Shown: one piece after another, positions 1-64,000 of the stretch | How positions within the stretch are numbered: the stretch's first letter is position 1 | How the letters are laid out: the number at the start of each line of letters is the position of its first letter | Origin: Candidatus Woesearchaeota archaeon | Lineage (GTDB): Archaea; Nanobdellota; Nanobdellia; Pacearchaeales; GW2011-AR1 | Direction: 5' to 3' | Assembly: GCA_964544395.1 (NCBI GenBank) | Contig: CAZJAO010000001.1 | Location: 41,185 to 105,184, forward strand | DNA: 64,000 bases | Position numbers and translations under genes: made by a program | The notes under the pieces: model-generated | The model's input: the letters and a program-made list of their open reading frames with translations, nothing else | What the model was told of the DNA's origin: nothing | The model's database searches: none

Positions 1-68
1 AACTATCAGAAATCCAAATCAGCAGCAAAAATCATCAATGGATTATTCAAACTATATAAGAAATTAAT

Positions 69-350
69 TTACTTAGAAGTATTAGCTAATTGACTGCATA
101 ATTGTGGAGGTATCAATGTTACAGTCTGATTTGTTCCCGGAATAGGAAGCTGTATGTAACCTGCAGAATTGACTTGTGCAAGTATTGCATTCAAAATCTT
201 AAGATCTTCCTGGCTTGTAGCATCAGTCTGTATTTTTGTAACATAACCACTATAAGAAGGTTTAATTACAAAAGCATAAACAAATATCGCAGCTAGGACA
301 ATTACCACTGCAACAAGAATAACGGTAATCCTCGACTTTTTTTCACTCAT
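69..350 (-). CDS. hypothetical small membrane-anchored protein (single N-terminal TM helix)
   Basis: ATG start; hydrophobic stretch ITVILVAVVIVLAAIFVYAFVI after a basic N-terminus; no recognisable family. Confidence 0.4.
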   Translation of the reverse strand: MSEKKSRITVILVAVVIVLAAIFVYAFVIKPSYSGYVTKIQTDATSQEDLKILNAILAQVNSAGYIQLPIPGTNQTVTLIPPQLCSQLANTSK

Positions 351-408
351 GATTTAAATAAATTTATAACCTATTTAAATATTTCTTTAGTGTAAAGATT
401 GCTTTAAA

Positions 409-690
409 ATGGAAGACAGAATAACTATCGAGAAGCTCAAAAAGTATTTTGATTTGACAACAAGAGCTCTGGAAGAGATTAAGAAGAAAATCGTAAAAAA
501 CAAGAAGAAAGGAGCAAAAGAGATAATTGAGATGGCTTCAAACTATCTTTCAGATGCCCATTATTTTGAAAAGAAAAAAGACTTTGTGAATGCTTTCGCA
601 TCATTGAATTATGCCCATGGCTGGATAGATTCGGGGGTAAGATTGGGAATTTTTGATGTTCATGATAACAAACTGTTTACAATTAGATAG
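409..690 (+). CDS. small conserved archaeal protein, possibly DUF357-like
   Basis: 93 aa; motif ...LNYAHGWIDSGVRLGIF... resembles small archaeal DUF357-type proteins from memory (unverified); ATG start directly upstream of the UMP kinase gene. Confidence 0.35.
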   Translation: MEDRITIEKLKKYFDLTTRALEEIKKKIVKNKKKGAKEIIEMASNYLSDAHYFEKKKDFVNAFASLNYAHGWIDSGVRLGIFDVHDNKLFTIR

Positions 691-720
691 AAATAAAAAT
701 CCCTTACGCATTATAATAAA

Positions 721-1407
721 ATGAAAGAGGTCAAAGTTATCAGTCTTGGCGGAAGCCTGGTTGTTCCGGAGAAGATTGATATAAAATTTCTAAGAGAGTT
801 TAAAGGAATTATTAATAAGAATAAGTCAAAATACAAGTTTATAATTGTCTGTGGCGGAGGAACTGTCGCGAGGAAATATATTTCTGCATTAAAAGATTTT
901 GGATTGAATGAAAAGTTTCAGGATTTTTCAGGAATATCTGCAACAAGAATGAATGCAAGATTTATGAGTTACATTTTTGGTTTCAATCCTGAAAAAGGAA
1001 TTCCCCATAAATTAAGTGAAATTGAAAATCTTATCAGAAAGCAGGATTTAGTTTTCTGTGGTGCTCTCGAATATAAACCGCGTGAAACATCAGATTCAAC
1101 GGCAGTAGAAATTGCGAGGCATTTTCATACAGATTTCATAAATCTAACAAATGTAAATGGTTTGCACGATAAAAATCCAAAAGAATTCAAGAATTCAAAA
1201 TTCATCTCGGAAATTTCATGGAGAGGTTTATATAAGATGGCAACACAAAAAGAGTTCAAGCCGGGGCAGCATTTCGTAATAGACCAAACTGCCTCAAGGA
1301 TTATGATGGAGAGTAAAATCACAACTTACATATTGGGAAAAAATCCGAAGCAATTGGACAATCTTCTTAACAGCAGAAAATTTACAGGGACAGTTGTTAA
1401 GGGCTAA
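721..1407 (+). CDS. pyrH: UMP kinase (amino-acid kinase family, archaeal type)
   Basis: N-terminal VISLGGSLV and IVCGGGTVAR glycine-rich nucleotide/phosphate-binding motifs; 228 aa, typical of archaeal UMP kinase. Confidence 0.75.
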   Translation: MKEVKVISLGGSLVVPEKIDIKFLREFKGIINKNKSKYKFIIVCGGGTVARKYISALKDFGLNEKFQDFSGISATRMNARFMSYIFGFNPEKGIPHKLSEIENLIRKQDLVFCGALEYKPRETSDSTAVEIARHFHTDFINLTNVNGLHDKNPKEFKNSKFISEISWRGLYKMATQKEFKPGQHFVIDQTASRIMMESKITTYILGKNPKQLDNLLNSRKFTGTVVKG

Positions 1408-1893
1408 TTATCCAAAATATCTGCTGCTGGATTTATCCTCTTCGTTATCTTTAACGTTTTTCAGTTTACTGAGGATAGGAATTAATTCTTTTTTGATATT
1501 TTGCCAGGAATAATAGACTTTTCCAATGAATTCAGCATCTTTGCTTTCCGAAGATTCTATATCAAGTTTGATTAATTCCAAATCAATTTCTGACAATTTA
1601 ACATAAATGTCGGTAAGTTTCTTTTTGTCATCCGAACTCATAGATTTTATGACCGAGAAAATGAACATTGGCGCATTTGCAGGATTAAGCAAAGTTTCGA
1701 TAAATCTGAGATAATTAAAGATTTTGTCTGCGATATATCTTCTGATTTCCCTAGTTAAAATTTCTGTTTCTGAATCAGCAATTTTTTCTATTGAAAATTC
1801 CTGATTCATCAATTCAAAATTAGGAAGATTGTATCTTTCCTGTAATTTCTTGTATTGCACTTTCACTTCATTTAAATCATATTCTTTAGCCAT
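1408..1893 (-). CDS. hypothetical protein
   Basis: 161-aa ORF with ATG start, charged/helical, no recognisable motif; abuts the pyrH stop. Confidence 0.4.
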   Translation of the reverse strand: MAKEYDLNEVKVQYKKLQERYNLPNFELMNQEFSIEKIADSETEILTREIRRYIADKIFNYLRFIETLLNPANAPMFIFSVIKSMSSDDKKKLTDIYVKLSEIDLELIKLDIESSESKDAEFIGKVYYSWQNIKKELIPILSKLKNVKDNEEDKSSSRYFG

Positions 1894-1922
1894 AGTCCAA
1901 AGAAGAGGAATAGTTTATAAAT

Positions 1923-2555
1923 TTATTTAGAAGGAATTGAGGAAATAAGTGAATTTAATTCACTATAATCTTTTTGAACAAGCTTGTCTCTTTCAGCAGT
2001 CAAATTCTCTGTGAGGGCTTGAATTATAGAATATAAAGAACCAGAAGATAAGTTCTCAATATTTAGGTAATTAATTTCTTTCTCTCCTTTTTTAGATGGA
2101 ATTCTTACTGAAAAAGATAAACCATCAGCACCTTCAGAAACCTTATACTCTATATTGTTTGAATATACTATAGCTCTTCCAGTTCTTGCAATTGTTCCAA
2201 AAGGATTATAAAACTCCATGGTTGCGGGAACTCTCTTAAAAGCATTCACGAAATCATTTGCTTGCTGCTGTAAATAATTCTTAGTCATGTTATCAAAGAA
2301 GTTTTGTTGAACAGGAGTAACCTTGTCTCCTTCATAAACTGAAGCCACTTGTGCATCAGCAGGCCATTCCTTAACAACATCAACTACTCCATCTCTTTTC
2401 TTATCCTCAAATTGCAAAATAGAACCGCTTGGAGTAACTGCAGTGAATTCAGTCCAGTCTCCTTTAGAATTCAATGTAAATGGATTAGACTGAGAAAATG
2501 CAGCCGTTGCTGCACCAGCCAATAAAAGTGTGATAAGAGGTAATATTTTTCCCAT
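1923..2555 (-). CDS. secreted/extracellular hypothetical protein
   Basis: signal-peptide-like N-terminus MGKILPLITLLLAGAATAAFSQS; 210 aa. Confidence 0.45.
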   Translation of the reverse strand: MGKILPLITLLLAGAATAAFSQSNPFTLNSKGDWTEFTAVTPSGSILQFEDKKRDGVVDVVKEWPADAQVASVYEGDKVTPVQQNFFDNMTKNYLQQQANDFVNAFKRVPATMEFYNPFGTIARTGRAIVYSNNIEYKVSEGADGLSFSVRIPSKKGEKEINYLNIENLSSGSLYSIIQALTENLTAERDKLVQKDYSELNSLISSIPSK

Positions 2556-2611
2556 ATCCGATTTAAAACAAATCTTCTTTTAAACATATATGGTGCATGA
2601 AATATACTTCA

Positions 2612-2685
2612 AGCCTCAGCTGAGAATCGAACTCAGGACCTCGACATTACCAATGTCGCGCTCTAACCGTCTGAGCTACTGAGGC
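2612..2685 (-). tRNA. tRNA-Thr (anticodon GGU)
   Basis: reverse complement folds as a cloverleaf: acceptor GCCTCAG/CTGAGGC, D-arm GCTC-AGACGGTTA-GAGC, anticodon arm CGACA-TTGGTAA-TGTCG (anticodon GGT), T-arm CTGAG-TTCGATT-CTCAG, discriminator U; TATA-like TTTTATAAAA centred about 27 nt upstream (2707-2717). Confidence 0.85.
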
Positions 2686-2717
2686 ATCAAGTAGCGAATA
2701 AATCGGGTTTTATAAAA

Positions 2718-2768
2718 TTAAGGGAAAGTCAAGCGAAGAAAACCGCAGGTTGTCTCGCTGAGCTACCG
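2718..2768 (-). repeat. copy A of a conserved ~50-nt intergenic motif (family A/B/C), read in the sense of the downstream tRNA-Thr
   Basis: plus strand ttaagggaaagtcaagcgaagaaaaccgcaggttgtctcgctgagctacc; about 85% identical to 7005-7056 over ~50 nt; 3' half shared with 15451-15487; lies immediately upstream of the tRNA-Thr TATA box. Confidence 0.6.
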
Positions 2769-2861
2769 AAGCGCAAACGTTAAAGCTATTTCAGAAAAAG
2801 CAGATTAAAAAGTTTCGTATTATCTATTTTAAAGGAGAGTAAGGAGAAACTTGGTTCTCCT

Positions 2862-3155
2862 CTATCTTTTCTTATTGAATAACTTCAAAAATAAAAATGT
2901 TACAAGAGTGATTAAGAATGCGGCGCTTATGACTCCAAATCCTAGCATGAAGACAAAGAATAAACTTTGATAAACTCCGCTTAGGAAGCTATACAAAACT
3001 AAAGAAACAAGGAATAAAATTACAAAGACAATCAGATTTGTGAAAACAATCTTTATACTTGCCTGATGCTTGCCTCTTGCATATGAAACATTTCTTCTAG
3101 CTCTTGAATGAGTTGTTTTTCTAGAAGTTGTCTTTCTCCCTCTTTTTCTAGCCAT
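2862..3155 (-). CDS. hypothetical membrane protein (basic N-terminus, 2 TM helices)
   Basis: MARKRGRKTTSRK... followed by two hydrophobic helices; ATG start. Confidence 0.45.
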   Translation of the reverse strand: MARKRGRKTTSRKTTHSRARRNVSYARGKHQASIKIVFTNLIVFVILFLVSLVLYSFLSGVYQSLFFVFMLGFGVISAAFLITLVTFLFLKLFNKKR

Positions 3156-3194
3156 TAATATATATAATAGAAAATAGTATTTAAATCTTACGAA

Positions 3195-3374
3195 TTACTC
3201 CGTGTCCGAGAATGATTCTTGCTGCAGCATGTTCATCAAATGAAATTCCCGTCGTTCCTCAATGAAATCCAAATCAGATAATGATTTTTTCTCTTCCGCT
3301 TCTTTTTTTGCCAATTTGTCTGCAACTTTCCACATCTCCTCATAGGTTTCAGGAGGAACAATATTATTTGACAT
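3195..3374 (-). CDS. hypothetical small acidic protein (59 aa; below the ORF-track length cutoff)
   Basis: manual translation of the minus strand gives MSNNIVPPETYEEMWKVADKLAKKEAEEKKSLSDLDFIEERREFHLMNMLQQESFSDTE; no clear SD. Confidence 0.25.
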   Translation of the reverse strand: MSNNIVPPETYEEMWKVADKLAKKEAEEKKSLSDLDFIEERREFHLMNMLQQESFSDTE

Positions 3375-3419
3375 AATTAATTTATTTCTTCGAACTTTTT
3401 ATATTTATATGCCCAATTA

Positions 3420-3623
3420 TCAACTATTTGGAGTCCAGTTTAATTTCACAGCCTGCCCAGTAACTGTAAGAAGATTATTGTATAACGTGCTTATCCAATC
3501 AGAAGAAAGTTGAAAAAATTTCTGCACATTATCCGGCTTGTACATCGCCAGATTGTTATTACTTATAATTAATAAAACCCCAAAAATCAGAACTATAAAA
3601 ATAAACAAAAAAGTTCTTCCCAT
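3420..3623 (-). CDS. hypothetical small membrane protein
   Basis: N-terminal TM helix; C-terminal ...NWTPNS similar to the C-terminus (...NWAAN...) of the upstream paralogous ORF. Confidence 0.35.
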   Translation of the reverse strand: MGRTFLFIFIVLIFGVLLIISNNNLAMYKPDNVQKFFQLSSDWISTLYNNLLTVTGQAVKLNWTPNS

Positions 3624-3624
3624 G

Positions 3625-3945
3625 TTATCCCGAGGAATTAGTGGAGTTTACAGAAGTATTCGCTGCCCAGTTCATGTTAATTGCATTCGTTGTAATTGAT
3701 TTGAAATTTACAAAAACAGAACCCAGCCATGCAAAATAAGTGCCTCCTGCTTGACTTATGCCATTAATAGAAGATAAATCAAGAGGTTTGTTATGAAATA
3801 CAAATGTAAAGCTAAAGTAAAGGAAAAGCAATAAACCAATTAAGAAAATTGCAAGAAGCCTGTGTCTAAACCTCTTTAATTCAAGGAATACCCAGATAGC
3901 AACAATGAGAACACCAATCCCTATTAAGGTTATAGTTAAATCCAT
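3625..3945 (-). CDS. hypothetical membrane protein (tandem paralog of 3420-3623)
   Basis: two TM helices; 1-nt spacing to the next ORF in a different frame; could be a tandem pair or one frameshifted gene. Confidence 0.35.
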   Translation of the reverse strand: MDLTITLIGIGVLIVAIWVFLELKRFRHRLLAIFLIGLLLFLYFSFTFVFHNKPLDLSSINGISQAGGTYFAWLGSVFVNFKSITTNAINMNWAANTSVNSTNSSG

Positions 3946-4020
3946 AGATAAAATAATGAAGGGTAATATAAAAATATTTCCTTAAGATAAATTTTTATAC
4001 AATCCTGATTAAGGATATTC

Positions 4021-5463
4021 ATGGAAAAATTCTATGTTACAACGCCAATTTATTATCCGAATGACATACCGCATATTGGGCATGCTTACACAACCATAGC
4101 AGCAGATATCGTAGCAAGATGGAACAAGCTTCTTGGAAAAAAGGTTTTCTTTCTTACAGGAACAGATGAGCATGGAAAAAAGATAGAAACGATTGCAAAA
4201 GAGAAAAACAAAACGCCGCAGGAATTTGTTGATGAACTGGTTCCAAAATTTAAGGAAGCGTGGAAAAAATTAAACATAGATTATGACTATTTCATTAGAA
4301 CCACAAACCCCGAGCATGAAAAAGTTGTAAAAGAAGTTTTGCAAAAAGTTTACGATAAGAGAGATATTTATTTAGGGGAATATGAAGGGCTTTATTGTAC
4401 TGCCTGCGAAGCTTATTACACTGAAAAAGATTTAATAAATAATTGCTGTCCGATTCACAAAAGACCTGTTGAAAAATTGAAAGAACCAAGTTATTTCTTC
4501 GGATTAAGCAAATACAAAGACCGGCTTCTCGAATTCTATAAAAAAAATCCCAATTTCATTTCTCCAGATTATAGAAGAAAAGAAATTATCAATCGTGTTG
4601 AGGAAGGATTGCAGGATTTGAGCATTTCAAGAACGAGTTTTGATTGGGGAATAAAATTGCCTTTCAACAAACAGCATATAACTTATGTTTGGTTTGATGC
4701 CTTGATAAATTATTATTCTGCAACAAGAGAAAAAGGAAAAAGCAGCTTCTGGCCCGCTGATTTGCATTTGATAGGAAAAGATATTCTTTGGTTCCATGCA
4801 GTTTATTGGCCTGCTATGTTGATGTCCGCAGGAATCAAATTGCCAAAGAAAATTTTCGCCCATGGATGGTGGACATTCAATAAAGAAAAAATCTCCAAAT
4901 CTCGGGGAAAAGTTATCAATGTAAATGAATTAATTGAAATTGCAGGCGTTGATTCTGCAAGATATTTCTTGTTCAGGAATACGGCATTTGGTGAAGATGG
5001 AGATTTCTCGAAAGAAGATTTGATTTCAAGGCATAATAATGAGTTAGCAGATAAATTAGGAAATCTCACGAGAAGAGTTGCAGGATTAGCAGAGAAATAT
5101 GGAATTTCCAAAACAAAAAATTCATTGCTTAAAGATTTGAAATTAAAAGAAATCAAAAGCAAAATGGAAAATCTTGAATTGGACAAAGTCCTAAATTTAA
5201 TTTTTGAATTTATAGACAAATGCAATGAATATGTCCAACAAAAGAAGCCATGGGAAACATTCAGCACAACTGTCTTGTATGAAGTCGCAGATTCAATTAA
5301 AGCAATTGCAATTTTGCTATGGCCATTCATTCCAGAAACTTCTGAAAAGATAGCAAAGCAATTTGGTTTCAAGATTAAAAAAGGAAGCCTAGAAGAAATA
5401 AAGAAACCATTGAAAATTGGAAAAATTCAAAAAGGAGAAATACTCTTCAAAAAGATAGAATAA
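4021..5463 (+). CDS. metG: methionyl-tRNA synthetase catalytic core (class I aaRS)
   Basis: HIGH motif (IPHIGHAYTTIAADI), KMSKS motif (KISKSRG), CxxC zinc knuckle (CTACEAY...CCPIHK); 480 aa. Confidence 0.9.
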   Translation: MEKFYVTTPIYYPNDIPHIGHAYTTIAADIVARWNKLLGKKVFFLTGTDEHGKKIETIAKEKNKTPQEFVDELVPKFKEAWKKLNIDYDYFIRTTNPEHEKVVKEVLQKVYDKRDIYLGEYEGLYCTACEAYYTEKDLINNCCPIHKRPVEKLKEPSYFFGLSKYKDRLLEFYKKNPNFISPDYRRKEIINRVEEGLQDLSISRTSFDWGIKLPFNKQHITYVWFDALINYYSATREKGKSSFWPADLHLIGKDILWFHAVYWPAMLMSAGIKLPKKIFAHGWWTFNKEKISKSRGKVINVNELIEIAGVDSARYFLFRNTAFGEDGDFSKEDLISRHNNELADKLGNLTRRVAGLAEKYGISKTKNSLLKDLKLKEIKSKMENLELDKVLNLIFEFIDKCNEYVQQKKPWETFSTTVLYEVADSIKAIAILLWPFIPETSEKIAKQFGFKIKKGSLEEIKKPLKIGKIQKGEILFKKIE

Positions 5464-5464
5464 A

Positions 5465-5809
5465 ATGACAGAAGGAATAATAGATTTCAGCCACTGGGAA
5501 AAAATAGATTTGCGAGTTGGAAAAATTGTGAAGGTTGAAGATATTGAAGGTGCTGACAAGCTTTACAAATTAACAGTAGATTTGGGAAAAGAAATTGGAA
5601 AGAGAACAGTCTGCGCTGGAATTAAAAGACATTATTCAAAAGAAGATTTGAAGAACAAGAAAATAATTTTATTTGTGAACCTCGCACCAAGAATGTTAAA
5701 GGGAATAGAAAGTCAGGGGATGATTCTTGCAGCAGTTAACAAAGATGAAAGCAAGGTTATTCTCTTAACACCAGAAAAGGATATTGAAGTTGGCAGCAAA
5801 GTGAGATAA
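5465..5809 (+). CDS. tRNA-binding domain protein (Trbp111/EMAP-like; the MetRS C-terminal domain encoded as a separate ORF)
   Basis: IDFSHWEKIDLRVGKIVKVEDIEGADKLYKLTVDLGKE...CAGIK matches the OB-fold tRNA-binding domain usually fused to the MetRS C-terminus; starts 1 nt after the metG stop in the +1 frame (taaaATG). Confidence 0.75.
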   Translation: MTEGIIDFSHWEKIDLRVGKIVKVEDIEGADKLYKLTVDLGKEIGKRTVCAGIKRHYSKEDLKNKKIILFVNLAPRMLKGIESQGMILAAVNKDESKVILLTPEKDIEVGSKVR

Positions 5810-6240
5810 TGGTTTCCAAAAAGCTATTTGATATTACTATTTATGAAACAGATAATTTTGAAGTTAACCAGGATTGGGAAGTCCCAATTCCAGGATTTTT
5901 CATCTTATCCCCTAAAAATAAAATAAAGTCAATAACAGAGTTTACAGATGGCGAATCCCATGAATTAATTGACATTCTTCGCAAAATCCGTAATGCTATG
6001 AGGACCGTTCTTAAAATTAAAGAAGTCTCTATTTTTCAAGAGGAAAAAACCAAATTCAATTTCCATATTTGGATTCTCCCTCAATATGATTGGATGAAAG
6101 AAAATTCATTAAAAGAAATTCTAAAGTATGCACAAAAAAATATGAAATCATCCAAAAACATGAAAGAGGTTAAAGAGGCGGCTGAGAAAGTCAAAGAATA
6201 CTTATCTTCTTCTCAAATTTCTGAAAACCCGGTCCAATAA
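5809..6240 (+). CDS. HIT-like superfamily protein (degenerate histidine triad)
   Basis: ...FHIWILP in the position of the HxHxHxx triad; size and hydrophobic pattern fit a HIT/GalT-like fold; weak call. Confidence 0.3.
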   Translation: MVSKKLFDITIYETDNFEVNQDWEVPIPGFFILSPKNKIKSITEFTDGESHELIDILRKIRNAMRTVLKIKEVSIFQEEKTKFNFHIWILPQYDWMKENSLKEILKYAQKNMKSSKNMKEVKEAAEKVKEYLSSSQISENPVQ

Positions 6241-6975
6241 GCTTTCCCTGTCTTTTCGGGAGTCATAATCTATATTCATTATCTTTGCCGCAATTTCTTT
6301 GTAAGCGCGTGAAGGCTTGCTCTTTGGATAAACATTGACGACTGCATCTTTCATGTTAATTGCTCTTTTTACAACCATATCTTCAGGAATCATTCCAAGA
6401 ATAGGAATTTCAAGCATTTCTTTTACTGTTTCTGGTTGCATTTCAATATCGTCTTTTCTTACTCTCGTAACAATTGTTCCCATAACAGGAATTCTCATTT
6501 GCTCTGCAAGCTTGACAGTCTTTAGTGCATCGGTTATCGCAGCAATCTCAGGATTTGTGACAATAATCAATTCATCAGCCATTTCCATGACAGAAGTTGC
6601 TTCACTTCCAAGTCCGGCTGAACTATCAACAATAACATAATCAGCAATTCTCTTGAAATCATCTTTGAAATCTTTTATTTTGTTCGGCTTTATCTTTCTA
6701 AGTTCTCTTACAGATAAAGAAGAAGGCATAATCTTCATTCCCGATTCATGTTCATAAACAGCCTCATAAGGCTCTGCTTTTCTCAAAAGAACATGATTAA
6801 GGTTTATTGGAACTTCCGGAGAGTTAAGATGTATTCCGATATTTGGAGTAGATAAGTTCCCATCAATAACAAGAACATTTCCGCCAAAATGATTAATTGC
6901 GGCACCGAGATTTATTGCGGTGGTCGTCTTTCCAACTCCCCCCTTACCAGAAGTGATAACAATAAGTCTTTTCAT
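6202..6975 (-). CDS. minD: MinD/ParA-family P-loop ATPase (archaeal MinD-like)
   Basis: deviant Walker A ITSGKGGVGKTTTAINLGAAI at the N-terminus; 257 aa. Confidence 0.85.
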   Translation of the reverse strand: MKRLIVITSGKGGVGKTTTAINLGAAINHFGGNVLVIDGNLSTPNIGIHLNSPEVPINLNHVLLRKAEPYEAVYEHESGMKIMPSSLSVRELRKIKPNKIKDFKDDFKRIADYVIVDSSAGLGSEATSVMEMADELIIVTNPEIAAITDALKTVKLAEQMRIPVMGTIVTRVRKDDIEMQPETVKEMLEIPILGMIPEDMVVKRAINMKDAVVNVYPKSKPSRAYKEIAAKIMNIDYDSRKDRESLLDRVFRNLRRR

Positions 6976-7004
6976 TTTAAATCCATAAGAACAATTTCAC
7001 TTTC

Positions 7005-7056
7005 TTGAGGGAAAGTTAAGCGAAGGAAACCGTAGGTGTCCTCGCGGTTCTACTTA
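7005..7056 (-). repeat. copy B of the conserved intergenic motif, read in the sense of the downstream minD
   Basis: plus strand ttgagggaaagttaagcgaaggaaaccgtaggtgtcctcgcggttctac; overlaps the stop of ORF 7050-7490 and ends ~25 nt upstream of the minD ATG. Confidence 0.6.
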
Positions 7057-7490
7057 CTAAGAAATTGCCTCGTCGTACTTATAAATCTTTCCAGCATGCT
7101 AGCATAAATTTTTAATTTCTCGAGATTAATATCAACCTCTTCCCCACGATAAATTACTTTAAGAGTAACATTCTTTCTGAATTCGCCGATTCTTTCTTTT
7201 CTAAGCTCTTCAAGTTTTCGCAGCATTTCGTAAACATCAATGACTTCAAGAAAATCTTTATCTTTCTTGAAAAGTTTTTTCACTTCTTCCATTTTTGCTA
7301 GAGGGCTTGATGGAATCACAGAGATCTTTTTCTTTGTTTTTGCATGAGCAAGAATTTCTTCAATGCTTGTTTCAATCATTCTTCGCCATCTCAGAAGCAG
7401 ATTAACAATCACATCACAGGTTTTTGTATACTTGAGACTAACATAAAGTAGATGATCTGCCCTAATCTTTTCCTGAATTATATCTTCCAT
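7050..7490 (-). CDS. hypothetical protein
   Basis: 146 aa, ATG start, helical/charged; no recognisable motif. Confidence 0.4.
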   Translation of the reverse strand: MEDIIQEKIRADHLLYVSLKYTKTCDVIVNLLLRWRRMIETSIEEILAHAKTKKKISVIPSSPLAKMEEVKKLFKKDKDFLEVIDVYEMLRKLEELRKERIGEFRKNVTLKVIYRGEEVDINLEKLKIYASMLERFISTTRQFLSK

Positions 7491-7569
7491 TCCTAAAGAG
7501 AACTAAAGTTTAGTAGTAAAATGGTATTTTTATATTTTCCTATTTTATACTATCAGGTAATGGTAAAAG

Positions 7570-7899
7570 TTAGTTTGATAATTTAAAGATGGCTTCTGCC
7601 AAATCGCCGGTCTCAGCCAGTGCTTCCTGCGCTTCTTTTTCGCTGCATCCAGTTTTTTCCATTATGGTCTTTATATCATCATCGGAGAATTTATCGTCGC
7701 TGATTTCCTGGATGTCTCCTGTAATTTGCAAGCTCTCCTGACCTTGCATCTTCATTTTCATAACAGAAGGATTTTCAATTACCAGTTTTCCCCCATCATT
7801 TTTCTCAATTATGACTCTCGAAGCATCTATTTCTTCCTGGGAAAGCCCCATTTGTTTCATTACTGCTTGCATTTTTTTGGGATCAATATTTGGAAACAT
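7570..7899 (-). CDS. nac: nascent polypeptide-associated complex alpha subunit (NAC domain plus C-terminal UBA)
   Basis: MFPNIDPKKMQAVMKQMGLSQEEIDA... N-terminus and a UBA-like C-terminus (CSEKEAQEALAETGDLAEAI); the ORF-track start at 7914 is GTG, so the ATG at 7899 is used. Confidence 0.8.
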   Translation of the reverse strand: MFPNIDPKKMQAVMKQMGLSQEEIDASRVIIEKNDGGKLVIENPSVMKMKMQGQESLQITGDIQEISDDKFSDDDIKTIMEKTGCSEKEAQEALAETGDLAEAIFKLSN

Positions 7900-8244
7900 G
7901 ATAACTGATAACACAAATGGTTAAAAAATCTTTTTATTGCTCTTATTTATGAGCCCAATAAGACTAACAGAACACTCTGATGGTAATCTATATTCTGGAA
8001 TAACAAAAGTAGTAGTAAAAAGAGCATATGGGGGGGGCGAAATCTCCCTTGATACTTTTTCAGTAAAAGATTTAGAAAGAGCAATTTCAGACAAAACAAA
8101 AGAATTCAAGGCAAATGCATATGAACCCCTCAAAGCTAATCTTGTGAATTGGAGCGGGGAATATCACGGTCAATTCCGTTTTTATGAAATTGACAAATCT
8201 GCTTTAACAAGAAAAAAACTAGAACTATATTAGCAATTCTATTA

Positions 8245-8406
8245 TTAAATCTTAACAGTCAATCCAAGTACTATTCTAAAACCAACTAAAAGTATCAAAA
8301 AGAAAATCACGTGCATCGGTTTAAGATTGAACAAGCTGGAATATTCTTCCTTGAATCTTACAAGCCCCCCATAACCAGAAGGTAAATTTATGCTTTCATC
8401 TGCCAT
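8245..8406 (-). CDS. preprotein translocase Sec61-beta subunit (archaeal SecG/Sec-beta), 53 aa
   Basis: manual translation gives MADESINLPSGYGGLVRFKEEYSSLFNLKPMHVIFFLILLVGFRIVLGLTVKI; has the conserved GLxRF/Y motif followed by a single C-terminal TM helix; below the ORF-track size cutoff. Confidence 0.6.
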   Translation of the reverse strand: MADESINLPSGYGGLVRFKEEYSSLFNLKPMHVIFFLILLVGFRIVLGLTVKI

Positions 8407-8483
8407 GATATTACAATCTTAAAAGGGTATAAAAAAGTTTTGTATCCGATAAGTTTTATAATATTGAAATTATAGATAAGTGT

Positions 8484-10841
8484 ATGTTTGAATTCAAGAA
8501 ATCAGAGGAAAAATGGAAGAAGTTCTGGGAAGATGAAAAAATCTACAGGTTTAATCCAGAAACCAAAAAGGAGATTTATTCTATAGATACACCTCCTCCA
8601 ACAGTTTCGGGAAGAATGCACATTGGACATGCCTGTTCCTATTCACAACAGGATTTTATTGCCAGATACAAGAGAATGCGCGGCTATGATATTTTCTATC
8701 CTTTTGGAACAGATGACAATGGATTAGCAACAGAAAGAATGATTGAAAAAATCAAAAATGTCAAAGCCAAAGATATGTCCAGAGAGGAGTTCATAAAATT
8801 GTGCCTTGAATTTCTCAAGAAAGAACTTCCAGAATTCATTCAAGATTGGAAAGATATTGGAATAAGCTGCGATTGGAATCTTCGCTATTCAACAATAAAT
8901 GAACATTCAAGACGAATTTCTCAGTGGAGCTTCTTGGACTTGCACAAAAAAGGAAGAATGTATAGAAAAGACGCTCCTGCAATGTGGTGTCCTGAATGCA
9001 GAACAGGAGTTGCTCAAGTGGAAGTTCGTGATAAAGAAATTGATTCACATTTCAATGACATAATTTTCAAAGTTGATGGAAGAGATTTGATAATTTCAAC
9101 AACACGTCCAGAATTGCTGCCGGCCTGTGTAGCAATTTTTTATAATCCTGAAGATATTAGATTCAAGAAATATCATGGGAAAAAAGCCCGTGTTCCTCTG
9201 TTTGATTTTGAAGTCCCAATTATGGAAGACAAAAGAGCAGACCCAAAAAAAGGAACGGGTGTTGTTATGTGCTGCACTTTCGGAGACCAGACAGATATGG
9301 AATGGCAGAAAGCCTACAATCTTCCGATAAAAATTGCCATTGGGAATGATGGAAGAATGACAGAAGTTGCAGGAAAATACAAGAATCTTCCAATAAAAGA
9401 AGCACGAAAAAAAATAATTGAAGACCTCAAAGAAGCCGGACTTCTTGTTTCTCAAAAACAGATAAAGCATTTTGTTAATGTTCATGAGCGTTGTGGCACT
9501 GAAATTGAATTTGTAAAAAGCAAGCAATGGTTCGTCAAATATCTTGATTTAAAAAAAGATTTGCTGAAATGGGGAAATGAGTTAAAATGGTATCCTAATT
9601 TCATGAAAGTAAGGTATGATAATTGGGTAAATGGATTGCAATGGGATTGGCTCGTTTCAAACCAAAGATATTTCGGAATCCCGATTCCAGTTTGGTATTG
9701 CAAAGAATGTGATGAAATAATAATTGCAAAAGAAGGACAATTGCCTGTAAATCCTCTTTCAGACAAGGCTCCCGTAAAACAATGCCCAAAGTGCGGCTCA
9801 AAAGAGATTATTCCTGAAAAAGATGTTCTCAACACATGGTTTACTTCTTCAATGTCACCGCAATTGTCAACCTGGCTCATGCCCGAGAAAGTTCAGAAAA
9901 GATTATTCCCGATGGACCTTCGTCCCCAAGCTCATGAGATTATCAGTTTCTGGCTTTTCAATACCTTGTTGAAATCAAGATTACACTTCGAAAAGAATCC
10001 TTGGAAGAATGCAATGATTTCGGGATATGTAACCATGAAAGGCGAGAAAATGTCAAAATCAAAAGGGAATGTAATAAATCCTAGGGATATAATGGAAAAA
10101 TATGGGAGTGATGCAATAAGATACTGGGCGGCATCATCAAAATTAGGAGAGGATTTTGATTACAATGAAAAGGATGTCCTTACTGGAAAGAAATTTGTTA
10201 CAAAATTGCTGAATGCATCAAACTTTGTTTTCATGAATCTAAAAGATTACAAACCAAAAGTCACAGAATTGGTTGAAACAGACAGAATATTTTTGAGCAA
10301 GTTAAATGAACTAATCGAAAACTCAACAAAGAATTTCGACAATTATGAATACAATCGTGTAAAATCTGATCTGGATAATTTTTTCTGGAAAATATTCTGT
10401 GATAATTACTTAGAGATTGTCAAAGGCAGAATTTACAATGGGAATGAAAAAGAAAAAGCCTCAGCCTGTTTCACTTTGTATCATATTTTGCTTTCACTAT
10501 CAAAAATGTTTTCTCCGATTACTCCTTTCATAACAGAAGAAGTTTATCAGGAGCATTTCAAAAAGAATGAAAAGTTCAAGAGTATTCACATTTCTTCGTG
10601 GCCTGAAAAATTCAAGATTAAAACATCAAAAGATGATGAAATAAAATTGAATTTAATGTTGGAGCTTATCTATCAAGTGCGACAGGAAAAAACAAAGGCA
10701 AATAAGCCAATGAATGCGCCAATAAAACTTGTTGTTGAAGCTCGCAGATTGAAAATAATAAAGGATATGTTAAGCGATTTGAAGAGCGTTACAAATTCTG
10801 GCGATATCCAAGAAGGCGATTTCGAAGTAGCCTTCAATTAG
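8484..10841 (+). CDS. valS: class I aminoacyl-tRNA synthetase with editing domain, most likely valyl-tRNA synthetase
   Basis: HIGH (PPPTVSGRMHIGHACSY) and KMSKS (KMSKSKGN) motifs; zinc knuckles (CPECRTG, CPKCGSKE); 785 aa fits archaeal ValRS; IleRS/LeuRS not fully excluded without alignment. Confidence 0.75.
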   Translation: MFEFKKSEEKWKKFWEDEKIYRFNPETKKEIYSIDTPPPTVSGRMHIGHACSYSQQDFIARYKRMRGYDIFYPFGTDDNGLATERMIEKIKNVKAKDMSREEFIKLCLEFLKKELPEFIQDWKDIGISCDWNLRYSTINEHSRRISQWSFLDLHKKGRMYRKDAPAMWCPECRTGVAQVEVRDKEIDSHFNDIIFKVDGRDLIISTTRPELLPACVAIFYNPEDIRFKKYHGKKARVPLFDFEVPIMEDKRADPKKGTGVVMCCTFGDQTDMEWQKAYNLPIKIAIGNDGRMTEVAGKYKNLPIKEARKKIIEDLKEAGLLVSQKQIKHFVNVHERCGTEIEFVKSKQWFVKYLDLKKDLLKWGNELKWYPNFMKVRYDNWVNGLQWDWLVSNQRYFGIPIPVWYCKECDEIIIAKEGQLPVNPLSDKAPVKQCPKCGSKEIIPEKDVLNTWFTSSMSPQLSTWLMPEKVQKRLFPMDLRPQAHEIISFWLFNTLLKSRLHFEKNPWKNAMISGYVTMKGEKMSKSKGNVINPRDIMEKYGSDAIRYWAASSKLGEDFDYNEKDVLTGKKFVTKLLNASNFVFMNLKDYKPKVTELVETDRIFLSKLNELIENSTKNFDNYEYNRVKSDLDNFFWKIFCDNYLEIVKGRIYNGNEKEKASACFTLYHILLSLSKMFSPITPFITEEVYQEHFKKNEKFKSIHISSWPEKFKIKTSKDDEIKLNLMLELIYQVRQEKTKANKPMNAPIKLVVEARRLKIIKDMLSDLKSVTNSGDIQEGDFEVAFN

Positions 10842-10870
10842 TTTATAAATATTCCAGACATTTTTTTATA

Positions 10871-11956
10871 ATGATATCCACTAAAACACAGGTCACCGAA
10901 TTGTTAGAAGAACTGGAGAAGTATAAAGGAAAGCATACAGAATTAGTTACAGTTTACATTGCTGCAGGCTATGATGTAGTTTCAGTCCAGAAACAGCTTG
11001 AAGGTGAAAAAGCTACTGCGAAGAACATAAAATCGGCAACTACGAGAAAGAATGTTATTGATGCCTTAGAAAAAATAATTAGAGAATTGAAGAATTACCG
11101 TGGTTCTCCAGAAAATGGATTGGCTCTTTTTTGTGGGAATATATCTCCAGTAGAAGGAGTTCCGGATTTGCAATTCTGGGCGCTTGAGCCTCCCCACCCC
11201 CTTAATACAAGATTATACAGATGTGATAAAGAATTTGTTCTAGACCCGTTGAAGCAAATGATTGAAGTGGAAGAGGTTTTCGGGCTTTTAGTCATGGACA
11301 GAAAAGAAGCAACGATTGGTTTGCTTGAAGGAAAATTAATTCAAGTTTTGCAAAAGATGACTTCTGGAATCCCCAGTCAGATTCGTGCTGGAGGACAAAG
11401 TGCGCAAAGATTCCATAGAATAACGGAGGGTTTAACAAAAGAATTCTACAAAAGAATTGCAGATGAAATGCAGAAAATATTTCTTACAATGCCAAAATTA
11501 AAGGGAATTATTGTCGGAGGTCCTGTTCCGACAAAAGACGAATTTATCAATGGAGAATATTTGCCTGTTCAACTTGGAAAGAAAGTTATCGGAAGAATTG
11601 ATTTAGGTGATGCATCTGAATCAGGATTAAATGAACTTGTTGAAAAATCTGGCGAGTTACTTGCACAACAGGAAATCACAAAAGAAAAAGATTTAGTCAA
11701 AGAATATTTCGGTGCATTAAAAGAAACGCACGGAATGGCAGCGGTAGGCTTCCCAGATACAAAAAAAGCATTGGAATATGGCGCAGTCCAGAAAGTTTTC
11801 ATGTCAACAAAAACAGACAAGAATATACAAAAAGAGCTTATGGAAATGGCAGTTAATTCTGGCGCTGAAGTCTCCATAATTTCAACAGAAACAGTAGAAG
11901 GCCAGCAATTCTTTAATATCGGCGGAGTTGGAGCAATCCTAAGGTTTAAAATCTAA
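10871..11956 (+). CDS. prf1: peptide chain release factor aRF1
   Basis: NIKS codon-recognition motif (TAKNIKSATTRK) and GGQ peptidyl-hydrolase motif (AGGQSAQRFHRI); 361 aa. Confidence 0.9.
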   Translation: MISTKTQVTELLEELEKYKGKHTELVTVYIAAGYDVVSVQKQLEGEKATAKNIKSATTRKNVIDALEKIIRELKNYRGSPENGLALFCGNISPVEGVPDLQFWALEPPHPLNTRLYRCDKEFVLDPLKQMIEVEEVFGLLVMDRKEATIGLLEGKLIQVLQKMTSGIPSQIRAGGQSAQRFHRITEGLTKEFYKRIADEMQKIFLTMPKLKGIIVGGPVPTKDEFINGEYLPVQLGKKVIGRIDLGDASESGLNELVEKSGELLAQQEITKEKDLVKEYFGALKETHGMAAVGFPDTKKALEYGAVQKVFMSTKTDKNIQKELMEMAVNSGAEVSIISTETVEGQQFFNIGGVGAILRFKI

Positions 11957-11973
11957 AATATCTCTTCTTAAAC

Positions 11974-12504
11974 ATGAGCATAACAAGCAATACAGCTTCA
12001 GAAATCGACGAGGCAAAAGAAAAGGAATATGTGAAAAGGATTGAAGCAATCTTCTTCATTTCAGGAAGATTTTTGTCCATGCAGGAATTAATTTCCCTTT
12101 CAGACCTAAACCCAATTATCATAAAGGAGCTTATTGACAAACTTAAAGAGAAATACAACAAAGATGATTCGGCTATAGAGATAACCGAGAGAAATGGATT
12201 GTGGAAGATGGATATAAGAAAAGAATTTGGAAATATTGCAAATAGATTAGCTTCAGGCAATTCTGAATTCTCAAAGGCCGAACGTGAAACTCTTGCAATC
12301 ATAGCTTATAAGCAGCCAATAAAACAATCTGTGATAATAAAAATAAGGGGGAACAAGGCTTACGATCATGTAAAAAAATTCATTGAACTGAATCTCGTTA
12401 AAAAAAAGAAGATAGGACATACGAACGAACTTTCTTTGTCAGATGAATTTTATGATTACTTCAATGTCCAGGATTCTAAAGACTTCCTGAGAAAGGAGGA
12501 CTAA
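11974..12504 (+). CDS. scpB: ScpB-like segregation/condensation protein B (winged helix)
   Basis: IEAIFFISGRFLSMQELISL matches the ScpB N-terminal wHTH signature (IEAlLFasgePlsl.eL); 176 aa. Confidence 0.6.
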   Translation: MSITSNTASEIDEAKEKEYVKRIEAIFFISGRFLSMQELISLSDLNPIIIKELIDKLKEKYNKDDSAIEITERNGLWKMDIRKEFGNIANRLASGNSEFSKAERETLAIIAYKQPIKQSVIIKIRGNKAYDHVKKFIELNLVKKKKIGHTNELSLSDEFYDYFNVQDSKDFLRKED

Positions 12505-13743
12505 ATGGTTCAATTTCTGACAGGAGTTTACCTCTTCTATATCTTTTGCTCCCTGTATCTCCTTTTTCTTTATTTGTTATTATACTTGCAAAACAGAAAA
12601 GAATTCTTTGCCTATCCCCCTCCTTCCAAAGAATATTTTCTGGATATGATAATTCCATGTTATAATGCGGAAAAGACAATTGAAAATACTATTAATGCAA
12701 TATTGAAATCCGATTACAAGGGATTGAAAAAAGTAATAGTCGTGGATGATTGCAGCACAGACAATTCTTACAAAATCGTGAAGGAACTTGCAAAGAAAAA
12801 TAATAAAATACTTTTGGTGCAGACCCCTAAAAATACTGGAAAAGCGAGTGGTGCAAAAGACTATGGAGTAAAATTTTCCAAATCAGAATTTATTGGATTT
12901 ACAGATGCAGATTCATTTCCGGGAGAAACATCAATCTCAAAGATGATTGGATTCTTCAATGATGAAAAAGTTGGAGCTGTAACTTCTTCGGTACTGGTTT
13001 TGAATGATGATAATATTCTTGGAAAATTGCAGGCAATAGAATACAGAATTATCGTCTTCACAAGAAAGCTTCTTGGTTTTGTAGATGCTATTTATGTAAC
13101 TCCGGGACCTCTTGCAATATATAGAAAGCAAATTTTCAATGAGATAGGGGGCTTTGATGAAAAAAATCTCACAGAGGATATTGAAATCACATGGAATCTT
13201 GCATCAAAGGGATATATGGTAAGAATGAGTCCTCTTGCTCAAGTCTATACTGAAGCTCCGACAAATCTCAAGTCCTGGCTCAAGCAAAGAATAAGATGGA
13301 ATGTTGGAGGACTTCAAACAATTGGAAAATACAAAAAGTTCCTTTTCAAGAAAGGCATGCTTGGAAACTTCATACTCCCCTTCTTCCTTGTCTCATGGGC
13401 TATCGGACTTTCAGGGCTCTTCATCATGGCTTACAGATTAATTCAGGGGCTGATAGTCAATTTATTATCTACAAGTTACTCTTTGCAGGCGCAGACGGCG
13501 GTATTAAATCTACAGAACATAAATCTTGTTCCGAATATTCTGTTTTTCTTCGGAGTAATCGTTTTAATATTTGGTTTCATATTTACCCTAATTGCTTTGA
13601 AAAAGACAAGATATAATGGAAAATCCAAAAGAGTAAGTCTCCTTAATCTGCTCGAGTATACTTTCCTGTATGTATTAATCTATCCGATAATTTTAATAAT
13701 TTCAATTTATAAGGTTATAACAAGAAAGGAGAATAAATGGTAA
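12505..13743 (+). CDS. membrane glycosyltransferase, GT2 family (processive-type, QxxRW)
   Basis: DDCSTDNS (DxD-type), TDADS, and the QRIRW motif followed by multiple C-terminal TM helices; SD AGGAGG upstream; start overlaps the scpB stop (TAAATG). Confidence 0.8.
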   Translation: MVQFLTGVYLFYIFCSLYLLFLYLLLYLQNRKEFFAYPPPSKEYFLDMIIPCYNAEKTIENTINAILKSDYKGLKKVIVVDDCSTDNSYKIVKELAKKNNKILLVQTPKNTGKASGAKDYGVKFSKSEFIGFTDADSFPGETSISKMIGFFNDEKVGAVTSSVLVLNDDNILGKLQAIEYRIIVFTRKLLGFVDAIYVTPGPLAIYRKQIFNEIGGFDEKNLTEDIEITWNLASKGYMVRMSPLAQVYTEAPTNLKSWLKQRIRWNVGGLQTIGKYKKFLFKKGMLGNFILPFFLVSWAIGLSGLFIMAYRLIQGLIVNLLSTSYSLQAQTAVLNLQNINLVPNILFFFGVIVLIFGFIFTLIALKKTRYNGKSKRVSLLNLLEYTFLYVLIYPIILIISIYKVITRKENKW

Positions 13744-14396
13744 TGTTCGGAAATAAAAAGAATGTTTTCTGGGAAGCGTTTTTAATAGCATGCGTGATTT
13801 TTATTCTAGGACTGTTAATAGGGGTTTTCGTCGAATCTGACCGATTGCAGCAGATTAATGATTATTATTCGCAGGCACAGGTCTCCCTGATGGATTCAAT
13901 GGCGATGAGCAACTCTTTGAGCAATTCCACAAACTGCGCAATCATGATAAATTCAAGCATTAACTTTGCAGACAGCATTTACAATCAAGCTTTGTTGTTG
14001 GAGAAATATGAAGATTCAGGAAAAATCAGCAATAGTATGATAATTGCCCATTCTGAATATGATTTATTGAGAACGGTTTTATGGCAGAATCTCATTACAA
14101 TGAAATCAAAATGTTCCAATCAATTTAATTTCATTATCTATCTTTACCAGTATAATCCGTCAAATTTAAATCAAAAAGCAATGCAGAGTGTGTGGTCCAA
14201 TATCCTAGCTGATATGAAGCAGAAAGAAGGCAATAATGTAATTCTCGTTCCTATTTCCGTCAGCAGCAATTTGTCTTCTCTGAATTTATTGACAAGCAAT
14301 TTCAACATTACAAGTTATCCCGCTGTTGTGATAAATGACAAAACAACCCTCTATAAATTGCAATCTGTCAACGATATTAAGAAGTATTTAGCCTAA
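13737..14396 (+). CDS. hypothetical membrane-anchored protein
   Basis: N-terminal TM helix (AFLIACVIFILGLLIGVFV), remainder Ser/Asn-rich; overlaps the GT2 gene end by 7 nt (operon-like). Confidence 0.4.
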   Translation: MVMFGNKKNVFWEAFLIACVIFILGLLIGVFVESDRLQQINDYYSQAQVSLMDSMAMSNSLSNSTNCAIMINSSINFADSIYNQALLLEKYEDSGKISNSMIIAHSEYDLLRTVLWQNLITMKSKCSNQFNFIIYLYQYNPSNLNQKAMQSVWSNILADMKQKEGNNVILVPISVSSNLSSLNLLTSNFNITSYPAVVINDKTTLYKLQSVNDIKKYLA

Positions 14397-14462
14397 ATCC
14401 GCCGAATTTCAATTATTTTTCAATATAAGAATCTTTAAAAAATAGTTATGAGGTAAATATGT

Positions 14463-15149
14463 ATGGAAAAATGTTTTAGGTGTGGTGCTTCTTCAGAAAA
14501 TACAATTATTTATGATGCAATTTCAAGTGAAGGATTAGTAAGAATCTGTGGTAATTGCAACATTAAAGAAAATCTTCCTGTTCTAAAAAAAGCTGGTGAT
14601 GTGCCTCCCGAAAAGAGGCAGACGGTTTATGAAAGAATGACTCGGATGTCGGGATTTAACCCTAAAGAGAGAGAAATAAGGGAAAGAGAAGAAGAAAGAA
14701 AAAAACAAAATGAAGATATGAAGCAGGTCATGGATAGAAATTTCAGAGAAGAGATCATGACTACAAACATGAAAAAAGAGACCGCAGGGGAATCAAATCT
14801 TGTCAGAAATTTCCACTGGGAAATGATGAAGGCAAGAAGAGCAAAGCATATGAGCCAGAAGCAATTAGCAGAAGCGCTGGGCGAATCTGAATTGGCAATA
14901 AGAATGGCTGAAAGAGGAATGCTTCCTAGGGAAAGAGAGAGACTTGTAAGAAAGATAGAGAATTATCTGCATATAAGGATTTCAAATGTGCCTACTTCAG
15001 AAATAACTATTGATGCCCAGTCACAGGAAGTGCCTGATGAAGTTCCAATTGAAGAAATCAAAAAGAAATTTTCAATAAGAGAACTGCTTGGTTTGAAAAA
15101 AAAGATAAAAGAAAAAGAAGAATCGGAACAGGCAGAGCAATCAGAGTAA
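14463..15149 (+). CDS. MBF1-like transcription cofactor (N-terminal zinc ribbon plus HTH_XRE), with a long charged linker/tail
   Basis: CFRCG...CGNC zinc ribbon at the N-terminus; HTH motif MKARRAKHMSQKQLAEALGESELAIRMAERGML typical of XRE/MBF1; longer (228 aa) than canonical aMBF1. Confidence 0.5.
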   Translation: MEKCFRCGASSENTIIYDAISSEGLVRICGNCNIKENLPVLKKAGDVPPEKRQTVYERMTRMSGFNPKEREIREREEERKKQNEDMKQVMDRNFREEIMTTNMKKETAGESNLVRNFHWEMMKARRAKHMSQKQLAEALGESELAIRMAERGMLPRERERLVRKIENYLHIRISNVPTSEITIDAQSQEVPDEVPIEEIKKKFSIRELLGLKKKIKEKEESEQAEQSE

Positions 15150-15187
15150 TCCATTAAATTTATAAATGAATTTTCTAATTCTTTACT

Positions 15188-15451
15188 ATGGAAATTAATG
15201 TTCTTAAAAGTTCAAAGGATGAAATAGAATTAGAGCTTGATAGCCTGACAATCGCTGAAATTCTAAGAGTTTATTTGAACAGGGATTCATCTGTTACATT
15301 CGCTGCATGGAAAAGAGAACATCCTACAAAAAAGCCTTCTTTGATAATAAAAACAAAAGGCAAGGCTGCAAAAAAGGCAGTTGAAGATGCTGTTTCTGAG
15401 ATTGAAAAAGATTTGGAAAAATTAGGAACAGATTTCAAGAAATTAAAGTAG
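15188..15451 (+). CDS. rpoL: DNA-directed RNA polymerase subunit L (Rpo11)
   Basis: EIELELDSLTIAEILRVYLNRDSSVTFAAWKREHP matches the RpoL/Rpb11 signature (ElEgEdHTLgNlLr...v.fAaYk.eHP); 87 aa. Confidence 0.75.
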   Translation: MEINVLKSSKDEIELELDSLTIAEILRVYLNRDSSVTFAAWKREHPTKKPSLIIKTKGKAAKKAVEDAVSEIEKDLEKLGTDFKKLK

Positions 15452-15487
15452 AGAGTCAAAGTTTCCTTCGCTTAATCTTCCCTTAAG
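15451..15487 (+). repeat. copy C (3' half only) of the conserved intergenic motif, in the sense of rpoL/radB
   Basis: gagagtcaaagtttccttcgcttaatcttcccttaag; shares ~25 nt (gtttccttcgcttaa.tt.ccct.aag) with copies A and B in transcript sense; begins at the rpoL stop and ends ~40 nt upstream of the radB ATG. Confidence 0.55.
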
Positions 15488-15528
15488 ATTACAATAATCC
15501 TTATTAATTCTTTAAGCTATTTTCTGAA

Positions 15529-16254
15529 ATGTCAAAAGAAAGGCTTTCTACAGGAAGTTATGATTTGAACAAGTGGCTATATGGAGGGTATGAAAAAGAT
15601 ATCATAACAATGATTGCAGGTTCTCCTGGAAGCGGAAAAACTAATTTTGCGATATTAGCTGCTTGCAGTCAAGCTAAAAAAGGATGCAAGGTTCTGTTCA
15701 TTGATACAGAAGGCGGATTTAGTGTTGACCGAGTTAAGCAGATCTCAGGAGAAAAATCAGAGGAGATTCTCAATAATATTTTCATTTTAAAGCCTACAAA
15801 CTTCAAGGAGCAGATGGAAGTAATTAACAACCTGAAAACGAAAATAAAAAAAGATTCTATAAGTCTGGTTGTGATTGATGGAATAGCTATGCTCTACAGG
15901 TTGGAGTTGGGAGACAATAGAAAAGACGATGAAGAAGTAAGGAGGATTAACCAAGAAGTTTCAAGGCAGATGAGAGATTTAGCAGAGATTGCAAGAAAAA
16001 TGGAAATCCCTGTAATAATAACAAATCAGGTTTATTCACAATTTCTTTCTGAAGAAGATTTAAGAAAAGGTGTTGAAAAAGAAACTAATATCGTAGGGGG
16101 GGATTTGTTCAAATATTGGAGCAAATGCATAATAAAATTATCCAATGATAACAAAAAAAGAAAGGCAGAATTGGTAAAGCATAGATTCCTTCCTGAAAAA
16201 GAGATATTTTTTGAAATAAGGAATGAAGGAATTTTCAAGAGGGGTTGGATATAA
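15529..16254 (+). CDS. radB: RadB-like RecA-superfamily ATPase
   Basis: Walker A GSPGSGKTNFAILAA, VLFIDTEGGFSVDRV; 241 aa without the RadA N-terminal HhH domain. Confidence 0.75.
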   Translation: MSKERLSTGSYDLNKWLYGGYEKDIITMIAGSPGSGKTNFAILAACSQAKKGCKVLFIDTEGGFSVDRVKQISGEKSEEILNNIFILKPTNFKEQMEVINNLKTKIKKDSISLVVIDGIAMLYRLELGDNRKDDEEVRRINQEVSRQMRDLAEIARKMEIPVIITNQVYSQFLSEEDLRKGVEKETNIVGGDLFKYWSKCIIKLSNDNKKRKAELVKHRFLPEKEIFFEIRNEGIFKRGWI

Positions 16255-17459
16255 TGGACGATATAAAATTTCAGGTTATCAAGAAAATAGCTGAAACTAA
16301 TTTCAAATACAAGGATTTGGGAAATATATCTAAAATAGACTCTACTTCTCCACCCAGCGTTTTCATAGGAAGCAAGCTAAGATATCCGATGGTAAATGTT
16401 GGAATTCTTTCTCCATTAGATAAAGATGAAAATGCTTGGATATATGATAACGAAAAATACTGGGCAAATAATAATTTCCAGATTAATGATGTTCTAAAAT
16501 TGAGAAATAGTTTGCTGAATTCAAGATTCCAGTCAAAAGTTCAGGATTCAAGGTTGAAAAAAAGATTTATCCAAATTGCGCAGGATATTGCTGTAGCTTC
16601 TCGTCCCGTAGATGTTGAGATACAATTAAGAAAAAATCTTAATCTCGGAAAGAATCAGGACAGAGTTGTAACCCCTCATGGAATGCATGCTGGTTTAAAG
16701 CAGGCAAAAATAACAGGCAATGTAAAGATAGATACCAAAGTTGACAAAGTCATGAATGATGAAATCAAAGCATCAGAAGGAATTGAATATCTCTACAAGA
16801 ATGAATTTACAGAATATTCTCTAAGCAAGATCTTAAGTGTTGGTGTTCTCGGATTGCAGAAAGACAAAAGACTTGTTCCAACGAGATGGAGCATTACTGC
16901 CACAGATGACACTTTAGGCAAATATTTGCTGAAAAGTGTAAGAGAATACAAATGGATTGAGAATTATGAACTATTCATGGGAGAATTTTTGGGAAACCAA
17001 TATCTTATCTTATTCTTTCCATCTGAATTTAACTTTGAATTATTTGAATTATATATGCCAAAAAGTTCCTGGAATCCATCAAGTGAAGTTAAAGCATCAA
17101 CAGACTCCGAGACTTATTCGGGGAGAAAAACATATGCATCAAACACCGCCGGAGGATATTATGCAACACGTCTTCCTATTTTGGAATATCTTAATAGAAT
17201 AAAACGTCAAGCTTCTGTATTGGCGATTAGAATTGAAACTCCAACCTACTGGGCAGGTTTGGGAGTTTGGGTCGTTAGAGAGTCTGTAAGGAAGTCTCTC
17301 AATAACGAACATTTTGAATTTGATGACATGAAGAAATTCATAGAAACCTCAAAAATCTTGGGAAACAAGAAATTCAATTTCAATTATACCACAATTATGG
17401 ATAAGAGCAAGTTAATCAAGCAAATCACGACTCAGAAAAATCTGAACCAATGGTTCTAA
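16254..17459 (+). CDS. conserved archaeal protein with C-terminal PCNA-interacting PIP box; possibly Nre-family DNA repair protein
   Basis: C-terminus ...TQKNLNQWF fits the PIP consensus QxxLxxWF and closely matches the FEN-1 C-terminus in this window (KQKNLERWF); placement directly after radB with a 1-nt overlap (TAATG); Nre assignment is from memory of COG1602-like proteins and is unverified; the ORF-track start at 16245 is TTG, the ATG is at 16254. Confidence 0.4.
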   Translation: MDDIKFQVIKKIAETNFKYKDLGNISKIDSTSPPSVFIGSKLRYPMVNVGILSPLDKDENAWIYDNEKYWANNNFQINDVLKLRNSLLNSRFQSKVQDSRLKKRFIQIAQDIAVASRPVDVEIQLRKNLNLGKNQDRVVTPHGMHAGLKQAKITGNVKIDTKVDKVMNDEIKASEGIEYLYKNEFTEYSLSKILSVGVLGLQKDKRLVPTRWSITATDDTLGKYLLKSVREYKWIENYELFMGEFLGNQYLILFFPSEFNFELFELYMPKSSWNPSSEVKASTDSETYSGRKTYASNTAGGYYATRLPILEYLNRIKRQASVLAIRIETPTYWAGLGVWVVRESVRKSLNNEHFEFDDMKKFIETSKILGNKKFNFNYTTIMDKSKLIKQITTQKNLNQWF

Positions 17460-17461
17460 TC

Positions 17462-17518
17462 ACCGCTTTTTTAATACAAAAGTAAAAAATAAAAAATAAA
17501 TGTTTTCAAGGAGATAGT
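17462..17518. terminator. bidirectional oligo-T/oligo-A terminator region between convergent genes
   Basis: gcttttttaa immediately after the + gene stop; on the minus strand ttattttttattttttac after the RRM gene stop; archaeal terminators are oligo-T tracts. Confidence 0.4.
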
Positions 17519-17881
17519 TTAGTATCTGCCTCTGCTGTTATTGTCTCTTCCACCGAAGCTTCTTCTCTGACCGCCGCCAAAACCGCCTTGTCTAGGTCCT
17601 CTGTTTCCAAAGTCTCTTCTAGGTGGTCTTGGTGCATCAGGGTCGAAAGGCTTAGCTTCAGACAACTTCAATTCTCTTCCTTTGAAGTCTTTTCCGTTCA
17701 ATTCAGAAATTGCTTTGTTAGCAGCTTCATCATCCGGAATTGTAACGAAACCAAAACCCTTTGATCTTCCGTTGAATTTATCTTTAATGAGTACAACTTC
17801 TTCAGTTTCAAAACCAGAAAAAAGCTCTTTCAAATCAGACTCTTCAACCGTGAAAGGCAAATTACCTACGTAAATTTTCAT
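17519..17881 (-). CDS. RRM-domain RNA-binding protein with a glycine/arginine-rich tail (bacterial glycine-rich RBP type)
   Basis: RNP-2 (KIYVGNL) and RNP-1 (KGFGFVTI) motifs; C-terminal RGG/GGF repeats; strong SD AGGAGG 7 nt upstream of the ATG. Confidence 0.9.
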   Translation of the reverse strand: MKIYVGNLPFTVEESDLKELFSGFETEEVVLIKDKFNGRSKGFGFVTIPDDEAANKAISELNGKDFKGRELKLSEAKPFDPDAPRPPRRDFGNRGPRQGGFGGGQRRSFGGRDNNSRGRY

Positions 17882-17988
17882 TTTATCCTCCTTACATTTA
17901 GTTAAGCGTAACAGAATTAGCTGTTTCTTTCCTTACTCCTCGTATTGCTGACATGCTATTGTTATAAAAGATGTGTTTAAAAACTTTT

Positions 17989-18069
17989 AGTTCCAAGATA
18001 GACAGTCCGAAAAGTAAGTAATAACCGAGAAGTGTCCGAATAGTTTTTCGGGCTGTCTAGTTCCAAGAT
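17989..18069. mobile_element. MITE-like miniature element: 11-bp direct repeats flanking 14-15-bp terminal inverted repeats around a ~30-nt core
   Basis: agttccaagat (17989-17999) | agacagtccgaaaag (18000-18014) ...loop... ttttcgggctgtct (18045-18058) | agttccaagat (18059-18069); the TIR/DR junction provides the TAG stop of ORF 18057-18437, while the left DR preserves the ancestral ...W N TAA reading. Confidence 0.55.
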
Positions 18070-18437
18070 GACATTACCTTTTTTGTATAATCTTTGCCCT
18101 TTGCTTTAATGGTAACATTACAAGTATAATATCTTGCAAATGTCTTGCCAGGCTTGTATGCTACTTTTATTGAAACATTCTCTATATCATTTAATTCAAT
18201 CTTTAATCTTTTCATTTCTGAATTAAACCATTTCTTATAACTCTCAATAACCTGTTTAACTTTTTTTGAGGTAAGATTTTCGGGAGTAATTGTTTCGTTC
18301 AATAGATTAATCTCAAATAACTTGGTGTTTTCAACAGGCAGGGATTCTATATAATGTAAAAATTCAACATTAGTTACACTAACAAAACTATCTGCTAAAT
18401 TATTTGCTACACCCAATAATTGACTAAATTTTCCCAT
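18057..18437 (-). CDS. hypothetical protein (3' end overlaps the MITE-like element)
   Basis: 126 aa, ATG start; C-terminal codons SSWN* are encoded by the duplicated 11-mer. Confidence 0.4.
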   Translation of the reverse strand: MGKFSQLLGVANNLADSFVSVTNVEFLHYIESLPVENTKLFEINLLNETITPENLTSKKVKQVIESYKKWFNSEMKRLKIELNDIENVSIKVAYKPGKTFARYYTCNVTIKAKGKDYTKKVMSSWN

Positions 18438-18438
18438 T

Positions 18439-20757
18439 TTATAAAAAAGAGACTTTATCTTCCGCCTCTGCCTCTTTCTTCTTCTGGTATTCTTCCATCC
18501 TTACCTTGTTTGTAGGGCATTGGGGATTAAAGCAGAAAATCCATGGCTTTCTGCCCTTTGAAAGTCTCATTAGCATAGGGAATCCGCATGCCTCACAGAT
18601 TTTCTCGGTTTTTTTGATTAGCCCATTCGGAGGCAGGCTGTAAGTGTTCTTGCATTCAGGATACTTGTTGCATGCGACAAAAGATCTTCGTGTCTTCTTG
18701 GAATATATTATTGCGAGATTTCCCTGTCCGCACTTAGGACATTTGTTCAAAGTATTCAATCTTTTTTGCTCCTCAATCAAATCAAGATTGGCTTCAAGCA
18801 ATTCTCTTCCAATATTATTCTTATTCTTATCAAAATGTACTATAATCTCTGTAATAGCATCTTCTGCTTCACGGATAATCTTGTCTTCTTTTTCCTGAAA
18901 TCCTTTATTCTCTTCCTGCATCCTTTCCATTTCATCTTCAAAATTTCTTGTCAGCTGTTCATCGATAATAATTGGTGAATATCTTTCCATTGTGGAAATC
19001 AACGACAAGCCAAGGGGGGTTGCTTCAATGCTTTTTTCCCTGATGTAACCCCGATCATAAAGAGTTTCCAGGATTGCAGCTCTTGTTGCTTTCGTTCCAA
19101 GATTTCTTTTTTCAAGTTCAGCCACAATTGAAGCAGGCGAATATCTTTTCGGTGGCTGCGTTTCTTTCTCTTCATTTCTTACTTTGGTAATTTCAAACTC
19201 GCCATCTGCATCGGGAATATTTTTTTCATCAATCTTAGCAGGATAAACTTCCATCCAGCCTTTCTTTCTGATAGAAGAGCCTTTTAATGTAAATTTCATT
19301 CCATCGATAACACCTGAAACTGTTTTTCTGTCAATAATTGCATCATCACAGAATAAAGCAACAAATCTTCTTACAATTAAATCATATAACTTCCTTTCTT
19401 CAGCAGATAATGTTGCGTCCATATTTTCACCTGTCGGGAAGATAGAAGGATGTGCTGAATCTGTTTTTTCTCCTTCAACAGGTTTGTCTCTTATAATTAA
19501 TTTCGTCATAGGATATTCTCTTGACAATTTTTTCAAAATCTCTCTATATTCAACAGATTCTGGAAGTTTCTGACTTGATGTTCTTGGATAAGAAATCATT
19601 CCGCCAAGATAAAGCGATTGTGCAATCTGCAGAGTTCTCGCAGGAGTAAAGCCGCAAAGCTTGTAAGCTTCGGTCTGCAAGGCCGTCAGATTAAAAGGAG
19701 GATTTGGGGGAATGCTCTGGCTTGTCTTCTCGGTCTTTAGCAAAATCTTCTTTCCTACAAGATTGTCAAATTTTCCAAGTTCTGCTTTATCAAAAATGTC
19801 TTTGTTATATTGAAGTTCAAAAATCATAGGACGTGTATCTTTGTTCTGGACTGTGATAAATACGTCCCAATACTTTACTGGCTTGAATTCCTGAATTTCT
19901 CTTTCTTTCTCAACAATAATATTAAGTGTCGGTCCTTGAACTCTTCCGATAGACATTATCTTGAATCTCCCCGTTGATTTTATAGCATCCATCAATGCTC
20001 TTGATAAATTAATTCCATAAAGCCAATCAAGATAATGCCTTGTTTCTCCTGCAATCGCCTGTCCCCAATCAAGATGAGGAAGTTTGTTATCATAAGAATT
20101 GTTCAATTCAGCAGAGGTTAATGTTGAAAATTTCATCCTGTTTGCATCTTCCTGCCCGCAAAGATATCTTACAATATTCAATCCAATAACTTCACCTTCC
20201 ACATCATAATCTGTAGCGATGGTCACGCTTCCAGCGCCTTTTACCAGTCTTAAAATAGAATCATAATATCTTTTCGTGAAATCATTTTTCTTGGCTAAAT
20301 AATTTGGAACCCAGTAAATATCAAAAACAGGTGTCCCAGCATTTCTTGTCCTTTGCGTCAGAGTAAACAAATGTCCGACAGCACAGGTTACAATAATTTT
20401 CTTTCCCTTTCTGTCAACTTCATAATAATTAACTCCTCCGATATTTTTCGTTGTAGCTTTTCCTAGGGCGCTTGCAATTTTTGCAGCTGCTTGTGGCTTT
20501 TCAGTTATAACTAATTCATATCCTTCTTTCTTGAGCTTAAATTTGGAAGATTCATATTTAACAGAACCAGATATTTTTTTTCCTGAAACAACTCTCTTCT
20601 TGCCTCTTTTTTTGGATCTCTTTATTTCAACAGTCGGCAAAGGCAATGCCTTAACAGACTTTTTCTCAACAGCATGAGCCAAATCAGTCTCACTTATAGG
20701 AAAATAATTCTCTGCTGTAACCTGTTCACGACTTTTCGTTTTCTTTTTTCTAAGCAT
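18439..20757 (-). CDS. topA: DNA topoisomerase I/III (type IA) with C-terminal zinc ribbons and a basic N-terminal extension
   Basis: Toprim start YELVITEKPQAAAKIA, type IA core motifs, C-terminal Cys4 ribbons (CPKCGQG...CNKYPECKN; CEACGFP...CFNPQCP); the ORF-track start at 20871 is TTG, the first ATG at 20757 (MLRKKKTK...) is used; ~85 basic residues precede Toprim. Confidence 0.85.
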   Translation of the reverse strand: MLRKKKTKSREQVTAENYFPISETDLAHAVEKKSVKALPLPTVEIKRSKKRGKKRVVSGKKISGSVKYESSKFKLKKEGYELVITEKPQAAAKIASALGKATTKNIGGVNYYEVDRKGKKIIVTCAVGHLFTLTQRTRNAGTPVFDIYWVPNYLAKKNDFTKRYYDSILRLVKGAGSVTIATDYDVEGEVIGLNIVRYLCGQEDANRMKFSTLTSAELNNSYDNKLPHLDWGQAIAGETRHYLDWLYGINLSRALMDAIKSTGRFKIMSIGRVQGPTLNIIVEKEREIQEFKPVKYWDVFITVQNKDTRPMIFELQYNKDIFDKAELGKFDNLVGKKILLKTEKTSQSIPPNPPFNLTALQTEAYKLCGFTPARTLQIAQSLYLGGMISYPRTSSQKLPESVEYREILKKLSREYPMTKLIIRDKPVEGEKTDSAHPSIFPTGENMDATLSAEERKLYDLIVRRFVALFCDDAIIDRKTVSGVIDGMKFTLKGSSIRKKGWMEVYPAKIDEKNIPDADGEFEITKVRNEEKETQPPKRYSPASIVAELEKRNLGTKATRAAILETLYDRGYIREKSIEATPLGLSLISTMERYSPIIIDEQLTRNFEDEMERMQEENKGFQEKEDKIIREAEDAITEIIVHFDKNKNNIGRELLEANLDLIEEQKRLNTLNKCPKCGQGNLAIIYSKKTRRSFVACNKYPECKNTYSLPPNGLIKKTEKICEACGFPMLMRLSKGRKPWIFCFNPQCPTNKVRMEEYQKKKEAEAEDKVSFL

Positions 20758-20827
20758 GATTTTAGTATAAAAGAGGCATTTTTTAACTTTGTGATATATT
20801 TTTAATATAAAAAATCTTGAAATAAAG

Positions 20828-21883
20828 ATGGTTAATTTGAAATGGAGAAAAACTAAGTTCTTAGTATCCAAATTGCCTCCAAAATTATCAATCGGGGTTT
20901 ATTCTCTGGGACGCCAAGTATTCTTGTCCGGGATGAAAAGAGAAACTCCAAAAGAAGCTTATGTCCCCCCTCAAAGCCTGAACAGGAAATTATGGGGCAT
21001 TGATTTTAGAACTCCTTTATTTAATGCAGCGGGAGTGTTCAAGGATTTCAGCTGTTATGATTTAGCATTCAAACAGGGCGCAGGAGCTTATTTGGTAGGA
21101 ACAATAACTCCTACGAGTAATGAAGGAAATCAGATTAATAGTATTCACCTGCCATTTGCAATTTATCCAAATTCTCATGCATCTTCAAATTCATTAGGAC
21201 TGCCTAATAAAGGAATAATCAAGATATTGAAAGGAATTTCTGAAATTGAACGGCATGAAGGATTTCCAATTGGAATAAGCTTAACATCAGACTCTTTGGA
21301 AGAATTAGTGTATTCACTGCAATTATGTGAAGGGAGCAGGATTGATTTTGTTGAACTTAATGAAAGCTGCCCAAATAAAAAAAATGCAGGGAATTTGAAG
21401 CAGAGATTGGAATACGTAAAGAAAAAATTCCTAGAAAAAGCAGATTTTCCCGTTATTATCAAGCTTTCAAATGATTTGGATTTTGCTCAAATTCCAGACA
21501 TTATGGATTCGCTCTTTGAACTCGGTTATGATGGAATAAATCTGGGGAATAGTTCAACAGATTATCATGCGATAAGGAATAAAATTCATTTGAAGGATTT
21601 GCCTCTTTATGATTTTTTCACAAAAAATTTCAAGGGAGGAGTAAGCGGTGAACCATTAAAGCATATATCTTTAGAATTGTCAAGCATCGCAGTTCAATAT
21701 GTTAAAGCAGCTTCTCCACGGCAAGAATTTCATGTTACAAGAACAGGAGGAATTCAAACTCGGGAAGATATTTCTGCTTCTGAAGAAGCGGAGATATCAT
21801 TAAACCAAATGGGTGTTGGATATTTTGAGAGTTTAATTGCTCATGGAAATGATTTGTATAAAGATATCTGGGAGAAAGAATAA
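20828..21883 (+). CDS. pyrD: dihydroorotate dehydrogenase-family flavoenzyme (PyrD-like)
   Basis: FRTPLFNAAGVFKD, LGLPNKG, VELNESCPN and TGGIQTREDI match DHODH/DHPD family signatures; 351 aa. Confidence 0.65.
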   Translation: MVNLKWRKTKFLVSKLPPKLSIGVYSLGRQVFLSGMKRETPKEAYVPPQSLNRKLWGIDFRTPLFNAAGVFKDFSCYDLAFKQGAGAYLVGTITPTSNEGNQINSIHLPFAIYPNSHASSNSLGLPNKGIIKILKGISEIERHEGFPIGISLTSDSLEELVYSLQLCEGSRIDFVELNESCPNKKNAGNLKQRLEYVKKKFLEKADFPVIIKLSNDLDFAQIPDIMDSLFELGYDGINLGNSSTDYHAIRNKIHLKDLPLYDFFTKNFKGGVSGEPLKHISLELSSIAVQYVKAASPRQEFHVTRTGGIQTREDISASEEAEISLNQMGVGYFESLIAHGNDLYKDIWEKE

Positions 21884-22390
21884 ATGGCGGATATTTTCCT
21901 GATATTAGTAATAACTTTTCTGGCTATATTTTTTATTTGGATTTCATCGGCTTTATTTGGCGCCCCTTTTCAGCCAAGTTCCGACAAGGAATTAAAAGAA
22001 ATAATGGAACTCGCAAACGTAAAGAAAGGACAGAAGACTGCAGATTTAGGTTCTGGAAACGGAAAAATTGTAATTGAATTTGCAAAGCACGGCGCATATG
22101 CCCATGGTTTCGAGATAAATCCTCTTCTCGTCTTACTTTCCCAAAAAAGGATAAAAAAACTTGGTCTGCAAAATAATGCTACGATTCATTGGAAAAATTT
22201 CATGAAACAGAATTTTTCAGATTTTGATATTATAACTTCTTTCCAGATAAGTTATATTATGCCGGATTTAGAAGAAAAGTTAATGCGGGAATTAAAATCC
22301 AGTTCTAGAGTTGTATCAAATACCTGGAAATTTCCGAAGTGGAAACCGAAAAGAAAAATGGGGCATGTTTATTTGTATAAGAAAGACTAA
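21884..22390 (+). CDS. small class I SAM-dependent methyltransferase with an N-terminal TM anchor
   Basis: motif I ADLGSGNGKIVIEFA and motif II-like FEINPLLV; N-terminal hydrophobic helix; start overlaps the pyrD stop (TAAATG). Confidence 0.65.
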   Translation: MADIFLILVITFLAIFFIWISSALFGAPFQPSSDKELKEIMELANVKKGQKTADLGSGNGKIVIEFAKHGAYAHGFEINPLLVLLSQKRIKKLGLQNNATIHWKNFMKQNFSDFDIITSFQISYIMPDLEEKLMRELKSSSRVVSNTWKFPKWKPKRKMGHVYLYKKD

Positions 22391-22426
22391 AGAAATCTTT
22401 ATATATCCCCTTAAATTAATTGATAT

Positions 22427-22837
22427 ATGACTGAAGTTCCAACATTAGTTAAAGTTCTTGCGGTCTTGGATTATATTGGCTCAGGATTTACAATTCTTGC
22501 AGGATTTGTGTTTCTCTTTGGAGGTGCTTTTTTCAGTTCGATAATCTCTTCTTTGCTTCCAGGCTTCGAAGGTTTTGTAAGTATCGGCGTTATTGTTTTA
22601 GGGGTATTCTTTATTGCATTTGGAGTTTTAGGAATTTTTGTTGGAAGAGGATTATGGAGAGGAAAGAATTGGGCAAGAATTTTAACTATCATCTTATCAG
22701 CAATTGGAATAGCTTTATCTCTGATATCTCTCGTTGGAGGCAATTTCAGCAATATTATTAATTTAGTAATAGGGACAGCAATATTTGGATATCTTACATT
22801 TAGCAATAAAGTAAGAGAAGCTTTCAGAAAAATTTAA
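22427..22837 (+). CDS. hypothetical polytopic membrane protein
   Basis: four predicted TM helices, 136 aa. Confidence 0.4.
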   Translation: MTEVPTLVKVLAVLDYIGSGFTILAGFVFLFGGAFFSSIISSLLPGFEGFVSIGVIVLGVFFIAFGVLGIFVGRGLWRGKNWARILTIILSAIGIALSLISLVGGNFSNIINLVIGTAIFGYLTFSNKVREAFRKI

Positions 22838-23448
22838 ATCTCGAAAATTTTCTCTTTCTCAGAAACATTAATCACTCTTGTTTTTCCCATTTGCTCTTCT
22901 ATTCCTCCAGCTTCGTGAATATGGGCATTAATCAAAATGTCCGGCTGAAAATACTTCACTGCTTTTCTTATCGCCCTTGAACCGGGAAAACCGGAAAATT
23001 CGGACTTGCTTCCTTCAGGGTGCATATGTGTAACCATTATCTTTTTCTTCAAACCCTTGATTCTTTCATAGCCCTTTTTTAGCAGATAAAATAAATCGGA
23101 ATCACTTACAATATGCTCACCCACATCAGCTCCGCCCGCACCAAAAATTCCTAAATTATCTTTTATAAAAGAATATCCATGAATATTCTCTGCATTATTA
23201 TACATTTCTGCAAGAAAATCAATCGTCGCAATCGATTCGTGATTTCCAGGAATTAGCAGAACTTGTTTCTTGGCTTTTGCAAAGGGACCAATAACACCAT
23301 TTACATTATTCTCAGAAAGAACAATATCACCTGCAAGTATAACCAAGTCCACATTTTCTTTAACCGCCTTATCAGCCAGCCTTTTGACTAATCGCGTATC
23401 TCCGTGAATGTCCCCAACAGCAAGAATTTTAGATTTTTTATCAGCCAT
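22834..23448 (-). CDS. calcineurin-like metallophosphoesterase
   Basis: LAVGDIHGD, LVILAGDI, IPGNHES and HMHPEG metallophosphatase motifs. Confidence 0.85.
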   Translation of the reverse strand: MADKKSKILAVGDIHGDTRLVKRLADKAVKENVDLVILAGDIVLSENNVNGVIGPFAKAKKQVLLIPGNHESIATIDFLAEMYNNAENIHGYSFIKDNLGIFGAGGADVGEHIVSDSDLFYLLKKGYERIKGLKKKIMVTHMHPEGSKSEFSGFPGSRAIRKAVKYFQPDILINAHIHEAGGIEEQMGKTRVINVSEKEKIFEI

Positions 23449-23478
23449 AAAAATAAAGAAGATTTCAGTTTAATAAAA

Positions 23479-25818
23479 TTATCTGCTCATTCTCTTTCTT
23501 GCAGTTCTAACAAGAGTTGTAGAAACAATAATTACTCCGGAAATTATCATGATAAACAAGAAGTAATATGTTACTGTACCAATGCTAAGCTGAAGATCTC
23601 CAGGAAGCCCATTAAAGAATCCTTCAATGCCATTTAATACTCCTTGGAAGAAATTTGCAGCTTCCTTGGACGTTGTTATACATCTTCCTTCGCCACATCC
23701 AAGCTGGCAATGCTGCGATAAAATCCATACATTGCTTGAACAAACTTGTGAGTCATTCAAAAGACATCGTGTGTTTCCATTATTGCATTCAATAAGCCTT
23801 GCAAGAATCGTATAATTTGAAAATCCTGGAGAGATTGCAGTAAAGTAATAAAATTGGGAATCCTGCGAAGTCAAATTAGTGGGAAGTGCGGTCCAAGTTC
23901 CACCCGCGTTTCTATACAAGGAGATATTTATTGGGTCGAGATTATTTGCAGACATCCATGAATTATTTACTTGGAAATTAATTGCAACATTAGAAATTTG
24001 AGAATCATTCACACCAGTAGTCAAAATCTGGAAAGATTGATAGATATGATTGCTCGCTGCAATCTGAAGCTGAACAGGGGGGATTTGTGAAACAGTAACT
24101 ATTGCATTTGAAACCGGCTGATTAGTTGTTATCTGCAATTGTGTGAGCCCAATTGTAGCGGAATTGATGTTCATTGTTATTGGAACACCCGCAGTTGTTG
24201 AAAATAAAGTCGTGCTCGTTGACCCGTTATTTGTGATAATAGCTCCTCCTCCACCCCCGCTTCCTTCGCCGCCGGATGAACCACCATTATTTGATGAACC
24301 ATTTCCGTTTGATGACGAATAAGTAAAAGTAATACTTGCAGAACTTTGACTTCCAACGCTATTATTTGCATAAACAATCCAGGTATTAATTCCTGCTGCG
24401 GGAGTAATAGTAAAACTTGAACATGTTGGGTCCGGCGTTGAATTTGTTATGCCTCCATTCATGCTATACCAACAGGAAGCTAGGGCAACATCTGATGCAG
24501 AATAAATTAATTGTGGCGCAATGCTATAAGACGAATTTGTTGGAGAGGAGATTGAAACAGTTGGAGCAGCATTGTCTATAGTAATTGTATAATTAGTTGA
24601 ATTAAAGGCATAATTTCCCGCGGAATCAACCCCCAAAACATTCCATGTATAAACTCCATTTCCGGGAAAAGTATAAGTCCAACTTGTTGAATTTGAAGTT
24701 CCTAAAAGAGTAGTTAGGTTATAAGAATTAAATGGTGGAATTAAAGATAAGCCCCCATCAAATGCCATTGCAAGGACATTACCAAATGCAGTTCCATTAT
24801 AAAAAATAAATGTCCCATTTGGGAGAATTTTTTGAACATTTCCGCCTTCATTAGCAGCCCACATGTTTACACCGTCAAATGCAATTCCGAAAGGATAATA
24901 GCCAATAGGACCTCCAGTATAATTTGTCATTGTACCATTAGGAGATACTTTTGTTATATTACCCGGAGCAACACCATTTCCCGCATTAGAAGTCCACATA
25001 TTTGTTCCATCAAAAGCTATTTTATAATTTGAAGTTCCGGTTCCGAGGTATGTTGTCATGGTTCCATTGGGTGCAACTTTTGTAACACTATTACATCCAT
25101 AATTCGTAGTCCACATGTTTACACCGTCAAATGCAATTCCGACAGGATTGCATCCTGTTCCTGAATAAGTAGTCATTCCCCCTGTTGAATTTACTTTAGT
25201 AACACTACTGCCTCCAGTATTAGCCACCCACATGTTTACACCGTCAAATGCAATTCCGCTCGGAGCAGAACCTGTTCCTGAATAAGTAGTCATTCCCCCT
25301 GTTGAATTTACTTTAGTAACACTATTACCACCATTATTAGCGGTCCACATGTTTACACCGTCAAATGCAATATCATCGGGACCACTTCCCGTACTGCTAT
25401 AAGTTACCATGGTTCCATTTGGAAAAACTTTTGTAACACTGTTTCCGCCAGCATTAGCGGTCCACATGTTTACACCGTCAAATACTATTGCACTAGGACT
25501 ATTTCCAGTCGCAGTATAGTTAGCAATAATTGTCCCATTTGGGAGGACTTTTGACACAGCAGCGGTAGTAGTTACAGCCGCCCACATATTTCCCGCTCTG
25601 CCGACATTAATTCTGTCTCCTGTTGAGTCCCAGACAAACAATCTTGCACTTTGAAGAGGAACCGCACTGGATAAACTAACTAAAAGTGTCTGAGTAGGAT
25701 TAGTGGAATAGATATTGCTGGAAGCATTAAGATTTACTATAGGAGCTGCAGATAAAAAATTAAATAATAAAACAAAAAACACTAAAGAAATTACTAATAT
25801 CAACCTCTTTCTATGCAT
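23479..25818 (-). CDS. cell-surface beta-propeller protein (YVTN/NHL-like ~40-aa repeats) with Gly/Ser linker, Cys-rich module and C-terminal TM anchor; heavily N-glycosylation-sequon rich
   Basis: signal peptide; at least 8 repeats of the form VTKVxxNGTMTTYSGTGSxPxGIAFDGVNMWTAN.GGNS; linker SSNGNGSSNNGGSSGGEGSGGGGGA; C-terminal CxxGC-rich segment and TM helix plus RKRMSR tail; dozens of NxS/T sequons. Confidence 0.7.
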   Translation of the reverse strand: MHRKRLILVISLVFFVLLFNFLSAAPIVNLNASSNIYSTNPTQTLLVSLSSAVPLQSARLFVWDSTGDRINVGRAGNMWAAVTTTAAVSKVLPNGTIIANYTATGNSPSAIVFDGVNMWTANAGGNSVTKVFPNGTMVTYSSTGSGPDDIAFDGVNMWTANNGGNSVTKVNSTGGMTTYSGTGSAPSGIAFDGVNMWVANTGGSSVTKVNSTGGMTTYSGTGCNPVGIAFDGVNMWTTNYGCNSVTKVAPNGTMTTYLGTGTSNYKIAFDGTNMWTSNAGNGVAPGNITKVSPNGTMTNYTGGPIGYYPFGIAFDGVNMWAANEGGNVQKILPNGTFIFYNGTAFGNVLAMAFDGGLSLIPPFNSYNLTTLLGTSNSTSWTYTFPGNGVYTWNVLGVDSAGNYAFNSTNYTITIDNAAPTVSISSPTNSSYSIAPQLIYSASDVALASCWYSMNGGITNSTPDPTCSSFTITPAAGINTWIVYANNSVGSQSSASITFTYSSSNGNGSSNNGGSSGGEGSGGGGGAIITNNGSTSTTLFSTTAGVPITMNINSATIGLTQLQITTNQPVSNAIVTVSQIPPVQLQIAASNHIYQSFQILTTGVNDSQISNVAINFQVNNSWMSANNLDPINISLYRNAGGTWTALPTNLTSQDSQFYYFTAISPGFSNYTILARLIECNNGNTRCLLNDSQVCSSNVWILSQHCQLGCGEGRCITTSKEAANFFQGVLNGIEGFFNGLPGDLQLSIGTVTYYFLFIMIISGVIIVSTTLVRTARKRMSR
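24740..25560. repeat. intragenic tandem DNA repeats (period ~117-123 bp, at least 6 units) encoding the propeller blades
   Basis: catgtttacaccgtcaaatgcaattcc recurs near 24861, 25111, 25227, 25348 and 25469; adjacent units are near-identical over >40 nt (e.g. tcattccccctgttgaatttactttagtaacact near 25181 and 25301). Confidence 0.8.
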
Positions 25819-25922
25819 AATTTATACAATAAAACCGGATATAAAAATCTTCTTATATCCTCTGGCGAAACATTTAAAAGTAGTTTACCATCTGGATATA
25901 TACATCAAAAAATATACTTAAA

Positions 25923-26189
25923 ATGAAAGACAACTTTGATATCTTTTTTAGAAGAAAGCCGGCTTTGATGCTGGTTTATTTGAAAAAGAACACAAGGATG
26001 AGATATGGCAGTATTCTTGCAAAAGAAGTTGACTGCACTTACAGCCATGCTGTAAAGATTTTGCAAACCTTGGAAAAGCTGGGTTTGGTTCTGTTTGAGA
26101 AAAAGGGGCGAGTTAAGCTGATAAAGCTTACAAAGAAAGGAAAAGAAGTAGCAGATCACATTGAACTTATACAAGATCTTGTAAAGTAA
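25923..26189 (+). CDS. small winged-helix transcriptional regulator
   Basis: 88 aa; ...YGSILAKEVDCTYSHAVKILQTLEKLGLVLFEKKGRVKLIKLTKKGKEV fits a wHTH (recognition helix plus wing) pattern of ArsR/TrmB/MarR-like regulators. Confidence 0.55.
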   Translation: MKDNFDIFFRRKPALMLVYLKKNTRMRYGSILAKEVDCTYSHAVKILQTLEKLGLVLFEKKGRVKLIKLTKKGKEVADHIELIQDLVK

Positions 26190-26326
26190 ACCTCGCCTTG
26201 TAAATACTTGAAACTCAAATATGAGATTGCCAGTTATAACAACTCGTTTTCTCAAAAAAATTCTATATTACTTGGAAAGTAGAACAAAAGTTTATTATAA
26301 TCCCATTAATCCATCAAATATCCAAA

Positions 26327-28927
26327 ATGACAAAAATCACAGAAGCAGAAAAAAGCGAAAGCTCTGAAATCAAGAAAATCCTTCATCCTCTTGTTAGAGA
26401 TTGGTTCTTTTCCAAATTCAAGGATTTCTCGCCTACTCAAGAATATGGAGTTTTGAACATCTGGAATAGAAAAGACATCCTTATTTCAGCACCAACAGGG
26501 GGAACAAAAACTCTTACAGCTTTTCTATCAATTCTTAATTACTTAGTTATTCAGGCTGAAAATGGAAGTTTGGAAGACAGAATCTACGCGGTTTATACTT
26601 CTCCATTGAAAGCTCTTAGCAATGATATTCACAAGAATCTAATTGAACCTCTTGAAGAAATAAACAAATTGGCTGAAGAAAGAGGAATTAAGTTGCAGAA
26701 AATTCGTGTTGGTTTGAGAACAGGCGATACAACAACAGCAGAAAGAGCAAAGATGGCAAGAAAAGCGCCCCATATTTTTGTTACAACACCAGAATCATTG
26801 GCAATTGTCTTAACAAGTCCAAAATTTGTTGATAATATGAGGGCAGTAGAATTCTGCATAGTGGATGAGATTCACGCTTTTGATAACAAAAGAGGAGTCT
26901 ATTTGAGCTTGACTTTGGAAAGGTTGAATGAAATAAGCAACATCTGGCCTACAAAGGTTGGATTGAGTGCAACAATAGAGCCGATGGAAGAAGTCGGAAT
27001 GTTCCTTGTCGGAGAAGGAGATGAAAGAGAAGTTGCAATCGCAAGAGTTCCAATGACAAAGAAATTGGATATAGCTGTTCTTACACCTACAAAAGATTTG
27101 ATTGAAGATGTAAATATTTTCAACGGCATGTATGATCTGCTTGGAAAGTTAATTCGTGAACATAAAACAACTTTGATTTTTACTAATACAAGGTCTGCAA
27201 CAGAAAGGATTGTAAATAATCTGAAAGAAAAATTCCCAACAGAATATGGGGAAGATAATATCGCAGCACATCATTCTTCTCTTTCAAAAGCCCATAGGTT
27301 TGATGTAGAAGAAAAATTAAGAAATGGAGAATTAAAAGTTGTTGTATGTTCTACGTCTTTGGAATTGGGAATTGATATTGGTTATATCGATTTGGTTATT
27401 ATGATTGGTTCGCCAAAATCTTCAGCAAGAGCATTGCAAAGATTAGGAAGAGCAGGACACAAATTGCACGATATAGCCAAAGGAAGATTCATTGTAACAG
27501 AAAGAGATGATTTAGTTGAATGTTCTGTAATCCAGAAAGAAATGATTGAAAAGAAAATCAACAAGGTATATTTCCCTAAGAATTGCCTTGATGTTCTTGC
27601 ACAGCAGATTTATGGAATGGCTATTTACAAAATCTGGGATATTGAAGAGCTTTTCAAGACAATAAAAGGAAGCTATTGTTATGCAACTCTTCCAAAGAAA
27701 GACTTTTTGGATATTATTAGTTATCTTGCAGGAGAATACGATTTAGAAAAGAATTATGTCTATGGAAAAATCTGGTATGACCCAATTACAAAGCAGGTTG
27801 GAAAGAAAGGAAAGATGGCAAGAGTTTTGTACATGACGAATATTGGAACAATTCCTGATGAATCTTTCATAACAGTAAAATTAGCAAAGACACAGGAGCA
27901 GATTGGGTTCATTGATGAAGGTTTCATGGAAAGAATGAAGAAAGGAGATGTTTTCGTTCTTGGAGGAAAGAAATATCAGTTCTCTTATTCAAGAGGAATG
28001 AATCTTTATGTTAATTCAGCAGAACAGCTTTCTCCTACAATTCCTTCATGGTTTTCAGAAATGCTTCCTTTAAGTTTTGATTCTGGCTTGGAAATAAACA
28101 GATTCAGGTTCATGATGCATGAAAGATTCTCTTCTAATAAACCAAGAAAAGAAATTGAAGAATTCATTTGTGAATATCTTTACATTCCTATTGAAACAGC
28201 AAGAAAGATTTATGATTATTTTTACGAACAGCACAAGTTCCTTGGAATTCCAAATGAAAAGTTGATGATTGTTGAAAGATACAAGGGAGAAAAGAAATTC
28301 TTAATTTTCCATAGCATGTATGGCCGTCGTGTGAACGATGCACTTTCAAGAGCATTCGGTTTCATTGTTGGACAAGAAGGAGAAAGAGATGTTGAAATGG
28401 GAATAAATGATAATGGATTTTATCTTGCAGGAGAAAAATTCTTGAATATTGAAAAAGCTCTCAACTCTTTAACGCCAGATAATATAGAAGAAGTTTTGAA
28501 AGAAGCAATTGAAAAGACAGATGTTCTTGCAAGAAGATTCCGACATTGTGCCACGAGAAGTTTAATGATTCTTAGAAATTACAAGGGAAATAATAAGACG
28601 GTTGGAAAGCAGCAAATGAAATCTCACTTCCTCTTGCACGCAGTAAAAAAGATAACAAATGAATTCCCAATCCTCCGTGAAGCCAGACGAGAAGTTTTGG
28701 AGGATTTGATGGATGTTCAGAATGCAAAGAAAGTTCTTCAATGGATAAAAGACGGAAAAGTAAAACTCAAGTTCATTGATACGATTCTCCCCTCTCCTTT
28801 TGCAACCAATCTCATCATCCAAGGTTATAGCGACCTCATCAGGATAGAAGACAAGCAGAACTTCCTCAGAAGAATGCATGAGCTCCACATGAAAGAGATT
28901 TCAAGGGGAATGGGACTGGAATTTTAA
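26327..28927 (+). CDS. lhr: Lhr-like (Lhr-core) ATP-dependent DEAD/DEAH-box helicase
   Basis: Q-motif/Walker A (FSPTQEYGV...LISAPTGGTKT), DEIH (VDEIHAF), SAT-like (LSATIEP), motif VI (QRLGRAGH), and a long C-terminal Lhr-associated region; 866 aa. Confidence 0.8.
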   Translation: MTKITEAEKSESSEIKKILHPLVRDWFFSKFKDFSPTQEYGVLNIWNRKDILISAPTGGTKTLTAFLSILNYLVIQAENGSLEDRIYAVYTSPLKALSNDIHKNLIEPLEEINKLAEERGIKLQKIRVGLRTGDTTTAERAKMARKAPHIFVTTPESLAIVLTSPKFVDNMRAVEFCIVDEIHAFDNKRGVYLSLTLERLNEISNIWPTKVGLSATIEPMEEVGMFLVGEGDEREVAIARVPMTKKLDIAVLTPTKDLIEDVNIFNGMYDLLGKLIREHKTTLIFTNTRSATERIVNNLKEKFPTEYGEDNIAAHHSSLSKAHRFDVEEKLRNGELKVVVCSTSLELGIDIGYIDLVIMIGSPKSSARALQRLGRAGHKLHDIAKGRFIVTERDDLVECSVIQKEMIEKKINKVYFPKNCLDVLAQQIYGMAIYKIWDIEELFKTIKGSYCYATLPKKDFLDIISYLAGEYDLEKNYVYGKIWYDPITKQVGKKGKMARVLYMTNIGTIPDESFITVKLAKTQEQIGFIDEGFMERMKKGDVFVLGGKKYQFSYSRGMNLYVNSAEQLSPTIPSWFSEMLPLSFDSGLEINRFRFMMHERFSSNKPRKEIEEFICEYLYIPIETARKIYDYFYEQHKFLGIPNEKLMIVERYKGEKKFLIFHSMYGRRVNDALSRAFGFIVGQEGERDVEMGINDNGFYLAGEKFLNIEKALNSLTPDNIEEVLKEAIEKTDVLARRFRHCATRSLMILRNYKGNNKTVGKQQMKSHFLLHAVKKITNEFPILREARREVLEDLMDVQNAKKVLQWIKDGKVKLKFIDTILPSPFATNLIIQGYSDLIRIEDKQNFLRRMHELHMKEISRGMGLEF

Positions 28928-29018
28928 GAATTATTGTCCTTCACTTTTAACTCAAAAAATAACTAGAAATATAAAAAATCTCCCCACACAAAGAAAATAA
29001 AAAAAATAAAATTTGTTC

Positions 29019-29216
29019 TTACTTGCACATCTTGCAGCCAGGCATTAGCAATTCAATCAATCCCCATAAAACAAGGATTCCTCCGATGAATGCTACCCAG
29101 TTCAAAAAGCCCCAGTACATGTTTGCAAGGATAAGTATACCAAGAATTAACATCTTAGCCCCCATCATTTTCTTGTGTACCATCCAGTGCTTGCTGTCGT
29201 TCATATCTTTTGCCAT
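29019..29216 (-). CDS. hypothetical small 2-TM membrane protein
   Basis: 65 aa, two hydrophobic helices, C-terminal CKMCK. Confidence 0.35.
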   Translation of the reverse strand: MAKDMNDSKHWMVHKKMMGAKMLILGILILANMYWGFLNWVAFIGGILVLWGLIELLMPGCKMCK

Positions 29217-29246
29217 TTATTTACCTCCTTTCATTCTCATTTAGTA

Positions 29247-29447
29247 TTATCTCCCTCTGTAAATACGATTAACAATTATACCGATGCCGATAACTATCAA
29301 AATTAATGGAACCCAAGGAAGACTTATTGTCAGGACATTAAGTTCATTCAAGAACCAAACTACCCCAATCAATAAAATGAGAATTCCAAAAATTGGAAAC
29401 ACTCTTCCTTTATGTCTTGCATGCCTTTCACTTCTTTTTCTTGCCAT
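29247..29447 (-). CDS. hypothetical small 2-TM membrane protein
   Basis: 66 aa, basic N-terminus MARKRSERHARHKGR followed by two TM helices. Confidence 0.35.
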   Translation of the reverse strand: MARKRSERHARHKGRVFPIFGILILLIGVVWFLNELNVLTISLPWVPLILIVIGIGIIVNRIYRGR

Positions 29448-29461
29448 CTTTTTTAGTATGA

Positions 29462-29623
29462 TTAAAATTGTCCTGTCTCAGTAAATTTCTTCATCAGCTT
29501 TTCAGTAATGATTTGTGGAGCAAAACCTTTTCTGCTGCATGCTTTTACAAACTCATCATAAGTTTGTCGGTCAATGTTCCAATCAATCTTCATTTTCTGC
29601 GGGCCTTTTGGATATGATGCCAT
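29462..29623 (-). CDS. hypothetical small protein (53 aa)
   Basis: manual translation gives MASYPKGPQKMKIDWNIDRQTYDEFVKACSRKGFAPQIITEKLMKKFTETGQF; below the ORF-track cutoff. Confidence 0.3.
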   Translation of the reverse strand: MASYPKGPQKMKIDWNIDRQTYDEFVKACSRKGFAPQIITEKLMKKFTETGQF

Positions 29624-29653
29624 AATGAAATTATAAAAAAGAACTTTATAAAT

Positions 29654-30028
29654 TTATTTCATCGCTTCTTTGGATTCATTCATTTCTGCTTGTTCTTTTA
29701 GAATTTGTTTTATTATTGTAGCTGGCACTTTTTGGTCGAACTTGATTTGTATTCTTTTTTGTCCTGTTGCATAACCCTCTTTTTCAAGCGTTTTACAATC
29801 GCTATCTTGAATATCTGAACCAAAGCCTAAGGCAACGTGATGTTTGTATTCAGCAAAGTGTGTAAGGATGCCGTGATATTTATATAATGGAAAGCCCCAG
29901 CTTATTCCTTCTTCTGCGCCAGGCACTGCCGATTTTATTATCGCTCTTATTTCTCTAAGTTTAGATTGCGCGTCTTTTGAAGCGCTTGCAATATATTCAT
30001 CAACGTTTTTTACTGAATAGTTTTTCAT
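29654..30028 (-). CDS. DUF1801 (YdhG-like) domain protein
   Basis: ISWGFPLYKYHGILTHFAEYKHHVALGF matches the DUF1801 core; 124 aa. Confidence 0.65.
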   Translation of the reverse strand: MKNYSVKNVDEYIASASKDAQSKLREIRAIIKSAVPGAEEGISWGFPLYKYHGILTHFAEYKHHVALGFGSDIQDSDCKTLEKEGYATGQKRIQIKFDQKVPATIIKQILKEQAEMNESKEAMK

Positions 30029-30189
30029 AAAGTTAATTTAAATTTTTTCTTTGTAACAGCGCTAACAGAATTTTTATGTCCACAATGAGGACAACTAATC
30101 TGTTGGGTCATTCTTCCAGTCAGCATCTCTGGTAAAATTCCAAAAAACTTTCCGCACCTACGACTTCTACATTTCTGTAAAAATCTCAT
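30025..30189 (-). CDS. small zinc-ribbon protein (54 aa), translationally coupled to the DUF1801 gene
   Basis: manual translation gives MRFLQKCRSRRCGKFFGILPEMLTGRMTQQISCPHCGHKNSVSAVTKKKFKLTL; Cx5C...CxxC; its TGA overlaps the ATG of the downstream gene (ATGA). Confidence 0.4.
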   Translation of the reverse strand: MRFLQKCRSRRCGKFFGILPEMLTGRMTQQISCPHCGHKNSVSAVTKKKFKLTL

Positions 30190-30239
30190 ATTTTATATTA
30201 GACAGTGAACTATATAAATATTAAGAAAGAAAATTTTAT

Positions 30240-30995
30240 ATGAAACTTTCAGAAATCAAAAACAAAGGGCAGGGATATATCTTCATAGACAAGACTGTAT
30301 TTTTCCCTGAGCTTGGAATTCTAGCTGTTGGTGATTTGCATTTGGGCTATGAATTAATGTTAAGGCAGTCTGGGGTCGGTTTGCCTGAATCTCAAATTGA
30401 TGAAATCATAGATGATTTGAAAAAAACATTTGCTAAGATAAAAGAATCGGGTTTTTCTGTAAAAAAGATAATTTTTCTTGGAGATATAAAGCATTACTTT
30501 GGATTTGAATACAAGGAAAGAAGAATTTTCGATGAAATTTTGGATTTTCTTAAAACTTATTTTGAAGACAAGGATATTATCTTGATAAAGGGAAATCATG
30601 ACAAGATGGATTATTCTGGAAAGAAAATGAAAAATTATCTTATCAAGGATGGCGTCTGTTTCATTCACGGGCACATTGCTTTTCCTGAAATTTATGACAA
30701 AGAAGTAAAGACAATTGTGATGGGGCACTTGCATCCTTCAGTAATAATATCAGACCGAGCAAATGTGAAGAGAGAAAAATTCAAATGCTTCCTTGTAGGA
30801 AAATTCCATGACAAGCAAATCATAATTCTTCCAAGCTTCTTCGAAACAATTGAAGGAACAAGTGTTAATGATTATGGAGAAGATTACCAGAATTATTTTT
30901 CAATAGTTCCAAAAGATGTTGTCATGAATTCAGAAATTTTCGTAATTGGAAAAGATGAAGTTTATGATTTCGGGAAAGTCAAGAATTTGGATTAA
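30240..30995 (+). CDS. metallophosphoesterase with Mre11/SbcD-like HLGY N-terminal motif (short, 251 aa)
   Basis: GILAVGDLHLGYE, IIFLGDIKH, IKGNHD, GHIHP/GHLHP motifs of the calcineurin-like fold; the DxHLGY motif resembles Mre11/SbcD nucleases but the protein is far shorter. Confidence 0.7.
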   Translation: MKLSEIKNKGQGYIFIDKTVFFPELGILAVGDLHLGYELMLRQSGVGLPESQIDEIIDDLKKTFAKIKESGFSVKKIIFLGDIKHYFGFEYKERRIFDEILDFLKTYFEDKDIILIKGNHDKMDYSGKKMKNYLIKDGVCFIHGHIAFPEIYDKEVKTIVMGHLHPSVIISDRANVKREKFKCFLVGKFHDKQIIILPSFFETIEGTSVNDYGEDYQNYFSIVPKDVVMNSEIFVIGKDEVYDFGKVKNLD

Positions 30996-31288
30996 AAAAA
31001 TTTATATATTCCTTGTCCTCCTTAATTAAAGATGGTGATGCAGTATAAATTAAAAGGAGAAACTCGCTGGAAGAAATATCCTGGCAAAGACAAGATTGAG
31101 GGTTCTGTAAGCAAATACAATTTCAGATTGCTTAACGCATCAAAAACAAAAGTTCTCGTTCCTTCGGGGTCATATGCAAAAGTCCTAAAAAGATTCAGGC
31201 AGATAGAATTCTTCAAACACAGATAAAGCTCAAACCATATTAAATAAAAAGAATAATAGAAATATTTTATATAAAGTTTTTGGAAGAA

Positions 31289-31513
31289 TTATCTTTTTTT
31301 CTTTTTTCCCTTTCTTCTGAAAATTTCTGAGACATCTTTTTTTACCCGTACCGCTTCATCCTTAAGGTCAACTATCGCTCCAGCAACCTTCTGAACTTTT
31401 TTCTTCTGGGTTGTATCACTCTTTAATTCCTTAGCTGATTTTTTAATAGAATGTTTTATCTTCTTAGAAGCAGACTTCAATTTCTTCTTGCCCCTCTTAA
31501 CCACCTTATTCAT
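31289..31513 (-). CDS. hypothetical highly basic (Lys-rich) small protein
   Basis: 74 aa, >35% Lys/Arg, ATG start. Confidence 0.4.
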   Translation of the reverse strand: MNKVVKRGKKKLKSASKKIKHSIKKSAKELKSDTTQKKKVQKVAGAIVDLKDEAVRVKKDVSEIFRRKGKKKKR

Positions 31514-31555
31514 TATAATATATACTTTGCAGAATATATAAAGCTATCTTAAAAA

Positions 31556-31629
31556 TGGCCCCGATGGGATTTGGACCCACGACACCTAGATTAAGAGTCT
31601 AGTGCTCTACCAAGCTGAGCTACGGAGCC
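31556..31629 (-). tRNA. tRNA-Lys (anticodon CUU)
   Basis: reverse complement folds as GGCTCCG-TA-GCTC-AGCTTGGTA-GAGC-A-CTAGA-CTCTTAA-TCTAG-GTGTC-GTGGG-TCCAAAT-CCCAT-CGGGGCC-A; anticodon CTT; T-loop has C at position 55 (TCCAAAT), which is unusual. Confidence 0.85.
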
Positions 31630-31689
31630 ATTAATTAATACAATTAAAATTTGAGAAAATTCTTTAAATATCTATCTCCTTATAATAAA

Positions 31690-31920
31690 ATGCCGAAAAA
31701 AATAATTGAGAAAGAAAAAATCAAACATAAAGACAGAGGCGAAGGAATTGTAAAAGAAAAAGATGTTTTTGCTGATTACAAGCATAAATGCAAAAAGTGT
31801 GGCTATGGAAAAGCAGAAGTCATGGATTTAGGCGCGCAATATTCTGATGAGAATGAATTAGTCATGATAAAATGCGGCAAATGCGGCTATACTGAAAGAG
31901 TCGATAAGAAAACGAGCTAA
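31690..31920 (+). CDS. TFIIS-type C-terminal zinc-ribbon protein (TFS/RpoM paralog lacking the N-terminal ribbon)
   Basis: CKKCGYGKAEVMDLGAQYSDENELVMIKCGKCGY follows the CxxC-x(n)-CxxC TFIIS-ribbon spacing, with an acidic loop (SDENE) in the position of the TFS RSADE hairpin; the ORF-track start at 31651 is TTG, the ATG at 31690 is used. Confidence 0.4.
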   Translation: MPKKIIEKEKIKHKDRGEGIVKEKDVFADYKHKCKKCGYGKAEVMDLGAQYSDENELVMIKCGKCGYTERVDKKTS

Positions 31921-31961
31921 ACTATACAAATATTTATATTTCTTAATGTAGAAATCGAATT

Positions 31962-32393
31962 ATGATTGAAGGAATAGATTACATTGGAGTCACTATAGTT
32001 TCTTTTTGCCATGATGGTAATGGAAATTTTGTTATGGCAAAAAGAAAAGAGACTTGCAGAGATGAACAAGGGCGATGGGGTATCGGAGGCGGAGGATTGG
32101 AATTTGGAGAGAATGTAAAAGATACGTTAAGAAGAGAAATTAAAGAGGAGTATCTAACCGACGTATTAAATTATGAATTTTTAGGTTACAGAGATGTTCA
32201 TCGGCAAAATAATGGAAGCCCAACTCACTAGGTTGCTTTGGATTTCAAGGTTTTAGTTGATAGTAATAAAGTAAAGAATGGAGAACCGCACAAATTTGAT
32301 GAAGTTAAATGGTTTAAATTAGACAATCTACCATCCCCGATGCATTCCCAATTTCCTACTTTTTTAGAATTGTATAAGAATAGAATCTATTAA
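31962..32393 (+). pseudogene. Nudix hydrolase gene interrupted by an in-frame TAG at 32229-32231
   Basis: Nudix box GGGLEFGENVKDTLRREIKEE in the first segment (31962-32231); the same frame continues after the TAG as VALDFKVLVDSNKVKNGEPHKFDEVKWFKLDNLPSPMHSQ...KNRIY (to 32393), giving a normal ~143-aa Nudix protein if read through. Confidence 0.6.
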
Positions 32394-32394
32394 T

Positions 32395-32712
32395 TTATCT
32401 GTATTCTCTTAAGGTATTAGAACACTTCGTGCACTTGAAGAATTTTGTCTCGGCCTCATCTCCTGAACGTGTTTGAACCGTCCAGAAATAAGCCTTGTCA
32501 TTTCCGCATTTTCTGCAGTTGAATGCAACTACTGGAAGAGGCTGTTCGCCCTTGTCAGCAACTATTCCTATATTCTCGTGTTCCTTCATTTTCTCAGAAC
32601 TCGTTATTTTCCCTTTTGCTTTGCTGGTCTTGCTGGAATATCCACATCTAGGACATCCAAGATTCTTTGTTTTTTGAATCATTACAGCACCACACTTCGG
32701 ACAAAATTCCAT
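32395..32712 (-). CDS. tfs: transcription factor S (TFS) / RNA polymerase subunit M
   Basis: N-terminal ribbon CPKCG...CPRCG and C-terminal TFIIS-type ribbon CRKCGNDKAYFWTVQTRSGDEAETKFFKCTKC with acidic hairpin (SGDE). Confidence 0.85.
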   Translation of the reverse strand: MEFCPKCGAVMIQKTKNLGCPRCGYSSKTSKAKGKITSSEKMKEHENIGIVADKGEQPLPVVAFNCRKCGNDKAYFWTVQTRSGDEAETKFFKCTKCSNTLREYR

Positions 32713-32753
32713 CTTAAAAGTATCCGTTATGAGATGAAGGATTGTTTAAAAAT

Positions 32754-33398
32754 TTAACTCTCTGTGCAGAAACCTCTTTCATAAACTGGCTTTTGGCTTT
32801 CATAAAAAATAAGCTTTGCCCAGCCAATATAAGGGACTATTCTAAAAAGTGCCTTTCCAACAAGTTGATCCTGGCTTATTCCATTTTCAAAGCTCAGCTG
32901 TCCGTTATTGTTATCTCCAATTGTTGAGAAGTAATATTTTCCGTTAGTCAAGGTTATGTTAATGACTCGATGAATTACTGGTGCCTGCTGTCCTGCGTTG
33001 AATATTATAACATCCCCTATTTTGATTTTCGCGGGATTAGCTCCTACAATAAATAATATGTCTCCTTTGTTAAATCCGTTTACAAAGCTAAAATGATCGA
33101 ATGCAGTCTGATTAATTCCAAGACTAGTATACTTTGTATCATGTCTTGAAAACCATGCAGTAAAATCTGAGAAGAGATTTCCGGAATGATACATGCTGCA
33201 CGATTCTACAATTGCAAGAGGAAGTGAAGTTCCCGTCGTCAAACTCAAGACAGGAAAGAAAATAAAACGTATGAAGACAAAAATGATTATCAAAGATAAA
33301 AGCCATCCCTTAAAGGAATTATCTTTCCATAACAAAAACCAAAATTTCTTGAAGAATTTTTTAATTTTACTTTTAGTCTCTTTTTTCTCTTCGCTCAT
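32754..33398 (-). CDS. signal peptidase I (archaeal/eukaryal Sec11-type, Ser-His)
   Basis: N-terminal TM; box B-like VESCSMYH (catalytic Ser), box D VIHRVI (catalytic His), box E GDNN. Confidence 0.75.
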   Translation of the reverse strand: MSEEKKETKSKIKKFFKKFWFLLWKDNSFKGWLLSLIIIFVFIRFIFFPVLSLTTGTSLPLAIVESCSMYHSGNLFSDFTAWFSRHDTKYTSLGINQTAFDHFSFVNGFNKGDILFIVGANPAKIKIGDVIIFNAGQQAPVIHRVINITLTNGKYYFSTIGDNNNGQLSFENGISQDQLVGKALFRIVPYIGWAKLIFYESQKPVYERGFCTES

Positions 33399-33436
33399 TG
33401 ATAACCTTATGATTCTGGATTTTTAAAATATATGAA

Positions 33437-33637
33437 TCAGTCGGTATTCCCGACTTCTTCCAAAATCTCAAGTTTCTTTATTGCTGTGAAAGGAATAAAA
33501 CCGGTTATAGATTTGGAATTCATGTCAATTAGTTCAACCATCTTTTTGTCATTATTTACAATTCCGACAACTTCATCATCAACATCTTCTTCGCTTGTGA
33601 TAAACTCTATTCTGAACTTGAAAACTTTTGTCGGCAT
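33437..33637 (-). CDS. hypothetical small acidic protein
   Basis: 66 aa ORF with ATG start; overlaps an opposite-strand ORF of similar size; orientation uncertain. Confidence 0.25.
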   Translation of the reverse strand: MPTKVFKFRIEFITSEEDVDDEVVGIVNNDKKMVELIDMNSKSITGFIPFTAIKKLEILEEVGNTD

Positions 33638-33727
33638 AAAATAATAAAGGATTTTCCATTTATTAATTATTTGCAGAAAACATTAAATTATTAAAGGATA
33701 TTATTTACAAAATATTAGGAGAATAAA

Positions 33728-33847
33728 ATGAATCTTAAAACAGGCGGAAGAAAGCAATCCAAGAAACTTTTCATGCAAAAAATAAGGGCACAGGCAAAAA
33801 AAGATGCTAAAAGGCTAAACAAAAAATATTCGCCTAAAAAAGCTTAA
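33728..33847 (+). CDS. tiny Lys/Arg-rich protein (39 aa), possible ribosomal or nucleic-acid-binding peptide
   Basis: manual translation gives MNLKTGGRKQSKKLFMQKIRAQAKKDAKRLNKKYSPKKA; strong SD AGGAGA 6 nt upstream of the ATG. Confidence 0.4.
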   Translation: MNLKTGGRKQSKKLFMQKIRAQAKKDAKRLNKKYSPKKA

Positions 33848-33928
33848 TTCTATTTGAATATAATGCCAGACTACCGAAATGTTTAAAAATATATCCGGCT
33901 ATGTGTATACAAGGTAATATACACTAAA

Positions 33929-34297
33929 ATGGGAGATATATTCGATAATACAATACTTTGCAACAAGTGCAATACTGAAATGAACAAGGTTAGCATTGCA
34001 AAAAATGGATTTCTATTAAGAGCAGTTGTTTGCCCAAAATGCAATGACAAGATAATTCATCCTGCTGATGAGGCAGAGTATGAGAAATTTGTAAATCTAA
34101 AAAATAAAGAATTTCACGTAAAGATGAGACTTGTTGGAAACAGTTATGCGGTCTCAATACCAAAAGAAATTGTTTCTTTCATGGAATCGCAAAAAAACAT
34201 GATGAATGAAATGGTAAGATTATGCTTTGAAGACATGGGAAGAGTTTCCCTAAATTTTGAAGAGCTTGCAAGGAGAAATATAAAACATGGCAACTAA
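33929..34297 (+). CDS. zinc-ribbon plus SpoVT/AbrB-like swapped-hairpin domain protein
   Basis: CNKCN...CPKCN ribbon; VGNSYAVSIPKEIV matches the AbrB/MazE-type motif; 3' end overlaps the cdc48 start by 11 nt. Confidence 0.5.
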   Translation: MGDIFDNTILCNKCNTEMNKVSIAKNGFLLRAVVCPKCNDKIIHPADEAEYEKFVNLKNKEFHVKMRLVGNSYAVSIPKEIVSFMESQKNMMNEMVRLCFEDMGRVSLNFEELARRNIKHGN

Positions 34298-36617
34298 AAA
34301 AGAAAATATTCAGTTGAAAGTAGTTGAAGCATTGCAAGATGATGCTTACAAAGGAGTAGCAAGAATAGACTCCGAAATGATGAGAGAATTGGATATAAGA
34401 CGTGGTGACCCAGTGATAATCAAAGGCGGAAGGGAAACAATTGCAATCGCAGACAGAGCTTATCCGGCTGATGTTGGAGAAGGAATAATTAGGATTGACG
34501 GTATTCTTAGAAAAAATGCAAAAACAGGAATTGGTGATGTTGTTACAATTTCTAAGGCAGATGTAAAAGAAGCAAAGAAAATAGTAATCGCTCCTGCCCA
34601 GCAAGGTGTAATGGTCCAGGGAGACCCTGAAGGATTGAAGAGAGGATTGCTTGGAAGACCAGTAATAAAAGGAGACGTATTAGTTCTCGGCGGAGTTCAA
34701 AGAAGAAAAGATTTGATGTCAGATGATTTCGGTGACATATTCGGGGATATAAATGATATACTTGGAAAAATGGGTTTCGGAGGAAATTTCGGCGGAGGAA
34801 TAACACAGATAAGATTTATTGTAGCATCAACAAATCCAAGTCAGGCGGTTCTCATTACAGAGAATACAGAAGTTTCTCTAAGTTCAAAAGCAGTTGAAAT
34901 ATCAGAAGAAAACATTCCTCAAATTAATTACGAAGATATTGGTGGATTAAGTGAAGAAATAAGAAAAATCAGAGAAATGGTAGAAATTCCATTAAAACAT
35001 CCTGAACTTTTCAGAAAATTAGGAATTGAAGCACCAAAAGGAGTTTTGCTTCATGGCTCTCCTGGAACAGGAAAAACTTTATTAGCAAAAGCTGTTGCAA
35101 ATGAATCAGAAGCAAATTTCATTTTATTAAATGGTCCTGAAATAATGTCAAAGTTTTATGGTGAATCTGAAAAGAAAATCAGGGATATCTTTGAAGAGGC
35201 AGAAAAAACAGCACCATCAATTATTTTCATAGATGAAATAGATGCTATTGCACCAAAGAGAGAAGAAACACAAGGCGAAGTTGAAAGGCGTGTTGTTTCC
35301 CAAATTCTTACAATGATGGACGGTCTTAAGTCTCGTGGAAAAGTTATTGTTATAGGAGCAACAAACAGAATTAATTCTATTGACCCTGCATTAAGAAGAC
35401 CAGGAAGATTTGACAGGGAAATAGAAATCTCTGTCCCAAGAAAAGAAGGAAGATTAGCAATTCTTAAAATCCATACAAGAAATATGCCTCTTACAAAAGA
35501 TGTAAAGCTAGAGGAATTAGCAGCAGTAACTCATGGTTTTGTCGGTGCAGATTTAGAATCTTTAACAAAAGAAGCGGCAATGAATGTCCTTAGAAAATTC
35601 CTTCCCCAAATAAAACTGGACAAGGAAGAAGAAATCCCAATGGAAGTATTGGAGAAAATGACAGTTAAGCATGAAGATTTCATAGAGGCACTTAAAGTTG
35701 TTCGTCCTTCTGCTATGAGAGAGGTTCTTGTTGAAAATCCAAATGTCGAATGGGAACATGTCGGCGGATTGGAGAGCATAAAACAGGAATTGAAAGAAGC
35801 TGTTGAATGGCCTATGAAGAGACCAGAAAGTTTCACAAGAATGGGAATCCGTCCTTCTCGTGGAATCTTGCTTTATGGTCCTCCTGGAACAGGTAAGACT
35901 CTTTTGGCAAAGGCAGTTGCAACAGAATCAGAAGCAAATTTCATTCAGGTCAAAGGCCCATCATTGTTAAGCATGTGGGTTGGAAAATCTGAAGAAGGAG
36001 TAAGAAAAATATTCGAAAGAGCAAGACAGGTAGCTCCATGCATTATCTTCTTTGATGAAATTGATGCATTAGCGGGAGCGAGAGGAATGGATAATGGAAC
36101 AAAAGTAACAGAAAGAGTTTTGAACCAGTTACTAGCAGAAATGGATGGTCTTGAAAATTTAAGCAATGTTATTGTCATTGGTGCTACAAATAGACCAGAT
36201 ATGTTGGATCGGGCTTTACTAAGACCTGGAAGATTTGATAAGATTCTTCTTGTTGATGCACCAAATGAAAAAGCAAGAGAAAATATTTTGAAGATTCATA
36301 CAAGGAGTATGCCTCTTGGCGATGAAAAAAAATTATTGACTGAAAAAGAAAGACACACACTTTTATCGGAGCTTGCAACTCAAACAGAAGGTTATACTGG
36401 TGCAGACATGGAATCTTTGGCAAGGGAAGCAGCAATGCTCGCTCTGAGGGAATCAGCAGATGCGATATATGTTCAAAAGAAACATTTTGAAGAAGCATTG
36501 AACAAAGTTCGCCCAAGTGTTACAAAATCAACATTAGATGTTTACAAGAAGATGGAAGAGAATTTCATCAAGTCAGCAAGAGTTGCGATTCCCACAAGTG
36601 GGAGTTATTTGGGGTAA
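34287..36617 (+). CDS. cdc48: Cdc48/VCP-like AAA+ ATPase (N-domain plus two AAA modules)
   Basis: two Walker A boxes ([16 protein letters not shown]; [16 protein letters not shown]), two Walker B (IIFIDEIDA; IIFFDEIDA), SRH regions; N-terminal double-psi barrel region; 776 aa. Confidence 0.9.
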
Positions 36618-36648
36618 AACTAATAAATAGAAAATTCCTTCTTCAGTT

Positions 36649-37425
36649 ATGAAAATCCTGACAATTGGCGACCCGCATGGAGATTTGGAAAAAATCAAGA
36701 AAATTCCTATGAATGGAATTGAATTAATTCTTCTGACAGGAGATTTGGGTAAAGCGGATTTGGCAAGAAAAAGATTCTTTGAGAATATTGAAAGAAAGAA
36801 AAATGGACTTAAAGAGTTAAAATATGATGCTGAACTCTCTAAAAATGTAGCTAAACAAATATATGATTCCACTATCGAAATTCTAAACTATTTGGTTAAA
36901 TTTGCTCCAGTCTATTCTATTACTGAAAATGTTTGGATGTCTGATGAATGGGCTAGAAAGGATGAAAAGAAATTTGGAATTAAACTGCCACATCTGCATG
37001 AAGATTTTAAAAAAATTAAGAATTTCAATTTAGTTAAGAATCGAATTAGAAACATTAAAGGGCTAAAAATTGGTTTCTTGGAATATTTCGTAGACAATTG
37101 TTGGATAAAAGAATTTGAAGAAAAAGATAAGAAAGCAATAAAGAGAGCTAAAAAACAAACGGAGAAAGCAAAGAAAATTCTGGAACGATTTGGGTCAAAT
37201 ATAAATTTCTTGATTTGTCATCAACCCCCTTACAAATTTCTGGATGAAGTTAATTGGAATAAAGGAAAACACGCAGGAAGTGAAGTGATATTAGATTATA
37301 TCAAAAAATATCAACCAAGATATGTTTTCTGCGGGCACATACATGAAGGTGAGGGCGAAGCAAAAATCGGAAAAACTGAAGTTTACAATCTTGGAGTAGC
37401 AGGACATAAAATTATTTCATTATAA
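36649..37425 (+). CDS. calcineurin-like metallophosphoesterase
   Basis: ILTIGDPHGD, LILLTGDLG, ICHQPP, CGHIHEGEG motifs; 258 aa. Confidence 0.75.
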   Translation: MKILTIGDPHGDLEKIKKIPMNGIELILLTGDLGKADLARKRFFENIERKKNGLKELKYDAELSKNVAKQIYDSTIEILNYLVKFAPVYSITENVWMSDEWARKDEKKFGIKLPHLHEDFKKIKNFNLVKNRIRNIKGLKIGFLEYFVDNCWIKEFEEKDKKAIKRAKKQTEKAKKILERFGSNINFLICHQPPYKFLDEVNWNKGKHAGSEVILDYIKKYQPRYVFCGHIHEGEGEAKIGKTEVYNLGVAGHKIISL

Positions 37426-37480
37426 CAATAAGTTTCTAAGTAGTAAGAAAGAATTTAAACCGTTTAGTCTCTATTTATTT

Positions 37481-40400
37481 ATGAAAAAGGGGAAGATAAT
37501 AGTATTAGTTTTATCCTTGATATTTCTCTCTTTAATCTTTTATTTTTTTATAGAAAATGTTAGTGCCGTTATCACAGATTATACTCTTTCATTTGTAAGC
37601 CCCACTCCGGGAAATGGAGCTATCACGAATAAAATTGAAATAAATGCCTCAATAACAAACGCTTCTGATTTAAGCATGATAAACTACGACTGGAATGGAA
37701 CAAATTATACCGCCTATAATAATAGTTTAATTCTTATGATGAATTTCGAGAATATTTCTGCATTAGGAGAAAATAGTACCAATGTTGTAGACTTGAGCAA
37801 CAGATGGAACAATGCAACTTGTACTGGCACCACATGCCCGATATGGAATTCGTCGGGAAGATACGGAGGCGCTTTCACTTATAATGGAATAGATCAAAGA
37901 TTCTTAATCAACACCACTAATAATCCATTGCAAAATTTTACTGAATTTACTATCGGAACGTGGGTTTATATAAACGATTTTGGCTCAAATAATAACACAC
38001 TTATTATCAGCAACTGGAACAATTTTGTCGTTAAAAAAGGTTTTTTGCTTAGAATTATTCGTGATGACCCTCTCAATAATTATTGGTCCTTGAATCTAAA
38101 TAATGGGACGGATTCCTTTAATATAGGTACAACTCCAAAGCTTAATGATTCTGATTTTAGTTCTAGATATAAACAAAAATGGCTTTATGTTGTAGCTACG
38201 TACAAATCAGGCCAGTTTGGAGAGATATACATCAATGGAGTTCTCTTGATAAATAGGACTGGCACCGCTGTCCCAAATATATTTGTACCGGACCCCAATT
38301 TAACTTATTTAGGCTGGAGCGGAGTAAATGCAGGATATTTTAATGGAAGTATAGACTCTGTTAAGATTTGGAATCGTTCCCTGAGCACGGCAGAAATTCA
38401 GCAAGAGTATATAACAAATCTGAATAAATATGCTTCCAGTAATTGGAGCTTATACGTAAATCAAAGTTCAAACAACCCTCAGAAAATAGCTGATGGAAAT
38501 TATACATATTATGCTTCTGTAAAAGATAGCGTAGGAAGCGAACTATTAAGCGGGACAAGAAGTGTTGACTTTATTTCAGTTGTTTCTTATTCTAATTTCA
38601 TAAATAATTTATCATTCCAAGGACAAGGGGCCAGAGCAGGAGACACTGTGCTTTTCAATGCTACTTTATCTGCTGTTGGTGGATTAGTGGGTTATATTAC
38701 TAGTTGTAATTTCACAGGCAATGATTCTTACGTTCCAATTTCAGGAATATCTTATAACTTAAATTTTGTAAAAATTGCAAATCTAAGTGAAGGAAGCGTG
38801 GGATGTTGTTCGGTTTGGTTCAATGATACTCTTGGTAATTCTAATCAGACATCTAATTCCTGTTTTAGCATGAAATCAAGAACCCAAATAAACATAGATT
38901 ATACTTCTCTCGATCATCCTATAAATAATATGATTTTTGGACAGGGTATTTACGGAAATACTTTCATGATGCAAAGGATATTTACCCCAACAGGATATAA
39001 TAGCACTTATCTTCCAACAACACAATCAATGGGTATCACGAATATAAGATTTAATACCGGAGGCGGGGATTATGATTGGAGTTTATATGCAAATAATGCC
39101 ACTAGTGAATCGAATTATAGAAGGTGGAGGAACTATAGCATCTTCCTCACAGGCCAGGAACCTACATTCGTCCTCTCAATACAAGACCCGTACAATTTAT
39201 CTAACTTAGTCGCTTGGGTGAATGATTCTGTTCAGCAGAAATTTAATATAACTAATTGGGAAATAGGCAATGAATTATATCTAAGTGCTCTATGCAATGG
39301 AAGTCAAAATGTAACATGCTTTGCATTAAGAATAAAAGAAGTTTGTGCTGCAATTAAGCAAGTAAAACCAGATGTAAAATGCGGGTTAACCTTGAGTCCG
39401 CTTAGCAATAGTTTTGCTTATGGATACACAGGTATAAATGATTGGAATACTAATCTTTTGAGCATTGCAGGCAATTATACGGATTTTGTTTCCTTGCATT
39501 ATTATTCTCCTAATTTCTATTTTGATATGAAGTCTTGGTTTTCATCAAATCCTTCAACTTATAGTTTTAATGTCAATGGGAATACTAATTATTCTGCTAG
39601 TGTAAATGTAAAATCGCAGACCTGTTGTGAAGCGTCGGATTGCTTCCCCGATATACAAATTAAAGTAGATGGTAATCAAGTATTATTAGCTAACGTTACA
39701 ACTAACACAACGTTTGGAATATATAACACTCCATATAATCTTAGTTTATCCGCAGGAACACATAACATAACCGTAGATGAACAAGATAGTTATCAAAATC
39801 AGACTTCTAATTGTAAAAAAGCTATATTTGTTGCAAATTTGTCTGTAACAAATACTACTGAAATGGTTCCAGTAAGCTTGTGGGATGTAAGAAATTGGAC
39901 TTATAGCATGTTTGCAACAACAGATACAATAATAAAAACAAATTTGGCAAATATAAAATACAATATTACAAATTTGGTTAATCACTCAATGGACATTAAG
40001 CTTACAGAGTATAATTTCCAATATTGCGGGGCAAGTGCTTGCTTTTCATCACCAGTATTTACGCAATACGATTGGAGAGGAAATTTACTTACGGCTATGG
40101 AATTAAATACATGGTTGCAGGGAAATATCAGCCAAGCAGATTTATGGACAGATGCAACCCAATTTGCAAATGGAGGAGAATATTTCAGATATGTAAGCGG
40201 AGATGGAACCGTCAAATATCCACAGTATTACCTACTAAATCTTTATTCAAGCAAAACAGGAAATTATTATGCAAATTATACGACAACAAATCTGGATTTG
40301 TACAATACCTCTACCATTGTAGACCCAACTTTTTCTCCAAATGCAACAAATGAACCTTTCTTGTCTATTGCGCCAAGTAAAGATACAATTAAGCATGAAT

Positions 40401-41143
40401 ATGACCTCGCAATTGTAAATAGAAATCAGGATGATGATGAATTAGTTCAAATAAATCTTAATAATGATACACCTTTAGATAGTACAACTTATGTAACTGT
40501 TTTGACCGCAAACAATCTAAGTTCGCATCCTTATTTAGATGGTATTAATATTGCCCCATACTATAATTCAATAAGCTCAGCAACTTCGTTCAATTATACA
40601 ATACCAAAATACTCTGTAGTGTTTTTTGAGACAGGATACAAGGCAATTCCTGCCTCGGTATTACCAGTATATTATCAATCCTTTACTTTAAATCAGACAC
40701 AGTTAGAATCGGGGCAAAACTATGATATACTTCTTCTAAAAAACGGAATAGCACAATTTAGTTTTGAGGGTGTGAATCATACTATAAAATTAGATGATAT
40801 AATTAACAAAACTGCAATACTTACAGTTTCAAGCCTCCCAACAACCTTCAATTTAACAGTTAATGAAACTAAAAAAATAAACTTAAATGGTGATAATTAT
40901 TATGATTTACAGGTTCTATTAAATGATATTAATGATTATACCGCCGTCTTAACTCTTAACTTTATAAAAGAGGCTATCCCTCCTGGAGAATCAGGGAGCG
41001 CAAGTCCAAATCAAGTACAGATTGCAGGATTAAAAATCGATAAATCAGTATTATATTACGTAGGAGCAGGAATTCTAATTATTTGCCTTGTCCTTCTTTA
41101 TTTTATCTTAAAGAAAGGTAAAAAGAAAAAAGGTAAAAAATAA
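37481..41143 (+). CDS. giant surface protein: signal peptide, LamG/ConA-like lectin domain, a GH clan-A-like (W-E-I-G-N-E) TIM-barrel region, long N-glycosylation-rich extension, C-terminal TM anchor and Lys-rich tail
   Basis: N-terminal signal/TM; LamG_3-type signature ...YINGVLL...FNGSIDSVKIWNRSLSTAEIQQEY; NITNWEIGNELY resembles the acid/base strand of GH5/30/39/79-type hydrolases; very many NxS/T sequons; C-terminal hydrophobic helix followed by KKGKKKKGKK. Confidence 0.55.
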   Translation: MKKGKIIVLVLSLIFLSLIFYFFIENVSAVITDYTLSFVSPTPGNGAITNKIEINASITNASDLSMINYDWNGTNYTAYNNSLILMMNFENISALGENSTNVVDLSNRWNNATCTGTTCPIWNSSGRYGGAFTYNGIDQRFLINTTNNPLQNFTEFTIGTWVYINDFGSNNNTLIISNWNNFVVKKGFLLRIIRDDPLNNYWSLNLNNGTDSFNIGTTPKLNDSDFSSRYKQKWLYVVATYKSGQFGEIYINGVLLINRTGTAVPNIFVPDPNLTYLGWSGVNAGYFNGSIDSVKIWNRSLSTAEIQQEYITNLNKYASSNWSLYVNQSSNNPQKIADGNYTYYASVKDSVGSELLSGTRSVDFISVVSYSNFINNLSFQGQGARAGDTVLFNATLSAVGGLVGYITSCNFTGNDSYVPISGISYNLNFVKIANLSEGSVGCCSVWFNDTLGNSNQTSNSCFSMKSRTQINIDYTSLDHPINNMIFGQGIYGNTFMMQRIFTPTGYNSTYLPTTQSMGITNIRFNTGGGDYDWSLYANNATSESNYRRWRNYSIFLTGQEPTFVLSIQDPYNLSNLVAWVNDSVQQKFNITNWEIGNELYLSALCNGSQNVTCFALRIKEVCAAIKQVKPDVKCGLTLSPLSNSFAYGYTGINDWNTNLLSIAGNYTDFVSLHYYSPNFYFDMKSWFSSNPSTYSFNVNGNTNYSASVNVKSQTCCEASDCFPDIQIKVDGNQVLLANVTTNTTFGIYNTPYNLSLSAGTHNITVDEQDSYQNQTSNCKKAIFVANLSVTNTTEMVPVSLWDVRNWTYSMFATTDTIIKTNLANIKYNITNLVNHSMDIKLTEYNFQYCGASACFSSPVFTQYDWRGNLLTAMELNTWLQGNISQADLWTDATQFANGGEYFRYVSGDGTVKYPQYYLLNLYSSKTGNYYANYTTTNLDLYNTSTIVDPTFSPNATNEPFLSIAPSKDTIKHEYDLAIVNRNQDDDELVQINLNNDTPLDSTTYVTVLTANNLSSHPYLDGINIAPYYNSISSATSFNYTIPKYSVVFFETGYKAIPASVLPVYYQSFTLNQTQLESGQNYDILLLKNGIAQFSFEGVNHTIKLDDIINKTAILTVSSLPTTFNLTVNETKKINLNGDNYYDLQVLLNDINDYTAVLTLNFIKEAIPPGESGSASPNQVQIAGLKIDKSVLYYVGAGILIICLVLLYFILKKGKKKKGKK

Positions 41144-42148
41144 TTATTTAGTTGTAACTTCTACTTTACCTTTTTCAATAATAACAGTATGTTCAGCTTG
41201 AGCGACATTTCTATGCGAAACTTCAATCAGCTGTGAAAACTGATGAAGATTTCCATTGTCTTCCAGTTGTTTTAATCCGAACATCGCGCCCTGTCCGAAT
41301 TCTTTTACAATCCACCTAGAACAGAAAGGCAATGTTGAATATTTGTCAATTACAAAATCGAGAATCTTTCTTGCAATCGGACTTCTTACATTCTTTTCAT
41401 CAATCAGTTCATAAATGCCTGAAGGTTTTCCGTCATAAATTCTTCCGTTTCCAAAAGTTGCGAAAGGTTCTATTGCATAAATTCCTTCTTCAAACTTCTC
41501 TCTTGTTCCGCTGTTATAATTTGGAACTGAAAAGCCTGCATGCAATTCATAATGTGAGATAGAATGACCCGTCAGGTTCGTGATTGGAAAAGCCTTGTAA
41601 GATTCCATTGTTTTCTGAATCTCTTTTCCAACTTCATTAATTGACTTTCCTTCTCCGACAATTTTCAGGGCATTATCAAGAGCTTTTTCAGCAGCAAGAA
41701 TTAATTTTTTATTTTCATCATTTCCTTCTAAATCAAAAGAAAGAGAAGTATCTGCAATCCATCCATCAATATGAACTCCAAAATCAACTTTCAGCAAACC
41801 ATGGGCTTTTGTTTGGTCATCAAAAGCAGGAGTGTAGTGTGCGGCAACATCATTAATGCTCAAATTCACGGGAAAGGCAGGCTTTCCATCAAGCTGGATA
41901 ATTCTTCTCTCAATTTTTTCTGCCAGGTCTATTAAAAGCATGTCTTTTTTCACAATTTCCTTGACATATTCTCTGATTTCAGAAGTGATATGTCCTGCCT
42001 TCAATATTTTTTGCTTGTCAAAATCAATTTCATCCAATCCTTTTTTTTGTTTTTTGTCTTTTTCAGAGAATTCCAAACTGGAACTTGACTTTGCTTCTTT
42101 TATCTGTTTTCTGAAAGGTGCCGCGCCCCCATAATTCTTTTCAGTCAT
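41144..42148 (-). CDS. map: methionine aminopeptidase, type 2 (M24A) with a Lys-rich N-terminal extension
   Basis: pita-bread fold metal ligands and MetAP2-type spacing (AAHYTP, VDFGVHIDGWIADTS, HSISHYELH, EPFATFG); the ORF-track start at 42160 is TTG, the ATG at 42148 is used; ~45-aa charged/Lys-rich N-terminal extension. Confidence 0.85.
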   Translation of the reverse strand: MTEKNYGGAAPFRKQIKEAKSSSSLEFSEKDKKQKKGLDEIDFDKQKILKAGHITSEIREYVKEIVKKDMLLIDLAEKIERRIIQLDGKPAFPVNLSINDVAAHYTPAFDDQTKAHGLLKVDFGVHIDGWIADTSLSFDLEGNDENKKLILAAEKALDNALKIVGEGKSINEVGKEIQKTMESYKAFPITNLTGHSISHYELHAGFSVPNYNSGTREKFEEGIYAIEPFATFGNGRIYDGKPSGIYELIDEKNVRSPIARKILDFVIDKYSTLPFCSRWIVKEFGQGAMFGLKQLEDNGNLHQFSQLIEVSHRNVAQAEHTVIIEKGKVEVTTK

Positions 42149-42203
42149 GTTAATAATCAATATTTTAGGCTTTTAAATTTGTGGTTCTGCTTTCAACTTC
42201 CCG

Positions 42204-42671
42204 CTAGGTGCTGAAGGTTCTGCTTTTAAGTCTTCGCATTTTAGGAACAAAGTTCCCAATCTTCTCTTCAGATGCCTTTCCGCAACCCAAAAAGTTATCC
42301 TTATATTTCATAACCAAGAAATTCTTCTTGCCTGTTTTGATGTTCAGTTCCTGCCCTTGCATCCATTTTGTTGCTTGCTCTTCATCTATTTCAAAAATGT
42401 TCTTTTTAATCTGATTTTTCAAAGCTTGTGTTCCTTCAATGTTCAATTTCACGTCATTCCTTATTAATTTTGCAAAATAAACCCCTAATCTTTCAACAGG
42501 GACAATTTCTTCCAGTTTCTTTATCTCTTCATTGGTTGCATCACCCGTAAATAAAAATAATTTTTCCTCACCAAGTTTCATAATTCTTCCTGAAAAGTGC
42601 TCTACTCCAAATTGTTCTCTTAAAAACTTTGCAACATTGTGCCATTCTTTGGTGTTTAGTATTTCTATCAT
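42204..42671 (-). CDS. hypothetical protein, possibly a PUA-like RNA-binding partner of the adjacent NSUN methyltransferase
   Basis: 155 aa; C-terminal NFLVMKYKDNFLGCGKA is vaguely PUA-like; sits immediately downstream of the Nop2/Sun gene on the same strand; weak. Confidence 0.3.
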   Translation of the reverse strand: MIEILNTKEWHNVAKFLREQFGVEHFSGRIMKLGEEKLFLFTGDATNEEIKKLEEIVPVERLGVYFAKLIRNDVKLNIEGTQALKNQIKKNIFEIDEEQATKWMQGQELNIKTGKKNFLVMKYKDNFLGCGKASEEKIGNFVPKMRRLKSRTFST

Positions 42672-42679
42672 ATTTATTC

Positions 42680-43636
42680 TTATTTTATCTTCCTAAATTT
42701 AGTTATGAAAAATCCCTCTGTGTTATTATCAAAAGGAAAGACTCTGCACGCAAATTTAACTTTTTCTGAAAATTCCTTGTCTTGCCATTTTGTAATACCT
42801 TGATGAGTTTTAAGAGGAAGAGCAATTTTTTCAATTTCTATTTGCTCTGGAAATTCTTTCAAAACAAAGTCTGCAACTTCTTCATCTTCTTCGGGACCAT
42901 AAGTGCAGGTTGAATAGACAACTTCTCCACCAACCTTTAGAAGTTTAATTGCAGAAGAAATTAATCTTTTTTGCAAAGAGGACATTTTCTTTATTCCATT
43001 TGGATTCCACATCAAGGCTGTTTTCGGATTTGCTCTCAAAGTTCCTTCTCCAGTGCAGGGGGCGTCTACAAGAATTTTATCAAATTCAAATCCATTTTCG
43101 AATAATTTATTGCATAAAGCAGTTCCTTCTTTTCTTGTAACAATTACATTGCTTACACCACATCTTTCAAGATTGGAAGAAAGAATCTTCATTCTTCCAA
43201 AATCCGGCTCATTTGCAATAATCAATCCAGTATTTTTCATGAAAGAAGCCATCTCTGTTGTCTTGCTTCCTGGTGAAGCACATAAATCCAAAACTCTTTC
43301 ATTTGCCTGGGGGTTCAAAGCAATTATTGGGAGCATGCTGGAAATTTCCTGAACATAATAATATCCAAGAAGATGTTCAAAGGTTCTTCCTATTTCCCCT
43401 GGTTCTAATTGTGATTCAATGACCATAATTTCAGGATGAGAATGAATTGGCTGATTTATTTTCCAGCCCTTGTCTTCCAGTTCTTTCTTTAGTTTATCAG
43501 GAGAAATCTTAAGTTCATTTACCCTTATCGAGCTTAGGGGTCTTTGTTCCAAAGAAGAAACAAATTTTTCAAAATCATCCCCAAGTAGAGTTTTCATTCT
43601 ATTTTCAAATTCTGGTTTAAGAGGATACTTTTGCAT
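42680..43636 (-). CDS. NOL1/NOP2/Sun-family RNA (cytosine-C5)-methyltransferase
   Basis: SAM motif I VLDLCASPGSKT, motif IV DKILVDAPCTGEGT (catalytic Cys), motif VI Cys (VYSTCT). Confidence 0.9.
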   Translation of the reverse strand: MQKYPLKPEFENRMKTLLGDDFEKFVSSLEQRPLSSIRVNELKISPDKLKKELEDKGWKINQPIHSHPEIMVIESQLEPGEIGRTFEHLLGYYYVQEISSMLPIIALNPQANERVLDLCASPGSKTTEMASFMKNTGLIIANEPDFGRMKILSSNLERCGVSNVIVTRKEGTALCNKLFENGFEFDKILVDAPCTGEGTLRANPKTALMWNPNGIKKMSSLQKRLISSAIKLLKVGGEVVYSTCTYGPEEDEEVADFVLKEFPEQIEIEKIALPLKTHQGITKWQDKEFSEKVKFACRVFPFDNNTEGFFITKFRKIK

Positions 43637-43669
43637 AAAAAATAAAAAGGATATGCGTTTAATAACTTA

Positions 43670-44530
43670 ATGAAAGAAGAGGTAAAAAGGGTAAAAGCTC
43701 CTGTTAGAATAGACTTTGGAGGGGGAACGACAGATGTTCAGCCTTTCCCAAAAATGCACGGTGGTGCAGTTCTAAATGCTTCTATAAACAGATACATTAT
43801 AGGGGAGCTCAAATCAAGTGATAAAAAAGTTTCCTTGTCTTATTCCGGAAATATTCCTACTTCTTCGGGGCTTGGAACAAGCGGAGTAATGAATCTCGTC
43901 TGGCTTTCACTAATCAGCAAAAAAAAGTTTGCAGATGAAAATGATAAAATCTCTCTTGCAGAAGAAACATACAAATTAGAGCAGATAACAGGTTTGATTG
44001 GTGGAAAACAAGACCAATATGCAGGCGCTCTCGGAGGAATAAACTTTTTGGAATTTAATGATAACAAAGTAAAAATCCATAGATTAAAATTAAAACCAGC
44101 CTTTGTGAAAAAATTAGAGAATAATTTGATTCTTGTTTATACCGGCAAACCCCACTTCTCGGGGAACACTAATGGCAAAATGATTGAAGGATTAAAAAGC
44201 GGGAAAAAGGTAAAAAATTTTCTTAACATAAAAAGAATAGCAATCGAAATGAAAAATGCCCTTGAGAAAGAAGATTTGTACAGTTTTGCAGAATTGTTAA
44301 ATGAAGAAACAGAAGAAAGAGAAAAACTCAATCCAGACATAGTTCCATCAAAAATAAAGGAAATGATTACGCTTGCAAAGAAAAACGGAGCGATAGCAGC
44401 TAAAATTTGCGGTTCAGGTGGTGGAGGCTGTATTTTGTTCTTCGGAGACAAGCAAAAAATAAGAAAAATTTTCAAGGAAAAATGCATCGATTTCAAGTTC
44501 GATTTTGAAGGTTTGCATTGGATAAAATAA
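43670..44530 (+). CDS. GHMP-family small-molecule kinase (substrate unassigned)
   Basis: GHMP motif 2 PTSSGLGTSGVMNLVWLS; C-terminal glycine-rich KICGSGGGGCILFF; 286 aa. Confidence 0.65.
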   Translation: MKEEVKRVKAPVRIDFGGGTTDVQPFPKMHGGAVLNASINRYIIGELKSSDKKVSLSYSGNIPTSSGLGTSGVMNLVWLSLISKKKFADENDKISLAEETYKLEQITGLIGGKQDQYAGALGGINFLEFNDNKVKIHRLKLKPAFVKKLENNLILVYTGKPHFSGNTNGKMIEGLKSGKKVKNFLNIKRIAIEMKNALEKEDLYSFAELLNEETEEREKLNPDIVPSKIKEMITLAKKNGAIAAKICGSGGGGCILFFGDKQKIRKIFKEKCIDFKFDFEGLHWIK

Positions 44531-44582
44531 TTCTGATTTTTTAGTTCGCAAAGTTTAAATAATCATTTCTTGGAGAGATAAA

Positions 44583-45179
44583 ATGGAAGGAGAAAGGCAA
44601 TTATATGCAAGAAGTGAAGGTACTGCTGTTACTCTTAGAAAACTTCCCGTCTCTTATTATGGAGAAGCATTTGCAGGGAAAAAATCGGATTTGGTAAGTT
44701 ATAATGACGGTTCAAGAAAGTTAAAAGCTGATGCACTATGTTATATAGAAGACGAGAGAACTTCTGTTACTAGCAAAGTGTTATTCAGAGTAAACCCACA
44801 GAGAATTGTAAGGACAAGTGATTCTCCTCTTGTTGAGAAGATTGCAGTTGGTAAAGGAGAGCTAGAGTTTAGAGTAAAAGATGGGCAGATGTATGTTTGT
44901 TCAAGAAATAAAAGCGGAACAACGACTTATGAAATTTCCAAAGAGCTGGCGAGGGGCATAGCTCCAGAAGAGGCACTTAGAAATGCAGAAGCAAGTGTTT
45001 TAGCAGATCTTGAAATGAGGAGAAGGCAAGCGGAAATGAGACTGAGTTTGGCTAATTACAATAGAAAGCAATTAGTTTTGGAAAGATTAAGAAAAGCAAG
45101 AAATAATGCGGAGATTGATGATGAGACTCTAAATGGAGTCCTGAAACAATTGGCTGCAAGAGAAAGAGACGCTGCTTAA
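44583..45179 (+). CDS. hypothetical protein with atypical Arg/Ala/Glu-rich composition
   Basis: 198 aa; uses Arg rather than Lys and is visibly GC-richer than neighbours; no recognisable motif; converges on the polB 3' end with a 4-nt overlap. Confidence 0.4.
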   Translation: MEGERQLYARSEGTAVTLRKLPVSYYGEAFAGKKSDLVSYNDGSRKLKADALCYIEDERTSVTSKVLFRVNPQRIVRTSDSPLVEKIAVGKGELEFRVKDGQMYVCSRNKSGTTTYEISKELARGIAPEEALRNAEASVLADLEMRRRQAEMRLSLANYNRKQLVLERLRKARNNAEIDDETLNGVLKQLAARERDAA

Positions 45180-47644
45180 AAATCTCCAAGGGTCATCTGT
45201 TTCTTAGTTTCTAAAATTGCATTAATGTCCAGATTGAAAACCTGAAAGATATTTTCAACAGCAGGAAGAATCTGATGTTTTAGATAATATTCAATGTCAT
45301 ATTCTCCTTCTTCATTTGCAAGTTTTACTCTATCTCTTACAAGTCCTTTCTTCTTCGGAGATGCAGAACCATTTGGGCTCTGCTCTGCGATATAATATTC
45401 TATCAAAGCTCCTTCATCAATTGGAATGTGCATCTCTTCCATTTTTTTCGCAGCAATGACGTGGGGAGTTATAGATTTGTATTCTGAAATAGGCTTTTTC
45501 AATTGCGTTCTTACTAAAATTTCTTCTTTGTCAATTCTGCGTTCCTTGATTTTTGCAGAAATCTCTTTTATATAAGTTAATGCTCGGTTCTCATTTCCAT
45601 CTTCAAGAATCATTCTTAAAATTCTGTTTTGCGTTTCTCTTGCAAGGTCGCACCAATCTCTTCTTACTGTTTCAAATCCTCTTATCTTTAATTTTCCTTC
45701 CTCGCCAATCAGCGCATATTTCTTCTTGGCTCCAAATTCTCCTGTTCTCTTTGTAACCCATATTCCTCTCTTGTAAAAATCTTCTAATTCCAGTTCCATT
45801 ATTCCGGGAAGTTTTTCATTCAATTTTTCAAGCATTTCAGTAGTTTCTTTTTTGGATTTTCCATTCTTCAGGAAAGCAATGGAATCGGTATCTGAATAAA
45901 TTGTTTTGAATCCTGATTTGTCAATTTCATCAATCATTTTTTTAATGAAATCTCTGCTCAAGGATGTTGTTGCTGCGGAAGCTTCAGGACAATAATACCT
46001 TGCCCCGAAAAATCCCTGATATCCATAAGAGGCATTTGCCAAAAGCTTGAAAGCATTGCTTCTTGCTCTTGTAATCGCGCTGTCTTTTTTCTTTAATTCC
46101 TGCTTGTATTTTTTTCTCAAAAGAATTATTTCTTTCAGCATTTCAGGGAAGAATCCGGGCTTTTTGTCAAAATAAACTTTTCTGCCTATATCAACTTCAA
46201 GCGAATCTTTTTCTTTTTTCTCAAGAAGAGTCGATGCAGACAGATTAAAAGTAACAATTATGCTTGGCCAATAGCTTGTGAAATCAAATAATACGATGTC
46301 TTCGTATAGTCCGGGAGTAGGCTGAAAAACAAATGCTCCTTCATATTTCTCTCTCCTTCTTCTCTTTCCAATCTCTTCGGCCATTGGTCGCTTTTCAGGA
46401 ATTTCATTAAATCTTTCAAGATTATGAATTATGTAAGATTCAACATTCTTTGACATCCCATTTCTTGAAACATCAAACATAGGTTCCCCCATAACTCTTG
46501 AAAATTCTATCAAATCAGGCCAGAATTTGAAGAACAATTTGTAAGTAAGAATTGAATCATGAAGATTGTATTCAAAATAATCTTTCCAGTCAGATTCAGC
46601 CATTTCAGATAATCCCTTGAATCCGAATTCTTTTTTGTTATCGCCAAGAAACTCGCGAGCAACATCATTCAAGGACAAAGTTTCAGACTGCATATATTGC
46701 GAATAAGCACTGTCAATAAATTTCAGCAGGTCAATATGAACAATTCCATCTACTTTACATGTAAGAACAGCACCTCGGTGAAAAAGGGGCTGACTTCCAT
46801 CAAGTCCGAAAGATAGCTTGACACCATTTTCTTCTGCTCTTGATTTAAGATAAGGCATATCAAAACCATCGCTGAAATATCCCACTAAAAAGTCAGGAGA
46901 AATCTTCTTTACATATTCCAAAAATCTTTCAAGCAGTTCAGCCTCATCTTTGACATATTCAACGTAATCAATTTTGTCCTTCGCACTTTTCCAAGTAATA
47001 ACTTTCTTGAAATTGTCGGAAACAAGAGAAATCATAAGAATTCTTCCTTTTCCGATTCTGAACTCGTCTGTTTCAATATCAAAAGCCAAAACTCTTGGAT
47101 TGAATTCATCCCTTTCAATTTTCTTGGCAGATTTTAACTTAATGCACAAATCAACTTCAAGGTTTGCATCTATTCCTCCAAAATCCAAACTGTTGTTAAG
47201 CACATCTCCTTCAATTTCATACCATGAAAGAGGAACAATTTTCTTCTCGATTATATAATGACTTACAAAGCCAAGGTCATAACCTCTTCTTTTTTCGATT
47301 TCATCCATTCCAAGCTTATCCGCAATATCATGCAAATCCTTGTAATTTGTTGCAAAAATCTTAAACGCCTTAACATCTTTTCCCATGAATTTCTTATCAT
47401 GAAGTTCAACTTTCTCAACTCGCGTTTGCCTGCCCTTTACATTCAATTGTATCTTCTCCATCTTCTCCCTTAATTTTTGTATCTGCTTGTCATTTATCTT
47501 GTCCTTCAAAATAGCCCAGAAATAGATATCACAGGAGTCAATTACACAAATCCTCTTGCCTTTTGCATCTCTTCCGATGAGTTTAGCATAATTTCTGCCT
47601 TCAAAGTCAAAATAGTCATAATCAAGGGGAATAAAGTCAAGTTT
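45176..47644 (-). CDS. polB: DNA polymerase, family B (no inteins)
   Basis: Exo I (LAFDIETDE), motif A (DFTSYWPSIIVTFNLS), motif C (IYSDTDSIAF), KKKYA-like KKKYALI motif; the ORF-track start at 47752 is GTG, the first ATG at 47644 (MKLDFIPLDYDYFDF) is used and sits ~27 nt downstream of a TATA-like box (leaderless-like). Confidence 0.9.
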   Translation of the reverse strand, partial: KLDFIPLDYDYFDFEGRNYAKLIGRDAKGKRICVIDSCDIYFWAILKDKINDKQIQKLREKMEKIQLNVKGRQTRVEKVELHDKKFMGKDVKAFKIFATNYKDLHDIADKLGMDEIEKRRGYDLGFVSHYIIEKKIVPLSWYEIEGDVLNNSLDFGGIDANLEVDLCIKLKSAKKIERDEFNPRVLAFDIETDEFRIGKGRILMISLVSDNFKKVITWKSAKDKIDYVEYVKDEAELLERFLEYVKKISPDFLVGYFSDGFDMPYLKSRAEENGVKLSFGLDGSQPLFHRGAVLTCKVDGIVHIDLLKFIDSAYSQYMQSETLSLNDVAREFLGDNKKEFGFKGLSEMAESDWKDYFEYNLHDSILTYKLFFKFWPDLIEFSRVMGEPMFDVSRNGMSKNVESYIIHNLERFNEIPEKRPMAEEIGKRRRREKYEGAFVFQPTPGLYEDIVLFDFTSYWPSIIVTFNLSASTLLEKKEKDSLEVDIGRKVYFDKKPGFFPEMLKEIILLRKKYKQELKKKDSAITRARSNAFKLLANASYGYQGFFGARYYCPEASAATTSLSRDFIKKMIDEIDKSGFKTIYSDTDSIAFLKNGKSKKETTEMLEKLNEKLPGIMELELEDFYKRGIWVTKRTGEFGAKKKYALIGEEGKLKIRGFETVRRDWCDLARETQNRILRMILEDGNENRALTYIKEISAKIKERRIDKEEILVRTQLKKPISEYKSITPHVIAAKKMEEMHIPIDEGALIEYYIAEQSPNGSASPKKKGLVRDRVKLANEEGEYDIEYYLKHQILPAVENIFQVFNLDINAILETKKQMTLGDF

Positions 47645-47697
47645 CATGTAAAAATTAGTTTCATAATCCTTAAATACCTTTTTTTGTGTAATTTTGC

Positions 47698-48351
47698 ATG
47701 GATGAGCATTTACTTGGAGAACCCGTAAATAGTAATGATAAACAGGTATCACCTAATCCCAGGACTAAAATGTTGGAAGAGAGATTAGAAGATGCCGGGC
47801 GGAATGGCAGATCTATTGAACTTTCATTAATAATAGATGAATTAGGAATAGAGCCAGAACCAAGATATCAAGTCTACTATGATCAAGGCATCGAATGGAG
47901 ATCAAATTTATCTAAAGTTCAAATCGAAGGAATTAAAATGAGAATAGGATTAATTGAAGCCAAACCCAAAAAAAGGCAGAATTTGCGTGCAATCGCTGAA
48001 TCATATTCAAAGGAAGATGAAGCACGTTCAGCTCCTGCTGAACCTGAAAAGAGACTACAACCTAAGCAGTATACAATAGCTCAATACGACATTGATAAAA
48101 GTATGGATGGTTATGTAAAAGTAAAACGTGTTAATTTAAGAACTTATGAAGAAGCAATTAAATTCTTAGAAATGTTTGGTACACCTACATTAAAGATTGA
48201 GGGAGGAAAGCAGCTTCCCTTAAAAGAATGTACGCCCTCAAGAGTCATAGCTGCTGCAATTGGAAAATATGATGATGCCCAAATACGATTAAAAGAAAAG
48301 AGGGATAATTTAAGAGAAATAATTAATGGTTCTCATCCCGAGTACGAATAA
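47698..48351 (+). CDS. hypothetical protein (compositionally atypical) directly upstream of the HerA-like ATPase
   Basis: 217 aa, Arg/Glu/Ala/Pro-rich, ATG start; no recognisable motif. Confidence 0.4.
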   Translation: MDEHLLGEPVNSNDKQVSPNPRTKMLEERLEDAGRNGRSIELSLIIDELGIEPEPRYQVYYDQGIEWRSNLSKVQIEGIKMRIGLIEAKPKKRQNLRAIAESYSKEDEARSAPAEPEKRLQPKQYTIAQYDIDKSMDGYVKVKRVNLRTYEEAIKFLEMFGTPTLKIEGGKQLPLKECTPSRVIAAAIGKYDDAQIRLKEKRDNLREIINGSHPEYE

Positions 48352-48406
48352 ATATTAAAACTCTGCTTGGTATTTCTAATTATGAAAGTTTTCAAACTTC
48401 TTGTTT

Positions 48407-48445
48407 GGGATGCTGGAAATTGTAGAAACCCGCAGGAGGTTTCAC
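48407..48445 (+). promoter_or_regulatory. copy 1 of the conserved 5' leader hairpin that sequesters the AGGAGG ribosome-binding site
   Basis: ggatgctgg-aaattg-tagaaacccgcaggaggtttcac-ATG; stem gaaacc/ggtttc with loop cgcagga; the same sequence recurs at 59222-59251 with one extra base pair. Confidence 0.6.
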
Positions 48446-49750
48446 ATGTATGATATCATAATCGGGAGGGACGCTTCTGACAAAGAAAAATTTGGTGACA
48501 GGGGACTTATTTTCATTGGAAAGGGCTATGTTAAAATGGGACAATATACTTCTTTGAGCAATAGGATTTTAATGGACGTAGTAAGAAGCCATGTAGTTTT
48601 AGTAGCTGGAAAAAGAGGAAGTGGTAAATCTTATACATTAGGTGCAATTGCGGAAGAACTTTCTAATCTTCCAGCAGATATAAGCAAAAATATTGCTTCT
48701 CTGATTTTCGATACAATGGGGATTTATTGGACCATGAAATTCAGAAATGAAAAAGACAGAGACTTGCTTCTCGAATGGGGATTGAAAACCAAAAACTTGC
48801 CAGTTAAAATATTCGTTCCTTTCGGACATTTTGATGAATATCAAGCGAAAGGAGTTTCAGTAGATGAAAAATTCGCCCTTGATATAACTGAACTGAACCC
48901 CGAGGATTGGATTATTACTTTTGGTTTGGATATGATAAGTCCGACTTCAATATTAATCGAAAGAACAATCTCCGAATTGAAAACAAAAGGCAGATTTGGA
49001 ATAGGAGATATTATTGAAAGATTTGAAGGAGACGAAAAATCTGCACAGGAAACAAGAAATGCTGCAGTTTCTCTTTTTGAAGCAGCGCGAACATGGGGTG
49101 TTTTCTCAGAGAAAGGAAAAGATGCAACGCAAATAAGGGATTTGATTACCGCAGGAACTACTTCTGTTCTTGATTTAAGTGTATACAATTCAATTGGAGC
49201 TTTCAATGTCAGGGCATTAGTAATAAGCCTTGTATCAAGAAAGATTTTCAACGAAAGAATGGATGCAAGAAAAAAAGAGGAAGTGCAGTCAATTTCAAAA
49301 GGTGCAAATTATCTTTCATCATTGGAAACTAAAGAAACTCCCTTGACATGGTTGTTTATTGATGAAGCCCACGAATTTCTCCCGCTTACAGGAAAGACTG
49401 CCGCTTCTGATGCATTGATTCAATTGCTTAGAGAAGGAAGACAACCAGGAATCTCTGTTGTTCTTGCAACGCAGCAGCCGGGGCAGATTCATAGAGATGT
49501 CATGACTCAGTCAGACATAGTTATTTCTCACAGGGTTACATCAAAACCAGATTTGGACGCCTTAGGTTATATCATGCAAACTTATTTGAGCGAAAGCATA
49601 AGAAATTATATGAATGACCTTCCCACATTAAAAGGTTCTGCAATTATTCTTGATGATAATTCCGAAAGGATTTATCCCATGAGAGTTCGTCCAAGATTCA
49701 CATGGCATGGTGGTGAGGCTCCAACAGCTATCGGTGTAGAAAAAAAGTAA
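48446..49750 (+). CDS. HerA/FtsK-superfamily (DUF87-like) P-loop ATPase
   Basis: Walker A VLVAGKRGSGKSYTLG, Walker B WLFIDEAHEFLP, ATQQPGQI (HerA-type ATQRP box); the ORF-track start at 48401 is TTG and translates through the leader hairpin, so the ATG at 48446 after the SD is used. Confidence 0.6.
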   Translation: MYDIIIGRDASDKEKFGDRGLIFIGKGYVKMGQYTSLSNRILMDVVRSHVVLVAGKRGSGKSYTLGAIAEELSNLPADISKNIASLIFDTMGIYWTMKFRNEKDRDLLLEWGLKTKNLPVKIFVPFGHFDEYQAKGVSVDEKFALDITELNPEDWIITFGLDMISPTSILIERTISELKTKGRFGIGDIIERFEGDEKSAQETRNAAVSLFEAARTWGVFSEKGKDATQIRDLITAGTTSVLDLSVYNSIGAFNVRALVISLVSRKIFNERMDARKKEEVQSISKGANYLSSLETKETPLTWLFIDEAHEFLPLTGKTAASDALIQLLREGRQPGISVVLATQQPGQIHRDVMTQSDIVISHRVTSKPDLDALGYIMQTYLSESIRNYMNDLPTLKGSAIILDDNSERIYPMRVRPRFTWHGGEAPTAIGVEKK

Positions 49751-50527
49751 TCATAATACTCTCAAATCGATTCTTATTCTATACTTGTAAGGAGAAATTT
49801 CGCCTGCTTTCTTTATCTTAAGAATTTGAATTTTCTTCTTGTTTTTTTCTGCTTCATTCAGAACTTTATTTTTTATCAGATTAATTTCATCACTTTTGCA
49901 GAAATCATAATAATAAATTCTTGTTCCGGATTTGGAAAGCATAAATGCCTGTTTTAGAAAACTGTCTTTCAATTGTGGGCGAGGCATTACAATTGCATCA
50001 AATTTGTCTTTCAGTTTTTCTGCAACTTTCTTTATATCTCCGGGAACTAAAATGATTTTGTTCTTTAGTTTATTCAGCTCAATATTCAATTTAGCATATT
50101 CATTTGCTTTCTTATTTAGTTCATTGGAGTAGACTATCTTTGCTTTGGAAAGTTTGGCTATCACAATTGAGAAGGGGGAAATTCCTGCAAACATAACCAG
50201 AACCTTGTCTCCTTTTTTTATCTGGTGTGCAATTTCTTTCCTTTCATTGCTTAGTCTGGAGGAAAAATAAGTGTCATCAATGTTAAATCTGAACACGCAT
50301 CCATTCTCTTTGTAAAGAGCTTCTTTCGTTTTTTCTCCTGCAAGATATTTCGTAGTTTGTTTTCTTAGTCTGCCTTTGAATTTGCCTGTTTTCTCCAAAA
50401 CAGTTCGGATAGATTTATTTTTCTGAAGCAAGTCTTTTGCAAATTCTTTTTTGCTTTTGGAACTCACCCAAATTTGGAATTTCACAATTGCTATATTCCC
50501 CATAATATCAAAAGAACCTTTAATCAT
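49751..50527 (-). CDS. trm5: tRNA (guanine37-N1)-methyltransferase Trm5/Taw2-like (Met-10+ family)
   Basis: FDIMGNIAIVKF and VLVMFAGISPFSIVIAK (SAM-binding) match the archaeal Trm5/TYW2 class I MTase signatures; 258 aa. Confidence 0.75.
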   Translation of the reverse strand: MIKGSFDIMGNIAIVKFQIWVSSKSKKEFAKDLLQKNKSIRTVLEKTGKFKGRLRKQTTKYLAGEKTKEALYKENGCVFRFNIDDTYFSSRLSNERKEIAHQIKKGDKVLVMFAGISPFSIVIAKLSKAKIVYSNELNKKANEYAKLNIELNKLKNKIILVPGDIKKVAEKLKDKFDAIVMPRPQLKDSFLKQAFMLSKSGTRIYYYDFCKSDEINLIKNKVLNEAEKNKKKIQILKIKKAGEISPYKYRIRIDLRVL

Positions 50528-50603
50528 AGTAATACAAATAAACTAATTATTAAAAAGCTATCCAACAGGATAAATTTATAAAAACTATCAGAGTAAGAGA
50601 ATT

Positions 50604-51128
50604 ATGAAAAAGGGATGGTTACTTCTTAGTGCATTTGCATCATTAATCTCATTTATCAGTTTTACAAGTGCGCAATCAGTAATAAGTGATATTTTTGCGG
50701 GCATTGACGCAACAACAATAACCCTAGCCATTCTTTTTGTTGTCTTCTTTGCAGTATTATATTTCTCGACATCAAAGATTTTCAAGGGAAATAAAACAAT
50801 TTCTGCAGTAATTTCTCTTGCTCTGGCTCTTTTATTGGTTTATTGGATAAACCAATCAGCAAATATCGGCGGGCTTTTTGCAGGTATAGGCATTTCAGGG
50901 GATAGCCTTTACACAATCGGTTCAATATTCATTATCGCATTCACAATCTTCCTTTTTATAAAAATTAAGTCATTAGCATTATTTGTTCTTGGAGGAATTC
51001 TTATTGCTGTGGCTATAAGTGGGCTTATATACGATACCACTACTGTTGCAGTAATAGGAATTGTTTTGGTAATATTAGGAATAATATTTGCGGCTAAAAA
51101 AAAACATATCGGGGCGCGCAGGGTATAA
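50604..51128 (+). CDS. hypothetical polytopic membrane protein (possibly the 5' part of a disrupted longer gene)
   Basis: signal-like N-terminus and four TM helices; ends just after an A9 homopolymer (51096-51104). Confidence 0.4.
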   Translation: MKKGWLLLSAFASLISFISFTSAQSVISDIFAGIDATTITLAILFVVFFAVLYFSTSKIFKGNKTISAVISLALALLLVYWINQSANIGGLFAGIGISGDSLYTIGSIFIIAFTIFLFIKIKSLALFVLGGILIAVAISGLIYDTTTVAVIGIVLVILGIIFAAKKKHIGARRV

Positions 51129-51607
51129 ATTTCGGTAAAAATAATATCTCTTTTTCTGGTCCTCGTGAAAATTGGGTAAGCAGAAAAAAAGCTGCTGCAA
51201 ATCGTGCTGCTGAAGAAGCTGAAATTCTTAGACGAAGATTAGAAGCAGAAAAAAAACAGCTTGGTCCTTAAAGAGACTTGGCTGAAAGAGCGCGGGCAAT
51301 GGCAGTTGCAAATGCAGATTATATCCAGCATGAAGCAAGACAGAAGGCATCTACAGAAGCTCTTCAAAGAGAAAAAGAAGCCCAAATAGCTCAGGAACAA
51401 AGACAGGAACAGGGCCTGCAAAATCAGGTGGGGGCATATTTGGATTCACTAAGGCAATCTTTTCAAAAATTACAGGAAGAATATAATGCACTTCTGAGAA
51501 TAAATCCCCAAGACCCGGAAGTTAAAAATATCTATAACCAGTTATCTGCTGTCCGTTCAGAGATTCAAAGAGTAATGCAAAACAATAAAATCCGATACAA
51601 GGATTAG
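51128..51607 (+). pseudogene. Ala/Arg/Gln/Glu-rich coiled-coil reading frame without an ATG, continuous with the upstream membrane gene after a -1/+2 shift in the A9 tract and interrupted by an in-frame TAA (51269-51271)
   Basis: frame 2 is open from before 51128 to 51607 except for one TAA; the ORF-track start at 51278 is TTG; translation ...AANRAAEEAEILRRRLEAEKKQLGP*RDLAERARAMAVANADYIQHEARQKASTEALQREKEAQIAQEQRQ... Confidence 0.35.
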
Positions 51608-51657
51608 AACCATTTATTCAAATCTTCCTGCAATTTTTTAAAAAATTGTAGCAAAAT

Positions 51658-52698
51658 TTAGAACCAACGTTCTAAATTTTTCTGCTTGTTCTTCTCTTCG
51701 GTTATTTCAAGTTTCTCCAATTGTTTGTCAATCCTTTCTTCAGAGAAATCATGCTTCTCTACGAGGATTTCCTTTATTTTTGCTACGTCAAGCTTGTTTG
51801 ATTTCAAATCTGAATTTACAACATCAGGCTTGTGAAATAAAGCAAAAATCTCTTTCCAATCAAATTTGTCTTCTTCATCCATCTTTTCCATCTGCTCTTC
51901 AACACTCTTGAAAATCATGACTGGTTGTTTATATTGCTGGACAATTTTCAAAGCTTTCTTTTGCCCAATTCCAGGAATTCCTTTGGGATTATAATCTGTT
52001 CCGACAAGTATTCCTAAGCAAATCAATTGGTCAAGACTAATGTTAAGGGTATTCAAAACTTTTTCAAGTTCGATAATTTCAGGATTGACTTCTATCCATC
52101 CCCTGAATGTTTTTCTTTTTTTGGAAAAAGTAAGATTTCTTACCAATTTTGGTGTTCCGAATAATAAACTGTCGTAATCCTGGCTTACACTCGCATAAAT
52201 CTTGTCTTTGATTCTTGCAAGATAAGCAGCTTCAGCTTCGCCCTCTCCTGGAGCTTGAACAACTGCAATTCCCATAGCACTCAGAAGTTCCTTTGCCTCT
52301 TCTATCATCTCGTGATTTAGCCTTACAAGCTGACTGCCGTATCTCTTCATCGCAGGCAAGTCTTCTTCTTGTTTTGCTTCTTCATATCTTTCTTCTGAAA
52401 CCTCTCTACTATCGTGTCTTTTTTCATGAGTCTTGTATTTTAAATCAGGGGCTTTCCCATCAAATGCATAAATCAACTTTATCCCTTCAGCAAGAAGACT
52501 TACATTTCTGTAAAAAATTCCTGACAGGTGGCTTGTGATTCTTCCTTTATTGTCCATAAGAGGAGTTCCATCAGGCTGCCTAATCGTAGATAAAAACTGA
52601 TAAAGGATATTGAATGCATCAACACAGAGCGTCTTGCCTTTCAAATCAGAAATTTTTATTTCTTCTCTTGGAATTATATCACTTATATTCAAACCCAT
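51658..52698 (-). CDS. fen: flap endonuclease FEN-1
   Basis: XPG-N (MGLNISDIIPREEI...CVDAFNILYQF) and XPG-I regions, H3TH, C-terminal PIP box QKNLERWF; 346 aa. Confidence 0.9.
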   Translation of the reverse strand: MGLNISDIIPREEIKISDLKGKTLCVDAFNILYQFLSTIRQPDGTPLMDNKGRITSHLSGIFYRNVSLLAEGIKLIYAFDGKAPDLKYKTHEKRHDSREVSEERYEEAKQEEDLPAMKRYGSQLVRLNHEMIEEAKELLSAMGIAVVQAPGEGEAEAAYLARIKDKIYASVSQDYDSLLFGTPKLVRNLTFSKKRKTFRGWIEVNPEIIELEKVLNTLNISLDQLICLGILVGTDYNPKGIPGIGQKKALKIVQQYKQPVMIFKSVEEQMEKMDEEDKFDWKEIFALFHKPDVVNSDLKSNKLDVAKIKEILVEKHDFSEERIDKQLEKLEITEEKNKQKNLERWF

Positions 52699-52767
52699 TA
52701 TAAATACATTAATTCTAAATATAAAAAATTATGCAATTAGGCTAAATATAAAGGAGGTGTGGAACTG

Positions 52768-53940
52768 TTAGTTCTGCCTGTCCAAATACTCTTCTTCTTC
52801 TTTTTCAAGCTTCAACTCTTTCCTTGCTTCGGGATTTTTCAATATCAGTCTCAGCAGTGGAAATTCAAACATCGCACGCTTCTGCCCAATATGAACATGT
52901 TGAGCATATTTTCTTGCAATTGTAACCTTCTTCGCAGTTCTCTGATTATTGAGCCAGATTTTCAAAATTCTTTCGGGTTTTTTATAATTAGTAAATCCTC
53001 TCTTTATTCCGTCTTTTGCAGATGCGATTCCATAACTAAGGAGAATATTTTCATAAACTAAAAATCGCCAATATTGCTGTTTGTAGATTCTTCCCTTGAA
53101 AACATCAGCCATGCTCAGAGCATCATAAGCTTTTTGCAATTCAGCACCTTTGTATTCTGCAGGGATATTCTCTTCCAACCAAAGCATAATCTGATCTATA
53201 GGCATATTTACCGAATCAAAAATCCTAAGTGTGTTATCATTAGGTTTTTCCTTGAAAATAACTCTTAATGCATTGAAGATATCTACTTCTTTGTTTCTGT
53301 CATTCTCTAAAATTTTGGAAGGGTCTTCCATTCCGACTGCAATCTGCAAATCATTAATTGCCGCACGCAAGTCTCCCTTAGCTTTTACAGAAATTCCAGT
53401 CAAGAGATTATTATCCATAAATTTATCTTCTTTTTTCAATATTGCAATAAGAACATCCTTTATTGTCTTGTAATCAATTTCTTTTAATTGAACCAGTTCA
53501 CATTCTTTTCTTAATGCGCTAAAACTTTTGTCCCAGATGTCATTTGCAGTAATTATGATTGGCCAGTTTGCATCTTCAAGAAAACCCACAAGTTCTGGAA
53601 GTCCACCCCAATCTTCTTTTGAAATTCCATCAACTTCATCAACAAGGATTATTTTATTATCATTAGTAAGAGACATTTGTTCAAGTGCCGGTCCTAAAAC
53701 TGCTTTAAGCTTTTCTTTGTTTCTCAAATCAGAAGCATTCAATTCAAAGATTTCAGAATCTGTCTCTGCCGCTGCTGCATAAGCCAGAGTAGTCTTACCA
53801 GTTCCCGGAGGACCATAGAGCATCAGCGCTTTTTTTCCTTTTTGAAAATTCTTAAGAAAAATCTTTATCTTTTCAATTGCATCATTCTGCCCTTTTATCT
53901 CAGAAAATCTCTTTGGCCTATAAATTTCAACCCAAGGCAT
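52768..53940 (-). CDS. rfcL: replication factor C large subunit
   Basis: PWVEIYRPKRFSEIKGQ, Walker [20 protein letters not shown] Walker B; 390 aa with a C-terminal acidic tail. Confidence 0.85.
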   Translation of the reverse strand: MPWVEIYRPKRFSEIKGQNDAIEKIKIFLKNFQKGKKALMLYGPPGTGKTTLAYAAAAETDSEIFELNASDLRNKEKLKAVLGPALEQMSLTNDNKIILVDEVDGISKEDWGGLPELVGFLEDANWPIIITANDIWDKSFSALRKECELVQLKEIDYKTIKDVLIAILKKEDKFMDNNLLTGISVKAKGDLRAAINDLQIAVGMEDPSKILENDRNKEVDIFNALRVIFKEKPNDNTLRIFDSVNMPIDQIMLWLEENIPAEYKGAELQKAYDALSMADVFKGRIYKQQYWRFLVYENILLSYGIASAKDGIKRGFTNYKKPERILKIWLNNQRTAKKVTIARKYAQHVHIGQKRAMFEFPLLRLILKNPEARKELKLEKEEEEYLDRQN

Positions 53941-54903
53941 TTATCCCTTCCCCAAACCGGCTAAAACAAAACTTGCAAGAAGAGCCTGGAGTTGTATAAA
54001 AGGATCGCTTCCCTCGACAATTCTAAACTCGGCTTCGCCTGTTTTTTCGGTTAGCTTTACTTTTATTTCGGGTTCAACTGGAAGGTTCCAAATTTCTTTC
54101 TGGATGGATTTGATAACATCCTGTCCTGAAATAGATTCTTTGAGCATAATGTCCAAAAGCTTATCTCTTGACCTCTGAAAATCACCGGCAATTGCATAAT
54201 CAAGAACAATTTTGATGTCTTTTGGTTTTGTATTGGAGATAATTGTAGACACTAAATCAGCATTTATCGAAGGTGAAATGGCTGCTGTTGCCTGCAGGAG
54301 ATTTATGCATCGTCTGCAATCTCCTTCACAGCCCTCATAAAGCATTTCTACAACTTCAGGCGTGATTGAAAGTTTTTCCCTTTCAGCAATTTTTTGAATT
54401 ACTTTTTCAATATCTTTCTTTTCCAATAACTTGAATCTGAAAATAGCACAACGAGACTGAATCGGGTCTATAATCTTGCTAGAGTAATTGCATGAAAGAA
54501 TGAATCTGCACGTTGAAGAATAATTTTCCATGGTTCTCCTTAATGCTTGCTGGGCTTCCGGAGTAAGTGCATCAGCTTCATCCAAAAAGATTACCTTGAA
54601 TGGCACACTTCCCAAAGATTTTGTTCTTGCGAAATTCTTTACTTTGTCTCTTACAACATTAATTCCTCTTTCATCAGAAGCATTCAATTCAAGATAATTT
54701 TCTCTCCAGTCTTCCCTGAAGAGTTCCTTGACAACAATCAAAGCAAGAGTGGATTTTCCAGTTCCAGCAGGACCGGCAAATAATAAATGAGGAATATTAT
54801 TTGTTTTTGTAAGAGATTCTACTCTCTTGAGGGTATTATCCTGCCCAACCATTTCCGTAAACCTTGTAGGCCTATATTTTTCAGTCCAGATTTCGCTAAC
54901 CAT
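53941..54903 (-). CDS. rfcS: replication factor C small subunit
   Basis: WTEKYRP box, Walker A LLFAGPAGTGKST, DEAD Walker B (IFLDEAD), SRC-type motifs; 320 aa; start abuts the rfcL stop. Confidence 0.9.
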   Translation of the reverse strand: MVSEIWTEKYRPTRFTEMVGQDNTLKRVESLTKTNNIPHLLFAGPAGTGKSTLALIVVKELFREDWRENYLELNASDERGINVVRDKVKNFARTKSLGSVPFKVIFLDEADALTPEAQQALRRTMENYSSTCRFILSCNYSSKIIDPIQSRCAIFRFKLLEKKDIEKVIQKIAEREKLSITPEVVEMLYEGCEGDCRRCINLLQATAAISPSINADLVSTIISNTKPKDIKIVLDYAIAGDFQRSRDKLLDIMLKESISGQDVIKSIQKEIWNLPVEPEIKVKLTEKTGEAEFRIVEGSDPFIQLQALLASFVLAGLGKG

Positions 54904-54972
54904 TATATAACTTTTTAAAAGAAACTTATAAAGATTATTGTGTTAATTTACCCATCAGAAGTTCAACTACCA

Positions 54973-55089
54973 TTACTTGGCTCTTTCTCTCTTCATCTTA
55001 CGTTTTCGCTTCTCTTTTCTAAGCCTTTTTCTTTGCCATTTCCATCGCATTTGCCTTTTTTTCTTCCATCTACGGCTTGAACGTTTCAT
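54973..55089 (-). CDS. tiny extremely basic peptide (38 aa), L41e-like
   Basis: manual translation gives MKRSSRRWKKKRQMRWKWQRKRLRKEKRKRKMKRERAK; TATA-like TTTTATAAA ~28 nt upstream of the ATG (leaderless-like); no SD. Confidence 0.3.
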   Translation of the reverse strand: MKRSSRRWKKKRQMRWKWQRKRLRKEKRKRKMKRERAK

Positions 55090-55212
55090 TGTATAGATAG
55101 TTTTGAATTTTGGTTTATAAAAGTTTCCGTGTTTAAGGAATATTAAATATAATAAAAAATCCAGAAGAAATAAAGAAAAGAAAAATAAAAAGATAGTAAA
55201 ATAAAAAATAAT

Positions 55213-55587
55213 TTATCTCTTTATTCTGGTTGTTGTTGTTACCGAAGTACCTTTAGGCAATGAAGCTCTTCTCGATTTTCGCCTTACCGTTGAACGTCTT
55301 ACAGGCGAACGTCTACGTACCGAACTTCTTCCTCTAGCTCCTCGTGGCCCTGCAGGCCCTTGAATAACTCTTACTGACCCAGGAACGGCTAAACCTAGTA
55401 TTAGTAAAACAAAACCTATAATCGCAGAGGCATATGCCCATCCAGTAGGTACCGTTACACTAGCAGAGGCCGTGTTTGCATTTCCATTCCCTACAGCCGT
55501 TGCATTAATTTGTTGTAGCGGAACAAAATACAATAACCCTCCGATAACTAAGAAGATTACGCCAAATATCACCAAACTTGCTTTCAT
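55213..55587 (-). CDS. hypothetical membrane protein with Arg/Ser-rich basic C-terminal tail
   Basis: two TM helices then GPAGPRGARGRSSVRRRSPVRRSTVRRKSRRAS. Confidence 0.4.
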   Translation of the reverse strand: MKASLVIFGVIFLVIGGLLYFVPLQQINATAVGNGNANTASASVTVPTGWAYASAIIGFVLLILGLAVPGSVRVIQGPAGPRGARGRSSVRRRSPVRRSTVRRKSRRASLPKGTSVTTTTRIKR

Positions 55588-55625
55588 TTTTCCTCCTTTT
55601 TATATTTAATTATCTTGCTAAAAAA

Positions 55626-55817
55626 TTACTTAGATTTTTTTGTTGCGTGAGCTATCACAGATACTAAGAATAATATTACAAAGATTAAGGCTAGCCATTT
55701 GGCTATTGTAAGCGAAACTCCAGATATCAATCCAAATCCCAATATTCCTGCAACTAGAGCAACTATTAAGAATACTATCGCCCAAACCAACCAACCGGAT
55801 AAACCTCTTTTGTTCAT
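55626..55817 (-). CDS. hypothetical small 2-TM membrane protein
   Basis: 63 aa, two hydrophobic helices. Confidence 0.3.
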   Translation of the reverse strand: MNKRGLSGWLVWAIVFLIVALVAGILGFGLISGVSLTIAKWLALIFVILFLVSVIAHATKKSK

Positions 55818-55891
55818 TTTCCTTATCTAATTATGACTATTCAGATATATAAATCTTTGGTGAAATAGGTAAATATTCATATATATTTTTT

Positions 55892-56512
55892 CTATTTTTT
55901 CTTTCGACGATTTTTCCTAGGCCATAGAAAAAAATTCAAGATTATAGCAGTAACGCCGACCATGATGAAACTAATCAAAAACCATACAATAGAATAAGGT
56001 ATTCCAAAATTTATATTCATGCAGGGGTGAAATACGCAATCCACATTAAGTGCAGGTAATGAAAGAGTCATGACCGCAATGAAAATTATAACTAATTCAA
56101 GAAGGCTCCATTTCCATGCATCTTTTCTTTTCACACCTATTAAGGTCAAAGCATAGATCGACAAAGGAACAAGATAAAGATGCTGCAAGCTTATAAAATT
56201 GCCAAGAATTGAGGGAGTAGTGGAAAAGAAATAATTAGTTATTCCCCATAGTGGTCCTTTAAAAATTATCCAATGAAAAAAATCTATATCCCAGATCATA
56301 ATAGGAATCGTAAGCAGATAAACCTGACTAAGAATAATGGAACTTCTTTTTGTTAACATACCTATTCCAATTAAAATAAGACCAACATAGCATGCGTAAA
56401 GAATTTGGGAGGGATTATTATTATACAAAGAGAATATAATTGCAAATATTCCTAAAAGGATAAAATAGATTCCAAGTACAATCAAAAATATACTTTTAGT
56501 CCCCTCTTTCAT
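55892..56512 (-). CDS. hypothetical polytopic membrane protein
   Basis: six predicted TM helices, basic C-terminus RKNRRKKK. Confidence 0.45.
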   Translation of the reverse strand: MKEGTKSIFLIVLGIYFILLGIFAIIFSLYNNNPSQILYACYVGLILIGIGMLTKRSSIILSQVYLLTIPIMIWDIDFFHWIIFKGPLWGITNYFFSTTPSILGNFISLQHLYLVPLSIYALTLIGVKRKDAWKWSLLELVIIFIAVMTLSLPALNVDCVFHPCMNINFGIPYSIVWFLISFIMVGVTAIILNFFLWPRKNRRKKK

Positions 56513-56550
56513 ATTTGGATTAAAAGTTTATTTACATTTAATTACTTTGC

Positions 56551-56991
56551 TTATTTCATCTTGGAATAAGTTCCAATTAAAATTGCTTTATCAATAACAT
56601 GCACTTTTATCGCTTTTTCAAGATCATTTTTTTTTGAGCCCCTAGGTAAATTAAGTTCGATATCTAAAGCAAATAACTTAAACGCGTATCTATGTTCTCC
56701 CGAATGAGGACATGGTCCGCCATAACCTACATTTCCAAAGTCATTCAGTCCTTCTCTTGCTCCTTTTGGCATGGAATTTTCTTTTATGCTTTTAGTATTT
56801 GGGGAGATATTCCATAATATCCAATGTGCAAATATCTTTGAGGGAGAATCAGGGTCGTCAACAATCAGAACCAGACTTTTTGCATTTTTAGGAACATCGA
56901 TAAAATCCAAGGTAGGATTCACGTCAGTTCCGTCACAGGTATATCTCGAAGGAATTCTTTCACCATCGTTAAATACGCCCTTTATTTTCAT
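56551..56991 (-). CDS. PEBP/YbhB/YbcL-family (Raf-kinase-inhibitor-like) protein
   Basis: LVLIVDDPDSPS...FAHWILWNI...GYGGPCPHSGEHRYAFKLFALD matches PEBP signatures. Confidence 0.85.
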   Translation of the reverse strand: MKIKGVFNDGERIPSRYTCDGTDVNPTLDFIDVPKNAKSLVLIVDDPDSPSKIFAHWILWNISPNTKSIKENSMPKGAREGLNDFGNVGYGGPCPHSGEHRYAFKLFALDIELNLPRGSKKNDLEKAIKVHVIDKAILIGTYSKMK

Positions 56992-57027
56992 TTAGTAAAG
57001 AATCAGTTATAATTCTTAAAATTATCG

Positions 57028-57945
57028 ATGCAAAACCTTAATAAATTCGGTCTGCAATTTTTAGATATGGAACACATTGATTTTCGGGACCAAATCTCAA
57101 GAAACAAGAGAAAGTCTTTCTTCCTTATGTTTTCAATTTTCATAGTTATCATTTTATTAGGTTATGTAATCTCTCTGGCTTTTGATCCGGGTTATTTCTT
57201 CTTCATAATGATAATAGCAATAATCTTCTCTCTATTTTATCTAAGTGTAAATTATTACAATTCAGACAAAATTGCGCTCTCCAGTGTGGGTGCAAAAGAA
57301 GCAGACAAGGAAAAAAATAAGCAATTCTACGATGTTGTTGAATCACTGACAATAGCCAGCGGACTACCAATGCCGAAACTTTACATCATGGAATCTCCTC
57401 AGATAAATGCATTTGCTTCTGGTCGTGATCCAGGACATGCAGTTATATGTGTAACACGCGGTTCTTTGGATAAATTGGATAAAAAAGAGTTAGAGGGAGT
57501 TTTAGCTCATGAATTATCTCATGTCGCAAATTATGATATAAGATACATGACTCTCGCAACAGTCATGGTTGGGATAATTTCCATAATATCCGAAATATTC
57601 TTGAGGAGTTTATGGTTCAAAGGCAATGACAGCAACAATAAAAATGGGGGCATATTCCTTCTGATAGGAATAGTCCTCGCAATAATCGCTCCGATTATCG
57701 TATGGCTCGTCCAATTAGCAATCTCACGAAAAAGAGAATACACCGCCGATGCATCAGCTGTAGAATTCACACGTTATCCAAAAGGCTTGATTGAGGCACT
57801 TAAAAAAATTCAAAAGGAAAATGAACCAGAAAAGAAAATCCCAAAAGCCGTGGCTCCTTTATTTTTTTCAAATCCCTTAAGAGCTAACTTAGCATCAACT
57901 CATCCTCCAATAGAGAAAAGAATAGAAGTTTTAGAAAGAATGTAA
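57028..57945 (+). CDS. htpX: M48-family zinc metalloprotease (HtpX-like), membrane bound
   Basis: HEXXH in VLAHELSHVANYD, N-terminal and internal TM helices, downstream Glu-containing motif. Confidence 0.85.
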   Translation: MQNLNKFGLQFLDMEHIDFRDQISRNKRKSFFLMFSIFIVIILLGYVISLAFDPGYFFFIMIIAIIFSLFYLSVNYYNSDKIALSSVGAKEADKEKNKQFYDVVESLTIASGLPMPKLYIMESPQINAFASGRDPGHAVICVTRGSLDKLDKKELEGVLAHELSHVANYDIRYMTLATVMVGIISIISEIFLRSLWFKGNDSNNKNGGIFLLIGIVLAIIAPIIVWLVQLAISRKREYTADASAVEFTRYPKGLIEALKKIQKENEPEKKIPKAVAPLFFSNPLRANLASTHPPIEKRIEVLERM

Positions 57946-57980
57946 ATTAGATTTATAAAGTTCTGTTGATTATTTGGCTA

Positions 57981-58778
57981 ATGGGTTTTATTAGGGGTTT
58001 GCTGGTAGTGTTTATTTCAATTGTTCTTATTTTATCAGTATTAGCTTCAAGCATTTTCTTTACAATTTCTTCATCCTTGGATTACAAAAATGTTCAGGGG
58101 CCGGAGATTAATGCTCTTCAGCCCATAATCGCGCAGTTAAACTTAGTGGAAATAATAAATTCGAAATCAAGTTATATAGTTGAATATTGCAAGACAAATT
58201 CAGATTTTGTTTATAACTATCAGAATTATACTCTTCATTTCCCTTGTCAAGATGCCAATAATACCTCGCTGATTCTGAATGATACCATAAATAATTTTGT
58301 AAGCGATTCTTATCATCAGCATTTTGACTGCGGTTATTGGGACTGTTTTGAAAAGTATTCTCCAGAGGCATTTTTGATTTCTGAAAAATCGCATGATTAT
58401 TGGTCTAATCTATTTTATATCGCTTTAGCTGCTGCAGTTGTTTCCGGAGTAGCATTAATTTTCCTATTCAAAAAGAAATATGATTTGTTATTTTTATTAG
58501 GAGTAGCATTAATTCTCTCTGCATTTTTAATCTCGGGAATTGGGAAACTGATTACTAGTTTAGCTAATCAACTACTTTCGAGTTTTAGTTCAATCTTCTT
58601 TTCGCAGATAAATTCTGTGTTCTGGAAATTGATAATTGCGGGGGGGATATTGATAATTGCGGGATTGGTAGTAGAGCTTTTTAGAGTTGGATTTAAAATC
58701 TATGATATGTTCTCGCGATTCAGAAAGGGAGGAGAAGACGCCCGTAAAGTAAAGCAGCCTCAAAAGAAAAAGAAATGA
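57981..58778 (+). CDS. hypothetical membrane protein
   Basis: N-terminal TM, Cys-containing extracellular segment, three C-terminal TM helices, basic tail; the ORF-track start at 57966 is TTG, the ATG at 57981 is used. Confidence 0.4.
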   Translation: MGFIRGLLVVFISIVLILSVLASSIFFTISSSLDYKNVQGPEINALQPIIAQLNLVEIINSKSSYIVEYCKTNSDFVYNYQNYTLHFPCQDANNTSLILNDTINNFVSDSYHQHFDCGYWDCFEKYSPEAFLISEKSHDYWSNLFYIALAAAVVSGVALIFLFKKKYDLLFLLGVALILSAFLISGIGKLITSLANQLLSSFSSIFFSQINSVFWKLIIAGGILIIAGLVVELFRVGFKIYDMFSRFRKGGEDARKVKQPQKKKK

Positions 58779-59230
58779 AATCTGTTTTCATAGAAGAAGA
58801 TAATTTTGATAAGGCAAGGAAAAAAATAAGAGAGAATCAAAATACCGAAATAATCTTTTCCAGCAATGATGATGAGACAAGAAGGAAGGTAACTGAAAAA
58901 GAGCCTGTCAAAATTCTCCTGATAAAACAGCGAGGAAGGAGAGATAGGTCTAAGCAGAGAGATTCTGGATTTAATTCAGTGATAGCAAAGATAGCAAAAA
59001 AGAAAGGCATAGAAATCGGTATATATCTTGACGAACTATTGGATTGCAAGGGAAAAGAAAAAGCAGAAGTCTTATCACGAATAGAACAAAATGTTAAGAT
59101 TTGCAAAAAAGAGAAGTTGAAAATGAAATTTATAGCATGGGGAGAGAAGAGCAGAAGAGATGAGTATGATTTGAAAGCTCTCGGCCTTGCCCTAGGAATG
59201 CCGACCTGGATGTCGGTGGATGCGGGATAG
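58775..59230 (+). CDS. possible RNase P protein subunit Rpp30/Rnp3-like (short form)
   Basis: C-terminal half ...IAKIAKKKGIEIGIYLDELL...KICKKEKLKMKFIAWGEKSRRDEYDLKALGLALGMP resembles the conserved C-terminal region of archaeal Rpp30 (from memory; unverified); 151 aa is short for the family. Confidence 0.35.
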   Translation: MKSVFIEEDNFDKARKKIRENQNTEIIFSSNDDETRRKVTEKEPVKILLIKQRGRRDRSKQRDSGFNSVIAKIAKKKGIEIGIYLDELLDCKGKEKAEVLSRIEQNVKICKKEKLKMKFIAWGEKSRRDEYDLKALGLALGMPTWMSVDAG

Positions 59231-59251
59231 AAAACCCGCAGGAGGTTTTCA
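59222..59251 (+). promoter_or_regulatory. copy 2 of the conserved SD-sequestering leader hairpin
   Basis: tgcgggatagaaaacccgcaggaggttttca-ATG; stem gaaaacc/ggttttc (7 bp, i.e. the copy-1 stem plus one compensatory A-T pair) with loop cgcagga; begins at the stop codon of the upstream gene. Confidence 0.6.
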
Positions 59252-59281
59252 ATGCGTACTTCAGCAATAAAAGATTTATAA
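59252..59281 (+). CDS. 9-codon upstream ORF (MRTSAIKDL) between the leader hairpin and pheS
   Basis: ATG 6 nt after AGGAGG; stop TAA 25 nt before the pheS ATG; pheS itself lacks an SD. Confidence 0.35.
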   Translation: MRTSAIKDL

Positions 59282-59306
59282 AATAATAACCTTTTTAACA
59301 TTCAAG

Positions 59307-60824
59307 ATGGATGTAAAAAGAATTTTGCAATCTTTAAGTCCGAATGAACTTAAAGTTCTGCCATATATTGAAGAAAAGGATATAGTAGTCGTCTGCAAGA
59401 AATCTAATTTAGATAAAACATCAGTAATCAGAGCTCTCGAATTTCTAAAAAACAAGAATCTAGTTGATTTATCATATAATAAGGAAAAAACAATTGATTT
59501 GGGTATCAATGGCATTCTATACAAGAGAAAAGGGCTTCCAGAAAGGAGATTGCTAAATCTTCTTGAAGAAAAGAGAATTATCACTCTAGAAGAAGCATTA
59601 AAACAAAGCAGATTATCTGAGGATGAATTTCGTGCTTCAATAGGGAGCTTAAAGAAAAAATCACTTATTGATATAAAGAACGGGAGAATTATCCTGAATT
59701 TTGGGGACCATGAAATCGCAAGAAAAATGCCGGAAGAAGTGTTCATAGAATCATTGCCCCTGAATCTAGATTCTTTACCTAAAGAGGAACATGAAACTTT
59801 TAAGGAATTGCAAAAAAGGCGAAATATAATAAAAATTACAGAAGAGAATCATATCAAAATAAAAGCGACTGAAAAAGGAAAAGAAATAATAAATTCAAGG
59901 ATAAAATCAGAAAGCCTGATTGAACAATTAACGCCAGATATTATCAAGTCTGAAAAATTATGGAAAGGAAAGAGATTCCGAACCTATGATGTTCTTTCAT
60001 CTGTTTCTAATATAAATGGGGGGAAAAGGCATTTTGTGAATCAGGCCGCGGATTACGCAAGAAGAGTATGGACCGATATGGGTTTCAAAGAGATGAGTGG
60101 AAACATGGTGGTCAGTTCATTCTGGAATTTTGATGCACTCTTTCAGCCTCAGGACCATCCAGCAAGAGAATTGGCAGACACCTTCTTCATTAATAAAAAA
60201 TCTTCTTTGCCAGAAAAAGAACTTGTAAAAAAAGTAAAAGAAAGTCATGAAAGAGGAATGGATAACAGCAAAGGATGGCAGTATCAATGGAGTGAAGAAG
60301 AAGCAAAAAGGTCAGTTCTGCGAACTCATACAACATCTCTCTCTGCTCAAACTTTATCACAGCTAAAAACAAAAGATTTGCCTCAGAAATTCTTCGCGCT
60401 TGGAAAATGTTTCAGAAATGAAACCGTTGATTGGTCTCATGGATTTGAATTTAATCAGACAGAAGGAATTGTCATAGATAAAAATGCAAATTTCAGGCAC
60501 CTTCTCGGTTATTTGAAGCAATTCTTTACAAAAATGGGTTTTGAAAAAATACGATTCAGACCAAGCTATTTCCCTTATACAGAGCCAAGTGTTGAAATAG
60601 ATGTCTGGCATCCAGAAAGAAAGATATGGGTTGAATTGGGTGGTGCAGGAATGTTCAGGCCGGAAGTTACAATTCCTTTGCTTGGTGAAAATATCCCTGT
60701 ATTGGCTTGGGGTCCCGGATTTGACAGAATGATAATGAATTATTATGGAATAAAGGACTTGAGAGAAGTATACAAGAATGATTTAGAAATGCTAAGAAAT
60801 ATAAAATTCTGGATGAAGACATAA
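59307..60824 (+). CDS. pheS: phenylalanyl-tRNA synthetase alpha subunit (archaeal/eukaryal type)
   Basis: class II motifs: motif 1 region (FQPQDHPARE), motif 2 (FRNE), motif 3 (GAGMFRPEV); N-terminal wHTH repeats; 505 aa. Confidence 0.9.
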   Translation: MDVKRILQSLSPNELKVLPYIEEKDIVVVCKKSNLDKTSVIRALEFLKNKNLVDLSYNKEKTIDLGINGILYKRKGLPERRLLNLLEEKRIITLEEALKQSRLSEDEFRASIGSLKKKSLIDIKNGRIILNFGDHEIARKMPEEVFIESLPLNLDSLPKEEHETFKELQKRRNIIKITEENHIKIKATEKGKEIINSRIKSESLIEQLTPDIIKSEKLWKGKRFRTYDVLSSVSNINGGKRHFVNQAADYARRVWTDMGFKEMSGNMVVSSFWNFDALFQPQDHPARELADTFFINKKSSLPEKELVKKVKESHERGMDNSKGWQYQWSEEEAKRSVLRTHTTSLSAQTLSQLKTKDLPQKFFALGKCFRNETVDWSHGFEFNQTEGIVIDKNANFRHLLGYLKQFFTKMGFEKIRFRPSYFPYTEPSVEIDVWHPERKIWVELGGAGMFRPEVTIPLLGENIPVLAWGPGFDRMIMNYYGIKDLREVYKNDLEMLRNIKFWMKT

Positions 60825-61210
60825 TGACCGAAAATTGTTTATTTTGCAAAATCGTGAAGGGGGAAATTCCTGCAATAAAAATCTGGGAAGATAAAAACCA
60901 TATTGCTTTCTTAGATATGAAACCTATAAACCCCGGACATTTATTAGTAATACCAAAAAATCATAAAGATTATGTTTTCGACTTAAGTGATAAGGATTAT
61001 TCTAAATTAATGTTAAAGGCTAAAGAAATTGCAAAAGATCTGAAAAGCAAGATGAAATCAAAAAGAATTGGCCTAATTGTAGAAGGTTTTGGAGTTCCGC
61101 ACGCACATGTTCACCTCATTCCAATTAATGAGATGCATGAATTAAATCCTGAGAGGGCAAAAATATCAAGCAATGAAGAGCTTGAAAAAATCGCGAAATT
61201 ATGGCAATAG
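60824..61210 (+). CDS. HIT-family (histidine triad) nucleotide hydrolase
   Basis: NPGHLLVIPKNH and the triad HAHVHLIP; start overlaps the pheS stop (ATAATG). Confidence 0.85.
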   Translation: MTENCLFCKIVKGEIPAIKIWEDKNHIAFLDMKPINPGHLLVIPKNHKDYVFDLSDKDYSKLMLKAKEIAKDLKSKMKSKRIGLIVEGFGVPHAHVHLIPINEMHELNPERAKISSNEELEKIAKLWQ

Positions 61211-62829
61211 TTTCAATCAATCGAAATCAATTTGAGAAAGAAATTGGAAAAATTGATGAGAAAATGGAAGAAAAGATTGCGCTTTTAGGAACACCTATAG
61301 ACAAACTGACAAAAGATGAATTACAGATTGAAGTCTTCCCAAATCGCCCAGACTTATTGTCTTATCATGGATTCAAGAGAGCATTTATGGCATTCCTTGA
61401 GAAAAATGAGGGAATGAAGAAGTATAAAATATCAAAGTCAAATTACAAGGTAATTATAGACAATTCCTTAAAAGAAATACGTCCTTACACTGCTTGTGCA
61501 GTGATCAAGGGAGTTAAGCTTGATTCAGAAAGAATAAAAGAACTTATTGAAATTCAGGAAAAGTTGCATGCTACTCTTGGACGAAAGAGGAAGAAACTTG
61601 CAATTGGGATTTATCCCGTAGATAAGATAAAATTCCCAATCTATTTTAAGGCTCTTGAGCCGGATAAAATAAAATTCAGGCCGCTTGATTCTGACCGGGA
61701 GATGTCTGGGTTGGAAATATTGCAAAGGCACCAAACAGGAAAGGAATATGCACATCTTCTCGCAGGAAAAGCAAGGTTCCCTGTTTTCATGGATTCTCAA
61801 GGCAAAGTGCTGAGCATGCCTCCGGTGATAAACTCGCATGATACAGGAAGAATAACAGAAAAAACAAAGGATATGTTCATTGAATGCTCGGGTTTCAATC
61901 TCGAAATTTTGAACAAATGCTTGAATATCTTAGTTTCTATTTTATCAGACATGGGCGGAGAGATATTTGAAATTGAAACAGAATATGGCCGTGAAAAAAA
62001 GATAACGCCAAATTTTGAAGCAGAAAAGATGGAAATCAATCCTGAAAAAGTAAATCAGATTCTCGGATTGAATTTGACAGAAAAAGATATAAGAAAATTG
62101 CTTGAAAAAATGGGTTTTGATTGCAACAAGAATATTGTTGAAATACCCCCCTGGAGGATAGATATCCTTCATGAAGTAGATATTATAGAGGATATTGCCA
62201 TAGCATATGGTTATGATAAATTCATCCCGGAAATTCCTGAAATCTCAACTATAGGTCAGGAAAATCCAAGAGAGACTATAAAACGAAAAGTGTCGGAGAT
62301 TTTAACCGGTCTTAATATACTCGAAGTCTCAAATTATCATCTGACAACAGCAAAAGACCAATATGAAAAAATGGGACTTAAAGAAGAGGGGGTTATAGAA
62401 GTAGAAAATTCAAAGACAGATTACAATATTCTCCGAAACAGTCTGACTCCTTATCTTCTAAAAATATTCTCAGAGAATGTGAACAATGAATTCCCACAAA
62501 GAATCTTTGAAATTGGGAAAATATTTTCCTTGAAAGATAACAATCCATCTGAAAAAGAAAATTTAAGTCTGGCTATAGCTCCCGGAAATTTCACCGAAGC
62601 AAAGCAAATCTTGAATTATTTATTTAGAATGATGGATTTAGAAATAAGACTGGAAGAGCCTAAAGAAAGTCCAAGTTATTTCATTCAGGGAAGAATTGCA
62701 GAGATAATGCTGAAAGATAAAAAAATTGGTTTCATGGGAGAAATCCATCCGAAAATTTTAAGAAATTGGAAAATAAGAATGCCTGTCGCATTATTTGAAA
62801 TTGATTTTGAAGAAATATTAAAAGACTAA
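61201..62829 (+). CDS. pheT: phenylalanyl-tRNA synthetase beta subunit (archaeal type)
   Basis: 542 aa, B3/B4 and B5-like regions and a C-terminal class-II-like fold, typical of archaeal PheT; overlaps the HIT gene end by 10 nt (operon pheS-HIT-pheT). Confidence 0.85.
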   Translation: MAIVSINRNQFEKEIGKIDEKMEEKIALLGTPIDKLTKDELQIEVFPNRPDLLSYHGFKRAFMAFLEKNEGMKKYKISKSNYKVIIDNSLKEIRPYTACAVIKGVKLDSERIKELIEIQEKLHATLGRKRKKLAIGIYPVDKIKFPIYFKALEPDKIKFRPLDSDREMSGLEILQRHQTGKEYAHLLAGKARFPVFMDSQGKVLSMPPVINSHDTGRITEKTKDMFIECSGFNLEILNKCLNILVSILSDMGGEIFEIETEYGREKKITPNFEAEKMEINPEKVNQILGLNLTEKDIRKLLEKMGFDCNKNIVEIPPWRIDILHEVDIIEDIAIAYGYDKFIPEIPEISTIGQENPRETIKRKVSEILTGLNILEVSNYHLTTAKDQYEKMGLKEEGVIEVENSKTDYNILRNSLTPYLLKIFSENVNNEFPQRIFEIGKIFSLKDNNPSEKENLSLAIAPGNFTEAKQILNYLFRMMDLEIRLEEPKESPSYFIQGRIAEIMLKDKKIGFMGEIHPKILRNWKIRMPVALFEIDFEEILKD

Positions 62830-64000
62830 TCAGAAGAATTTTTTATTGCTCTCTTGTTCTTCTCTTTCCATTTTGCTCATGAATTCTTTTATGAATCTCT
62901 GACTTTTTTCTCTGTTTCTGACTTCAGTCAAAGGGAAGTATTCCAAATCACCGCTGGTTTGTTTTTCAGTCTTAACATCAGTAGCTACTCTGTTTCTTAT
63001 CTCCTTGCTTAAAACAATTTCTCCCCTAGATAAAGAAGCTAATCTCTTGGAAACCGAAATGAAATTCCCAAGGCTCATGAACTTTACTCCATTAATCCCC
63101 TGCTTTGCAATTATCATTCCATAATTTACCGAAACACCAAAGATTATTTTTTGCTTTAGCAATCTGTTGTGGTCATCCAAAACTCTTCTTATCTGCTGGG
63201 CACATTCTATAGCTTCTAATTCATTGTTAAGTGCCTTTGTTCTTATAGGAGCGAATATGAAGAAGAAATAACTGCCATTTTCATATACTACTGCTCTTGA
63301 TTCGTCAGCAATAGATTTCAGTCTGTTCATTGTTTCACTTATTCCGCCTTTTCCTGAACGTACTTCTTCAAAGTTCTTTATATTTACAGCAACAATGCTT
63401 GAACCCTGCTTTTCACCCTGAATAGAGGGGGAAAAATCTGCTAGATTTCTGCTGTTTATCATCCTGTTTCTTGAAGATACGGAATTGCCTCTGTCAACTA
63501 CAATTCCATCTCTTAAATGAAATGTCTTGTTTAAATCTATTCTTTTTGAAAATCTTTTCTTATGGGATCTTCTGAAGAAAAAGAATATTACAAAGACAAG
63601 AATTAATAAAATAATGGCCCAGACCCAAGTGTATTGAAATATGCTCAAAACTCCTACAGAAGCCTGCTGGATATTGATTGCGTTTCCGGTCAAAGCCACA
63701 TTCCCGTTAAATAAATTATTTCCGTCCAGACTTAAAACAGAAACTGAATAATTTCCGTCAGGCGCACTCAAGATATATTTCTGACTTTCACCAACACCAA
63801 GAGAAACATTGAAAGGAACAGATTGGTTTCCTAATTCAACCAAAATTTGATTATTATAAGGGACATTGCCAATATTTGTAACCAGAAGTGTTCTGTTAGT
63901 CAAAGTTGCCGATACAACTGCATTTCTAAGGACAAAAAATCCAGATGTTGCACTCAAACCCAAAGAAGATGCAGAGATAGTCCATCCATCAGGAACATCA
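62830..64000 (-). CDS. membrane sensor-like protein (partial; runs off the window) with extracellular N-glycosylation-rich domain, one TM helix and a cytoplasmic degenerate nucleotidyl-cyclase/GGDEF-like palm domain
   Basis: reading frame is open to the window edge (the ORF-track start at 63963 is TTG); TM WVWAIILLILVFVIFFFF; cytoplasmic SIVAVNIKNFEEV...AVVYENGSYFFFIFAP...EAIECAQQIRRVL...IIFGVSVNYGMIIAKQG aligns with class III cyclase/GGDEF palm motifs, but the metal-binding Asp positions appear substituted (K/N). Confidence 0.45.
   Translation of the reverse strand, partial: DVPDGWTISASSLGLSATSGFFVLRNAVVSATLTNRTLLVTNIGNVPYNNQILVELGNQSVPFNVSLGVGESQKYILSAPDGNYSVSVLSLDGNNLFNGNVALTGNAINIQQASVGVLSIFQYTWVWAIILLILVFVIFFFFRRSHKKRFSKRIDLNKTFHLRDGIVVDRGNSVSSRNRMINSRNLADFSPSIQGEKQGSSIVAVNIKNFEEVRSGKGGISETMNRLKSIADESRAVVYENGSYFFFIFAPIRTKALNNELEAIECAQQIRRVLDDHNRLLKQKIIFGVSVNYGMIIAKQGINGVKFMSLGNFISVSKRLASLSRGEIVLSKEIRNRVATDVKTEKQTSGDLEYFPLTEVRNREKSQRFIKEFMSKMEREEQESNKKFF

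Follow-up and report, generated by a model that had tools for sequence, protein, structure and literature searches.

The three copies of an intergenic motif that lie upstream of tRNA-Thr (copy A), minD (copy B) and radB (copy C) in the window, as the whole 64-kb stretch of DNA analysed here is called, are probably copies of a short non-coding insertion element that is scattered at low copy number in Nanoarchaeia-type DPANN archaea. Judged from sequence comparison, they are best read as a mobile mini-element that would carry expression signals with it. The three-copy intergenic motif, noticed in an earlier sequence-only reading, is borne out by methods that agree on the same sites. A search with the pattern CTTCGCTTRAYTTYCCCTYAA at up to 3 mismatches gives three matches, at 2718–2738 (−), 7005–7025 (−) and 15466–15486 (+), against 0.01 core matches expected by chance, and none of 100 shuffles attains three. 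A profile of 109 family members, run with nhmmer, recovers these three sites only, with no fourth copy in the 64 kb. The features of these sites, in window coordinates, are the following.

2612–2685, − strand: intact tRNA-Thr(GGU) (ARAGORN; Rfam tRNA model, 69.4 bits)
2672–2685, − strand: target duplication (14 nt), downstream copy, which is the first 14 nt of the intact tRNA-Thr
2686–2717, − strand: copy A right-hand module, TATA box TTTTATAAAA plus 22 nt (CCCGATTTATTCGCTACTTGAT), reaching tRNA-Thr +1
2718–2732, − strand: copy A pyrimidine-rich tail TTGACTTTCCCTTAA (sequence and pattern match)
2733–2758, − strand: copy A hairpin, subfamily 2, GCGAGACAACC-TGC-GGTTTTCTTCGC (sequence and predicted fold)
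2759–2772, − strand: target duplication (14 nt), upstream copy, equal to tRNA-Thr positions 1–14, now GCTTCGGTAGCTCA with two substitutions (alignment A3)
6976–7004, − strand: copy B right-hand module GAAAGTGAAATTGTTCTTATGGATTTAAA, occupying the remaining spacer up to the minD ATG
7005–7045, − strand: copy B, hairpin 7020–7045 and tail 7005–7019 (profile 49.7 bits; predicted fold)
15452–15492, + strand: copy C, truncated, with the 5' hairpin arm gone and the tail GTTTCCTTCGCTTAATCTTCCCT intact (model positions 16–38 only)

Copy A adjoins its TATA box and ends 32 nt before tRNA-Thr; its 5'-arm variant goes with a T at position 20 in 29 of the 29 copies carrying that arm. Copy B lies in the spacer between a 146-aa ORF and minD, starting 4 nt past the stop codon of the former and stopping 29 nt short of the ATG of the latter, and its right-hand module resembles the 'block 2' seen in the class I alignment. 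Copy C begins at the stop codon (TAG) of rpoL, the gene for RNA polymerase subunit L (Rpo11), is followed by the conserved AATAATCCTTATTAATTC box upstream of radB, and ends ~41 nt before the radB ATG. The identity of about 85% over about 50 nt that had been claimed for copies A and B is too high for the full spans then compared (77%), and is approached over the hairpin plus tail (34/41, 83%). Copy C is partial, as had been described, with only the 3' 28 nt in common; it is 89% identical to copy B without gaps and 79% in a global alignment, which is offset by one base. The nested stem that had been drawn for copies A and B is the same as their predicted minimum-free-energy hairpin.

The family to which these copies belong comprises more than 119 metagenome loci, corresponding to 113 distinct contexts, and all its hosts are Woese-, Pace- or Nanoarchaeota-type DPANN archaea. 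The strict core is found at 10 loci of the GTDB species set, in only 9 DPANN MAGs. Copies are few, with 3 in the 64 kb of the window and mostly one strict match per contig elsewhere, and tandem copies, which have no spacers, occur in L082. Searches against Rfam 15 hit tRNA, rRNA and RNase P only and do not overlap the motif even at E ≤ 10, the motif has no match in IMG/VR viral contigs, and the family was not found in the searchable literature. The element is about 45–95 bp long and non-coding, and is composed of an imperfect 11-bp hairpin (GCGAGRMMACC, loop, GGTTTYCTTCGC), a pyrimidine-rich tail (TTAAYYTTCCCT) and a variable right-hand module, which can be a TATA box plus ~20–35 nt, the mini-hairpin called block 2, or a longer hairpin with covariation. 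The TTTAAAC-CGnTTT module of copy A is also found 3' of the core in L123, L065, L087, L118 and L114. Compensatory change, for which the sequence-only reading had named a covariation check, is present in the hairpin: its variants, GGAC/C in 59 copies and GACA/T in 29, show perfect coupling, and the observed covariation score is attained by 0 of 500 shuffles in either of two alignments tested. The asymmetry of the hairpin, a bulge and one mismatch, is also conserved. The near-invariance of 41 nt across hosts looks like the outcome of long-term purifying selection on a functional element, and not of selfish spread.

The window was compared with six syntenic relatives (L189, L190, L191, L192, L193 and L195) that have the same gene order and MinD proteins 77–99% identical, and none of them holds a full copy at site A, B or C. 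Nucleotide identity to the window is 80–86% where alignable in L189, L190 and L193–L195, and L191 and L192, which show no alignment at the DNA level, were placed by MinD identity (81% and 77%) and conserved gene order; the relatives scored as empty are metagenome assemblies. The nhmmer count is 3 in the window lineage; the syntenic 20-kb blocks of L189–L192 give 0 at E ≤ 1, and L193 and L195 give 0 as well. The alignment of site A with L189, L190 and L195 (alignment A3) shows that the native region upstream is conserved in all four, and that the window carries an 87-nt insertion formed by a 14-nt duplicate of tRNA positions 1–14 and a 73-nt element. The insertion point lies inside the tRNA-Thr gene, between positions 14 and 15, and because copy A has duplicated the first 14 nt of this gene, an intact tRNA remains downstream. 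The TATA module of copy A is absent from these three relatives, so that it is part of the inserted 73-nt element; it now stands where the promoter of tRNA-Thr should be, as a putative new promoter. At site B a spacer of 74 nt in the window compares with 23–34 nt, of unrelated sequence, in L189–L193 and L195; that of L194 measures 122 nt and contains only the remnant of a hairpin. The spacer at site C is 77 nt in the window versus 43–44 nt in L189 and L190. Copies B and C lie directly after stop codons, and neither shows a target duplication. Filled versus empty orthologous sites, as expected of a mobile insertion, are thus found at A, B and C, and also at the rpoL–radB site of other genomes, which is empty in L100 and holds a full copy in L130. 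The window copies appear to be lineage-specific gains. It may also be that copies were ancestral at these sites and were repeatedly lost in the nearer relatives, a history consistent with the copies that L130 and L065 hold at the same sites as C and A.

Direct repeats of 13–24 nt, taken from tRNA or gene ends and not fixed in length, bracket the core and its module at 13 or more loci, 8 of which have exact repeats of 13–21 nt within 3 nt of the hairpin. Exact duplications of 14–15 nt, analogous to that of copy A, are found in L123 and L049, and L053 and L062 carry the element at two different positions in a homologous tRNA-Tyr intron. The insertion reading is weakened by the variable duplications, the low copy number, the extreme conservation, and the lack of a mobilising enzyme and of terminal inverted repeats. 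No recurrent transposase or integrase cluster was found among 959 ORFs near the 119 family loci, and no transposase, integrase or reverse transcriptase in the 64-kb window; comparison of the first 25 nt with the reverse complement of the last 25 in eight duplication-delimited copies gave no terminal inverted repeats, the scores being no better than shuffled. A MITE is rejected on this lack of inverted repeats and of a transposase partner near the loci or in the window. Duplications, which a MITE would have at a fixed, family-specific length, do occur but range over 13–24 nt and are absent at B and C. Casposon-type integration would fit the 14–15-nt duplication at tRNA 5' ends, but is rejected by the absence of terminal inverted repeats and of a Cas1-like gene cluster.

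The tolerance of such insertions at gene boundaries would be explained if the element had expression signals on both strands. One strand would offer the hairpin and T-rich tail followed by a promoter, and the other a purine-rich leader with an SD-like AGGTG, which in other genomes ends exactly at start codons or tRNA 5' ends and has apparently been co-opted there as a 5' leader. Signals on both strands would also make the element resemble a regulatory motif. Within the window, only copy A is likely to be relevant for expression, and copies B and C, lying in a 3' UTR or an intercistronic spacer, are probably passengers of nearly neutral effect.

The sequence-only reading had instead proposed a DNA-binding site (UAS or operator) for a transcription factor acting on the adjacent promoter, conserved and orientation-dependent, for tRNA-Thr, minD and radB. 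We consider this very unlikely, although a TATA-like box lies within 0–25 nt of the tail end in many copies, copy A adjoins TTTTATAAAA, and action on double-stranded DNA would account for the use of both orientations. The distance from the motif to the first AT-rich box is scattered and not fixed, and neither is orientation toward genes: across 121 contexts there is no preference toward either neighbouring gene, right-hand neighbours within 200 nt being ~37 on the same strand and ~32 on the opposite one, and left-hand neighbours splitting ~34 to 43, so that the statement that the motif is always in the sense of the flanking genes is true of the three window copies but not of the family. The conserved hairpin asymmetry and the compensatory changes point to a single-stranded fold and not to a dimeric double-stranded DNA site, and some copies are inside tRNA introns. 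Since the motif is missing from the orthologous promoters of the six same-order relatives, tRNA-Thr, minD and radB do not need it. It should not be annotated as a promoter element of any of them. Copy A is indeed physically coupled to a TATA box, as had been observed, but this box belongs to the inserted element. The alternatives named at the time, a 3'-UTR element or a small structured RNA, come closer to the evidence than the UAS and do not capture the insertion behaviour. Among RNA explanations, it can be argued that the motif is a conserved cis-acting leader or operator whose functional strand is the reverse complement, the RNA 5'-AGGGAAGGUUAAGCGAAGGAAACCGUAGGUGUCCUCGC-3' leading mRNAs and tRNA precursors. 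Its hairpin would sequester an SD-like AGGUG and end exactly at the AUG or tRNA +1, and it would be protein-bound or processed, co-regulating information-processing genes, the window copies being misplaced or antisense members. The commonest precise arrangement in the family is of this kind: on the opposite strand the reverse complement runs right up to an ATG or a tRNA 5' end, and at start codons it has an SD-like AGGTG. The ATG of a long ORF follows the reverse-complement motif within 0–2 nt in ~35 of 118 contexts, and of 109 copies, 36 have the hairpin end against an opposite-strand ATG and 15 have it against a TAG stop codon. The genes fronted in this way include those for SMC, DNA ligase, Ku, EF-2, thermosome, PheRS and the ribosomal proteins L10e, L11, L24e, L37ae and L39e. 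At least 11 tRNAs are directly preceded by it at their 5' ends, among them the tRNA-Ala between the 16S and 23S rRNA genes, and a tRNA lies within 200 nt at 39 of 121 loci. The SMC/ligase class has an additional covarying hairpin upstream, the element has retained its place directly 5' of SMC between lineages that share no more than 57–60% SMC protein identity, and among single changes in the 5' arm there are 11 of G→A and none of C→T, which preserves G·U pairs only on the reverse-complement strand. We nevertheless hold this explanation to be unlikely: 32 of the 33 copies of the block-2 mini-hairpin have a U·G pair on the other, 'sense', strand, ~15 copies lie directly after stop codons in the orientation opposite to the leader arrangement, within the GTDB species set the strict core turned up in 9 DPANN genomes only, and the window copies have no ORF or RNA gene next on the reverse-complement strand and are missing in close relatives.

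The duplications always take in a tRNA or gene terminus, which could also indicate a recombination or attachment site, or an att-proximal remnant of small tRNA-targeting integrative elements, with the direct repeats as att cores; circular or alternative junctions carrying CTTAACTTTCCCTCAA would then be expected. L114 and L155 have 3–4 serial copies of the same 15–21 nt at the tRNA-Gln 3' end, with different small inserts between them, and in other samples contigs end within copy B and overlap there by 16 nt, as alternative junctions with a common core would. This origin is very improbable, as none of the loci was found to have an integrase nearby, the repeats are just 65–95 bp apart, copies B and C lack them, and in IMG/VR the motif has no match and the 16-mer gives chance matches only. 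Hardly credible is a leader/trailer 'zipper' of split trans-spliced tRNAs in the style of Nanoarchaeum equitans, with the motif as trailer of a 5' fragment and its complement as leader of a 3' fragment. In window copy A, L049 and L123 the motif comes after a tRNA 5' fragment, and in L070, L087, L114, L118 and L164 the reverse-complement motif precedes a tRNA 3' fragment, but these fragments duplicate the ends of the adjacent intact tRNA, and the 5' pieces end at 12–14 and the 3' pieces start at 52–58, giving no complete tRNA in sum. For copy A the split-tRNA origin is already contradicted by the empty site in relatives, which shows it to be an insertion. A BHB (bulge-helix-bulge) tRNA intron was rejected because the window copies are outside tRNA exons and the element is only part of longer introns in L065, L053 and L062. 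A C/D box sRNA was likewise discarded, there being no C box (RUGAUGA) on either strand of the core and only a CUGA-like tetramer in block 2, and the Rfam snoRNA models were below threshold. The three copies are dispersed, 4.3 and 8.4 kb apart, and the sole tandem case (L082) is spacer-free, which discards a CRISPR repeat.

Small non-autonomous interspersed elements that carry expression signals include the Correia elements of Neisseria, bacterial REP/BIME, archaeal MITEs and 'mobile promoters'. Like them, the DPANN element is short, non-coding and hairpin-forming, lies at gene boundaries, can donate a promoter, is present or absent in close relatives and has some target duplications. It differs from them in that terminal inverted repeats are absent and searches turned up no partner transposase, in its long and variable duplications of 13–24 nt, in its low copy number per genome and near-invariance across very divergent hosts, and in a left end that meets start codons, stop codons or tRNA ends exactly. 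BHB tRNA introns transpose in the Thermoproteales, and the DPANN sequence is similarly found in introns of different tRNAs, such as tRNA-Gln (L065) and tRNA-Tyr (L053, L062 and L108); however, it is a passenger of longer introns, in either orientation, it is mostly not in tRNAs, and other long introns on the same contig lack it. Casposon or Cas1-type integration at tRNA gene ends generates 14–15-bp target duplications (PMC5137440, PMC4046053), and the DPANN element also enters tRNA gene ends with a duplication of ~14–15 nt or more that restores the intact tRNA. Unlike casposons, it measures ~70–95 bp instead of several kb, has neither adjacent casposase or PolB-type transposon genes nor terminal inverted repeats, gives duplications of up to 24 nt, and also enters tRNA 5' ends and protein-coding gene ends. 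Conserved tRNA promoters and split-tRNA leader and trailer sequences are described for N. equitans in the account of Randau et al. 2005 given by bioRxiv 10.64898/2026.05.13.725050. The resemblance lies in a DPANN host, a conserved sequence at a fixed distance from tRNA 5' ends and adjoining tRNA fragments. The difference is that the fragments here are duplicates of intact tRNAs nearby, that protein-coding genes are fronted by this sequence too, and that RNase P RNA is present on an element-carrying contig.

Going beyond the insertion reading itself, we tentatively suggest that the family could represent an undescribed class of miniature 'expression cassette' elements in DPANN archaea that target gene ends. 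A copy of their core, the 41-nt ultra-conserved hairpin plus tail, would enter the first or last 12–24 nt of tRNA or protein genes along with a promoter or leader module, duplicating that end. Copying might proceed through an RNA intermediate, with ends set by the transcription start and RNase P cleavage, which would account for three features, namely the sharp boundary on the hairpin side, duplications whose limits coincide with transcript ends, and the truncation of some copies. In hosts with tiny genomes such copies would then have been domesticated repeatedly to serve as 5' leaders of core genes, for instance those for SMC, DNA ligase, ribosomal proteins and tRNAs.

DPANN genomes are very small and compact, and their non-coding DNA, promoters and mobile elements are almost undescribed. 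Here, a 41-nt sequence is near-invariant across hosts with ~60% SMC identity, and yet it comes and goes between congeners, is placed exactly on start codons, stop codons and tRNA ends, and has putatively rewired the promoter of a tRNA. The element is therefore either mobile DNA under unusual constraint or a regulatory module that moves. It could account for some oddities of the tRNA genes in these lineages, among them duplicated ends, long introns and 'missing' tRNAs, it may serve as a marker of strain-level rearrangement in metagenomes, and it offers a possible handle on how expression signals are distributed and renewed in reduced genomes.

Comparison with syntenic relatives shows that the three motifs of the window are insertions, specific to this lineage, of an element found across a whole family. 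The degenerate core is matched at three places only, against a chance expectation of 0.01:

2718-2738, minus strand: copy A, upstream of tRNA-Thr
7005-7025, minus strand: copy B, upstream of minD
15466-15486, plus strand: copy C, upstream of radB

A profile of 109 family members returned the same three sites and no others in the 64 kb, in agreement with the sequence-only reading, which also placed these copies correctly with respect to stop and start codons. The likeness of copies A and B lies in a common 41-nt unit (34/41 positions), but the roughly 85% identity first given for them is 77% over the longer spans of that reading; copy C, as had been noticed, keeps only the last 28 nt of the unit and has lost the 5' hairpin arm. 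The nested stem proposed at that stage is also the minimum-energy hairpin of the structure prediction. Pfam matches in the window to NAC, RNA polymerase subunit L, RadB and MinD mark it as archaeal; the contig also recurs in fen/rhizosphere metagenomes, and the nearest named MinD homologues belong to 'Candidatus Nanoarchaeia' and Nanoarchaeota MAGs, so that the source is a DPANN archaeon. Repeats of other kinds are found inside window ORFs:

24839-25523, minus strand: four to five tandem 117-nt repeats, 64-79% identical, inside a 779-aa ORF, probably a repeat-domain surface protein
34287-36617: 776-aa ORF with an internal duplication at about 822 nt spacing (35040-35123 / 35862-35945; 35436-35492 / 36261-36317), consistent with a two-domain AAA+ (Cdc48-like) ATPase

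In the family, the element consists of a core followed by a variable right-hand module:

Core: GCGAGRMMACC, a 3-6-nt loop and GGTTTYCTTCGC, then TTAAYYTTCCCT
Module (i), mostly with subfamily 2 (the GACA/T hairpin variant, as in copy A): TATA box TTTAAAC/TTATAAAA, then CGnTTT and another 20-35 nt
Module (ii), 'block 2': 3-bp mini-hairpin NNU-CAN-GNN, then UGAUUA; two pairs covary
Module (iii): an additional 8-bp hairpin in which four pairs covary, preceding SMC, DNA ligase, L11, L37ae and PheRS

Among the matches listed, the hairpin occurs in two perfectly coupled variants, GGAC/C (59 copies) and GACA/T (29), which is a compensatory change from G-C to A-T. Covariation bears out the structure: in two alignments 98% of cells are paired under the named structure, 0/500 shuffles reach the observed score, and pairing is destroyed when partner columns are slid. 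Single changes in the 5' arm include 11 of G to A and none of C to T, so that G·U pairs are kept on the reverse-complement strand only, a test that is one-sided because the 3' arm is fixed by the search pattern. The block-2 mini-hairpin holds a U·G pair in 32/33 copies on the strand originally written as 'sense'. Both polarities are certainly transcribed somewhere, in 3' UTRs past stop codons and in 5' leaders ahead of ATGs, and antisense pairing between copies within one cell is therefore possible.

The syntenic relatives, all of them metagenome assemblies, were found through their MinD homologues (contigs L193, 99%; L189, 95%; L195, 94%; L190, 89%; L191, 81%; L192, 77%). Over the span of each contig these six keep the gene order of the window (NAC, 146-aa ORF, MinD; MetRS, small ORFs, tRNA-Thr), and L189, L190 and L192 extend to ScpB, rpoL and radB. 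In none of the six did nhmmer at E<=1 detect a copy. Gene content varies within this otherwise strict synteny, as the HIT-family gene by minD (window 5809-6240) is missing in L189 and L190, which have instead a DUF2334 gene near tRNA-Thr.

At site A, the window tRNA-Thr holds 87 extra nt (alignment A3), made up of a 14-nt copy of tRNA positions 1-14, with two substitutions, and a 73-nt element whose parts are the hairpin and tail (41 nt), TTTTATAAAA and a further 22 nt, while the 50 nt upstream are near-identical in all four aligned sequences. The TATA box noticed beside copy A is present, 22 nt upstream of the intact tRNA, but it lies within the insertion of this alignment and thus arrived with the element. 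Copy A is thereby shown to have brought a TATA box to promoter distance and to have left 14 nt of the tRNA in duplicate. At site B, 74 nt separate the 146-aa ORF from minD (window 6976-7049), versus 23-34 nt in the six relatives. A seventh relative, L194, has a 122-nt spacer in which a remnant of the hairpin, CCTACGGGTTCC, occurs together with an unrelated tandem repeat, two copies of a unit containing GGAAGTTGAGACGAAC. Given this remnant and the differing lengths across congeners (23, 24, 26, 30, 34, 74 or 122 nt in L189-L195 and the window), the spacer is a turnover hotspot. At site C, the rpoL-radB spacer has 77 nt, versus 43-44 nt in L189 and L190, where the stop codon, TAA or TGA, is followed directly by a conserved AATAATCCTTATTAATTC box. 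Among more distant contigs, L100 (RadB 67% identical) is empty at site C, and L130 (RadB 69% identical) has a full copy there that begins at the stop codon (TA/G). Together with L065, which is filled at site A, L130 could speak for ancestral presence at these sites followed by repeated loss; as the six nearer relatives are empty, that history is less parsimonious than gain, or repeated site-specific gain.

Copy B also coincides with assembly breaks. Within window 7005-7020, contigs from other samples and three assemblers (L003, L006, L009, L014) are interrupted, two starting exactly at CTTAACTTTCCC and two ending in ...CCCTCAA or ...CCCTCA, with a 16-nt overlap, which suggests several co-existing haplotypes or recombinant junctions. 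Recombination between the inverted copies B and C by inversion was considered and discarded, no contig having inverted junctions. A virus or plasmid att core was also rejected, as the 16-mer CTTAACTTTCCCTCAA had only chance matches in IMG/VR coding regions and the family pattern had no copy in IMG/VR viral contigs.

The motif belongs to a large family that has not been catalogued. A 21-mer pattern run over one genome per GTDB species gave 23 loci, 10 of them with full hairpin and tail in nine Pace-/Woese-/Nanoarchaeota MAGs; the others are chance matches within coding regions of unrelated organisms, mostly bacteria. The metagenome scan, skewed to copies with an intact tail, gave at least 119 loci in at least 113 distinct sequence contexts, mostly from groundwater and sediment. 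Rfam covariance models placed nothing on the motif at the gathering threshold or at E<=10, and a known RNA family was rejected. A literature search by keyword and by sequence returned no description of the element, which also goes unmentioned in a recent survey of complete Nanobdellota genomes; nearest in kind were casposon papers, taken as the closest known comparison (PMC5137440, PMC4046053).

Other identities were set aside on inspection. A resemblance to the 5' and 3' ends of 23S rRNA and to helix 45 of 16S rRNA was considered on the basis of E. coli sequences; real DPANN 23S ends on contig L077 do not match, and the 16S 3' region gives only the weak match AAGGTAGGTTAAG, so that an rRNA fragment or mimic was rejected. 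A 5S rRNA opposite copy A would overlap the tRNA gene, and a K-turn or L7Ae site was dismissed because the non-bulged hairpin strand lacks G·A pairs.

Throughout the family, the element has a sharp edge on its hairpin side, and this edge is fused to gene ends. Among the matches listed, the first G of the element completes a TAG stop codon in 15/109 copies, and CAT or CATT precedes the hairpin end in 36/109; on the other strand, the motif of these latter copies ends 0-1 nt before ATG, with AGGTG 7-8 nt upstream. That the reverse complement is a complete core promoter of leaderless transcripts is a minor possibility: a TTAA at -30 to -27, counted from ATG, favours it, but the compensatory changes of the hairpin and the covarying hairpin upstream of the motif in the SMC/ligase class conflict with it. 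The sequence-only reading had the motif always in the sense of the flanking genes, a small-sample effect, since 121 contexts among the matches listed show no orientation preference toward either neighbour. The element is found 5' of SMC in lineages that share no more than 57-60% identity in the SMC protein itself.

The hairpin base coincides exactly with the start of at least 11 tRNAs and with the end of two, and a tRNA lies within 200 nt in 39/121 loci among the matches listed. On L077, L170 and L179 tRNA-Ala(UGC) has the reverse complement as its leader, and on L077 and L179 this tRNA stands between the 16S and 23S rRNA genes; L077 also encodes RNase P RNA. The element is further held, in either orientation, by introns of tRNA-Gln (L065) and tRNA-Tyr (L053, L062, L108). 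In these DPANN lineages, tRNA introns at the canonical position are unusually long, 62-75 nt generally and about 130-135 nt in tRNA-Tyr, and ARAGORN in default mode missed them. The other long introns of L065 are without the element; its long-intron tRNAs are:

L065, 4-143: long-intron tRNA
L065, 982-1127: long-intron tRNA
L065, 3821-3953: long-intron tRNA

L097, L151, L153, L168 and L180 share an RNA-like stretch of about 65 nt, conserved and with no Rfam entry, that begins right behind the reverse-complement motif, beside tRNA-His:

Left flank of the motif, opposite strand: GCACAGCUAAAG ... GUGAUGA-like box ... UUUAGCUGUC, with a terminal stem

Near the motif on L087 and L118 are tRNA 3'-half-like sequences (T-arm and acceptor 3' strand) with no 5' half detected nearby, which may represent tRNA genes that are split or very unusual.

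Direct repeats of tRNA or gene ends, 13-24 nt long, flank core and module in at least 13 loci. In eight of these the repeat is exact (13-21 nt) and at most 3 nt from the hairpin, and in seven of the eight (L155 is nested) exact repeats bound an element of 65-93 nt; by chance such repeats would be expected at a negligible rate. The repeat spans about -3/+1 to position 12-14 at tRNA 5' ends, and position 52-58 to a few nt beyond the end at 3' ends, so that an intact gene copy is always preserved. L053 and L062 have the element at two differing positions of their homologous tRNA-Tyr intron, and on L082 (11475-11586) a class I element, which carries block 2, is repeated head-to-tail in tandem with a 66-nt period, reaching the end of the stored locus. 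At the tRNA-Gln 3' end of L114 (about 2350-2700) and L155, three to four serial copies of AGCCCYRCCAGGATT(+ATGCAT) are parted by different inserts of 65-110 nt, one alone being the motif element, which gives the appearance of an insertion hotspot in the T-loop that has been used repeatedly.

Such behaviour fits a classical MITE poorly, because the duplications are long, variable and bounded by transcript ends, the hairpin-side boundary is sharp and equals RNase P sites in the tRNA-leader copies, and some copies are truncated; these features leave room for copying by an RNA-mediated or template-switching process. The element has no terminal inverted repeats; no transposase, integrase or reverse transcriptase was found in the window, none is recurrent near family loci, and clustering of 959 neighbouring ORFs gave housekeeping orthologues only, with no associated gene. 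The absence of integrases, together with the size of 65-95 bp, argues against an att or recombination site, and a split-tRNA zipper is argued against by the tRNA fragments being duplicates. For the window, the empty sites of syntenic relatives argue against a purely regulatory leader RNA and a transcription-factor site alike, and the motif is not conserved as a regulatory site of minD, radB or tRNA-Thr.

The element would survive at gene boundaries because it offers usable signals on both strands, on one a hairpin and T-rich tail and then a promoter, on the other a purine-rich leader with an SD-like sequence, and some copies appear to have been co-opted as core-gene leaders, for example 5' of SMC.

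Follow-up and report, generated by a model that had tools for sequence, protein, structure and literature searches.

The 64-kb stretch of archaeal DNA analysed here (the window) carries, directly after radB, a gene for a 401-aa protein whose C-terminus closely resembles the PCNA-interacting peptide (PIP box) of FEN-1 in the same window. Two questions follow, namely what this protein is and whether its position behind radB tells us anything of its function. The preliminary description regarded the protein as unknown and tentatively suggested a resemblance to Nre-type repair factors. Taking all the evidence together, the best explanation, to which we give a probability of roughly 85%, is that the protein is an NreA-type repair factor that would dock on PCNA through its C-terminal PIP box and that is encoded by the second gene of a radB-nre unit. 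The features of the locus are as follows.

15501..15508, + strand: TATA-box-like element TTATTAAT, about 21-28 nt before the radB ATG; putative promoter of a leaderless radB-nre transcript
15529..16254, + strand: radB, encoding a 241-aa RecA/Rad51-family paralogue with Walker A GSPGSGKT; TAA at 16252-16254
16240..16244, + strand: Shine-Dalgarno-like motif AGGGG within the radB 3' end, 9 nt before the nre ATG; putative ribosome-binding site
16252..16256, + strand: TAATG junction, with base 16254 common to the radB stop and the nre ATG (16254-16256)
16254..17459, + strand: nreA-type gene, with Nre_N at residues 9-274 and Nre_C at residues 286-400 of the product; lacks the N-terminal Cys4 module
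17433..17456, + strand: codons of the Nre PIP box QKNLNQWF (Qxx[L]xx[W][F]), with the TAA stop directly 3'
17467..17472, + strand: T6 run, 8 nt past the nre stop; putative archaeal oligo-T terminator
17519-17881: RRM protein gene, next after nre and convergent with it

Family membership of the 401-aa protein

The nre reading frame runs from an ATG at 16254 to a TAA stop at 17457-17459. An upstream TTG at 16245 is an alternative start that would give a product of 404 aa, and the 401-aa form is also called independently on metagenome contigs bearing an identical protein. We used Pfam PF04894 and PF04895 together with COG1602 to define the Nre family. Both Pfam domains are present at full length: Nre_N (PF04894) matches with E = 4.2e-77 and 260 bits (cutoff 25), residues 9-274 aligning to positions 10-270 of the 270 in the profile, and Nre_C (PF04895) matches with E = 4.9e-30 and 104 bits (cutoff 27), residues 286-400 aligning to positions 1-110 of 110. 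The NCBIfam NreA model, NF041387 (DNArepr_NreA_Halo), gives a match at 2.9e-96. The protein scores 323 bits with it and does not reach its equivalog cutoff of 700; as this model is haloarchaeon-specific, the shortfall excludes the haloarchaeal equivalog group only and leaves membership of the Nre family unaffected. 'NreA' is used here for an Nre protein with a clear PIP box, short of a proven equivalog.

An identical protein (P0001) is present in public collections, and proteins 94-98% identical bear the JGI name 'DNA repair protein NreA'. Archaeal homologues number in the thousands, each with Nre_N and Nre_C, and several are titled NreA or 'Nre family DNA repair protein'. The genomes closest to that of the window's protein are metagenome-assembled genomes of Nanoarchaeota, Pacearchaeota and Woesearchaeota. 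Bacterial labels are attached to a few homologue records (such as L013, L076, P0117 and P0310), which are likely to be mislabelled bins. Judged by its sequence, the 401-aa protein is an ordinary archaeal member of the Nre (NreA-type) DNA-repair family, with a putative role in repair, so that the tentative suggestion was right and the protein need no longer be called unknown. It is the product of the only Nre gene in the window. A PADLOC scan gave no defence-system match for Nre, and a role in defence was dropped from consideration.

Nre proteins have been described as archaea-specific proteins of about 400 aa with a C-terminal PIP box (PMC4929162), and both the family and its PCNA-binding tail have been known since 2016. 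The closest described counterparts are NreA of Haloferax (Hfx.) volcanii (HVO_0734) and of Archaeoglobus fulgidus (Giroux & MacNeill 2016; reviewed in PMC4929162 and PMC7776575), which are likewise archaeal proteins of about 400 aa that have full-length Nre_N and Nre_C and end in a canonical PIP box. The window's Nre differs in sharing no more than about 34% identity with haloarchaeal-type representatives and in belonging to a DPANN archaeon whose genome is reduced. It has no cysteine in its N-terminal 45 residues and hence lacks the Cys4 module (CxxCKG...CG...CP), as does haloarchaeal NreA. The module is missing throughout the Pacearchaeota-type Nre clade and present in Nre members from Woesearchaeota, Thermococcus, Bathyarchaeia and Asgard archaea. 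This metal-binding module is not universal among Nre proteins (PMC4929162) and is therefore not a defining feature of the family.

Attempts to purify Nre proteins were unsuccessful (PMC4929162), and our search of the literature after 2016 for Nre biochemistry or structure turned up only reviews and one expression-correlation mention. What is added here is a clean annotation for a gene that NCBI calls 'hypothetical' in related DPANN genomes, and a record of the order radB-nre, sometimes radB-orfX-nre, as a feature restricted to one lineage. The biochemical activity of Nre, once worked out, would close a gap in archaeal PCNA-dependent repair, a question that the window's gene makes no easier to approach than other Nre genes do.

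The C-terminal PIP box and probable PCNA clients

The Nre C-terminus reads ...QITTQKNLNQWF up to the stop codon, its last eight residues being QKNLNQWF. Several proteins of DNA metabolism encoded in the window bear on this motif.

45176..47752, - strand: family B DNA polymerase (PolB), ending QMTLGDF, a one-aromatic PIP-like tail
51658..52698, - strand: FEN-1, with XPG_N and XPG_I; C-terminus ...KNKQKNLERWF
51661-51684, - strand: codons of the FEN-1 PIP box QKNLERWF, with the stop codon at 51658-51660
52768-53940, - strand: AAA+ protein gene adjoining the RFC small subunit gene; probable RFC large subunit
53941-54903, - strand: RFC small subunit

Six of the eight tail residues are common to Nre and FEN-1. 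The preliminary description had noted this likeness, which stands, though the FEN-1 positions that it gave (51658-51660) are those of the stop codon. We searched for the pattern Q..[LIMV]..[FWY][FWYL] within the last 14 residues of the 104 window ORFs of at least 80 aa and found it in two, Nre and FEN-1 only; elsewhere in window ORFs of at least 150 aa the pattern had no match. From 2000 residue shuffles, 0.02 matches exactly at the C-terminus would be expected per window as against the two observed (P(>=2) = 0.0005). The terminal PIP box of Nre is not a chance occurrence.

The motif is also conserved in orthologues. A canonical PIP box lies within the last 16 residues of 110 out of 120 close homologues, of 102/119 Woesearchaeota homologues and of 75/116 homologues from Thermococcus, Bathyarchaeia and Asgard archaea. 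It is thus kept in Nre proteins across Pacearchaeota, Woesearchaeota, Thermococcus, Bathyarchaeia and Asgard archaea, and the linker preceding it is variable. Residue Q394 is invariant in alignment A2 (62 sequences) and at least 90% conserved in alignment A4 (140 sequences). In an AlphaFold2 (AF2) model confidence is lower in the tail (pLDDT about 62), and residues 397-400 form a short helical turn; an exposed docking peptide would be expected to look like this. These features suggest that the Nre tail binds PCNA. A two-hybrid screen showed binding of the A. fulgidus NreA C-terminus to PCNA (PMC4929162), and Hfx. volcanii strains that lack nreA, or its PIP box alone, are sensitive to mitomycin C (MMC), a defect epistatic with uvrABC (PMC4929162; PMC7776575).

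The mode of docking on PCNA predicted for Nre, through a terminal Qxx[L/I/M]xx[F/W/Y][F/W/Y/L], is that of archaeal FEN-1, PolB, the RFC large subunit, RNase HII and NucS. FEN-1 is an XPG nuclease unrelated to the Nre fold, and the two tails are alike because both are constrained by a single PCNA pocket, not because the proteins share an ancestor. Nre is not known to have a catalytic activity. PolB is a probable third PCNA client of the window, and with FEN-1, the RFC small subunit and the probable large subunit also found, the window is, as first described, rich in such proteins. The window ORFs that were scanned did not include a gene for PCNA.

The radB-nre junction and its distribution

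The RadB protein consists of the core ATPase domain only, without the N-terminal HhH domain. It matches the Rad51 profile at 2.8e-29 and TIGR02237 (recomb_radB) at 196.7 bits, which is above the equivalog cutoff of 172.4. The one-base overlap of the radB stop with the nre start can be read directly in the sequence, as previously reported, and gene calls on independent metagenome contigs show the same TAATG junction. We read the start-site grammar of this archaeal genome (Shine-Dalgarno and TATA elements) directly from the window. Genes that abut an upstream gene have GGAGG-like motifs at -8 to -13, and the first genes of units lack them; many of these first genes have a TTTATAAA-like element as far upstream as the box before radB. 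No TATA-like box was seen before nre. The 1-nt overlap, the AGGGG motif and the lack of a TATA-like box correspond to the window's operon-internal pattern, which makes co-transcription of radB and nre plausible in this window.

Tight coupling of the two genes is not, however, a conserved arrangement. In related Pacearchaeota-type genomes radB lies upstream of nre on the same strand in 69/80, yet the genes overlap in only three of those 69, the tight coupling being limited to a few close relatives. The gap exceeds 300 nt in 37/69, often with an extra gene inserted. The inserted ORF, of about 220 aa, has no Pfam match other than PIN_12 at E = 0.024, and no homologue of it was found in this window. 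Within the clade the whole block orf219-HTH-rpoL-radB-nre-topA is syntenic. No adjacency of nre and radB was found in the Woesearchaeota, Thermococcus, Odinarchaeia and Bathyarchaeia loci examined, on which grounds a family-wide linkage was rejected, and in Hfx. volcanii nreA (HVO_0734) and radB (HVO_2383) are far apart (PMC7776575), unlike the putative radB-nre operon of the window. Given this distribution and the rarity of the overlap, the radB-nre linkage is a lineage-specific synteny from which no family-wide functional linkage is to be read.

The Nre body and its possible role

The AF2 model, built on a 140-sequence alignment spanning 28-80% identity, has a pLDDT of 89 and a pTM of 0.90; a shallow alignment (42 sequences, 68-94% identity) gave a pLDDT of only 39. 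The model shows just two domain likenesses, one OB-fold-like and one ribosomal-S5-domain-2-like (alpha/beta). Foldseek gave no significant whole-chain match against the PDB (best E = 0.02, TM below 0.2) or against the viral BFVD, and so no viral structural homologue. Sequence searches of the PDB returned only spurious haemagglutinin matches with the single protein (E >= 0.012) and no match with a profile. The Nre family is thus one without a solved structure, and its confidently predicted fold resembles known structures at the domain level only. Positions invariant across the family in the body are E262, E265, D284, E286, R291, G300-G301-Y302-Y303, R326, R342 and E343. These acidic, arginine and glycine-rich positions fit a protein acting directly on DNA, and Nre may bind DNA or have a catalytic role.

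We propose a model in which QKNLNQWF, as a canonical PIP box ending a flexible tail, would dock on the sliding clamp PCNA by entering its hydrophobic pocket. Docking would tether the conserved body of about 390 residues to PCNA-loaded DNA, where it may help to mend damage. The Hfx. volcanii homologue is required for the repair of mitomycin C damage and its PIP box is indispensable (PMC4929162; PMC7776575). It counts against the model that the one genetic link of Nre, that with UvrABC, comes from a haloarchaeon. In this model nre would be the second gene of a bicistronic unit; given the TATA-like box, the one-base overlap, the Shine-Dalgarno-like motif and the oligo-T run, RadB and Nre are probably made together, so that a recombination-mediator paralogue and a PCNA-bound repair factor would probably be co-produced.

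Other readings of the protein itself fare poorly. PIP-like strings are short, and QKNLNQWF could in principle be a fortuitous string that does not bind PCNA and resembles the FEN-1 tail by coincidence. We consider this highly improbable in view of the shuffle expectation, the fact that both matches fall in DNA-metabolism proteins, the persistence of the motif across archaeal phyla behind a variable linker, and the homologues for which a function that depends on the PIP box and an interaction with PCNA in a two-hybrid screen are on record (PMC4929162). Only slightly more credible, and still very unlikely, is the view that the protein is a paralogue of the NreB type with a function unlike that of NreA. 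NreB, the second Nre paralogue of some archaea, is of similar length and has the same domain pair, so Pfam is unable to tell the two apart, and the NCBIfam NreA score lies below its cutoff. Against this, NreB has a less clear-cut PIP box and often an SplB-like radical-SAM neighbour, the canonical terminal PIP box being the stated hallmark of NreA (PMC4929162). The window's Nre has a textbook PIP box and lies between radB upstream and the RRM protein gene downstream, with no radical-SAM or SplB-like gene adjoining; JGI uses the name NreA for proteins nearly identical to it, and no second Nre gene occurs in the window.

A further reading retains the NreA-type assignment but holds that in this lineage NreA works with RadB as one functional module, with NreA acting at PCNA-loaded intermediates in RadB/RadA recombinational repair or fork restart rather than in a UvrABC-linked pathway, and with the gene overlap reflecting selection for stoichiometric co-expression. 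The one-base overlap with its Shine-Dalgarno-like motif and the frequent placing of radB directly upstream in related genomes are consistent with this, as are the type IA topoisomerase and Lhr helicase genes nearby and the predicted OB-fold-like domain, which could bind ssDNA. The synteny of the whole block, however, means that the two genes may be neighbours simply through inheritance of an older gene order, and the long gaps in over half of the relatives, often holding the unrelated ORF of about 220 aa, and the missing adjacency in the other archaeal groups, Haloferax included (PMC7776575), also count against it. The effect of nreA in Hfx. volcanii adds to those of mre11-rad50, hef and hjc, an indication that its pathway is distinct from that of these recombination factors (PMC4929162). 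We therefore regard such a module as unlikely, and as a shade less likely still its fuller form, in which NreA of Pacearchaeota-type DPANN archaea has become part of a recombinational repair module linked to RadB and anchored on PCNA. There the Nre body, an OB-fold plus S5-domain-2-like domain with the invariant acidic/Arg/Gly-rich cluster, would be a DNA-processing enzyme of a type not recognised before, whose substrates at the clamp would be intermediates that contain ssDNA.

The gene arrangement has an analogue in nucS-radA of T. kodakarensis, where the gene for a PCNA-binding repair protein carrying a PIP box at its C-terminus likewise overlaps that of a RecA-family recombinase (PMC4929162). 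That pair comprises the NucS/EndoMS nuclease and RadA, whereas the pair in the window comprises Nre and a RadB paralogue, and the likeness is one of analogy only.

Identity of the nre product

The 401-aa protein encoded downstream of radB matched the Pfam domains Nre_N (E = 4.2e-77) and Nre_C (E = 4.9e-30) over its full length, and also matched the NCBIfam model DNArepr_NreA_Halo at 2.9e-96, a value under the cutoff of this haloarchaeon-specific model. A search of 5.8 billion proteins returned the identical sequence together with thousands of homologues, all with both domains, and proteins 94-98% identical to it carry the JGI name 'DNA repair protein NreA'. Hence the resemblance to Nre proteins proposed in the preliminary description is borne out. 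The closest genomes are Nanoarchaeota, Pacearchaeota and Woesearchaeota MAGs; the window has a G+C content of 34.6%. An in-frame TTG at 16245 would be an alternative start adding three residues, and the 401-aa form is called on independent public contigs with identical protein.

Nre proteins are archaea-specific and about 400 aa long; many, not all, carry an N-terminal Cys4 module, and the additional NreB of some archaea has a weaker PCNA-interacting peptide (PIP) and often an adjacent SplB-like gene (PMC4929162). The window protein has a textbook terminal PIP and lacks N-terminal cysteines, and no SplB-like gene was found as a neighbour of its gene. Because of these three features, its sequence places it as an NreA-type, Cys4-less member, as are the haloarchaeal Nre proteins, and an NreB-type identity is unlikely. 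The Nre family, its name, its PIP and the variable Cys4 module are already published and near-identical proteins already bear the NreA label; in essence, a known gene has been correctly re-identified. What is new is small: a Pacearchaeota-specific radB-(orfX)-nre order and a domain-level description of the predicted fold.

The C-terminal PCNA-interacting peptide

The Nre C-terminus reads ...QITTQKNLNQWF, and two further window proteins have tails of this kind:

51658-52698, minus strand: FEN-1 (XPG_N and XPG_I), C-terminus ...KNKQKNLERWF
45176-47752, minus strand: PolB, C-terminus QMTLGDF followed by the stop, PIP-like but with only one aromatic

Among the 104 window ORFs of at least 80 aa, only Nre and FEN-1 match Q..[LIMV]..[FWY][FWYL] within the last 14 residues, and none of those of at least 150 aa matches it elsewhere in its sequence. 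The near-identity of the two tails, which share QKNLxxWF, therefore stands as first described; the bases 51658-51660, previously given as the FEN-1 C-terminus, are its stop codon. Archaeal FEN-1 tails are generally Q-x-x-L-x-x-W/F-F, and the likeness most probably means that one PCNA pocket has shaped the tails of two unrelated proteins.

Residue shuffling gave 0.02 expected terminal matches and P(>=2) = 0.0005, confirming that the pairing is not due to chance. The final 16 residues include a canonical PIP in 110/120 close homologues, 102/119 Woesearchaeota homologues (41-50% identity) and 75/116 homologues from Thermococcus, Bathyarchaeia and Asgard archaea, so that the motif is conserved in orthologues. 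Its glutamine, Q394, is invariant across a 62-sequence alignment (32-69% identity) and at least 90% conserved across 140 sequences. When 138 full-length sequences, each representing a cluster at 50% identity, were compared, 57 had the canonical form and a further 35 ended in the single-aromatic QxxLxx[FYW]. A chance, non-functional motif is, with these figures, very unlikely.

The AAA+ protein adjoining RFC-S (52768-53940, minus strand), probably the RFC large subunit, ends ...EEEEYLDRQN and has no recognisable C-terminal PIP; many archaeal RFC-L proteins do have one.

Order and transcription of radB and nre

Direct reading of the sequence bears out the 1-nt overlap (TAATG) reported between the two genes, base 16254 being common to the radB stop and the nre start:

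15501-15508, plus strand: box upstream of radB, TTATTAAT
15529-16254, plus strand: radB (TIGR02237, 196.7 bits against a cutoff of 172.4), stop TAA at 16252-16254
16240-16244, plus strand: Shine-Dalgarno-like motif of nre, AGGGG
16254-17459, plus strand: nre, ATG at 16254, TAA at 17457-17459, 401 aa
17467-17472, plus strand: T6 run after the nre stop

Across 48 window gene starts, unit-first genes lack a Shine-Dalgarno motif and have a TTTATAAA-like box around 22-30 nt upstream of the ATG, a pattern suggestive of leaderless mRNAs; where a gene abuts one upstream of it, GGAGG-like motifs occur at -8 to -13. Since the radB box, the nre AGGGG with no TATA-like box found upstream of nre, the T6 run and the convergent downstream gene fit this grammar, radB and nre are most likely transcribed as one bicistronic unit. 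The radB product scores as a bona fide RadB in a DPANN genome; RadB has been described as restricted to Euryarchaea (review PMC7776575).

In 80 related genomes (Nre identity 62-91%), radB lies upstream of nre on the same strand in 69; for six of the remaining 11 loci the upstream sequence was shorter than 1.3 kb.

Spacing between radB and nre in the 69 loci
Overlap: 3
1-100 nt: 18
101-300 nt: 11
More than 300 nt: 37

Between the two genes, at least 18 Pacearchaeota-type loci have a fast-evolving, same-strand ORF of about 220 aa (for example L003 3258-3953, L012 632-1285, L039 3262-3969 and L065 3215-3865) with an N-terminal hydrophobic-DTS motif. It has no Pfam match, the best being PIN_12 at E = 0.024, and no homologue in the 64-kb window. 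The entire block orf219-HTH-rpoL-radB-nre-(RRM)-topA is syntenic in the clade. Adjacency is absent from three Woesearchaeota loci, Thermococcus paralvinellae, one Odinarchaeia contig and one Bathyarchaeia contig, and in Hfx. volcanii nreA (HVO_0734) and radB (HVO_2383) are apart (PMC7776575). The radB-adjacent order is thus kept in most relatives but not in loci outside the clade: it is a lineage-specific gene order, overlap-tight in the window species and its nearest relatives. NucS is another PIP-bearing PCNA client, and in a single case, a Bathyarchaeia contig (L088), nucS (8238-9119) lies about 3 kb from nre.

Predicted fold, proposed role and neighbouring genes

Sequence search found no solved structure for any Nre family member. 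The AF2 model from 140 sequences, spanning three archaeal levels of divergence, was confident (pLDDT 89, pTM 0.90; pLDDT 39 with a shallow alignment), the less certain parts being loop 133-138 and the extreme termini. Foldseek against the PDB and viral models gave no significant match, only OB-fold-like and ribosomal-S5-domain-2-like themes recurring. From the order of secondary structure we infer a putative OB-like domain in the N-terminal third (strands 27-54, 87-95, 119-125 and 144-153) and a probable beta3/4-alpha-beta-alpha domain at about 238-350. Most family-invariant polar residues in the 62- and 140-sequence alignments fall in the latter region, namely E262, E265, D284, E286, R291, G300-G301-Y302-Y303 (at a helix N-terminus), R326, Y332, R342 and E343. 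These residues would suit an Nre body that binds DNA and may be catalytic or bind phosphate.

The evidence best supports a role as an NreA-type repair factor that would be tethered to PCNA through its terminal PIP, would act there on damaged DNA and, in the window genome, would be co-expressed with the recombination mediator RadB. A. fulgidus NreA binds PCNA in two-hybrid assays; in Hfx. volcanii, delta-nreA and a PIP-less allele are both MMC-sensitive, and nreA is epistatic with uvrABC and additive with mre11-rad50, hef and hjc (PMC4929162, PMC7776575). It is possible, if weakly supported, that RadB and NreA form a true functional module; the linkage in relatives hints faintly at such coupling, and the separate haloarchaeal genes speak against it. 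That there is a RadB-linked, PCNA-anchored module containing a new kind of DNA-processing enzyme we consider improbable, at roughly one chance in eight.

Nearby in the window are further DNA-metabolism genes:

18439-20871, minus strand: type IA topoisomerase with Zn ribbon
26327-28927, plus strand: Lhr-type helicase (DEAD, WH_Lhr, DEAD_assoc)
48401-49750, plus strand: HerA-like ATPase

A 779-aa ORF (23479-25818, minus strand) had no Pfam match at E <= 1e-5. RRM proteins are uncommon among archaea; the gene convergent with nre (17519-17881, minus strand) encodes a 120-aa RRM_1 protein (E = 7e-22) with a Gly/Arg-rich tail, and a homologue also lies near nre at six loci in other genomes (L001, L002, L024, L037, L059 and L060).

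Follow-up and report, generated by a model that had tools for sequence, protein, structure and literature searches.

RRM proteins are usually regarded as eukaryotic and as scattered in bacteria. The eukaryotic repertoire has been explained as a bacterial acquisition, the domain being present in some bacteria (PMC9887622). The 64-kb stretch of DNA that we analysed, referred to here as the window, encodes a small protein of this kind on its minus strand, although the window is unmistakably archaeal: the neighbours of the RRM gene include those for Nre, a RadB-like ATPase, Rpo11 (RNA polymerase subunit L) and aRF1. The locus raises the question of how a bacterial-type RRM protein came to be encoded in an archaeal genome and what the region upstream of its gene does. 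A sequence-only reading had proposed a horizontally acquired and possibly stress-regulated gene, citing a strong Shine-Dalgarno (SD) sequence and a MITE-like element inserted upstream. Our analysis led to another reading, to which we assign a probability of roughly 70%, namely a vertically inherited, bacterial-type single-RRM protein that would serve as an RNA chaperone or regulator and whose gene carries a conserved, probably regulatory leader.

A single RRM followed by a basic tail

The gene is an open reading frame at 17519..17881 on the minus strand that starts with ATG and has a product of 120 amino acids. Against this protein, the Pfam profile RRM_1 (PF00076) scored 77.5 bits (E = 7.3e-22, cut-off 20.7) over residues 3-72, covering profile positions 1-70 of 70, and this was the sole Pfam domain. 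The match bears out the canonical motifs that had been noticed beforehand, RNP-2 (IYVGNL, residues 3-8) and RNP-1 (KGFGFVTI, residues 41-48), both of which lie on predicted strands (2-8 and 42-47) in an AlphaFold model calculated from an input alignment of 48 relatives. The modelled order is beta-alpha-beta-beta-alpha-beta, with strands at residues 2-8, 28-32, 42-47 and 72-75 and helices at 14-20 and 51-61; pLDDT is about 70 in the domain and below 50 from residue 89 on, consistent with a disordered C-terminus. Compared with the PDB, the model gave 619 RRM matches at E ≤ 1e-3, and the top matches were the bacterial single-RRM proteins 7qzp (AbElavl of A. baumannii; TM 0.89, 42% identity) and 7jly (deposited as "RNA binding protein PG1"; TM 0.81, 44% identity). 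In contrast to the window protein, the solved 7qzp construct and the 7jly construct both lack a basic tail. Based on the Pfam match, the predicted fold and these structural matches, we assigned the RRM domain to residues 1-78 (17648..17881, minus strand).

The remaining 42 residues (79-120), encoded together with the TAA stop at 17519..17647 on the minus strand, were delimited by composition, pI and pLDDT as a basic, Arg/Gly-rich tail that is predicted to be disordered. They comprise 10 Gly, 10 Arg, 5 Pro and 4 Phe, have a pI of 11.8 and carry an aromatic residue at the C-terminal end. The earlier description of this tail as RGG/GGF-rich was right about its richness in Arg and Gly and about GGF, which occurs once; FGG occurs twice, and a literal RGG does not occur. 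Directly after the RRM domain, the linker EAKPfDPDaPRpPRRdF is near-invariant among the 48 relatives; the tails of the DPANN proteins vary in length and glycine, 16 of 30 having a Gly-containing tail and 12 of 30 proteins being shorter than 100 amino acids. The architecture is that of the glycine-rich RRM proteins, with one N-terminal RRM, a Gly-bearing C-terminal region and nothing else. The best NCBIfam match was NF058537 Rbp_regulator with 90.1 bits, under the equivalog cut-off of 100 bits, and on sequence grounds we consider the protein to be related to this family without filing it as a member. Annotation pipelines already name DPANN RRM proteins "RNA-binding protein".

Proteins of the same layout occur in other lineages. 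Cyanobacterial Rbp proteins such as Anabaena RbpA1, which Maruyama and co-workers (cited in PMC9313427) are said to have described in 1999 as cold-regulated glycine-rich RRM proteins, likewise consist of one RRM and a Gly-rich tail, and tail-less paralogs or orthologs coexist with them, as in DPANN. The tail encoded in the window differs in being Arg-rich, with 24% Gly compared with 60-75% in many bacterial members. Eukaryotic CIRBP/RBM3, the plant GRP7-type proteins and NtGR-RBP1 also combine an RRM with an RGG/Gly-rich tail, and eukaryotic glycine-rich RRM proteins match the window protein at E values of about 1e-12 to 1e-13. They are more distant than the bacterial ones; the similar tails are probably convergent.

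Archaeal relatives and the age of the gene

If this genome had recently acquired the gene from bacteria, and if the SD sequence and the mobile element nearby had been left behind by that import, the closest relatives of the protein would be expected among bacteria. We scanned GTDB with a pattern-seeded search that used one genome per species and evaluated the best 80 matches. Among these, the closest were 30 species labelled Nanoarchaeota, Woesearchaeota or Pacearchaeota (53-86% identity), and bacteria of many phyla ranked only after them (44-61%). The sequence-only reading had suggested a phylogeny of the RRM domain as a check and had stated that a vertically inherited archaeal clade of closest homologs would speak against acquisition; such a clade is what we found. 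Its remark that RRM proteins are rare in archaea may hold for archaea generally, but judged by these matches they are common in this DPANN lineage. When 1.84 billion representatives were searched exhaustively with a profile, multi-RRM eukaryotic proteins dominated the matches to such an extent that the result said nothing about how large the DPANN family is.

In a neighbour-joining tree of an 82-residue domain alignment of DPANN and bacterial sequences, the 30 DPANN sequences formed a single clade with a bootstrap of 57.5%, a moderate value of the kind to be expected from a domain as short as the RRM. The clade was nested among bacterial sequences, with no particular bacterial sister group supported. 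Two signature columns separate it from the bacteria, and the end of RNP-1 reads GFGFVT in 28 of 30 DPANN members compared with GFGFVE in 44 of 51 bacteria. The window protein belongs to the DPANN clade by its position in the tree, its VT signature, its PRPPRRDF linker and the BRE/TATA and Boxes 1-3 upstream of its gene, which are described below. Because the nearest outgroup of the clade is bacterial, the family is of bacterial type, and the characterization of the product as a bacterial-type RRM protein in an archaeal context holds. It follows that any inter-domain transfer was ancient, and the most economical interpretation of the sequences would be a transfer near the base of the DPANN clade, in either direction.

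Gene order and divergence gave the same picture. The arrangement TopA-RRM-Nre-RadB-Rpo11 recurs in six species (loci L011-L015 and L018), whose neighbour proteins are only 56-91% identical to those of the window. The identical RRM protein is found on 23 or more contigs, drawn from several metagenomes, with the same neighbours throughout. In the other 24 DPANN species the gene lies in unrelated genomic contexts; Pfam matches to the flanking genes of these non-syntenic loci were not diagnostic as a check of the domain of life. Relative to the window, the dN of the RRM gene is 0.048 for L012, 0.081 for L011 and 0.17-0.21 for L015 and L014, paralleling the neighbouring genes, which is the co-divergence expected of a gene inherited together with them. 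With a dN/dS of 0.09-0.18, the protein is under strong purifying selection.

Composition at first sight favours a recent import, as the overall GC content of the gene is 0.408, rank 60 of 61 in the window. This high value, however, is due to the Gly and Arg codons of the tail; the RRM domain alone has a GC content of 0.358 compared with 0.351 ± 0.026 for the window genes. The codon-usage comparison that had been suggested revealed no foreign signal either: GC3 is 0.314 compared with 0.302 ± 0.041 for the window, the synonymous codon choice is ordinary (atypicality rank 43 of 61), and no compositional island was found.

Another putative trace is the inverted-repeat element (17988..18069, no strand assigned), which was delimited by its repeat structure. 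It is small and non-coding and consists of a 58-nt core (18000-18057) with 15-nt imperfect inverted ends that are 93% complementary. On either side of the core the 12-bp sequence TAGTTCCAAGAT is repeated exactly and in direct orientation (17988-17999 and 18058-18069), and the hairpin of the element has a folding energy of -21.2 kcal/mol (z = -3.7). All 10 contigs of this strain carry the element. It is located 107 nt upstream of the start codon of the RRM gene and ends 4 nt before the BRE/TATA; it lies outside the RRM unit, the promoter of which is intact.

The junction between TopA and the RRM gene differs among sister species. The window has ORF126 (18057-18437) and the element at this position, L011 has glmS and a 78-aa ORF, and in L012 the TopA stop codon is directly followed by the same 118-nt promoter/leader, without ORF126 and without the element. 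The junction thus is a repeated insertion site, and in all three sister species (window, L011 and L012) conservation always resumes at the BRE/TATA. One TAGTTCCAAGAT copy supplies the final codons of ORF126; this ORF ends in ...SSWN where its homologs end in ...SSYS, and because L012 lacks ORF126, it does not provide a true empty site. Searches of the 64-kb window, of 886 kb of related loci and of viral sequences revealed the element at no other site, and a scan of JGI metagenomes also returned none, a weak result since known JGI contigs were not returned either. The designation MITE-like is therefore apt for the shape of the element, which is small and has inverted ends, but the element is single-copy wherever we searched. 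An Rfam match of the hairpin to a plant-miRNA-like family was at chance level (E = 0.095). We rejected the possibility that the element is a native 3′ structure of ORF126, because homologs of this ORF elsewhere lack a hairpin and are followed by the next gene after 6-23 nt. From these comparisons the element appears to be a strain-specific, later, candidate insertion, and it carries no information on the origin of the RRM gene.

The nearest non-DPANN relatives are bacterial and the element is close by, but the clade of exclusively DPANN closest homologs, the shared genomic slot and a BRE/TATA of archaeal type that is conserved across the family together with the SD make a recent import from bacteria highly improbable. 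The strong SD is a conserved feature of the DPANN RRM family and no bacterial relic, so it cannot serve as a sign of acquisition. The sequence data instead support the view that Nanoarchaeota sensu GTDB have carried the family for a long time and have passed it on vertically.

A conserved promoter and leader upstream of the RRM gene

The SD sequence of the gene, AAGGAGG, occupies 17887-17893 and is separated from the ATG by a 5-nt spacer. It is strong, as had been observed from the sequence alone, and ranks with the strongest of the window; any SD-like core occurs in only 9 of the 61 window genes, several of them internal operon genes. TATA-like octamers in the window peak at -32..-25 from the start codons (26 octamers), which is the arrangement expected of leaderless mRNAs and suggests that promoter-proximal genes in the window are typically leaderless. 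The RRM gene has no such octamer near -30 but has one at -102. This TATA box, TTTTTAAA (17976-17983), and the purine-rich, BRE-like AAAG upstream of it make up the BRE/TATA (17976..17987, minus strand), which we identified by conservation: the sequence match with the sister species L012 starts exactly here, and the counterpart ACAAACnTTTAAAAcc is found upstream of DPANN RRM genes in other genomic contexts. From the promoter geometry we infer a transcription start at about 17954 and hence, supported by conservation, a 5′ leader of about 73 nt (17882..17954, minus strand).

Three short boxes in the leader are conserved. Box 1 (ATGTCAG, consensus [AC]TGT[TC]AG; 17948..17954, minus strand) was assigned to the presumed 5′ terminus of the mRNA by its spacing from the TATA box. 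In the nine loci in which both motifs were found by pattern, the 5′ end of the TATA box precedes Box 1 by 28-33 nt, so that Box 1 coincides with the expected transcription start, and this distance is essentially that between the ATG and the TATA box of the leaderless genes of the window (-32..-25). Box 2 (CTAATTCT, consensus CTRATTCT; 17913..17920, minus strand) is located mid-leader and is kept across DPANN loci with unrelated flanks. Elsewhere in the window its frequency is that expected by chance (11 observed compared with 10.6 expected), and we dropped the idea of a genome-wide motif on this basis. Box 3 (TGTAAGGAGG; 17887..17896, minus strand), recognized by column conservation, consists of the SD AAGGAGG and a conserved 5′ extension; its consensus in DPANN upstream regions, [AG]TGTAAGGAGGAT, lies shortly before the ATG, its columns are invariant or at least 90% conserved in 23 species, and the window contains one exact copy. 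In RNA letters, Box 1 is UGUYAG, located at the 5′ end, Box 2 is CURAUUCU, and Box 3 is UGUAAGGAGG, which is fused to the SD; UGUNAG is common to Box 1 and Box 3.

Together with the 5′ end of the coding sequence, the leader is the most conserved stretch of the TopA-RRM-Nre-RadB-Rpo11 block. Leader and promoter (17882-17987) are 90.6% identical to those of L012, and identity rises to 95-97% over the roughly 180 nt that comprise the 3′ half of the leader and the initial 120 nt of the coding sequence, compared with about 80% for the neighbouring genes, at which synonymous sites are saturated, and 38-72% for other intergenic DNA. Such identity could also stem from recent homologous recombination of a cassette among related nanoarchaea instead of constraint, and the pS of the RRM gene relative to L012 is indeed low (0.31 compared with 0.55-0.74 for the flanking genes). 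However, pS is also reduced at deeper divergence (0.39 compared with 0.70-0.79 for L011 and 0.59 compared with 0.78-0.87 for L014), the dN of the gene still scales with that of its neighbours, and the boxes are still present in loci of unrelated context where protein identity is down to 55-70%. We therefore consider recombination an unlikely cause of the conservation.

The boxes are kept in 24 of 30 DPANN species with unrelated flanks, the other 6 loci lacking them, and a leader profile matched solely upstream of RRM genes in these 24 species; none of 50 bacterial RRM loci was matched. We also applied the profile to 80 newly fetched metagenome loci (202 kb) that had been absent from profile building. 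It matched 6 loci, those of the six closest relatives, each match ending no more than 10 nt from the RRM start codon, and there was no other match in the 202 kb. A conserved secondary structure was not detected in the leader: RNAalifold predicted 0 pairs in 23 sequences, the z-score of the single-sequence fold was -0.56, and no Rfam family reached the gathering threshold. A riboswitch or thermometer was dropped as an explanation for the same reasons. Because there are neither conserved pairs nor an Rfam family, the constraint is on the linear sequence, as would be expected of a protein-binding site on single-stranded RNA. Since promoter-proximal genes are typically leaderless and the RRM leader is conserved, the leader most likely is regulatory.

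How such a leader might act can be envisaged in different ways. It might work as a DNA operator for a transcription factor, or through a short upstream ORF (uORF) for which Box 1 would be the leaderless start and whose termination beside the SD would control the main ORF, instead of through binding of the RRM protein. Box 1 does sit where a leaderless start codon would be; in the window and in L011-L014 it opens a frame of 18 codons whose stop precedes Box 3 by 4 nt, in L040 the frame has 20 codons, and the frames in L016 and L030 end in the TAA of Box 3. The spacings between Box 1 and Box 3 are mostly 1 mod 3, as is the case for each of the values 58, 55, 52, 46, 64 and 43 nt. On the other hand, Box 1 has CTG instead of ATG in five GTDB species (six loci: L024, L028, L029, L033/L034 and L036) and in three new metagenome loci, an early stop occurs in four others, and the peptide is not conserved, with 3 nonsynonymous changes and 1 synonymous change between the window and L012. 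An operator-type palindrome was not seen. Taken together, a DNA operator or uORF in place of an RRM-binding site seems rather unlikely to us, although some members of the DPANN clade may have a leaderless uORF that starts at Box 1. The frequent CTG variants and early stops speak against such a uORF as the general mechanism, and we retain it only as a rival of low probability.

Probable function and control of the DPANN RRM protein

By homology with the Bacteroides proteins RbpA, RbpB and RbpC, the window protein is predicted to bind single-stranded RNA broadly. These three proteins share its plan of a single RRM of about 80 aa with a short unstructured C-terminal tail and nothing else, and their transcripts have long 5′ UTRs. 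RbpB binds single-stranded RNA regions globally (PMC11697453), and the Bacteroides Rbp proteins have been proposed to be global binders of single-stranded RNA and non-canonical cold-shock proteins (PMC13370968, PMC11697453). Cold induces the RRM-1 proteins of Bacteroides, which depend on them to grow at low temperature; their transcripts have 5′ UTRs of 122-155 nt, and they repress their own synthesis partly via the 5′ UTR (PMC13370968). The DPANN system differs in its archaeal host with a BRE/TATA promoter, in an RNP-1 that ends in VT and not VE, in the PRPPRRDF linker and in a leader that has no similarity to any of the 50 bacterial RRM loci examined. By analogy with the Rbp proteins of Bacteroides and cyanobacteria, the window protein is most likely an RNA chaperone or a global post-transcriptional regulator, possibly cold-shock-like.

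A role on DNA or together with TopA, Nre and RadB, for example as a binder of single-stranded DNA, would be in line with the TopA-RRM-Nre-RadB neighbourhood kept in six species and with a homolog from H. pylori that was deposited as "Ss-DNA binding protein 12RNP2" (2ki2). The RRM gene is convergent with Nre, however, and has its own promoter and a putative terminator: the 59-nt gap between the two genes contains two T6 runs (17484..17496, minus strand), read from the sequence 23-35 nt past the RRM stop, which are likely an oligo-T archaeal terminator. In the other 24 DPANN species the contexts are unrelated, and the characterized bacterial relatives bind RNA (PMC11697453, PMC9313427). A DNA role in place of that of a general RNA chaperone is accordingly quite improbable. 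With its own BRE/TATA, a leader of about 73 nt, a strong SD and oligo-T runs after the stop, the RRM gene is a self-contained unit.

For this unit we propose that the conserved leader mediates post-transcriptional control of the synthesis of the RRM protein itself. That the leader is regulatory at the RNA level we consider somewhat probable by analogy with the systems above, and direct autoregulation of the gene through the leader would be possible but is the more doubtful part. In such a mechanism, the RRM protein could, for example, bind the UGUNAG boxes and thereby occlude the SD. More specifically, and still more tentatively, the DPANN leader of about 60-85 nt might be a lineage-specific translational operator in which the RRM protein binds the UGUNAG boxes and CURAUUCU, and to which a leaderless uORF ending at the SD may also contribute in some lineages.

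E. coli CspA provides a functional analogue, being a small nucleic-acid chaperone with a long mRNA 5′ UTR that regulates itself (PMC13370968). It is an analogue only, as it has the unrelated OB/cold-shock fold, and its 5′ UTR acts through temperature-dependent structure, whereas the DPANN leader has no conserved structure. The stress regulation that had been suggested for the RRM gene is plausible in the light of these systems, and the long conserved leader is suggestive of cold or stress induction.

We found no description of the DPANN RRM family in the literature searched. The RRM architecture itself is known; what is new here is the long conserved leader of the DPANN RRM genes, which suggests that production of the protein is tightly controlled. 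An archaeal lineage that retains one bacterial-type RRM protein is a data point on the inter-domain exchange of RNA-handling proteins. Moreover, the protein is a candidate general RNA chaperone of DPANN archaea, a group for which next to nothing is known of post-transcriptional regulation, and the conserved leader is a concrete regulatory candidate and the part most worthwhile to follow. If the leader is indeed a translational operator, no earlier cis-regulatory mRNA leader would have been described from DPANN archaea, and the gene would depend on an SD, as an exception, in a genome in which leaderless starts are common; the operator would also imply autoregulated, possibly cold-responsive synthesis of what is perhaps the main RNA chaperone in these reduced genomes.

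An insertion site between TopA and the RRM gene

Comparison of three sister species marks the TopA-RRM junction as a hot spot for insertions. At window 17988-18440 it holds ORF126 and an inverted-repeat element, in sister species L011 (L011:3714-6000) it holds glmS and a 78-aa ORF, and in sister species L012 (L012:5883-6000) it has no insert. The C-terminal residues of TopA vary with the junction insert, reading ...DKVSFL in the window, ...EEGN in L012 and ...GNTSN in L011.

ORF126 (18057-18437, minus strand) encodes 126 aa at a low GC of 0.286, and it starts 1 nt past the TopA stop. Its family, in which no Pfam domain was found, is confined to DPANN archaea and comprises 90 clusters with a constant length of 126 aa and 48-83% identity. 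In other genomes, the homologs lie after a ParA/MinD-type ATPase, with ScpA nearby. ORF126 has moved in the window to a new place behind TopA; a partnership of its product with a chromosome-segregation ATPase is possible.

The mechanical ORF calls of the neighbouring TopA (18439-20871, minus strand) and Nre (16245-17459, plus strand) are both too long at the start. TopA has 772 aa in the public-contig annotation versus 810 aa when called from a TTG that runs into the divergent DHODH gene, and Nre has 401 aa as annotated versus 404 aa from TTG.

Possible selection on the RRM coding sequence, and C-termini of RRM proteins

Comparison of the window with the related loci L012, L011 and L014 yielded a synonymous divergence (pS) of 0.31-0.59 for the RRM gene (17519-17881, minus strand) versus 0.55-0.87 for flanking genes, and the RRM value was far lower at each depth compared. 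This suggests selection on codon choice or mRNA sequence, as in very highly expressed genes.

Among single-RRM proteins of the related loci, a C-terminal aromatic residue with Arg before it is present in 21 of 30 DPANN and 36 of 49 bacterial proteins. Such endings (for example, …RRF, …GRY or …RDW) are independent of tail length and look like an unexplained conserved C-terminal feature. The C-terminus of P0045, a close relative on a 250-kb metagenome contig, is frameshifted or rearranged; its RRM domain is intact, with unrelated sequence in place of the basic tail, which may reflect either natural loss of the tail or faulty assembly.

Leader and translation starts

A possible leaderless uORF of 18 codons (MSAIRGVRKETANSVTLN; 17898-17954, minus strand) runs from the conserved leader Box 1 to a TAA, and an ATG-TAA lies directly 3′ of it within Box 3, the box containing the Shine-Dalgarno (SD) sequence. 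This geometry recurs in the related loci L011-L014 and L040; the peptide sequence is not conserved.

SD sites occur at a small minority of the window's 61 genes, including several operon-internal ones (for example, at 12505, 13737, 21884 and 34287). Because SD sites are scarce and TATA-like octamers show a sharp maximum 25-32 nt 5′ of start codons across these genes, leaderless mRNAs appear to be used for many, perhaps most, promoter-proximal genes of this organism.

Follow-up and report, generated by a model that had tools for sequence, protein, structure and literature searches.

A small MITE-like insertion at the last codons of a conserved DPANN gene appears to have regenerated the gene's stop codon

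Introduction

The SM1-type elements of Sulfolobus are MITEs of about 80 bp that are non-autonomous and are mobilised in trans by DDE transposases. Prokaryotic MITEs as a group measure 50–800 bp and carry terminal inverted repeats (TIRs) of at least 10–15 bp together with duplications of 2–10 bp, and DPANN and Woesearchaeal genomes are among the most MITE-dense of the Archaea (PMC11602168). Integron cassette arrays are likewise known in Archaea, including Nanoarchaeota (PMC9668308).

The locus described here belongs to a DPANN archaeon. The window, by which is meant the whole 64-kb stretch of DNA that was analysed, is core chromosome and carries genes for Nre, topoisomerase I, a RadA/KaiC-like protein, RFC, FEN1, PolB, Cdc48 and many aminoacyl-tRNA synthetases. 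At the 3' end of a gene for a 126-aa protein in this window lies a short hairpin flanked by direct repeats, which an initial annotation made from the sequence had called MITE-like. How does this element compare with the MITEs already described? It shares with them TIRs of about 15 bp, a direct duplication that abuts these TIRs, a small non-coding sequence and a site that is intergenic and at the 3' end of a gene, and it further resembles them in its subterminal direct repeat, in a GC content above that of its surroundings and in its DPANN host. It differs from them in four respects: it is single-copy in the roughly 84 kb searched, no partner IS was found, its duplication of 11–12 bp exceeds the 2–10 bp typical of MITEs (a 9-bp reading of the duplication being equally compatible), and its size of 58–61 bp falls at the lowest end of the MITE range. 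The name MITE-like is apt as far as the TIRs, the duplication and the small size are concerned, but it does not extend to the multiple dispersed copies that are decisive for a MITE, and with one copy in about 84 kb the membership of a MITE family is unproven.

Results

Architecture of the element

Reading of the sequence and a repeat search agree on a perfect 12-bp direct repeat, TAGTTCCAAGAT, whose two copies lie 70 nt apart from start to start (Table 1). The repeat search also resolved a 15-bp inverted repeat in which TAGACAGTCCGAAAA pairs with TTTTCGGGCTGTCTA at 14 of 15 positions (93% complementary), the sole mismatch being a T:G on the + strand, or an A:C when read on the − strand. Inverted and direct repeats share 1 nt on the left side and 2 nt on the right, and the arrangement DR12-TIR15-core-TIR15-DR12 is without gaps. 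Due to this overlap the boundary between the element and its target-site duplication is ambiguous, and three splits are equally compatible with the sequence, namely a 58-bp element with a 12-bp duplication, a 59-bp element with an 11-bp duplication, or a 61-bp element with a 9-bp duplication. The core, or loop, comprises 31 nt and has no coding capacity, and no ORF runs across the element as a whole. One part of the core, GTCCGAATAGT at 18034–18044, repeats in direct orientation the left-arm sequence GTCCGAAAAGT (18005–18015).

These results refine the initial annotation in its details. The direct repeat had been described as perfect and 11 bp long; it is perfect, but its length is 12 bp. The inverted repeats had been said to match at 14/15 positions, which they do when the arms are drawn as in Table 1. 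The core had been put at about 30 nt with a bracketed C at position 18044; the length stands with the correction to 31 nt, but the base is a T, and it pairs with G18014 only as a G:T wobble.

The 59-bp form of the element (18000–18058) has a GC content of 42% as compared with 31% in the adjacent intergenic DNA, which is consistent with a foreign origin. The predicted fold has an energy of −21.5 kcal/mol on the + strand and −21.2 kcal/mol on the − strand. Its stem base is formed by TAGACAG and CTGTCTA, with GTTCCAAGA on both flanks in the same orientation, and termini of the TAGACAGYCCGAAAA type would be the ends to be expected for any matching IS.

Table 1. Features of the locus, with positions counted from the first nucleotide of the window.
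Feature	Position	Strand	Remarks
RRM-domain protein gene, downstream	17519–17881	−	RRM_1, E = 7e-22; preceded by AAGGAGG Shine-Dalgarno
Presumed TATA box of the RRM gene, TTTTATAA	17962–17969	−	81–88 nt upstream of ATG; proposed from sequence
T5 run AAGTTTTTAAAC, presumed oligo-T terminator of the topo I / 126-aa transcript	17979–17983	−	directly after the distal repeat
Relic TAA stop codon	17987–17989	−	
Distal direct repeat TAGTTCCAAGAT	17988–17999		− strand ATC TTG GAA CTA; in gene frame TCT TGG AAC TA(A)
Left TIR TAGACAGTCCGAAAA	17999–18013		repeat pair I1; fold
Core/loop with GTCCGAATAGT	18014–18044		repeat search, family D7
Right TIR TTTTCGGGCTGTCTA	18045–18059		last bases contribute to the new TAG (18057–18059, − strand)
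Proximal direct repeat TAGTTCCAAGAT	18058–18069		TCT TGG AAC codons and first two bases of TAG
Gene of the 126-aa protein, insertion target	18057–18437	−	function unassigned; conserved DPANN family

The stop codon and the ancestral end of the gene

What does this arrangement mean for the gene in which it lies? The ORF of the 126-aa protein starts 1 nt past the stop codon of topoisomerase I and ends ...TCT TGG AAC TAG. In the distal copy of the repeat the corresponding sequence is TCT TGG AAC TAA, which includes the relic stop codon listed in Table 1, so that the earlier statement that the left copy still encodes TGG AAC followed by TAA is borne out. Of the TAG that now closes the frame, the first two bases come from the proximal repeat and the G comes from the terminus of the element. 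Beyond the distal TCT TGG AAC TAA follows AAGTTTTT, which together make up a typical archaeal gene end with an oligo-T run, and in our reading this distal copy would be the ancestral end of the gene. When one repeat copy is deleted together with the element, the sequence becomes ...ATG TCA TCT TGG AAC TAA AAGTTTTT, and the reconstructed empty site reads ...ATGTCATCTTGGAACTAAAAGTTTTTAAAC....

The length of the protein is 126 aa in most of the 90 members of its family and in all 29 members that were aligned, and for this reason the insertion left the product unaltered. The C-terminus is ...SSYS (TAT TCT TAA) in most members, and among the 29 aligned the ending ...SSWN occurs only in the window protein and in P0010. 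The gene for P0010 (loci L013–L015) ends with TCA TCA TGG AAC TAA followed by AAATTCC, such that the two last codons, the TAA and the next AA are as in the distal junction, where the window copy with its flank reads TGG AAC TAA AAG. The agreement is limited to 11 nt, the length over which the sister-lineage gene end (L013), TGGAACTAA followed by AA(A), and the reconstructed empty site coincide. The central proposal of the initial annotation, an insertion whose target-site duplication regenerated a stop codon, is thus supported by the distal TAA copy, by the gene end of P0010 and by the conserved length of 126 aa.

A syntenic relative for an empty-site comparison was not found among the nine relatives' loci, in which synteny is not conserved, and the next relative of the 126-aa protein, which is 83% identical, has a different gene neighbourhood. 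The comparison with orthologous loci that had been proposed at the outset was successful in one part, as none of the nine relatives carries the hairpin, but without synteny it provided no empty site.

The homologues of the 126-aa protein are labelled Nanoarchaeota or Woesearchaeota. The family has no Pfam domain, and a search of viral contigs returned no relatives of it. A confident AF2 model of the protein (pLDDT 91) has a pair of helices at the N-terminus, followed by two short strands, one long helix and a three-stranded sheet, and a Foldseek comparison of this model with the PDB gave no significant match.

Promoter and terminator context

The RRM gene lies downstream, and the most plausible placement of its promoter, as judged from base sequence, would have the insertion end about 19 nt upstream of the likely TATA box. 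Since the TATA box would then be downstream of the insertion, the element would be situated upstream of the core promoter and not in the 5'-UTR of the RRM gene, whereas the initial annotation had located it in the promoter and 5'-UTR region. On the side of the 126-aa gene, the T5 run begins 18 nt beyond the stem base. The insertion displaced the oligo-T run from the stop codon by 70 nt, and the upstream region of the RRM gene was likewise displaced by 70 bp.

Chance expectation and occurrence in the population

Could repeats of this kind have come together by chance? Four distinct inverted repeats with at least 14/15 matching positions and a loop of 3–80 nt are present in the window, and a flanking direct repeat of at least 9 bp is found at this one only. 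The probability of a second copy of the 12-mer TAGTTCCAAGAT at a fixed place is 1.2e-7. For the whole configuration we estimate a chance occurrence of about 1e-5 per window, and on this estimate chance can be excluded. A generic scan for TIRs combined with direct repeats in the window and in loci L031 and L033 returned the element as the sole strong candidate.

The identical sequence is present in 10 contigs, which derive from several metagenome samples and from three sources (ENA, Logan and JGI). Samples with the element are represented by ten ENA assemblies in the range ERZ27245386 to ERZ27245409, by SRR8464959 and SRR8464963 and by JGI 3300028800, and contigs of the sister lineage (P0010) occur in ERZ27245409, ERZ27245387 and JGI 3300031344. 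All 10 of the same-species contigs (10/10) carry the insertion in identical form, with no polymorphism and no empty-site allele seen among them, and the insertion is apparently fixed in the population.

Elsewhere in the window, a perfect 14-bp inverted repeat with a 21-nt loop, TTTCTTTTTGCCAT at 31999–32012 and ATGGCAAAAAGAAA at 32034–32047, is located about 370 nt from a tRNA-Lys gene (31555–31630), and it is without flanking direct repeats.

Search for further copies and for relatives

DPANN archaea typically have genomes of roughly 1 Mb. No second copy of the element was found in the 64-kb window and its flanks of about 19 kb, that is in about 84 kb, or approximately a tenth of the genome if a size of ~1 Mb is assumed. 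A blastn-short comparison of the element with the window, the flanks and all fetched loci returned no second copy and no donor longer than 13 nt. None of the window ORFs checked had a Pfam domain of a transposase, an integrase or Cas1, and no transposase was present in the flanks either; an autonomous partner IS was found in neither window nor flanks, and the statement that the window contains no transposase holds for the ORFs checked.

The search was extended to sequence collections by scanning for a pattern of two TIRs separated by a core of 25–45 nt. In genome_contigs, which holds species representatives, this pattern had 7 matches, all of them unrelated long perfect terminator hairpins of bacteria, and in metagenome_contigs it had 4 matches, again unrelated bacterial terminator hairpins; neither scan returned the element's own locus. 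The collection viral_contigs was scanned twice and gave nothing. A JGI contig, Ga0265338_10028940, carries the locus, and yet the scans of genome_contigs and metagenome_contigs missed it. Because a pattern that matches the window locus exactly did not recover it, the negative results from the collections are weak for this lineage. The blastn search for further copies that the initial annotation had recommended has thus been carried out for the window and its flanks, where it found none, while the collections contributed unrelated hairpins only.

A blastn search with the 88-bp region gave matches at chance level only among phages (a tape-measure gene, E = 0.2) and no matches among plasmids. Rfam searches of the window and of the relatives' loci, at gathering and at permissive thresholds, assigned no family. 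The best Rfam match to the window hairpin was MIR319, with 21 bits against a gathering threshold of 54, and this match to a miRNA precursor is spurious.

Discussion

An insertion with a target-site duplication of 9–12 bp is the best reading of the locus, and it is well supported. As to the nature of the inserted DNA, we favour an orphan MITE-like element, or else an internally or heavily deleted remnant of an IS, and would give this reading a probability of roughly 0.55. A transposase mechanism and mobility are what we infer for it, as is any effect on RNA.

The sequence of events that we propose is as follows. A short non-coding element of 58–61 bp with TIRs of about 15 bp would have been inserted by a cut-and-paste event with a staggered cut, of the kind catalysed by DDE transposases. 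Its target would have been the final codons of the 126-aa gene, with 9–12 bp of the target being duplicated in the event. Since the duplicate holds the last codons and the element end starts with (T)AG, a new TAG would follow right after the original last codon, and the frame would close with the protein unchanged. By its insertion the element would have moved the former TAA stop codon, together with the oligo-T terminator and the promoter of the downstream RRM gene, 70 bp away, and it would have given the topo I / 126-aa transcript a 3'-terminal hairpin of about −21 kcal/mol whose stem begins at the stop codon. Today the element is probably a fixed and inert relic, apparently in single copy.

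The locus would thus be a neat single case of an insertion into last codons that is neutral, since the duplication and the element terminus together rebuild the stop. The element is otherwise ordinary, as neither a second copy nor a transposase was found in window or flanks, and MITEs are already known in DPANN: it is one more small TIR element for a group in which their abundance is established, with an unchanged protein and no sign of a regulatory effect.

An alternative hypothesis is that the DNA was inserted by a route other than transposition. Filler or templated DNA could have been added during repair of a staggered break, or a tiny circular or hairpin DNA could have been integrated by site-specific recombination at the 12-bp core ATCTTGGAACTA, through a recombinase that may be related to the integron-like system in which relatives have the 126-aa gene as a cassette. 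The direct repeat would then be an overhang fill-in or a duplicated recombination core and not the footprint of a transposase. We regard this as the main rival, and as unlikely while still deserving of serious consideration. It would account for an element that is single-copy and for which no transposase was found in window or flanks, and it is consistent with the situation in relatives, where recombination-type boxes delimit the 126-aa gene as a cassette, where a tyrosine recombinase lies near the gene (L011) and where ORF-less units also exist (two of 207 bp in L016). In relatives, moreover, the gene is followed by a box, CAATTGAAC or CAATTGGACTTAAC, that is loosely like the TTGGAACTA core of the window repeat. 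However, this resemblance extends to no more than about 8 of 9 nt and may be due to chance, and the box has the same orientation in both copies of the window repeat, which misfits the logic of attC sites as well as that of L016. The stem of the window hairpin also has no AAC...GTT boxes at its base, the window does not contain the L016 core TAACCGTGTTA, and matches of the element's core to other DNA of the genome never extend beyond 13 nt. TIRs that abut a duplication are, by contrast, the classical signature of a transposase.

It has also to be asked whether the hairpin could itself be part of such a cassette system. In that case it would not be a transposon relic but a minimal ORF-less unit, left behind or inserted by the recombinase-driven cassette system in which related DPANN archaea have the 126-aa gene. 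The duplicated core with its TTGGAAC would be the relic of a boundary box, and this box would be the origin of the unusual SSWN C-terminus. If this were true, the window would capture a mobile cassette gene that has been domesticated as part of a housekeeping operon composed of topo I, the 126-aa gene and RRM. The resemblance to integrons is that a hairpin unit of attC-like size stands immediately after a small ORF, and that in relatives this ORF occurs in cassette-like arrays near a tyrosine recombinase. The differences are that the window hairpin has neither the inverse-core RYYYAAC box nor the core GTTRRRY box at its stem base, that the repeats flanking it are coding sequence copied in direct orientation, and that the window contains no array and no integrase. 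Because the hairpin is without AAC/GTT boxes and the L016 core motif is absent, it is not assigned to the cassette system, and we consider a cassette origin of the hairpin improbable.

A further possibility is that the hairpin is native, i.e. a functional 3'-UTR or terminator structure, or a regulatory hairpin of the RRM gene, that evolved in place, with the direct repeat being coincidental or the product of a small local duplication. A terminator hairpin had been named as the alternative in the initial annotation. The fold is stable, it stands between the stop codon and the oligo-T run as the stem of a terminator or 3'-UTR hairpin would, and it is fixed in all conspecific contigs. Nevertheless, on the mRNA-sense (−) strand, where the mismatch is A:C, the fold has a z of only −1.34 and is no better than that of shuffled sequence, and the T-run starts well beyond the stem. 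Archaeal transcription terminates at oligo-T and does not need a hairpin, and this genome does not otherwise place GC-rich hairpins behind its stop codons. The orthologues in the loci of nine relatives (including L011, L013, L016, L018, L035, L036, L037 and L038) have no conserved hairpin at the site, and Rfam has no family that matches. A native hairpin would in addition have to accommodate a perfect 12-bp repeat that abuts both arms, for which the chance value given above is about 1e-5. The terminator alternative is refuted by the relatives' loci, and native origin in the wider sense is very improbable and close to refuted.

An assembly or chimera artefact hardly merits consideration: hairpins can in principle mislead assemblers, but nothing in the data supports this, and the same sequence in 10 contigs from assemblies of different samples by ENA (MEGAHIT-style k141 names), Logan and JGI shows that the element is not an artefact.

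Several other origins were considered and set aside. A casposon-type insertion would give a duplication of 14–15 bp. Elements of the IS200/IS605 or REP type leave no duplication; the REP/BIME elements and the IS200/IS605-type PATEs are similar to the window element in being short extragenic palindromes, but they are multi-copy and lack a target-site duplication, whereas the window element is single-copy with a duplication of 9–12 bp. The reading of the window hairpin as an integron attC site was rejected on box orientation, and a BHB-intron has no support in the fold.

Integron-like cassette arrays and the 126-aa gene

The neighbourhoods in which the 126-aa gene occurs are unrelated across lineages: the gene may follow topo I or ParA/MinD, or be part of a cassette array. 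Its context is ordinary chromosome in the window, L013, L018 and L038. In five relatives (L011/L012, L016/L017, L035, L036 and L037), the ORF is bracketed by a GC-rich inverted repeat. The upstream flank in these cassette-bearing relatives reads ...GAGTTGCCCCGAAGCGCG..., about 60 nt before the ATG, and downstream the stop codon is followed directly by AGCGCTTCGGGGCAATTGAAC.... The predicted duplexes of the flanks have energies of −24 to −36 kcal/mol, as compared with −3 to −9 kcal/mol in the window, L013 and L018, and the bracketing repeat shows compensatory and G:U changes between lineages. Folding of the flanks is strong, for example with z = −6 at L011:465–600. The relatives' flanks match no Rfam family, and their motif was not found in viral contigs.

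A further observation comes from comparing window 18060–18068 with L011:462–470 and other loci. The last two codons of the gene are TGG AAC (WN) in the window and in P0010 versus mostly TAT TCT (YS) in the other aligned members, a difference at 5 of 6 nt. Speculatively, this looks like the replacement of a gene end and not like point mutation, and the WN gene end may, on an equally speculative note, go back to the TTGGAC / TTGAAC box located behind the gene in the cassette-bearing relatives.

With a conserved DPANN protein that has no fold match in the PDB, a housekeeping context in the window and a cassette in relatives, the host gene is the more useful by-product of the analysis. Downstream of the cassette-flanked 126-aa gene of L011, at a distance of 1.6 kb, a tyrosine recombinase is encoded at 2110–2895 on the + strand (Phage_integrase, E = 1e-44, with a SAM-like N-terminal domain), its gene being cut by the contig end; this could be the integrase of an array or simply XerA. 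The locus of relative P0004 (L016:1–3600) is an array with nine ..AAC-CGT-GTT.. core sites, one of which has CAT. Each unit comprises a conserved GC-rich structured module followed by a long stem, which encloses a single small ORF or, in the two 207-bp units, no ORF at all. No Rfam match was obtained, and the cargo ORFs have no Pfam matches. Arrays of this type resemble, by analogy, the cassette arrays of integrons. In L016 the 9-nt start box and the end box of one and the same unit are reverse complements at 45 of the 48 variable positions, whereas the boxes at the same junction agree in this way at 22 of 54, and such complementarity of start and end boxes is the signature of independently mobile cassettes.
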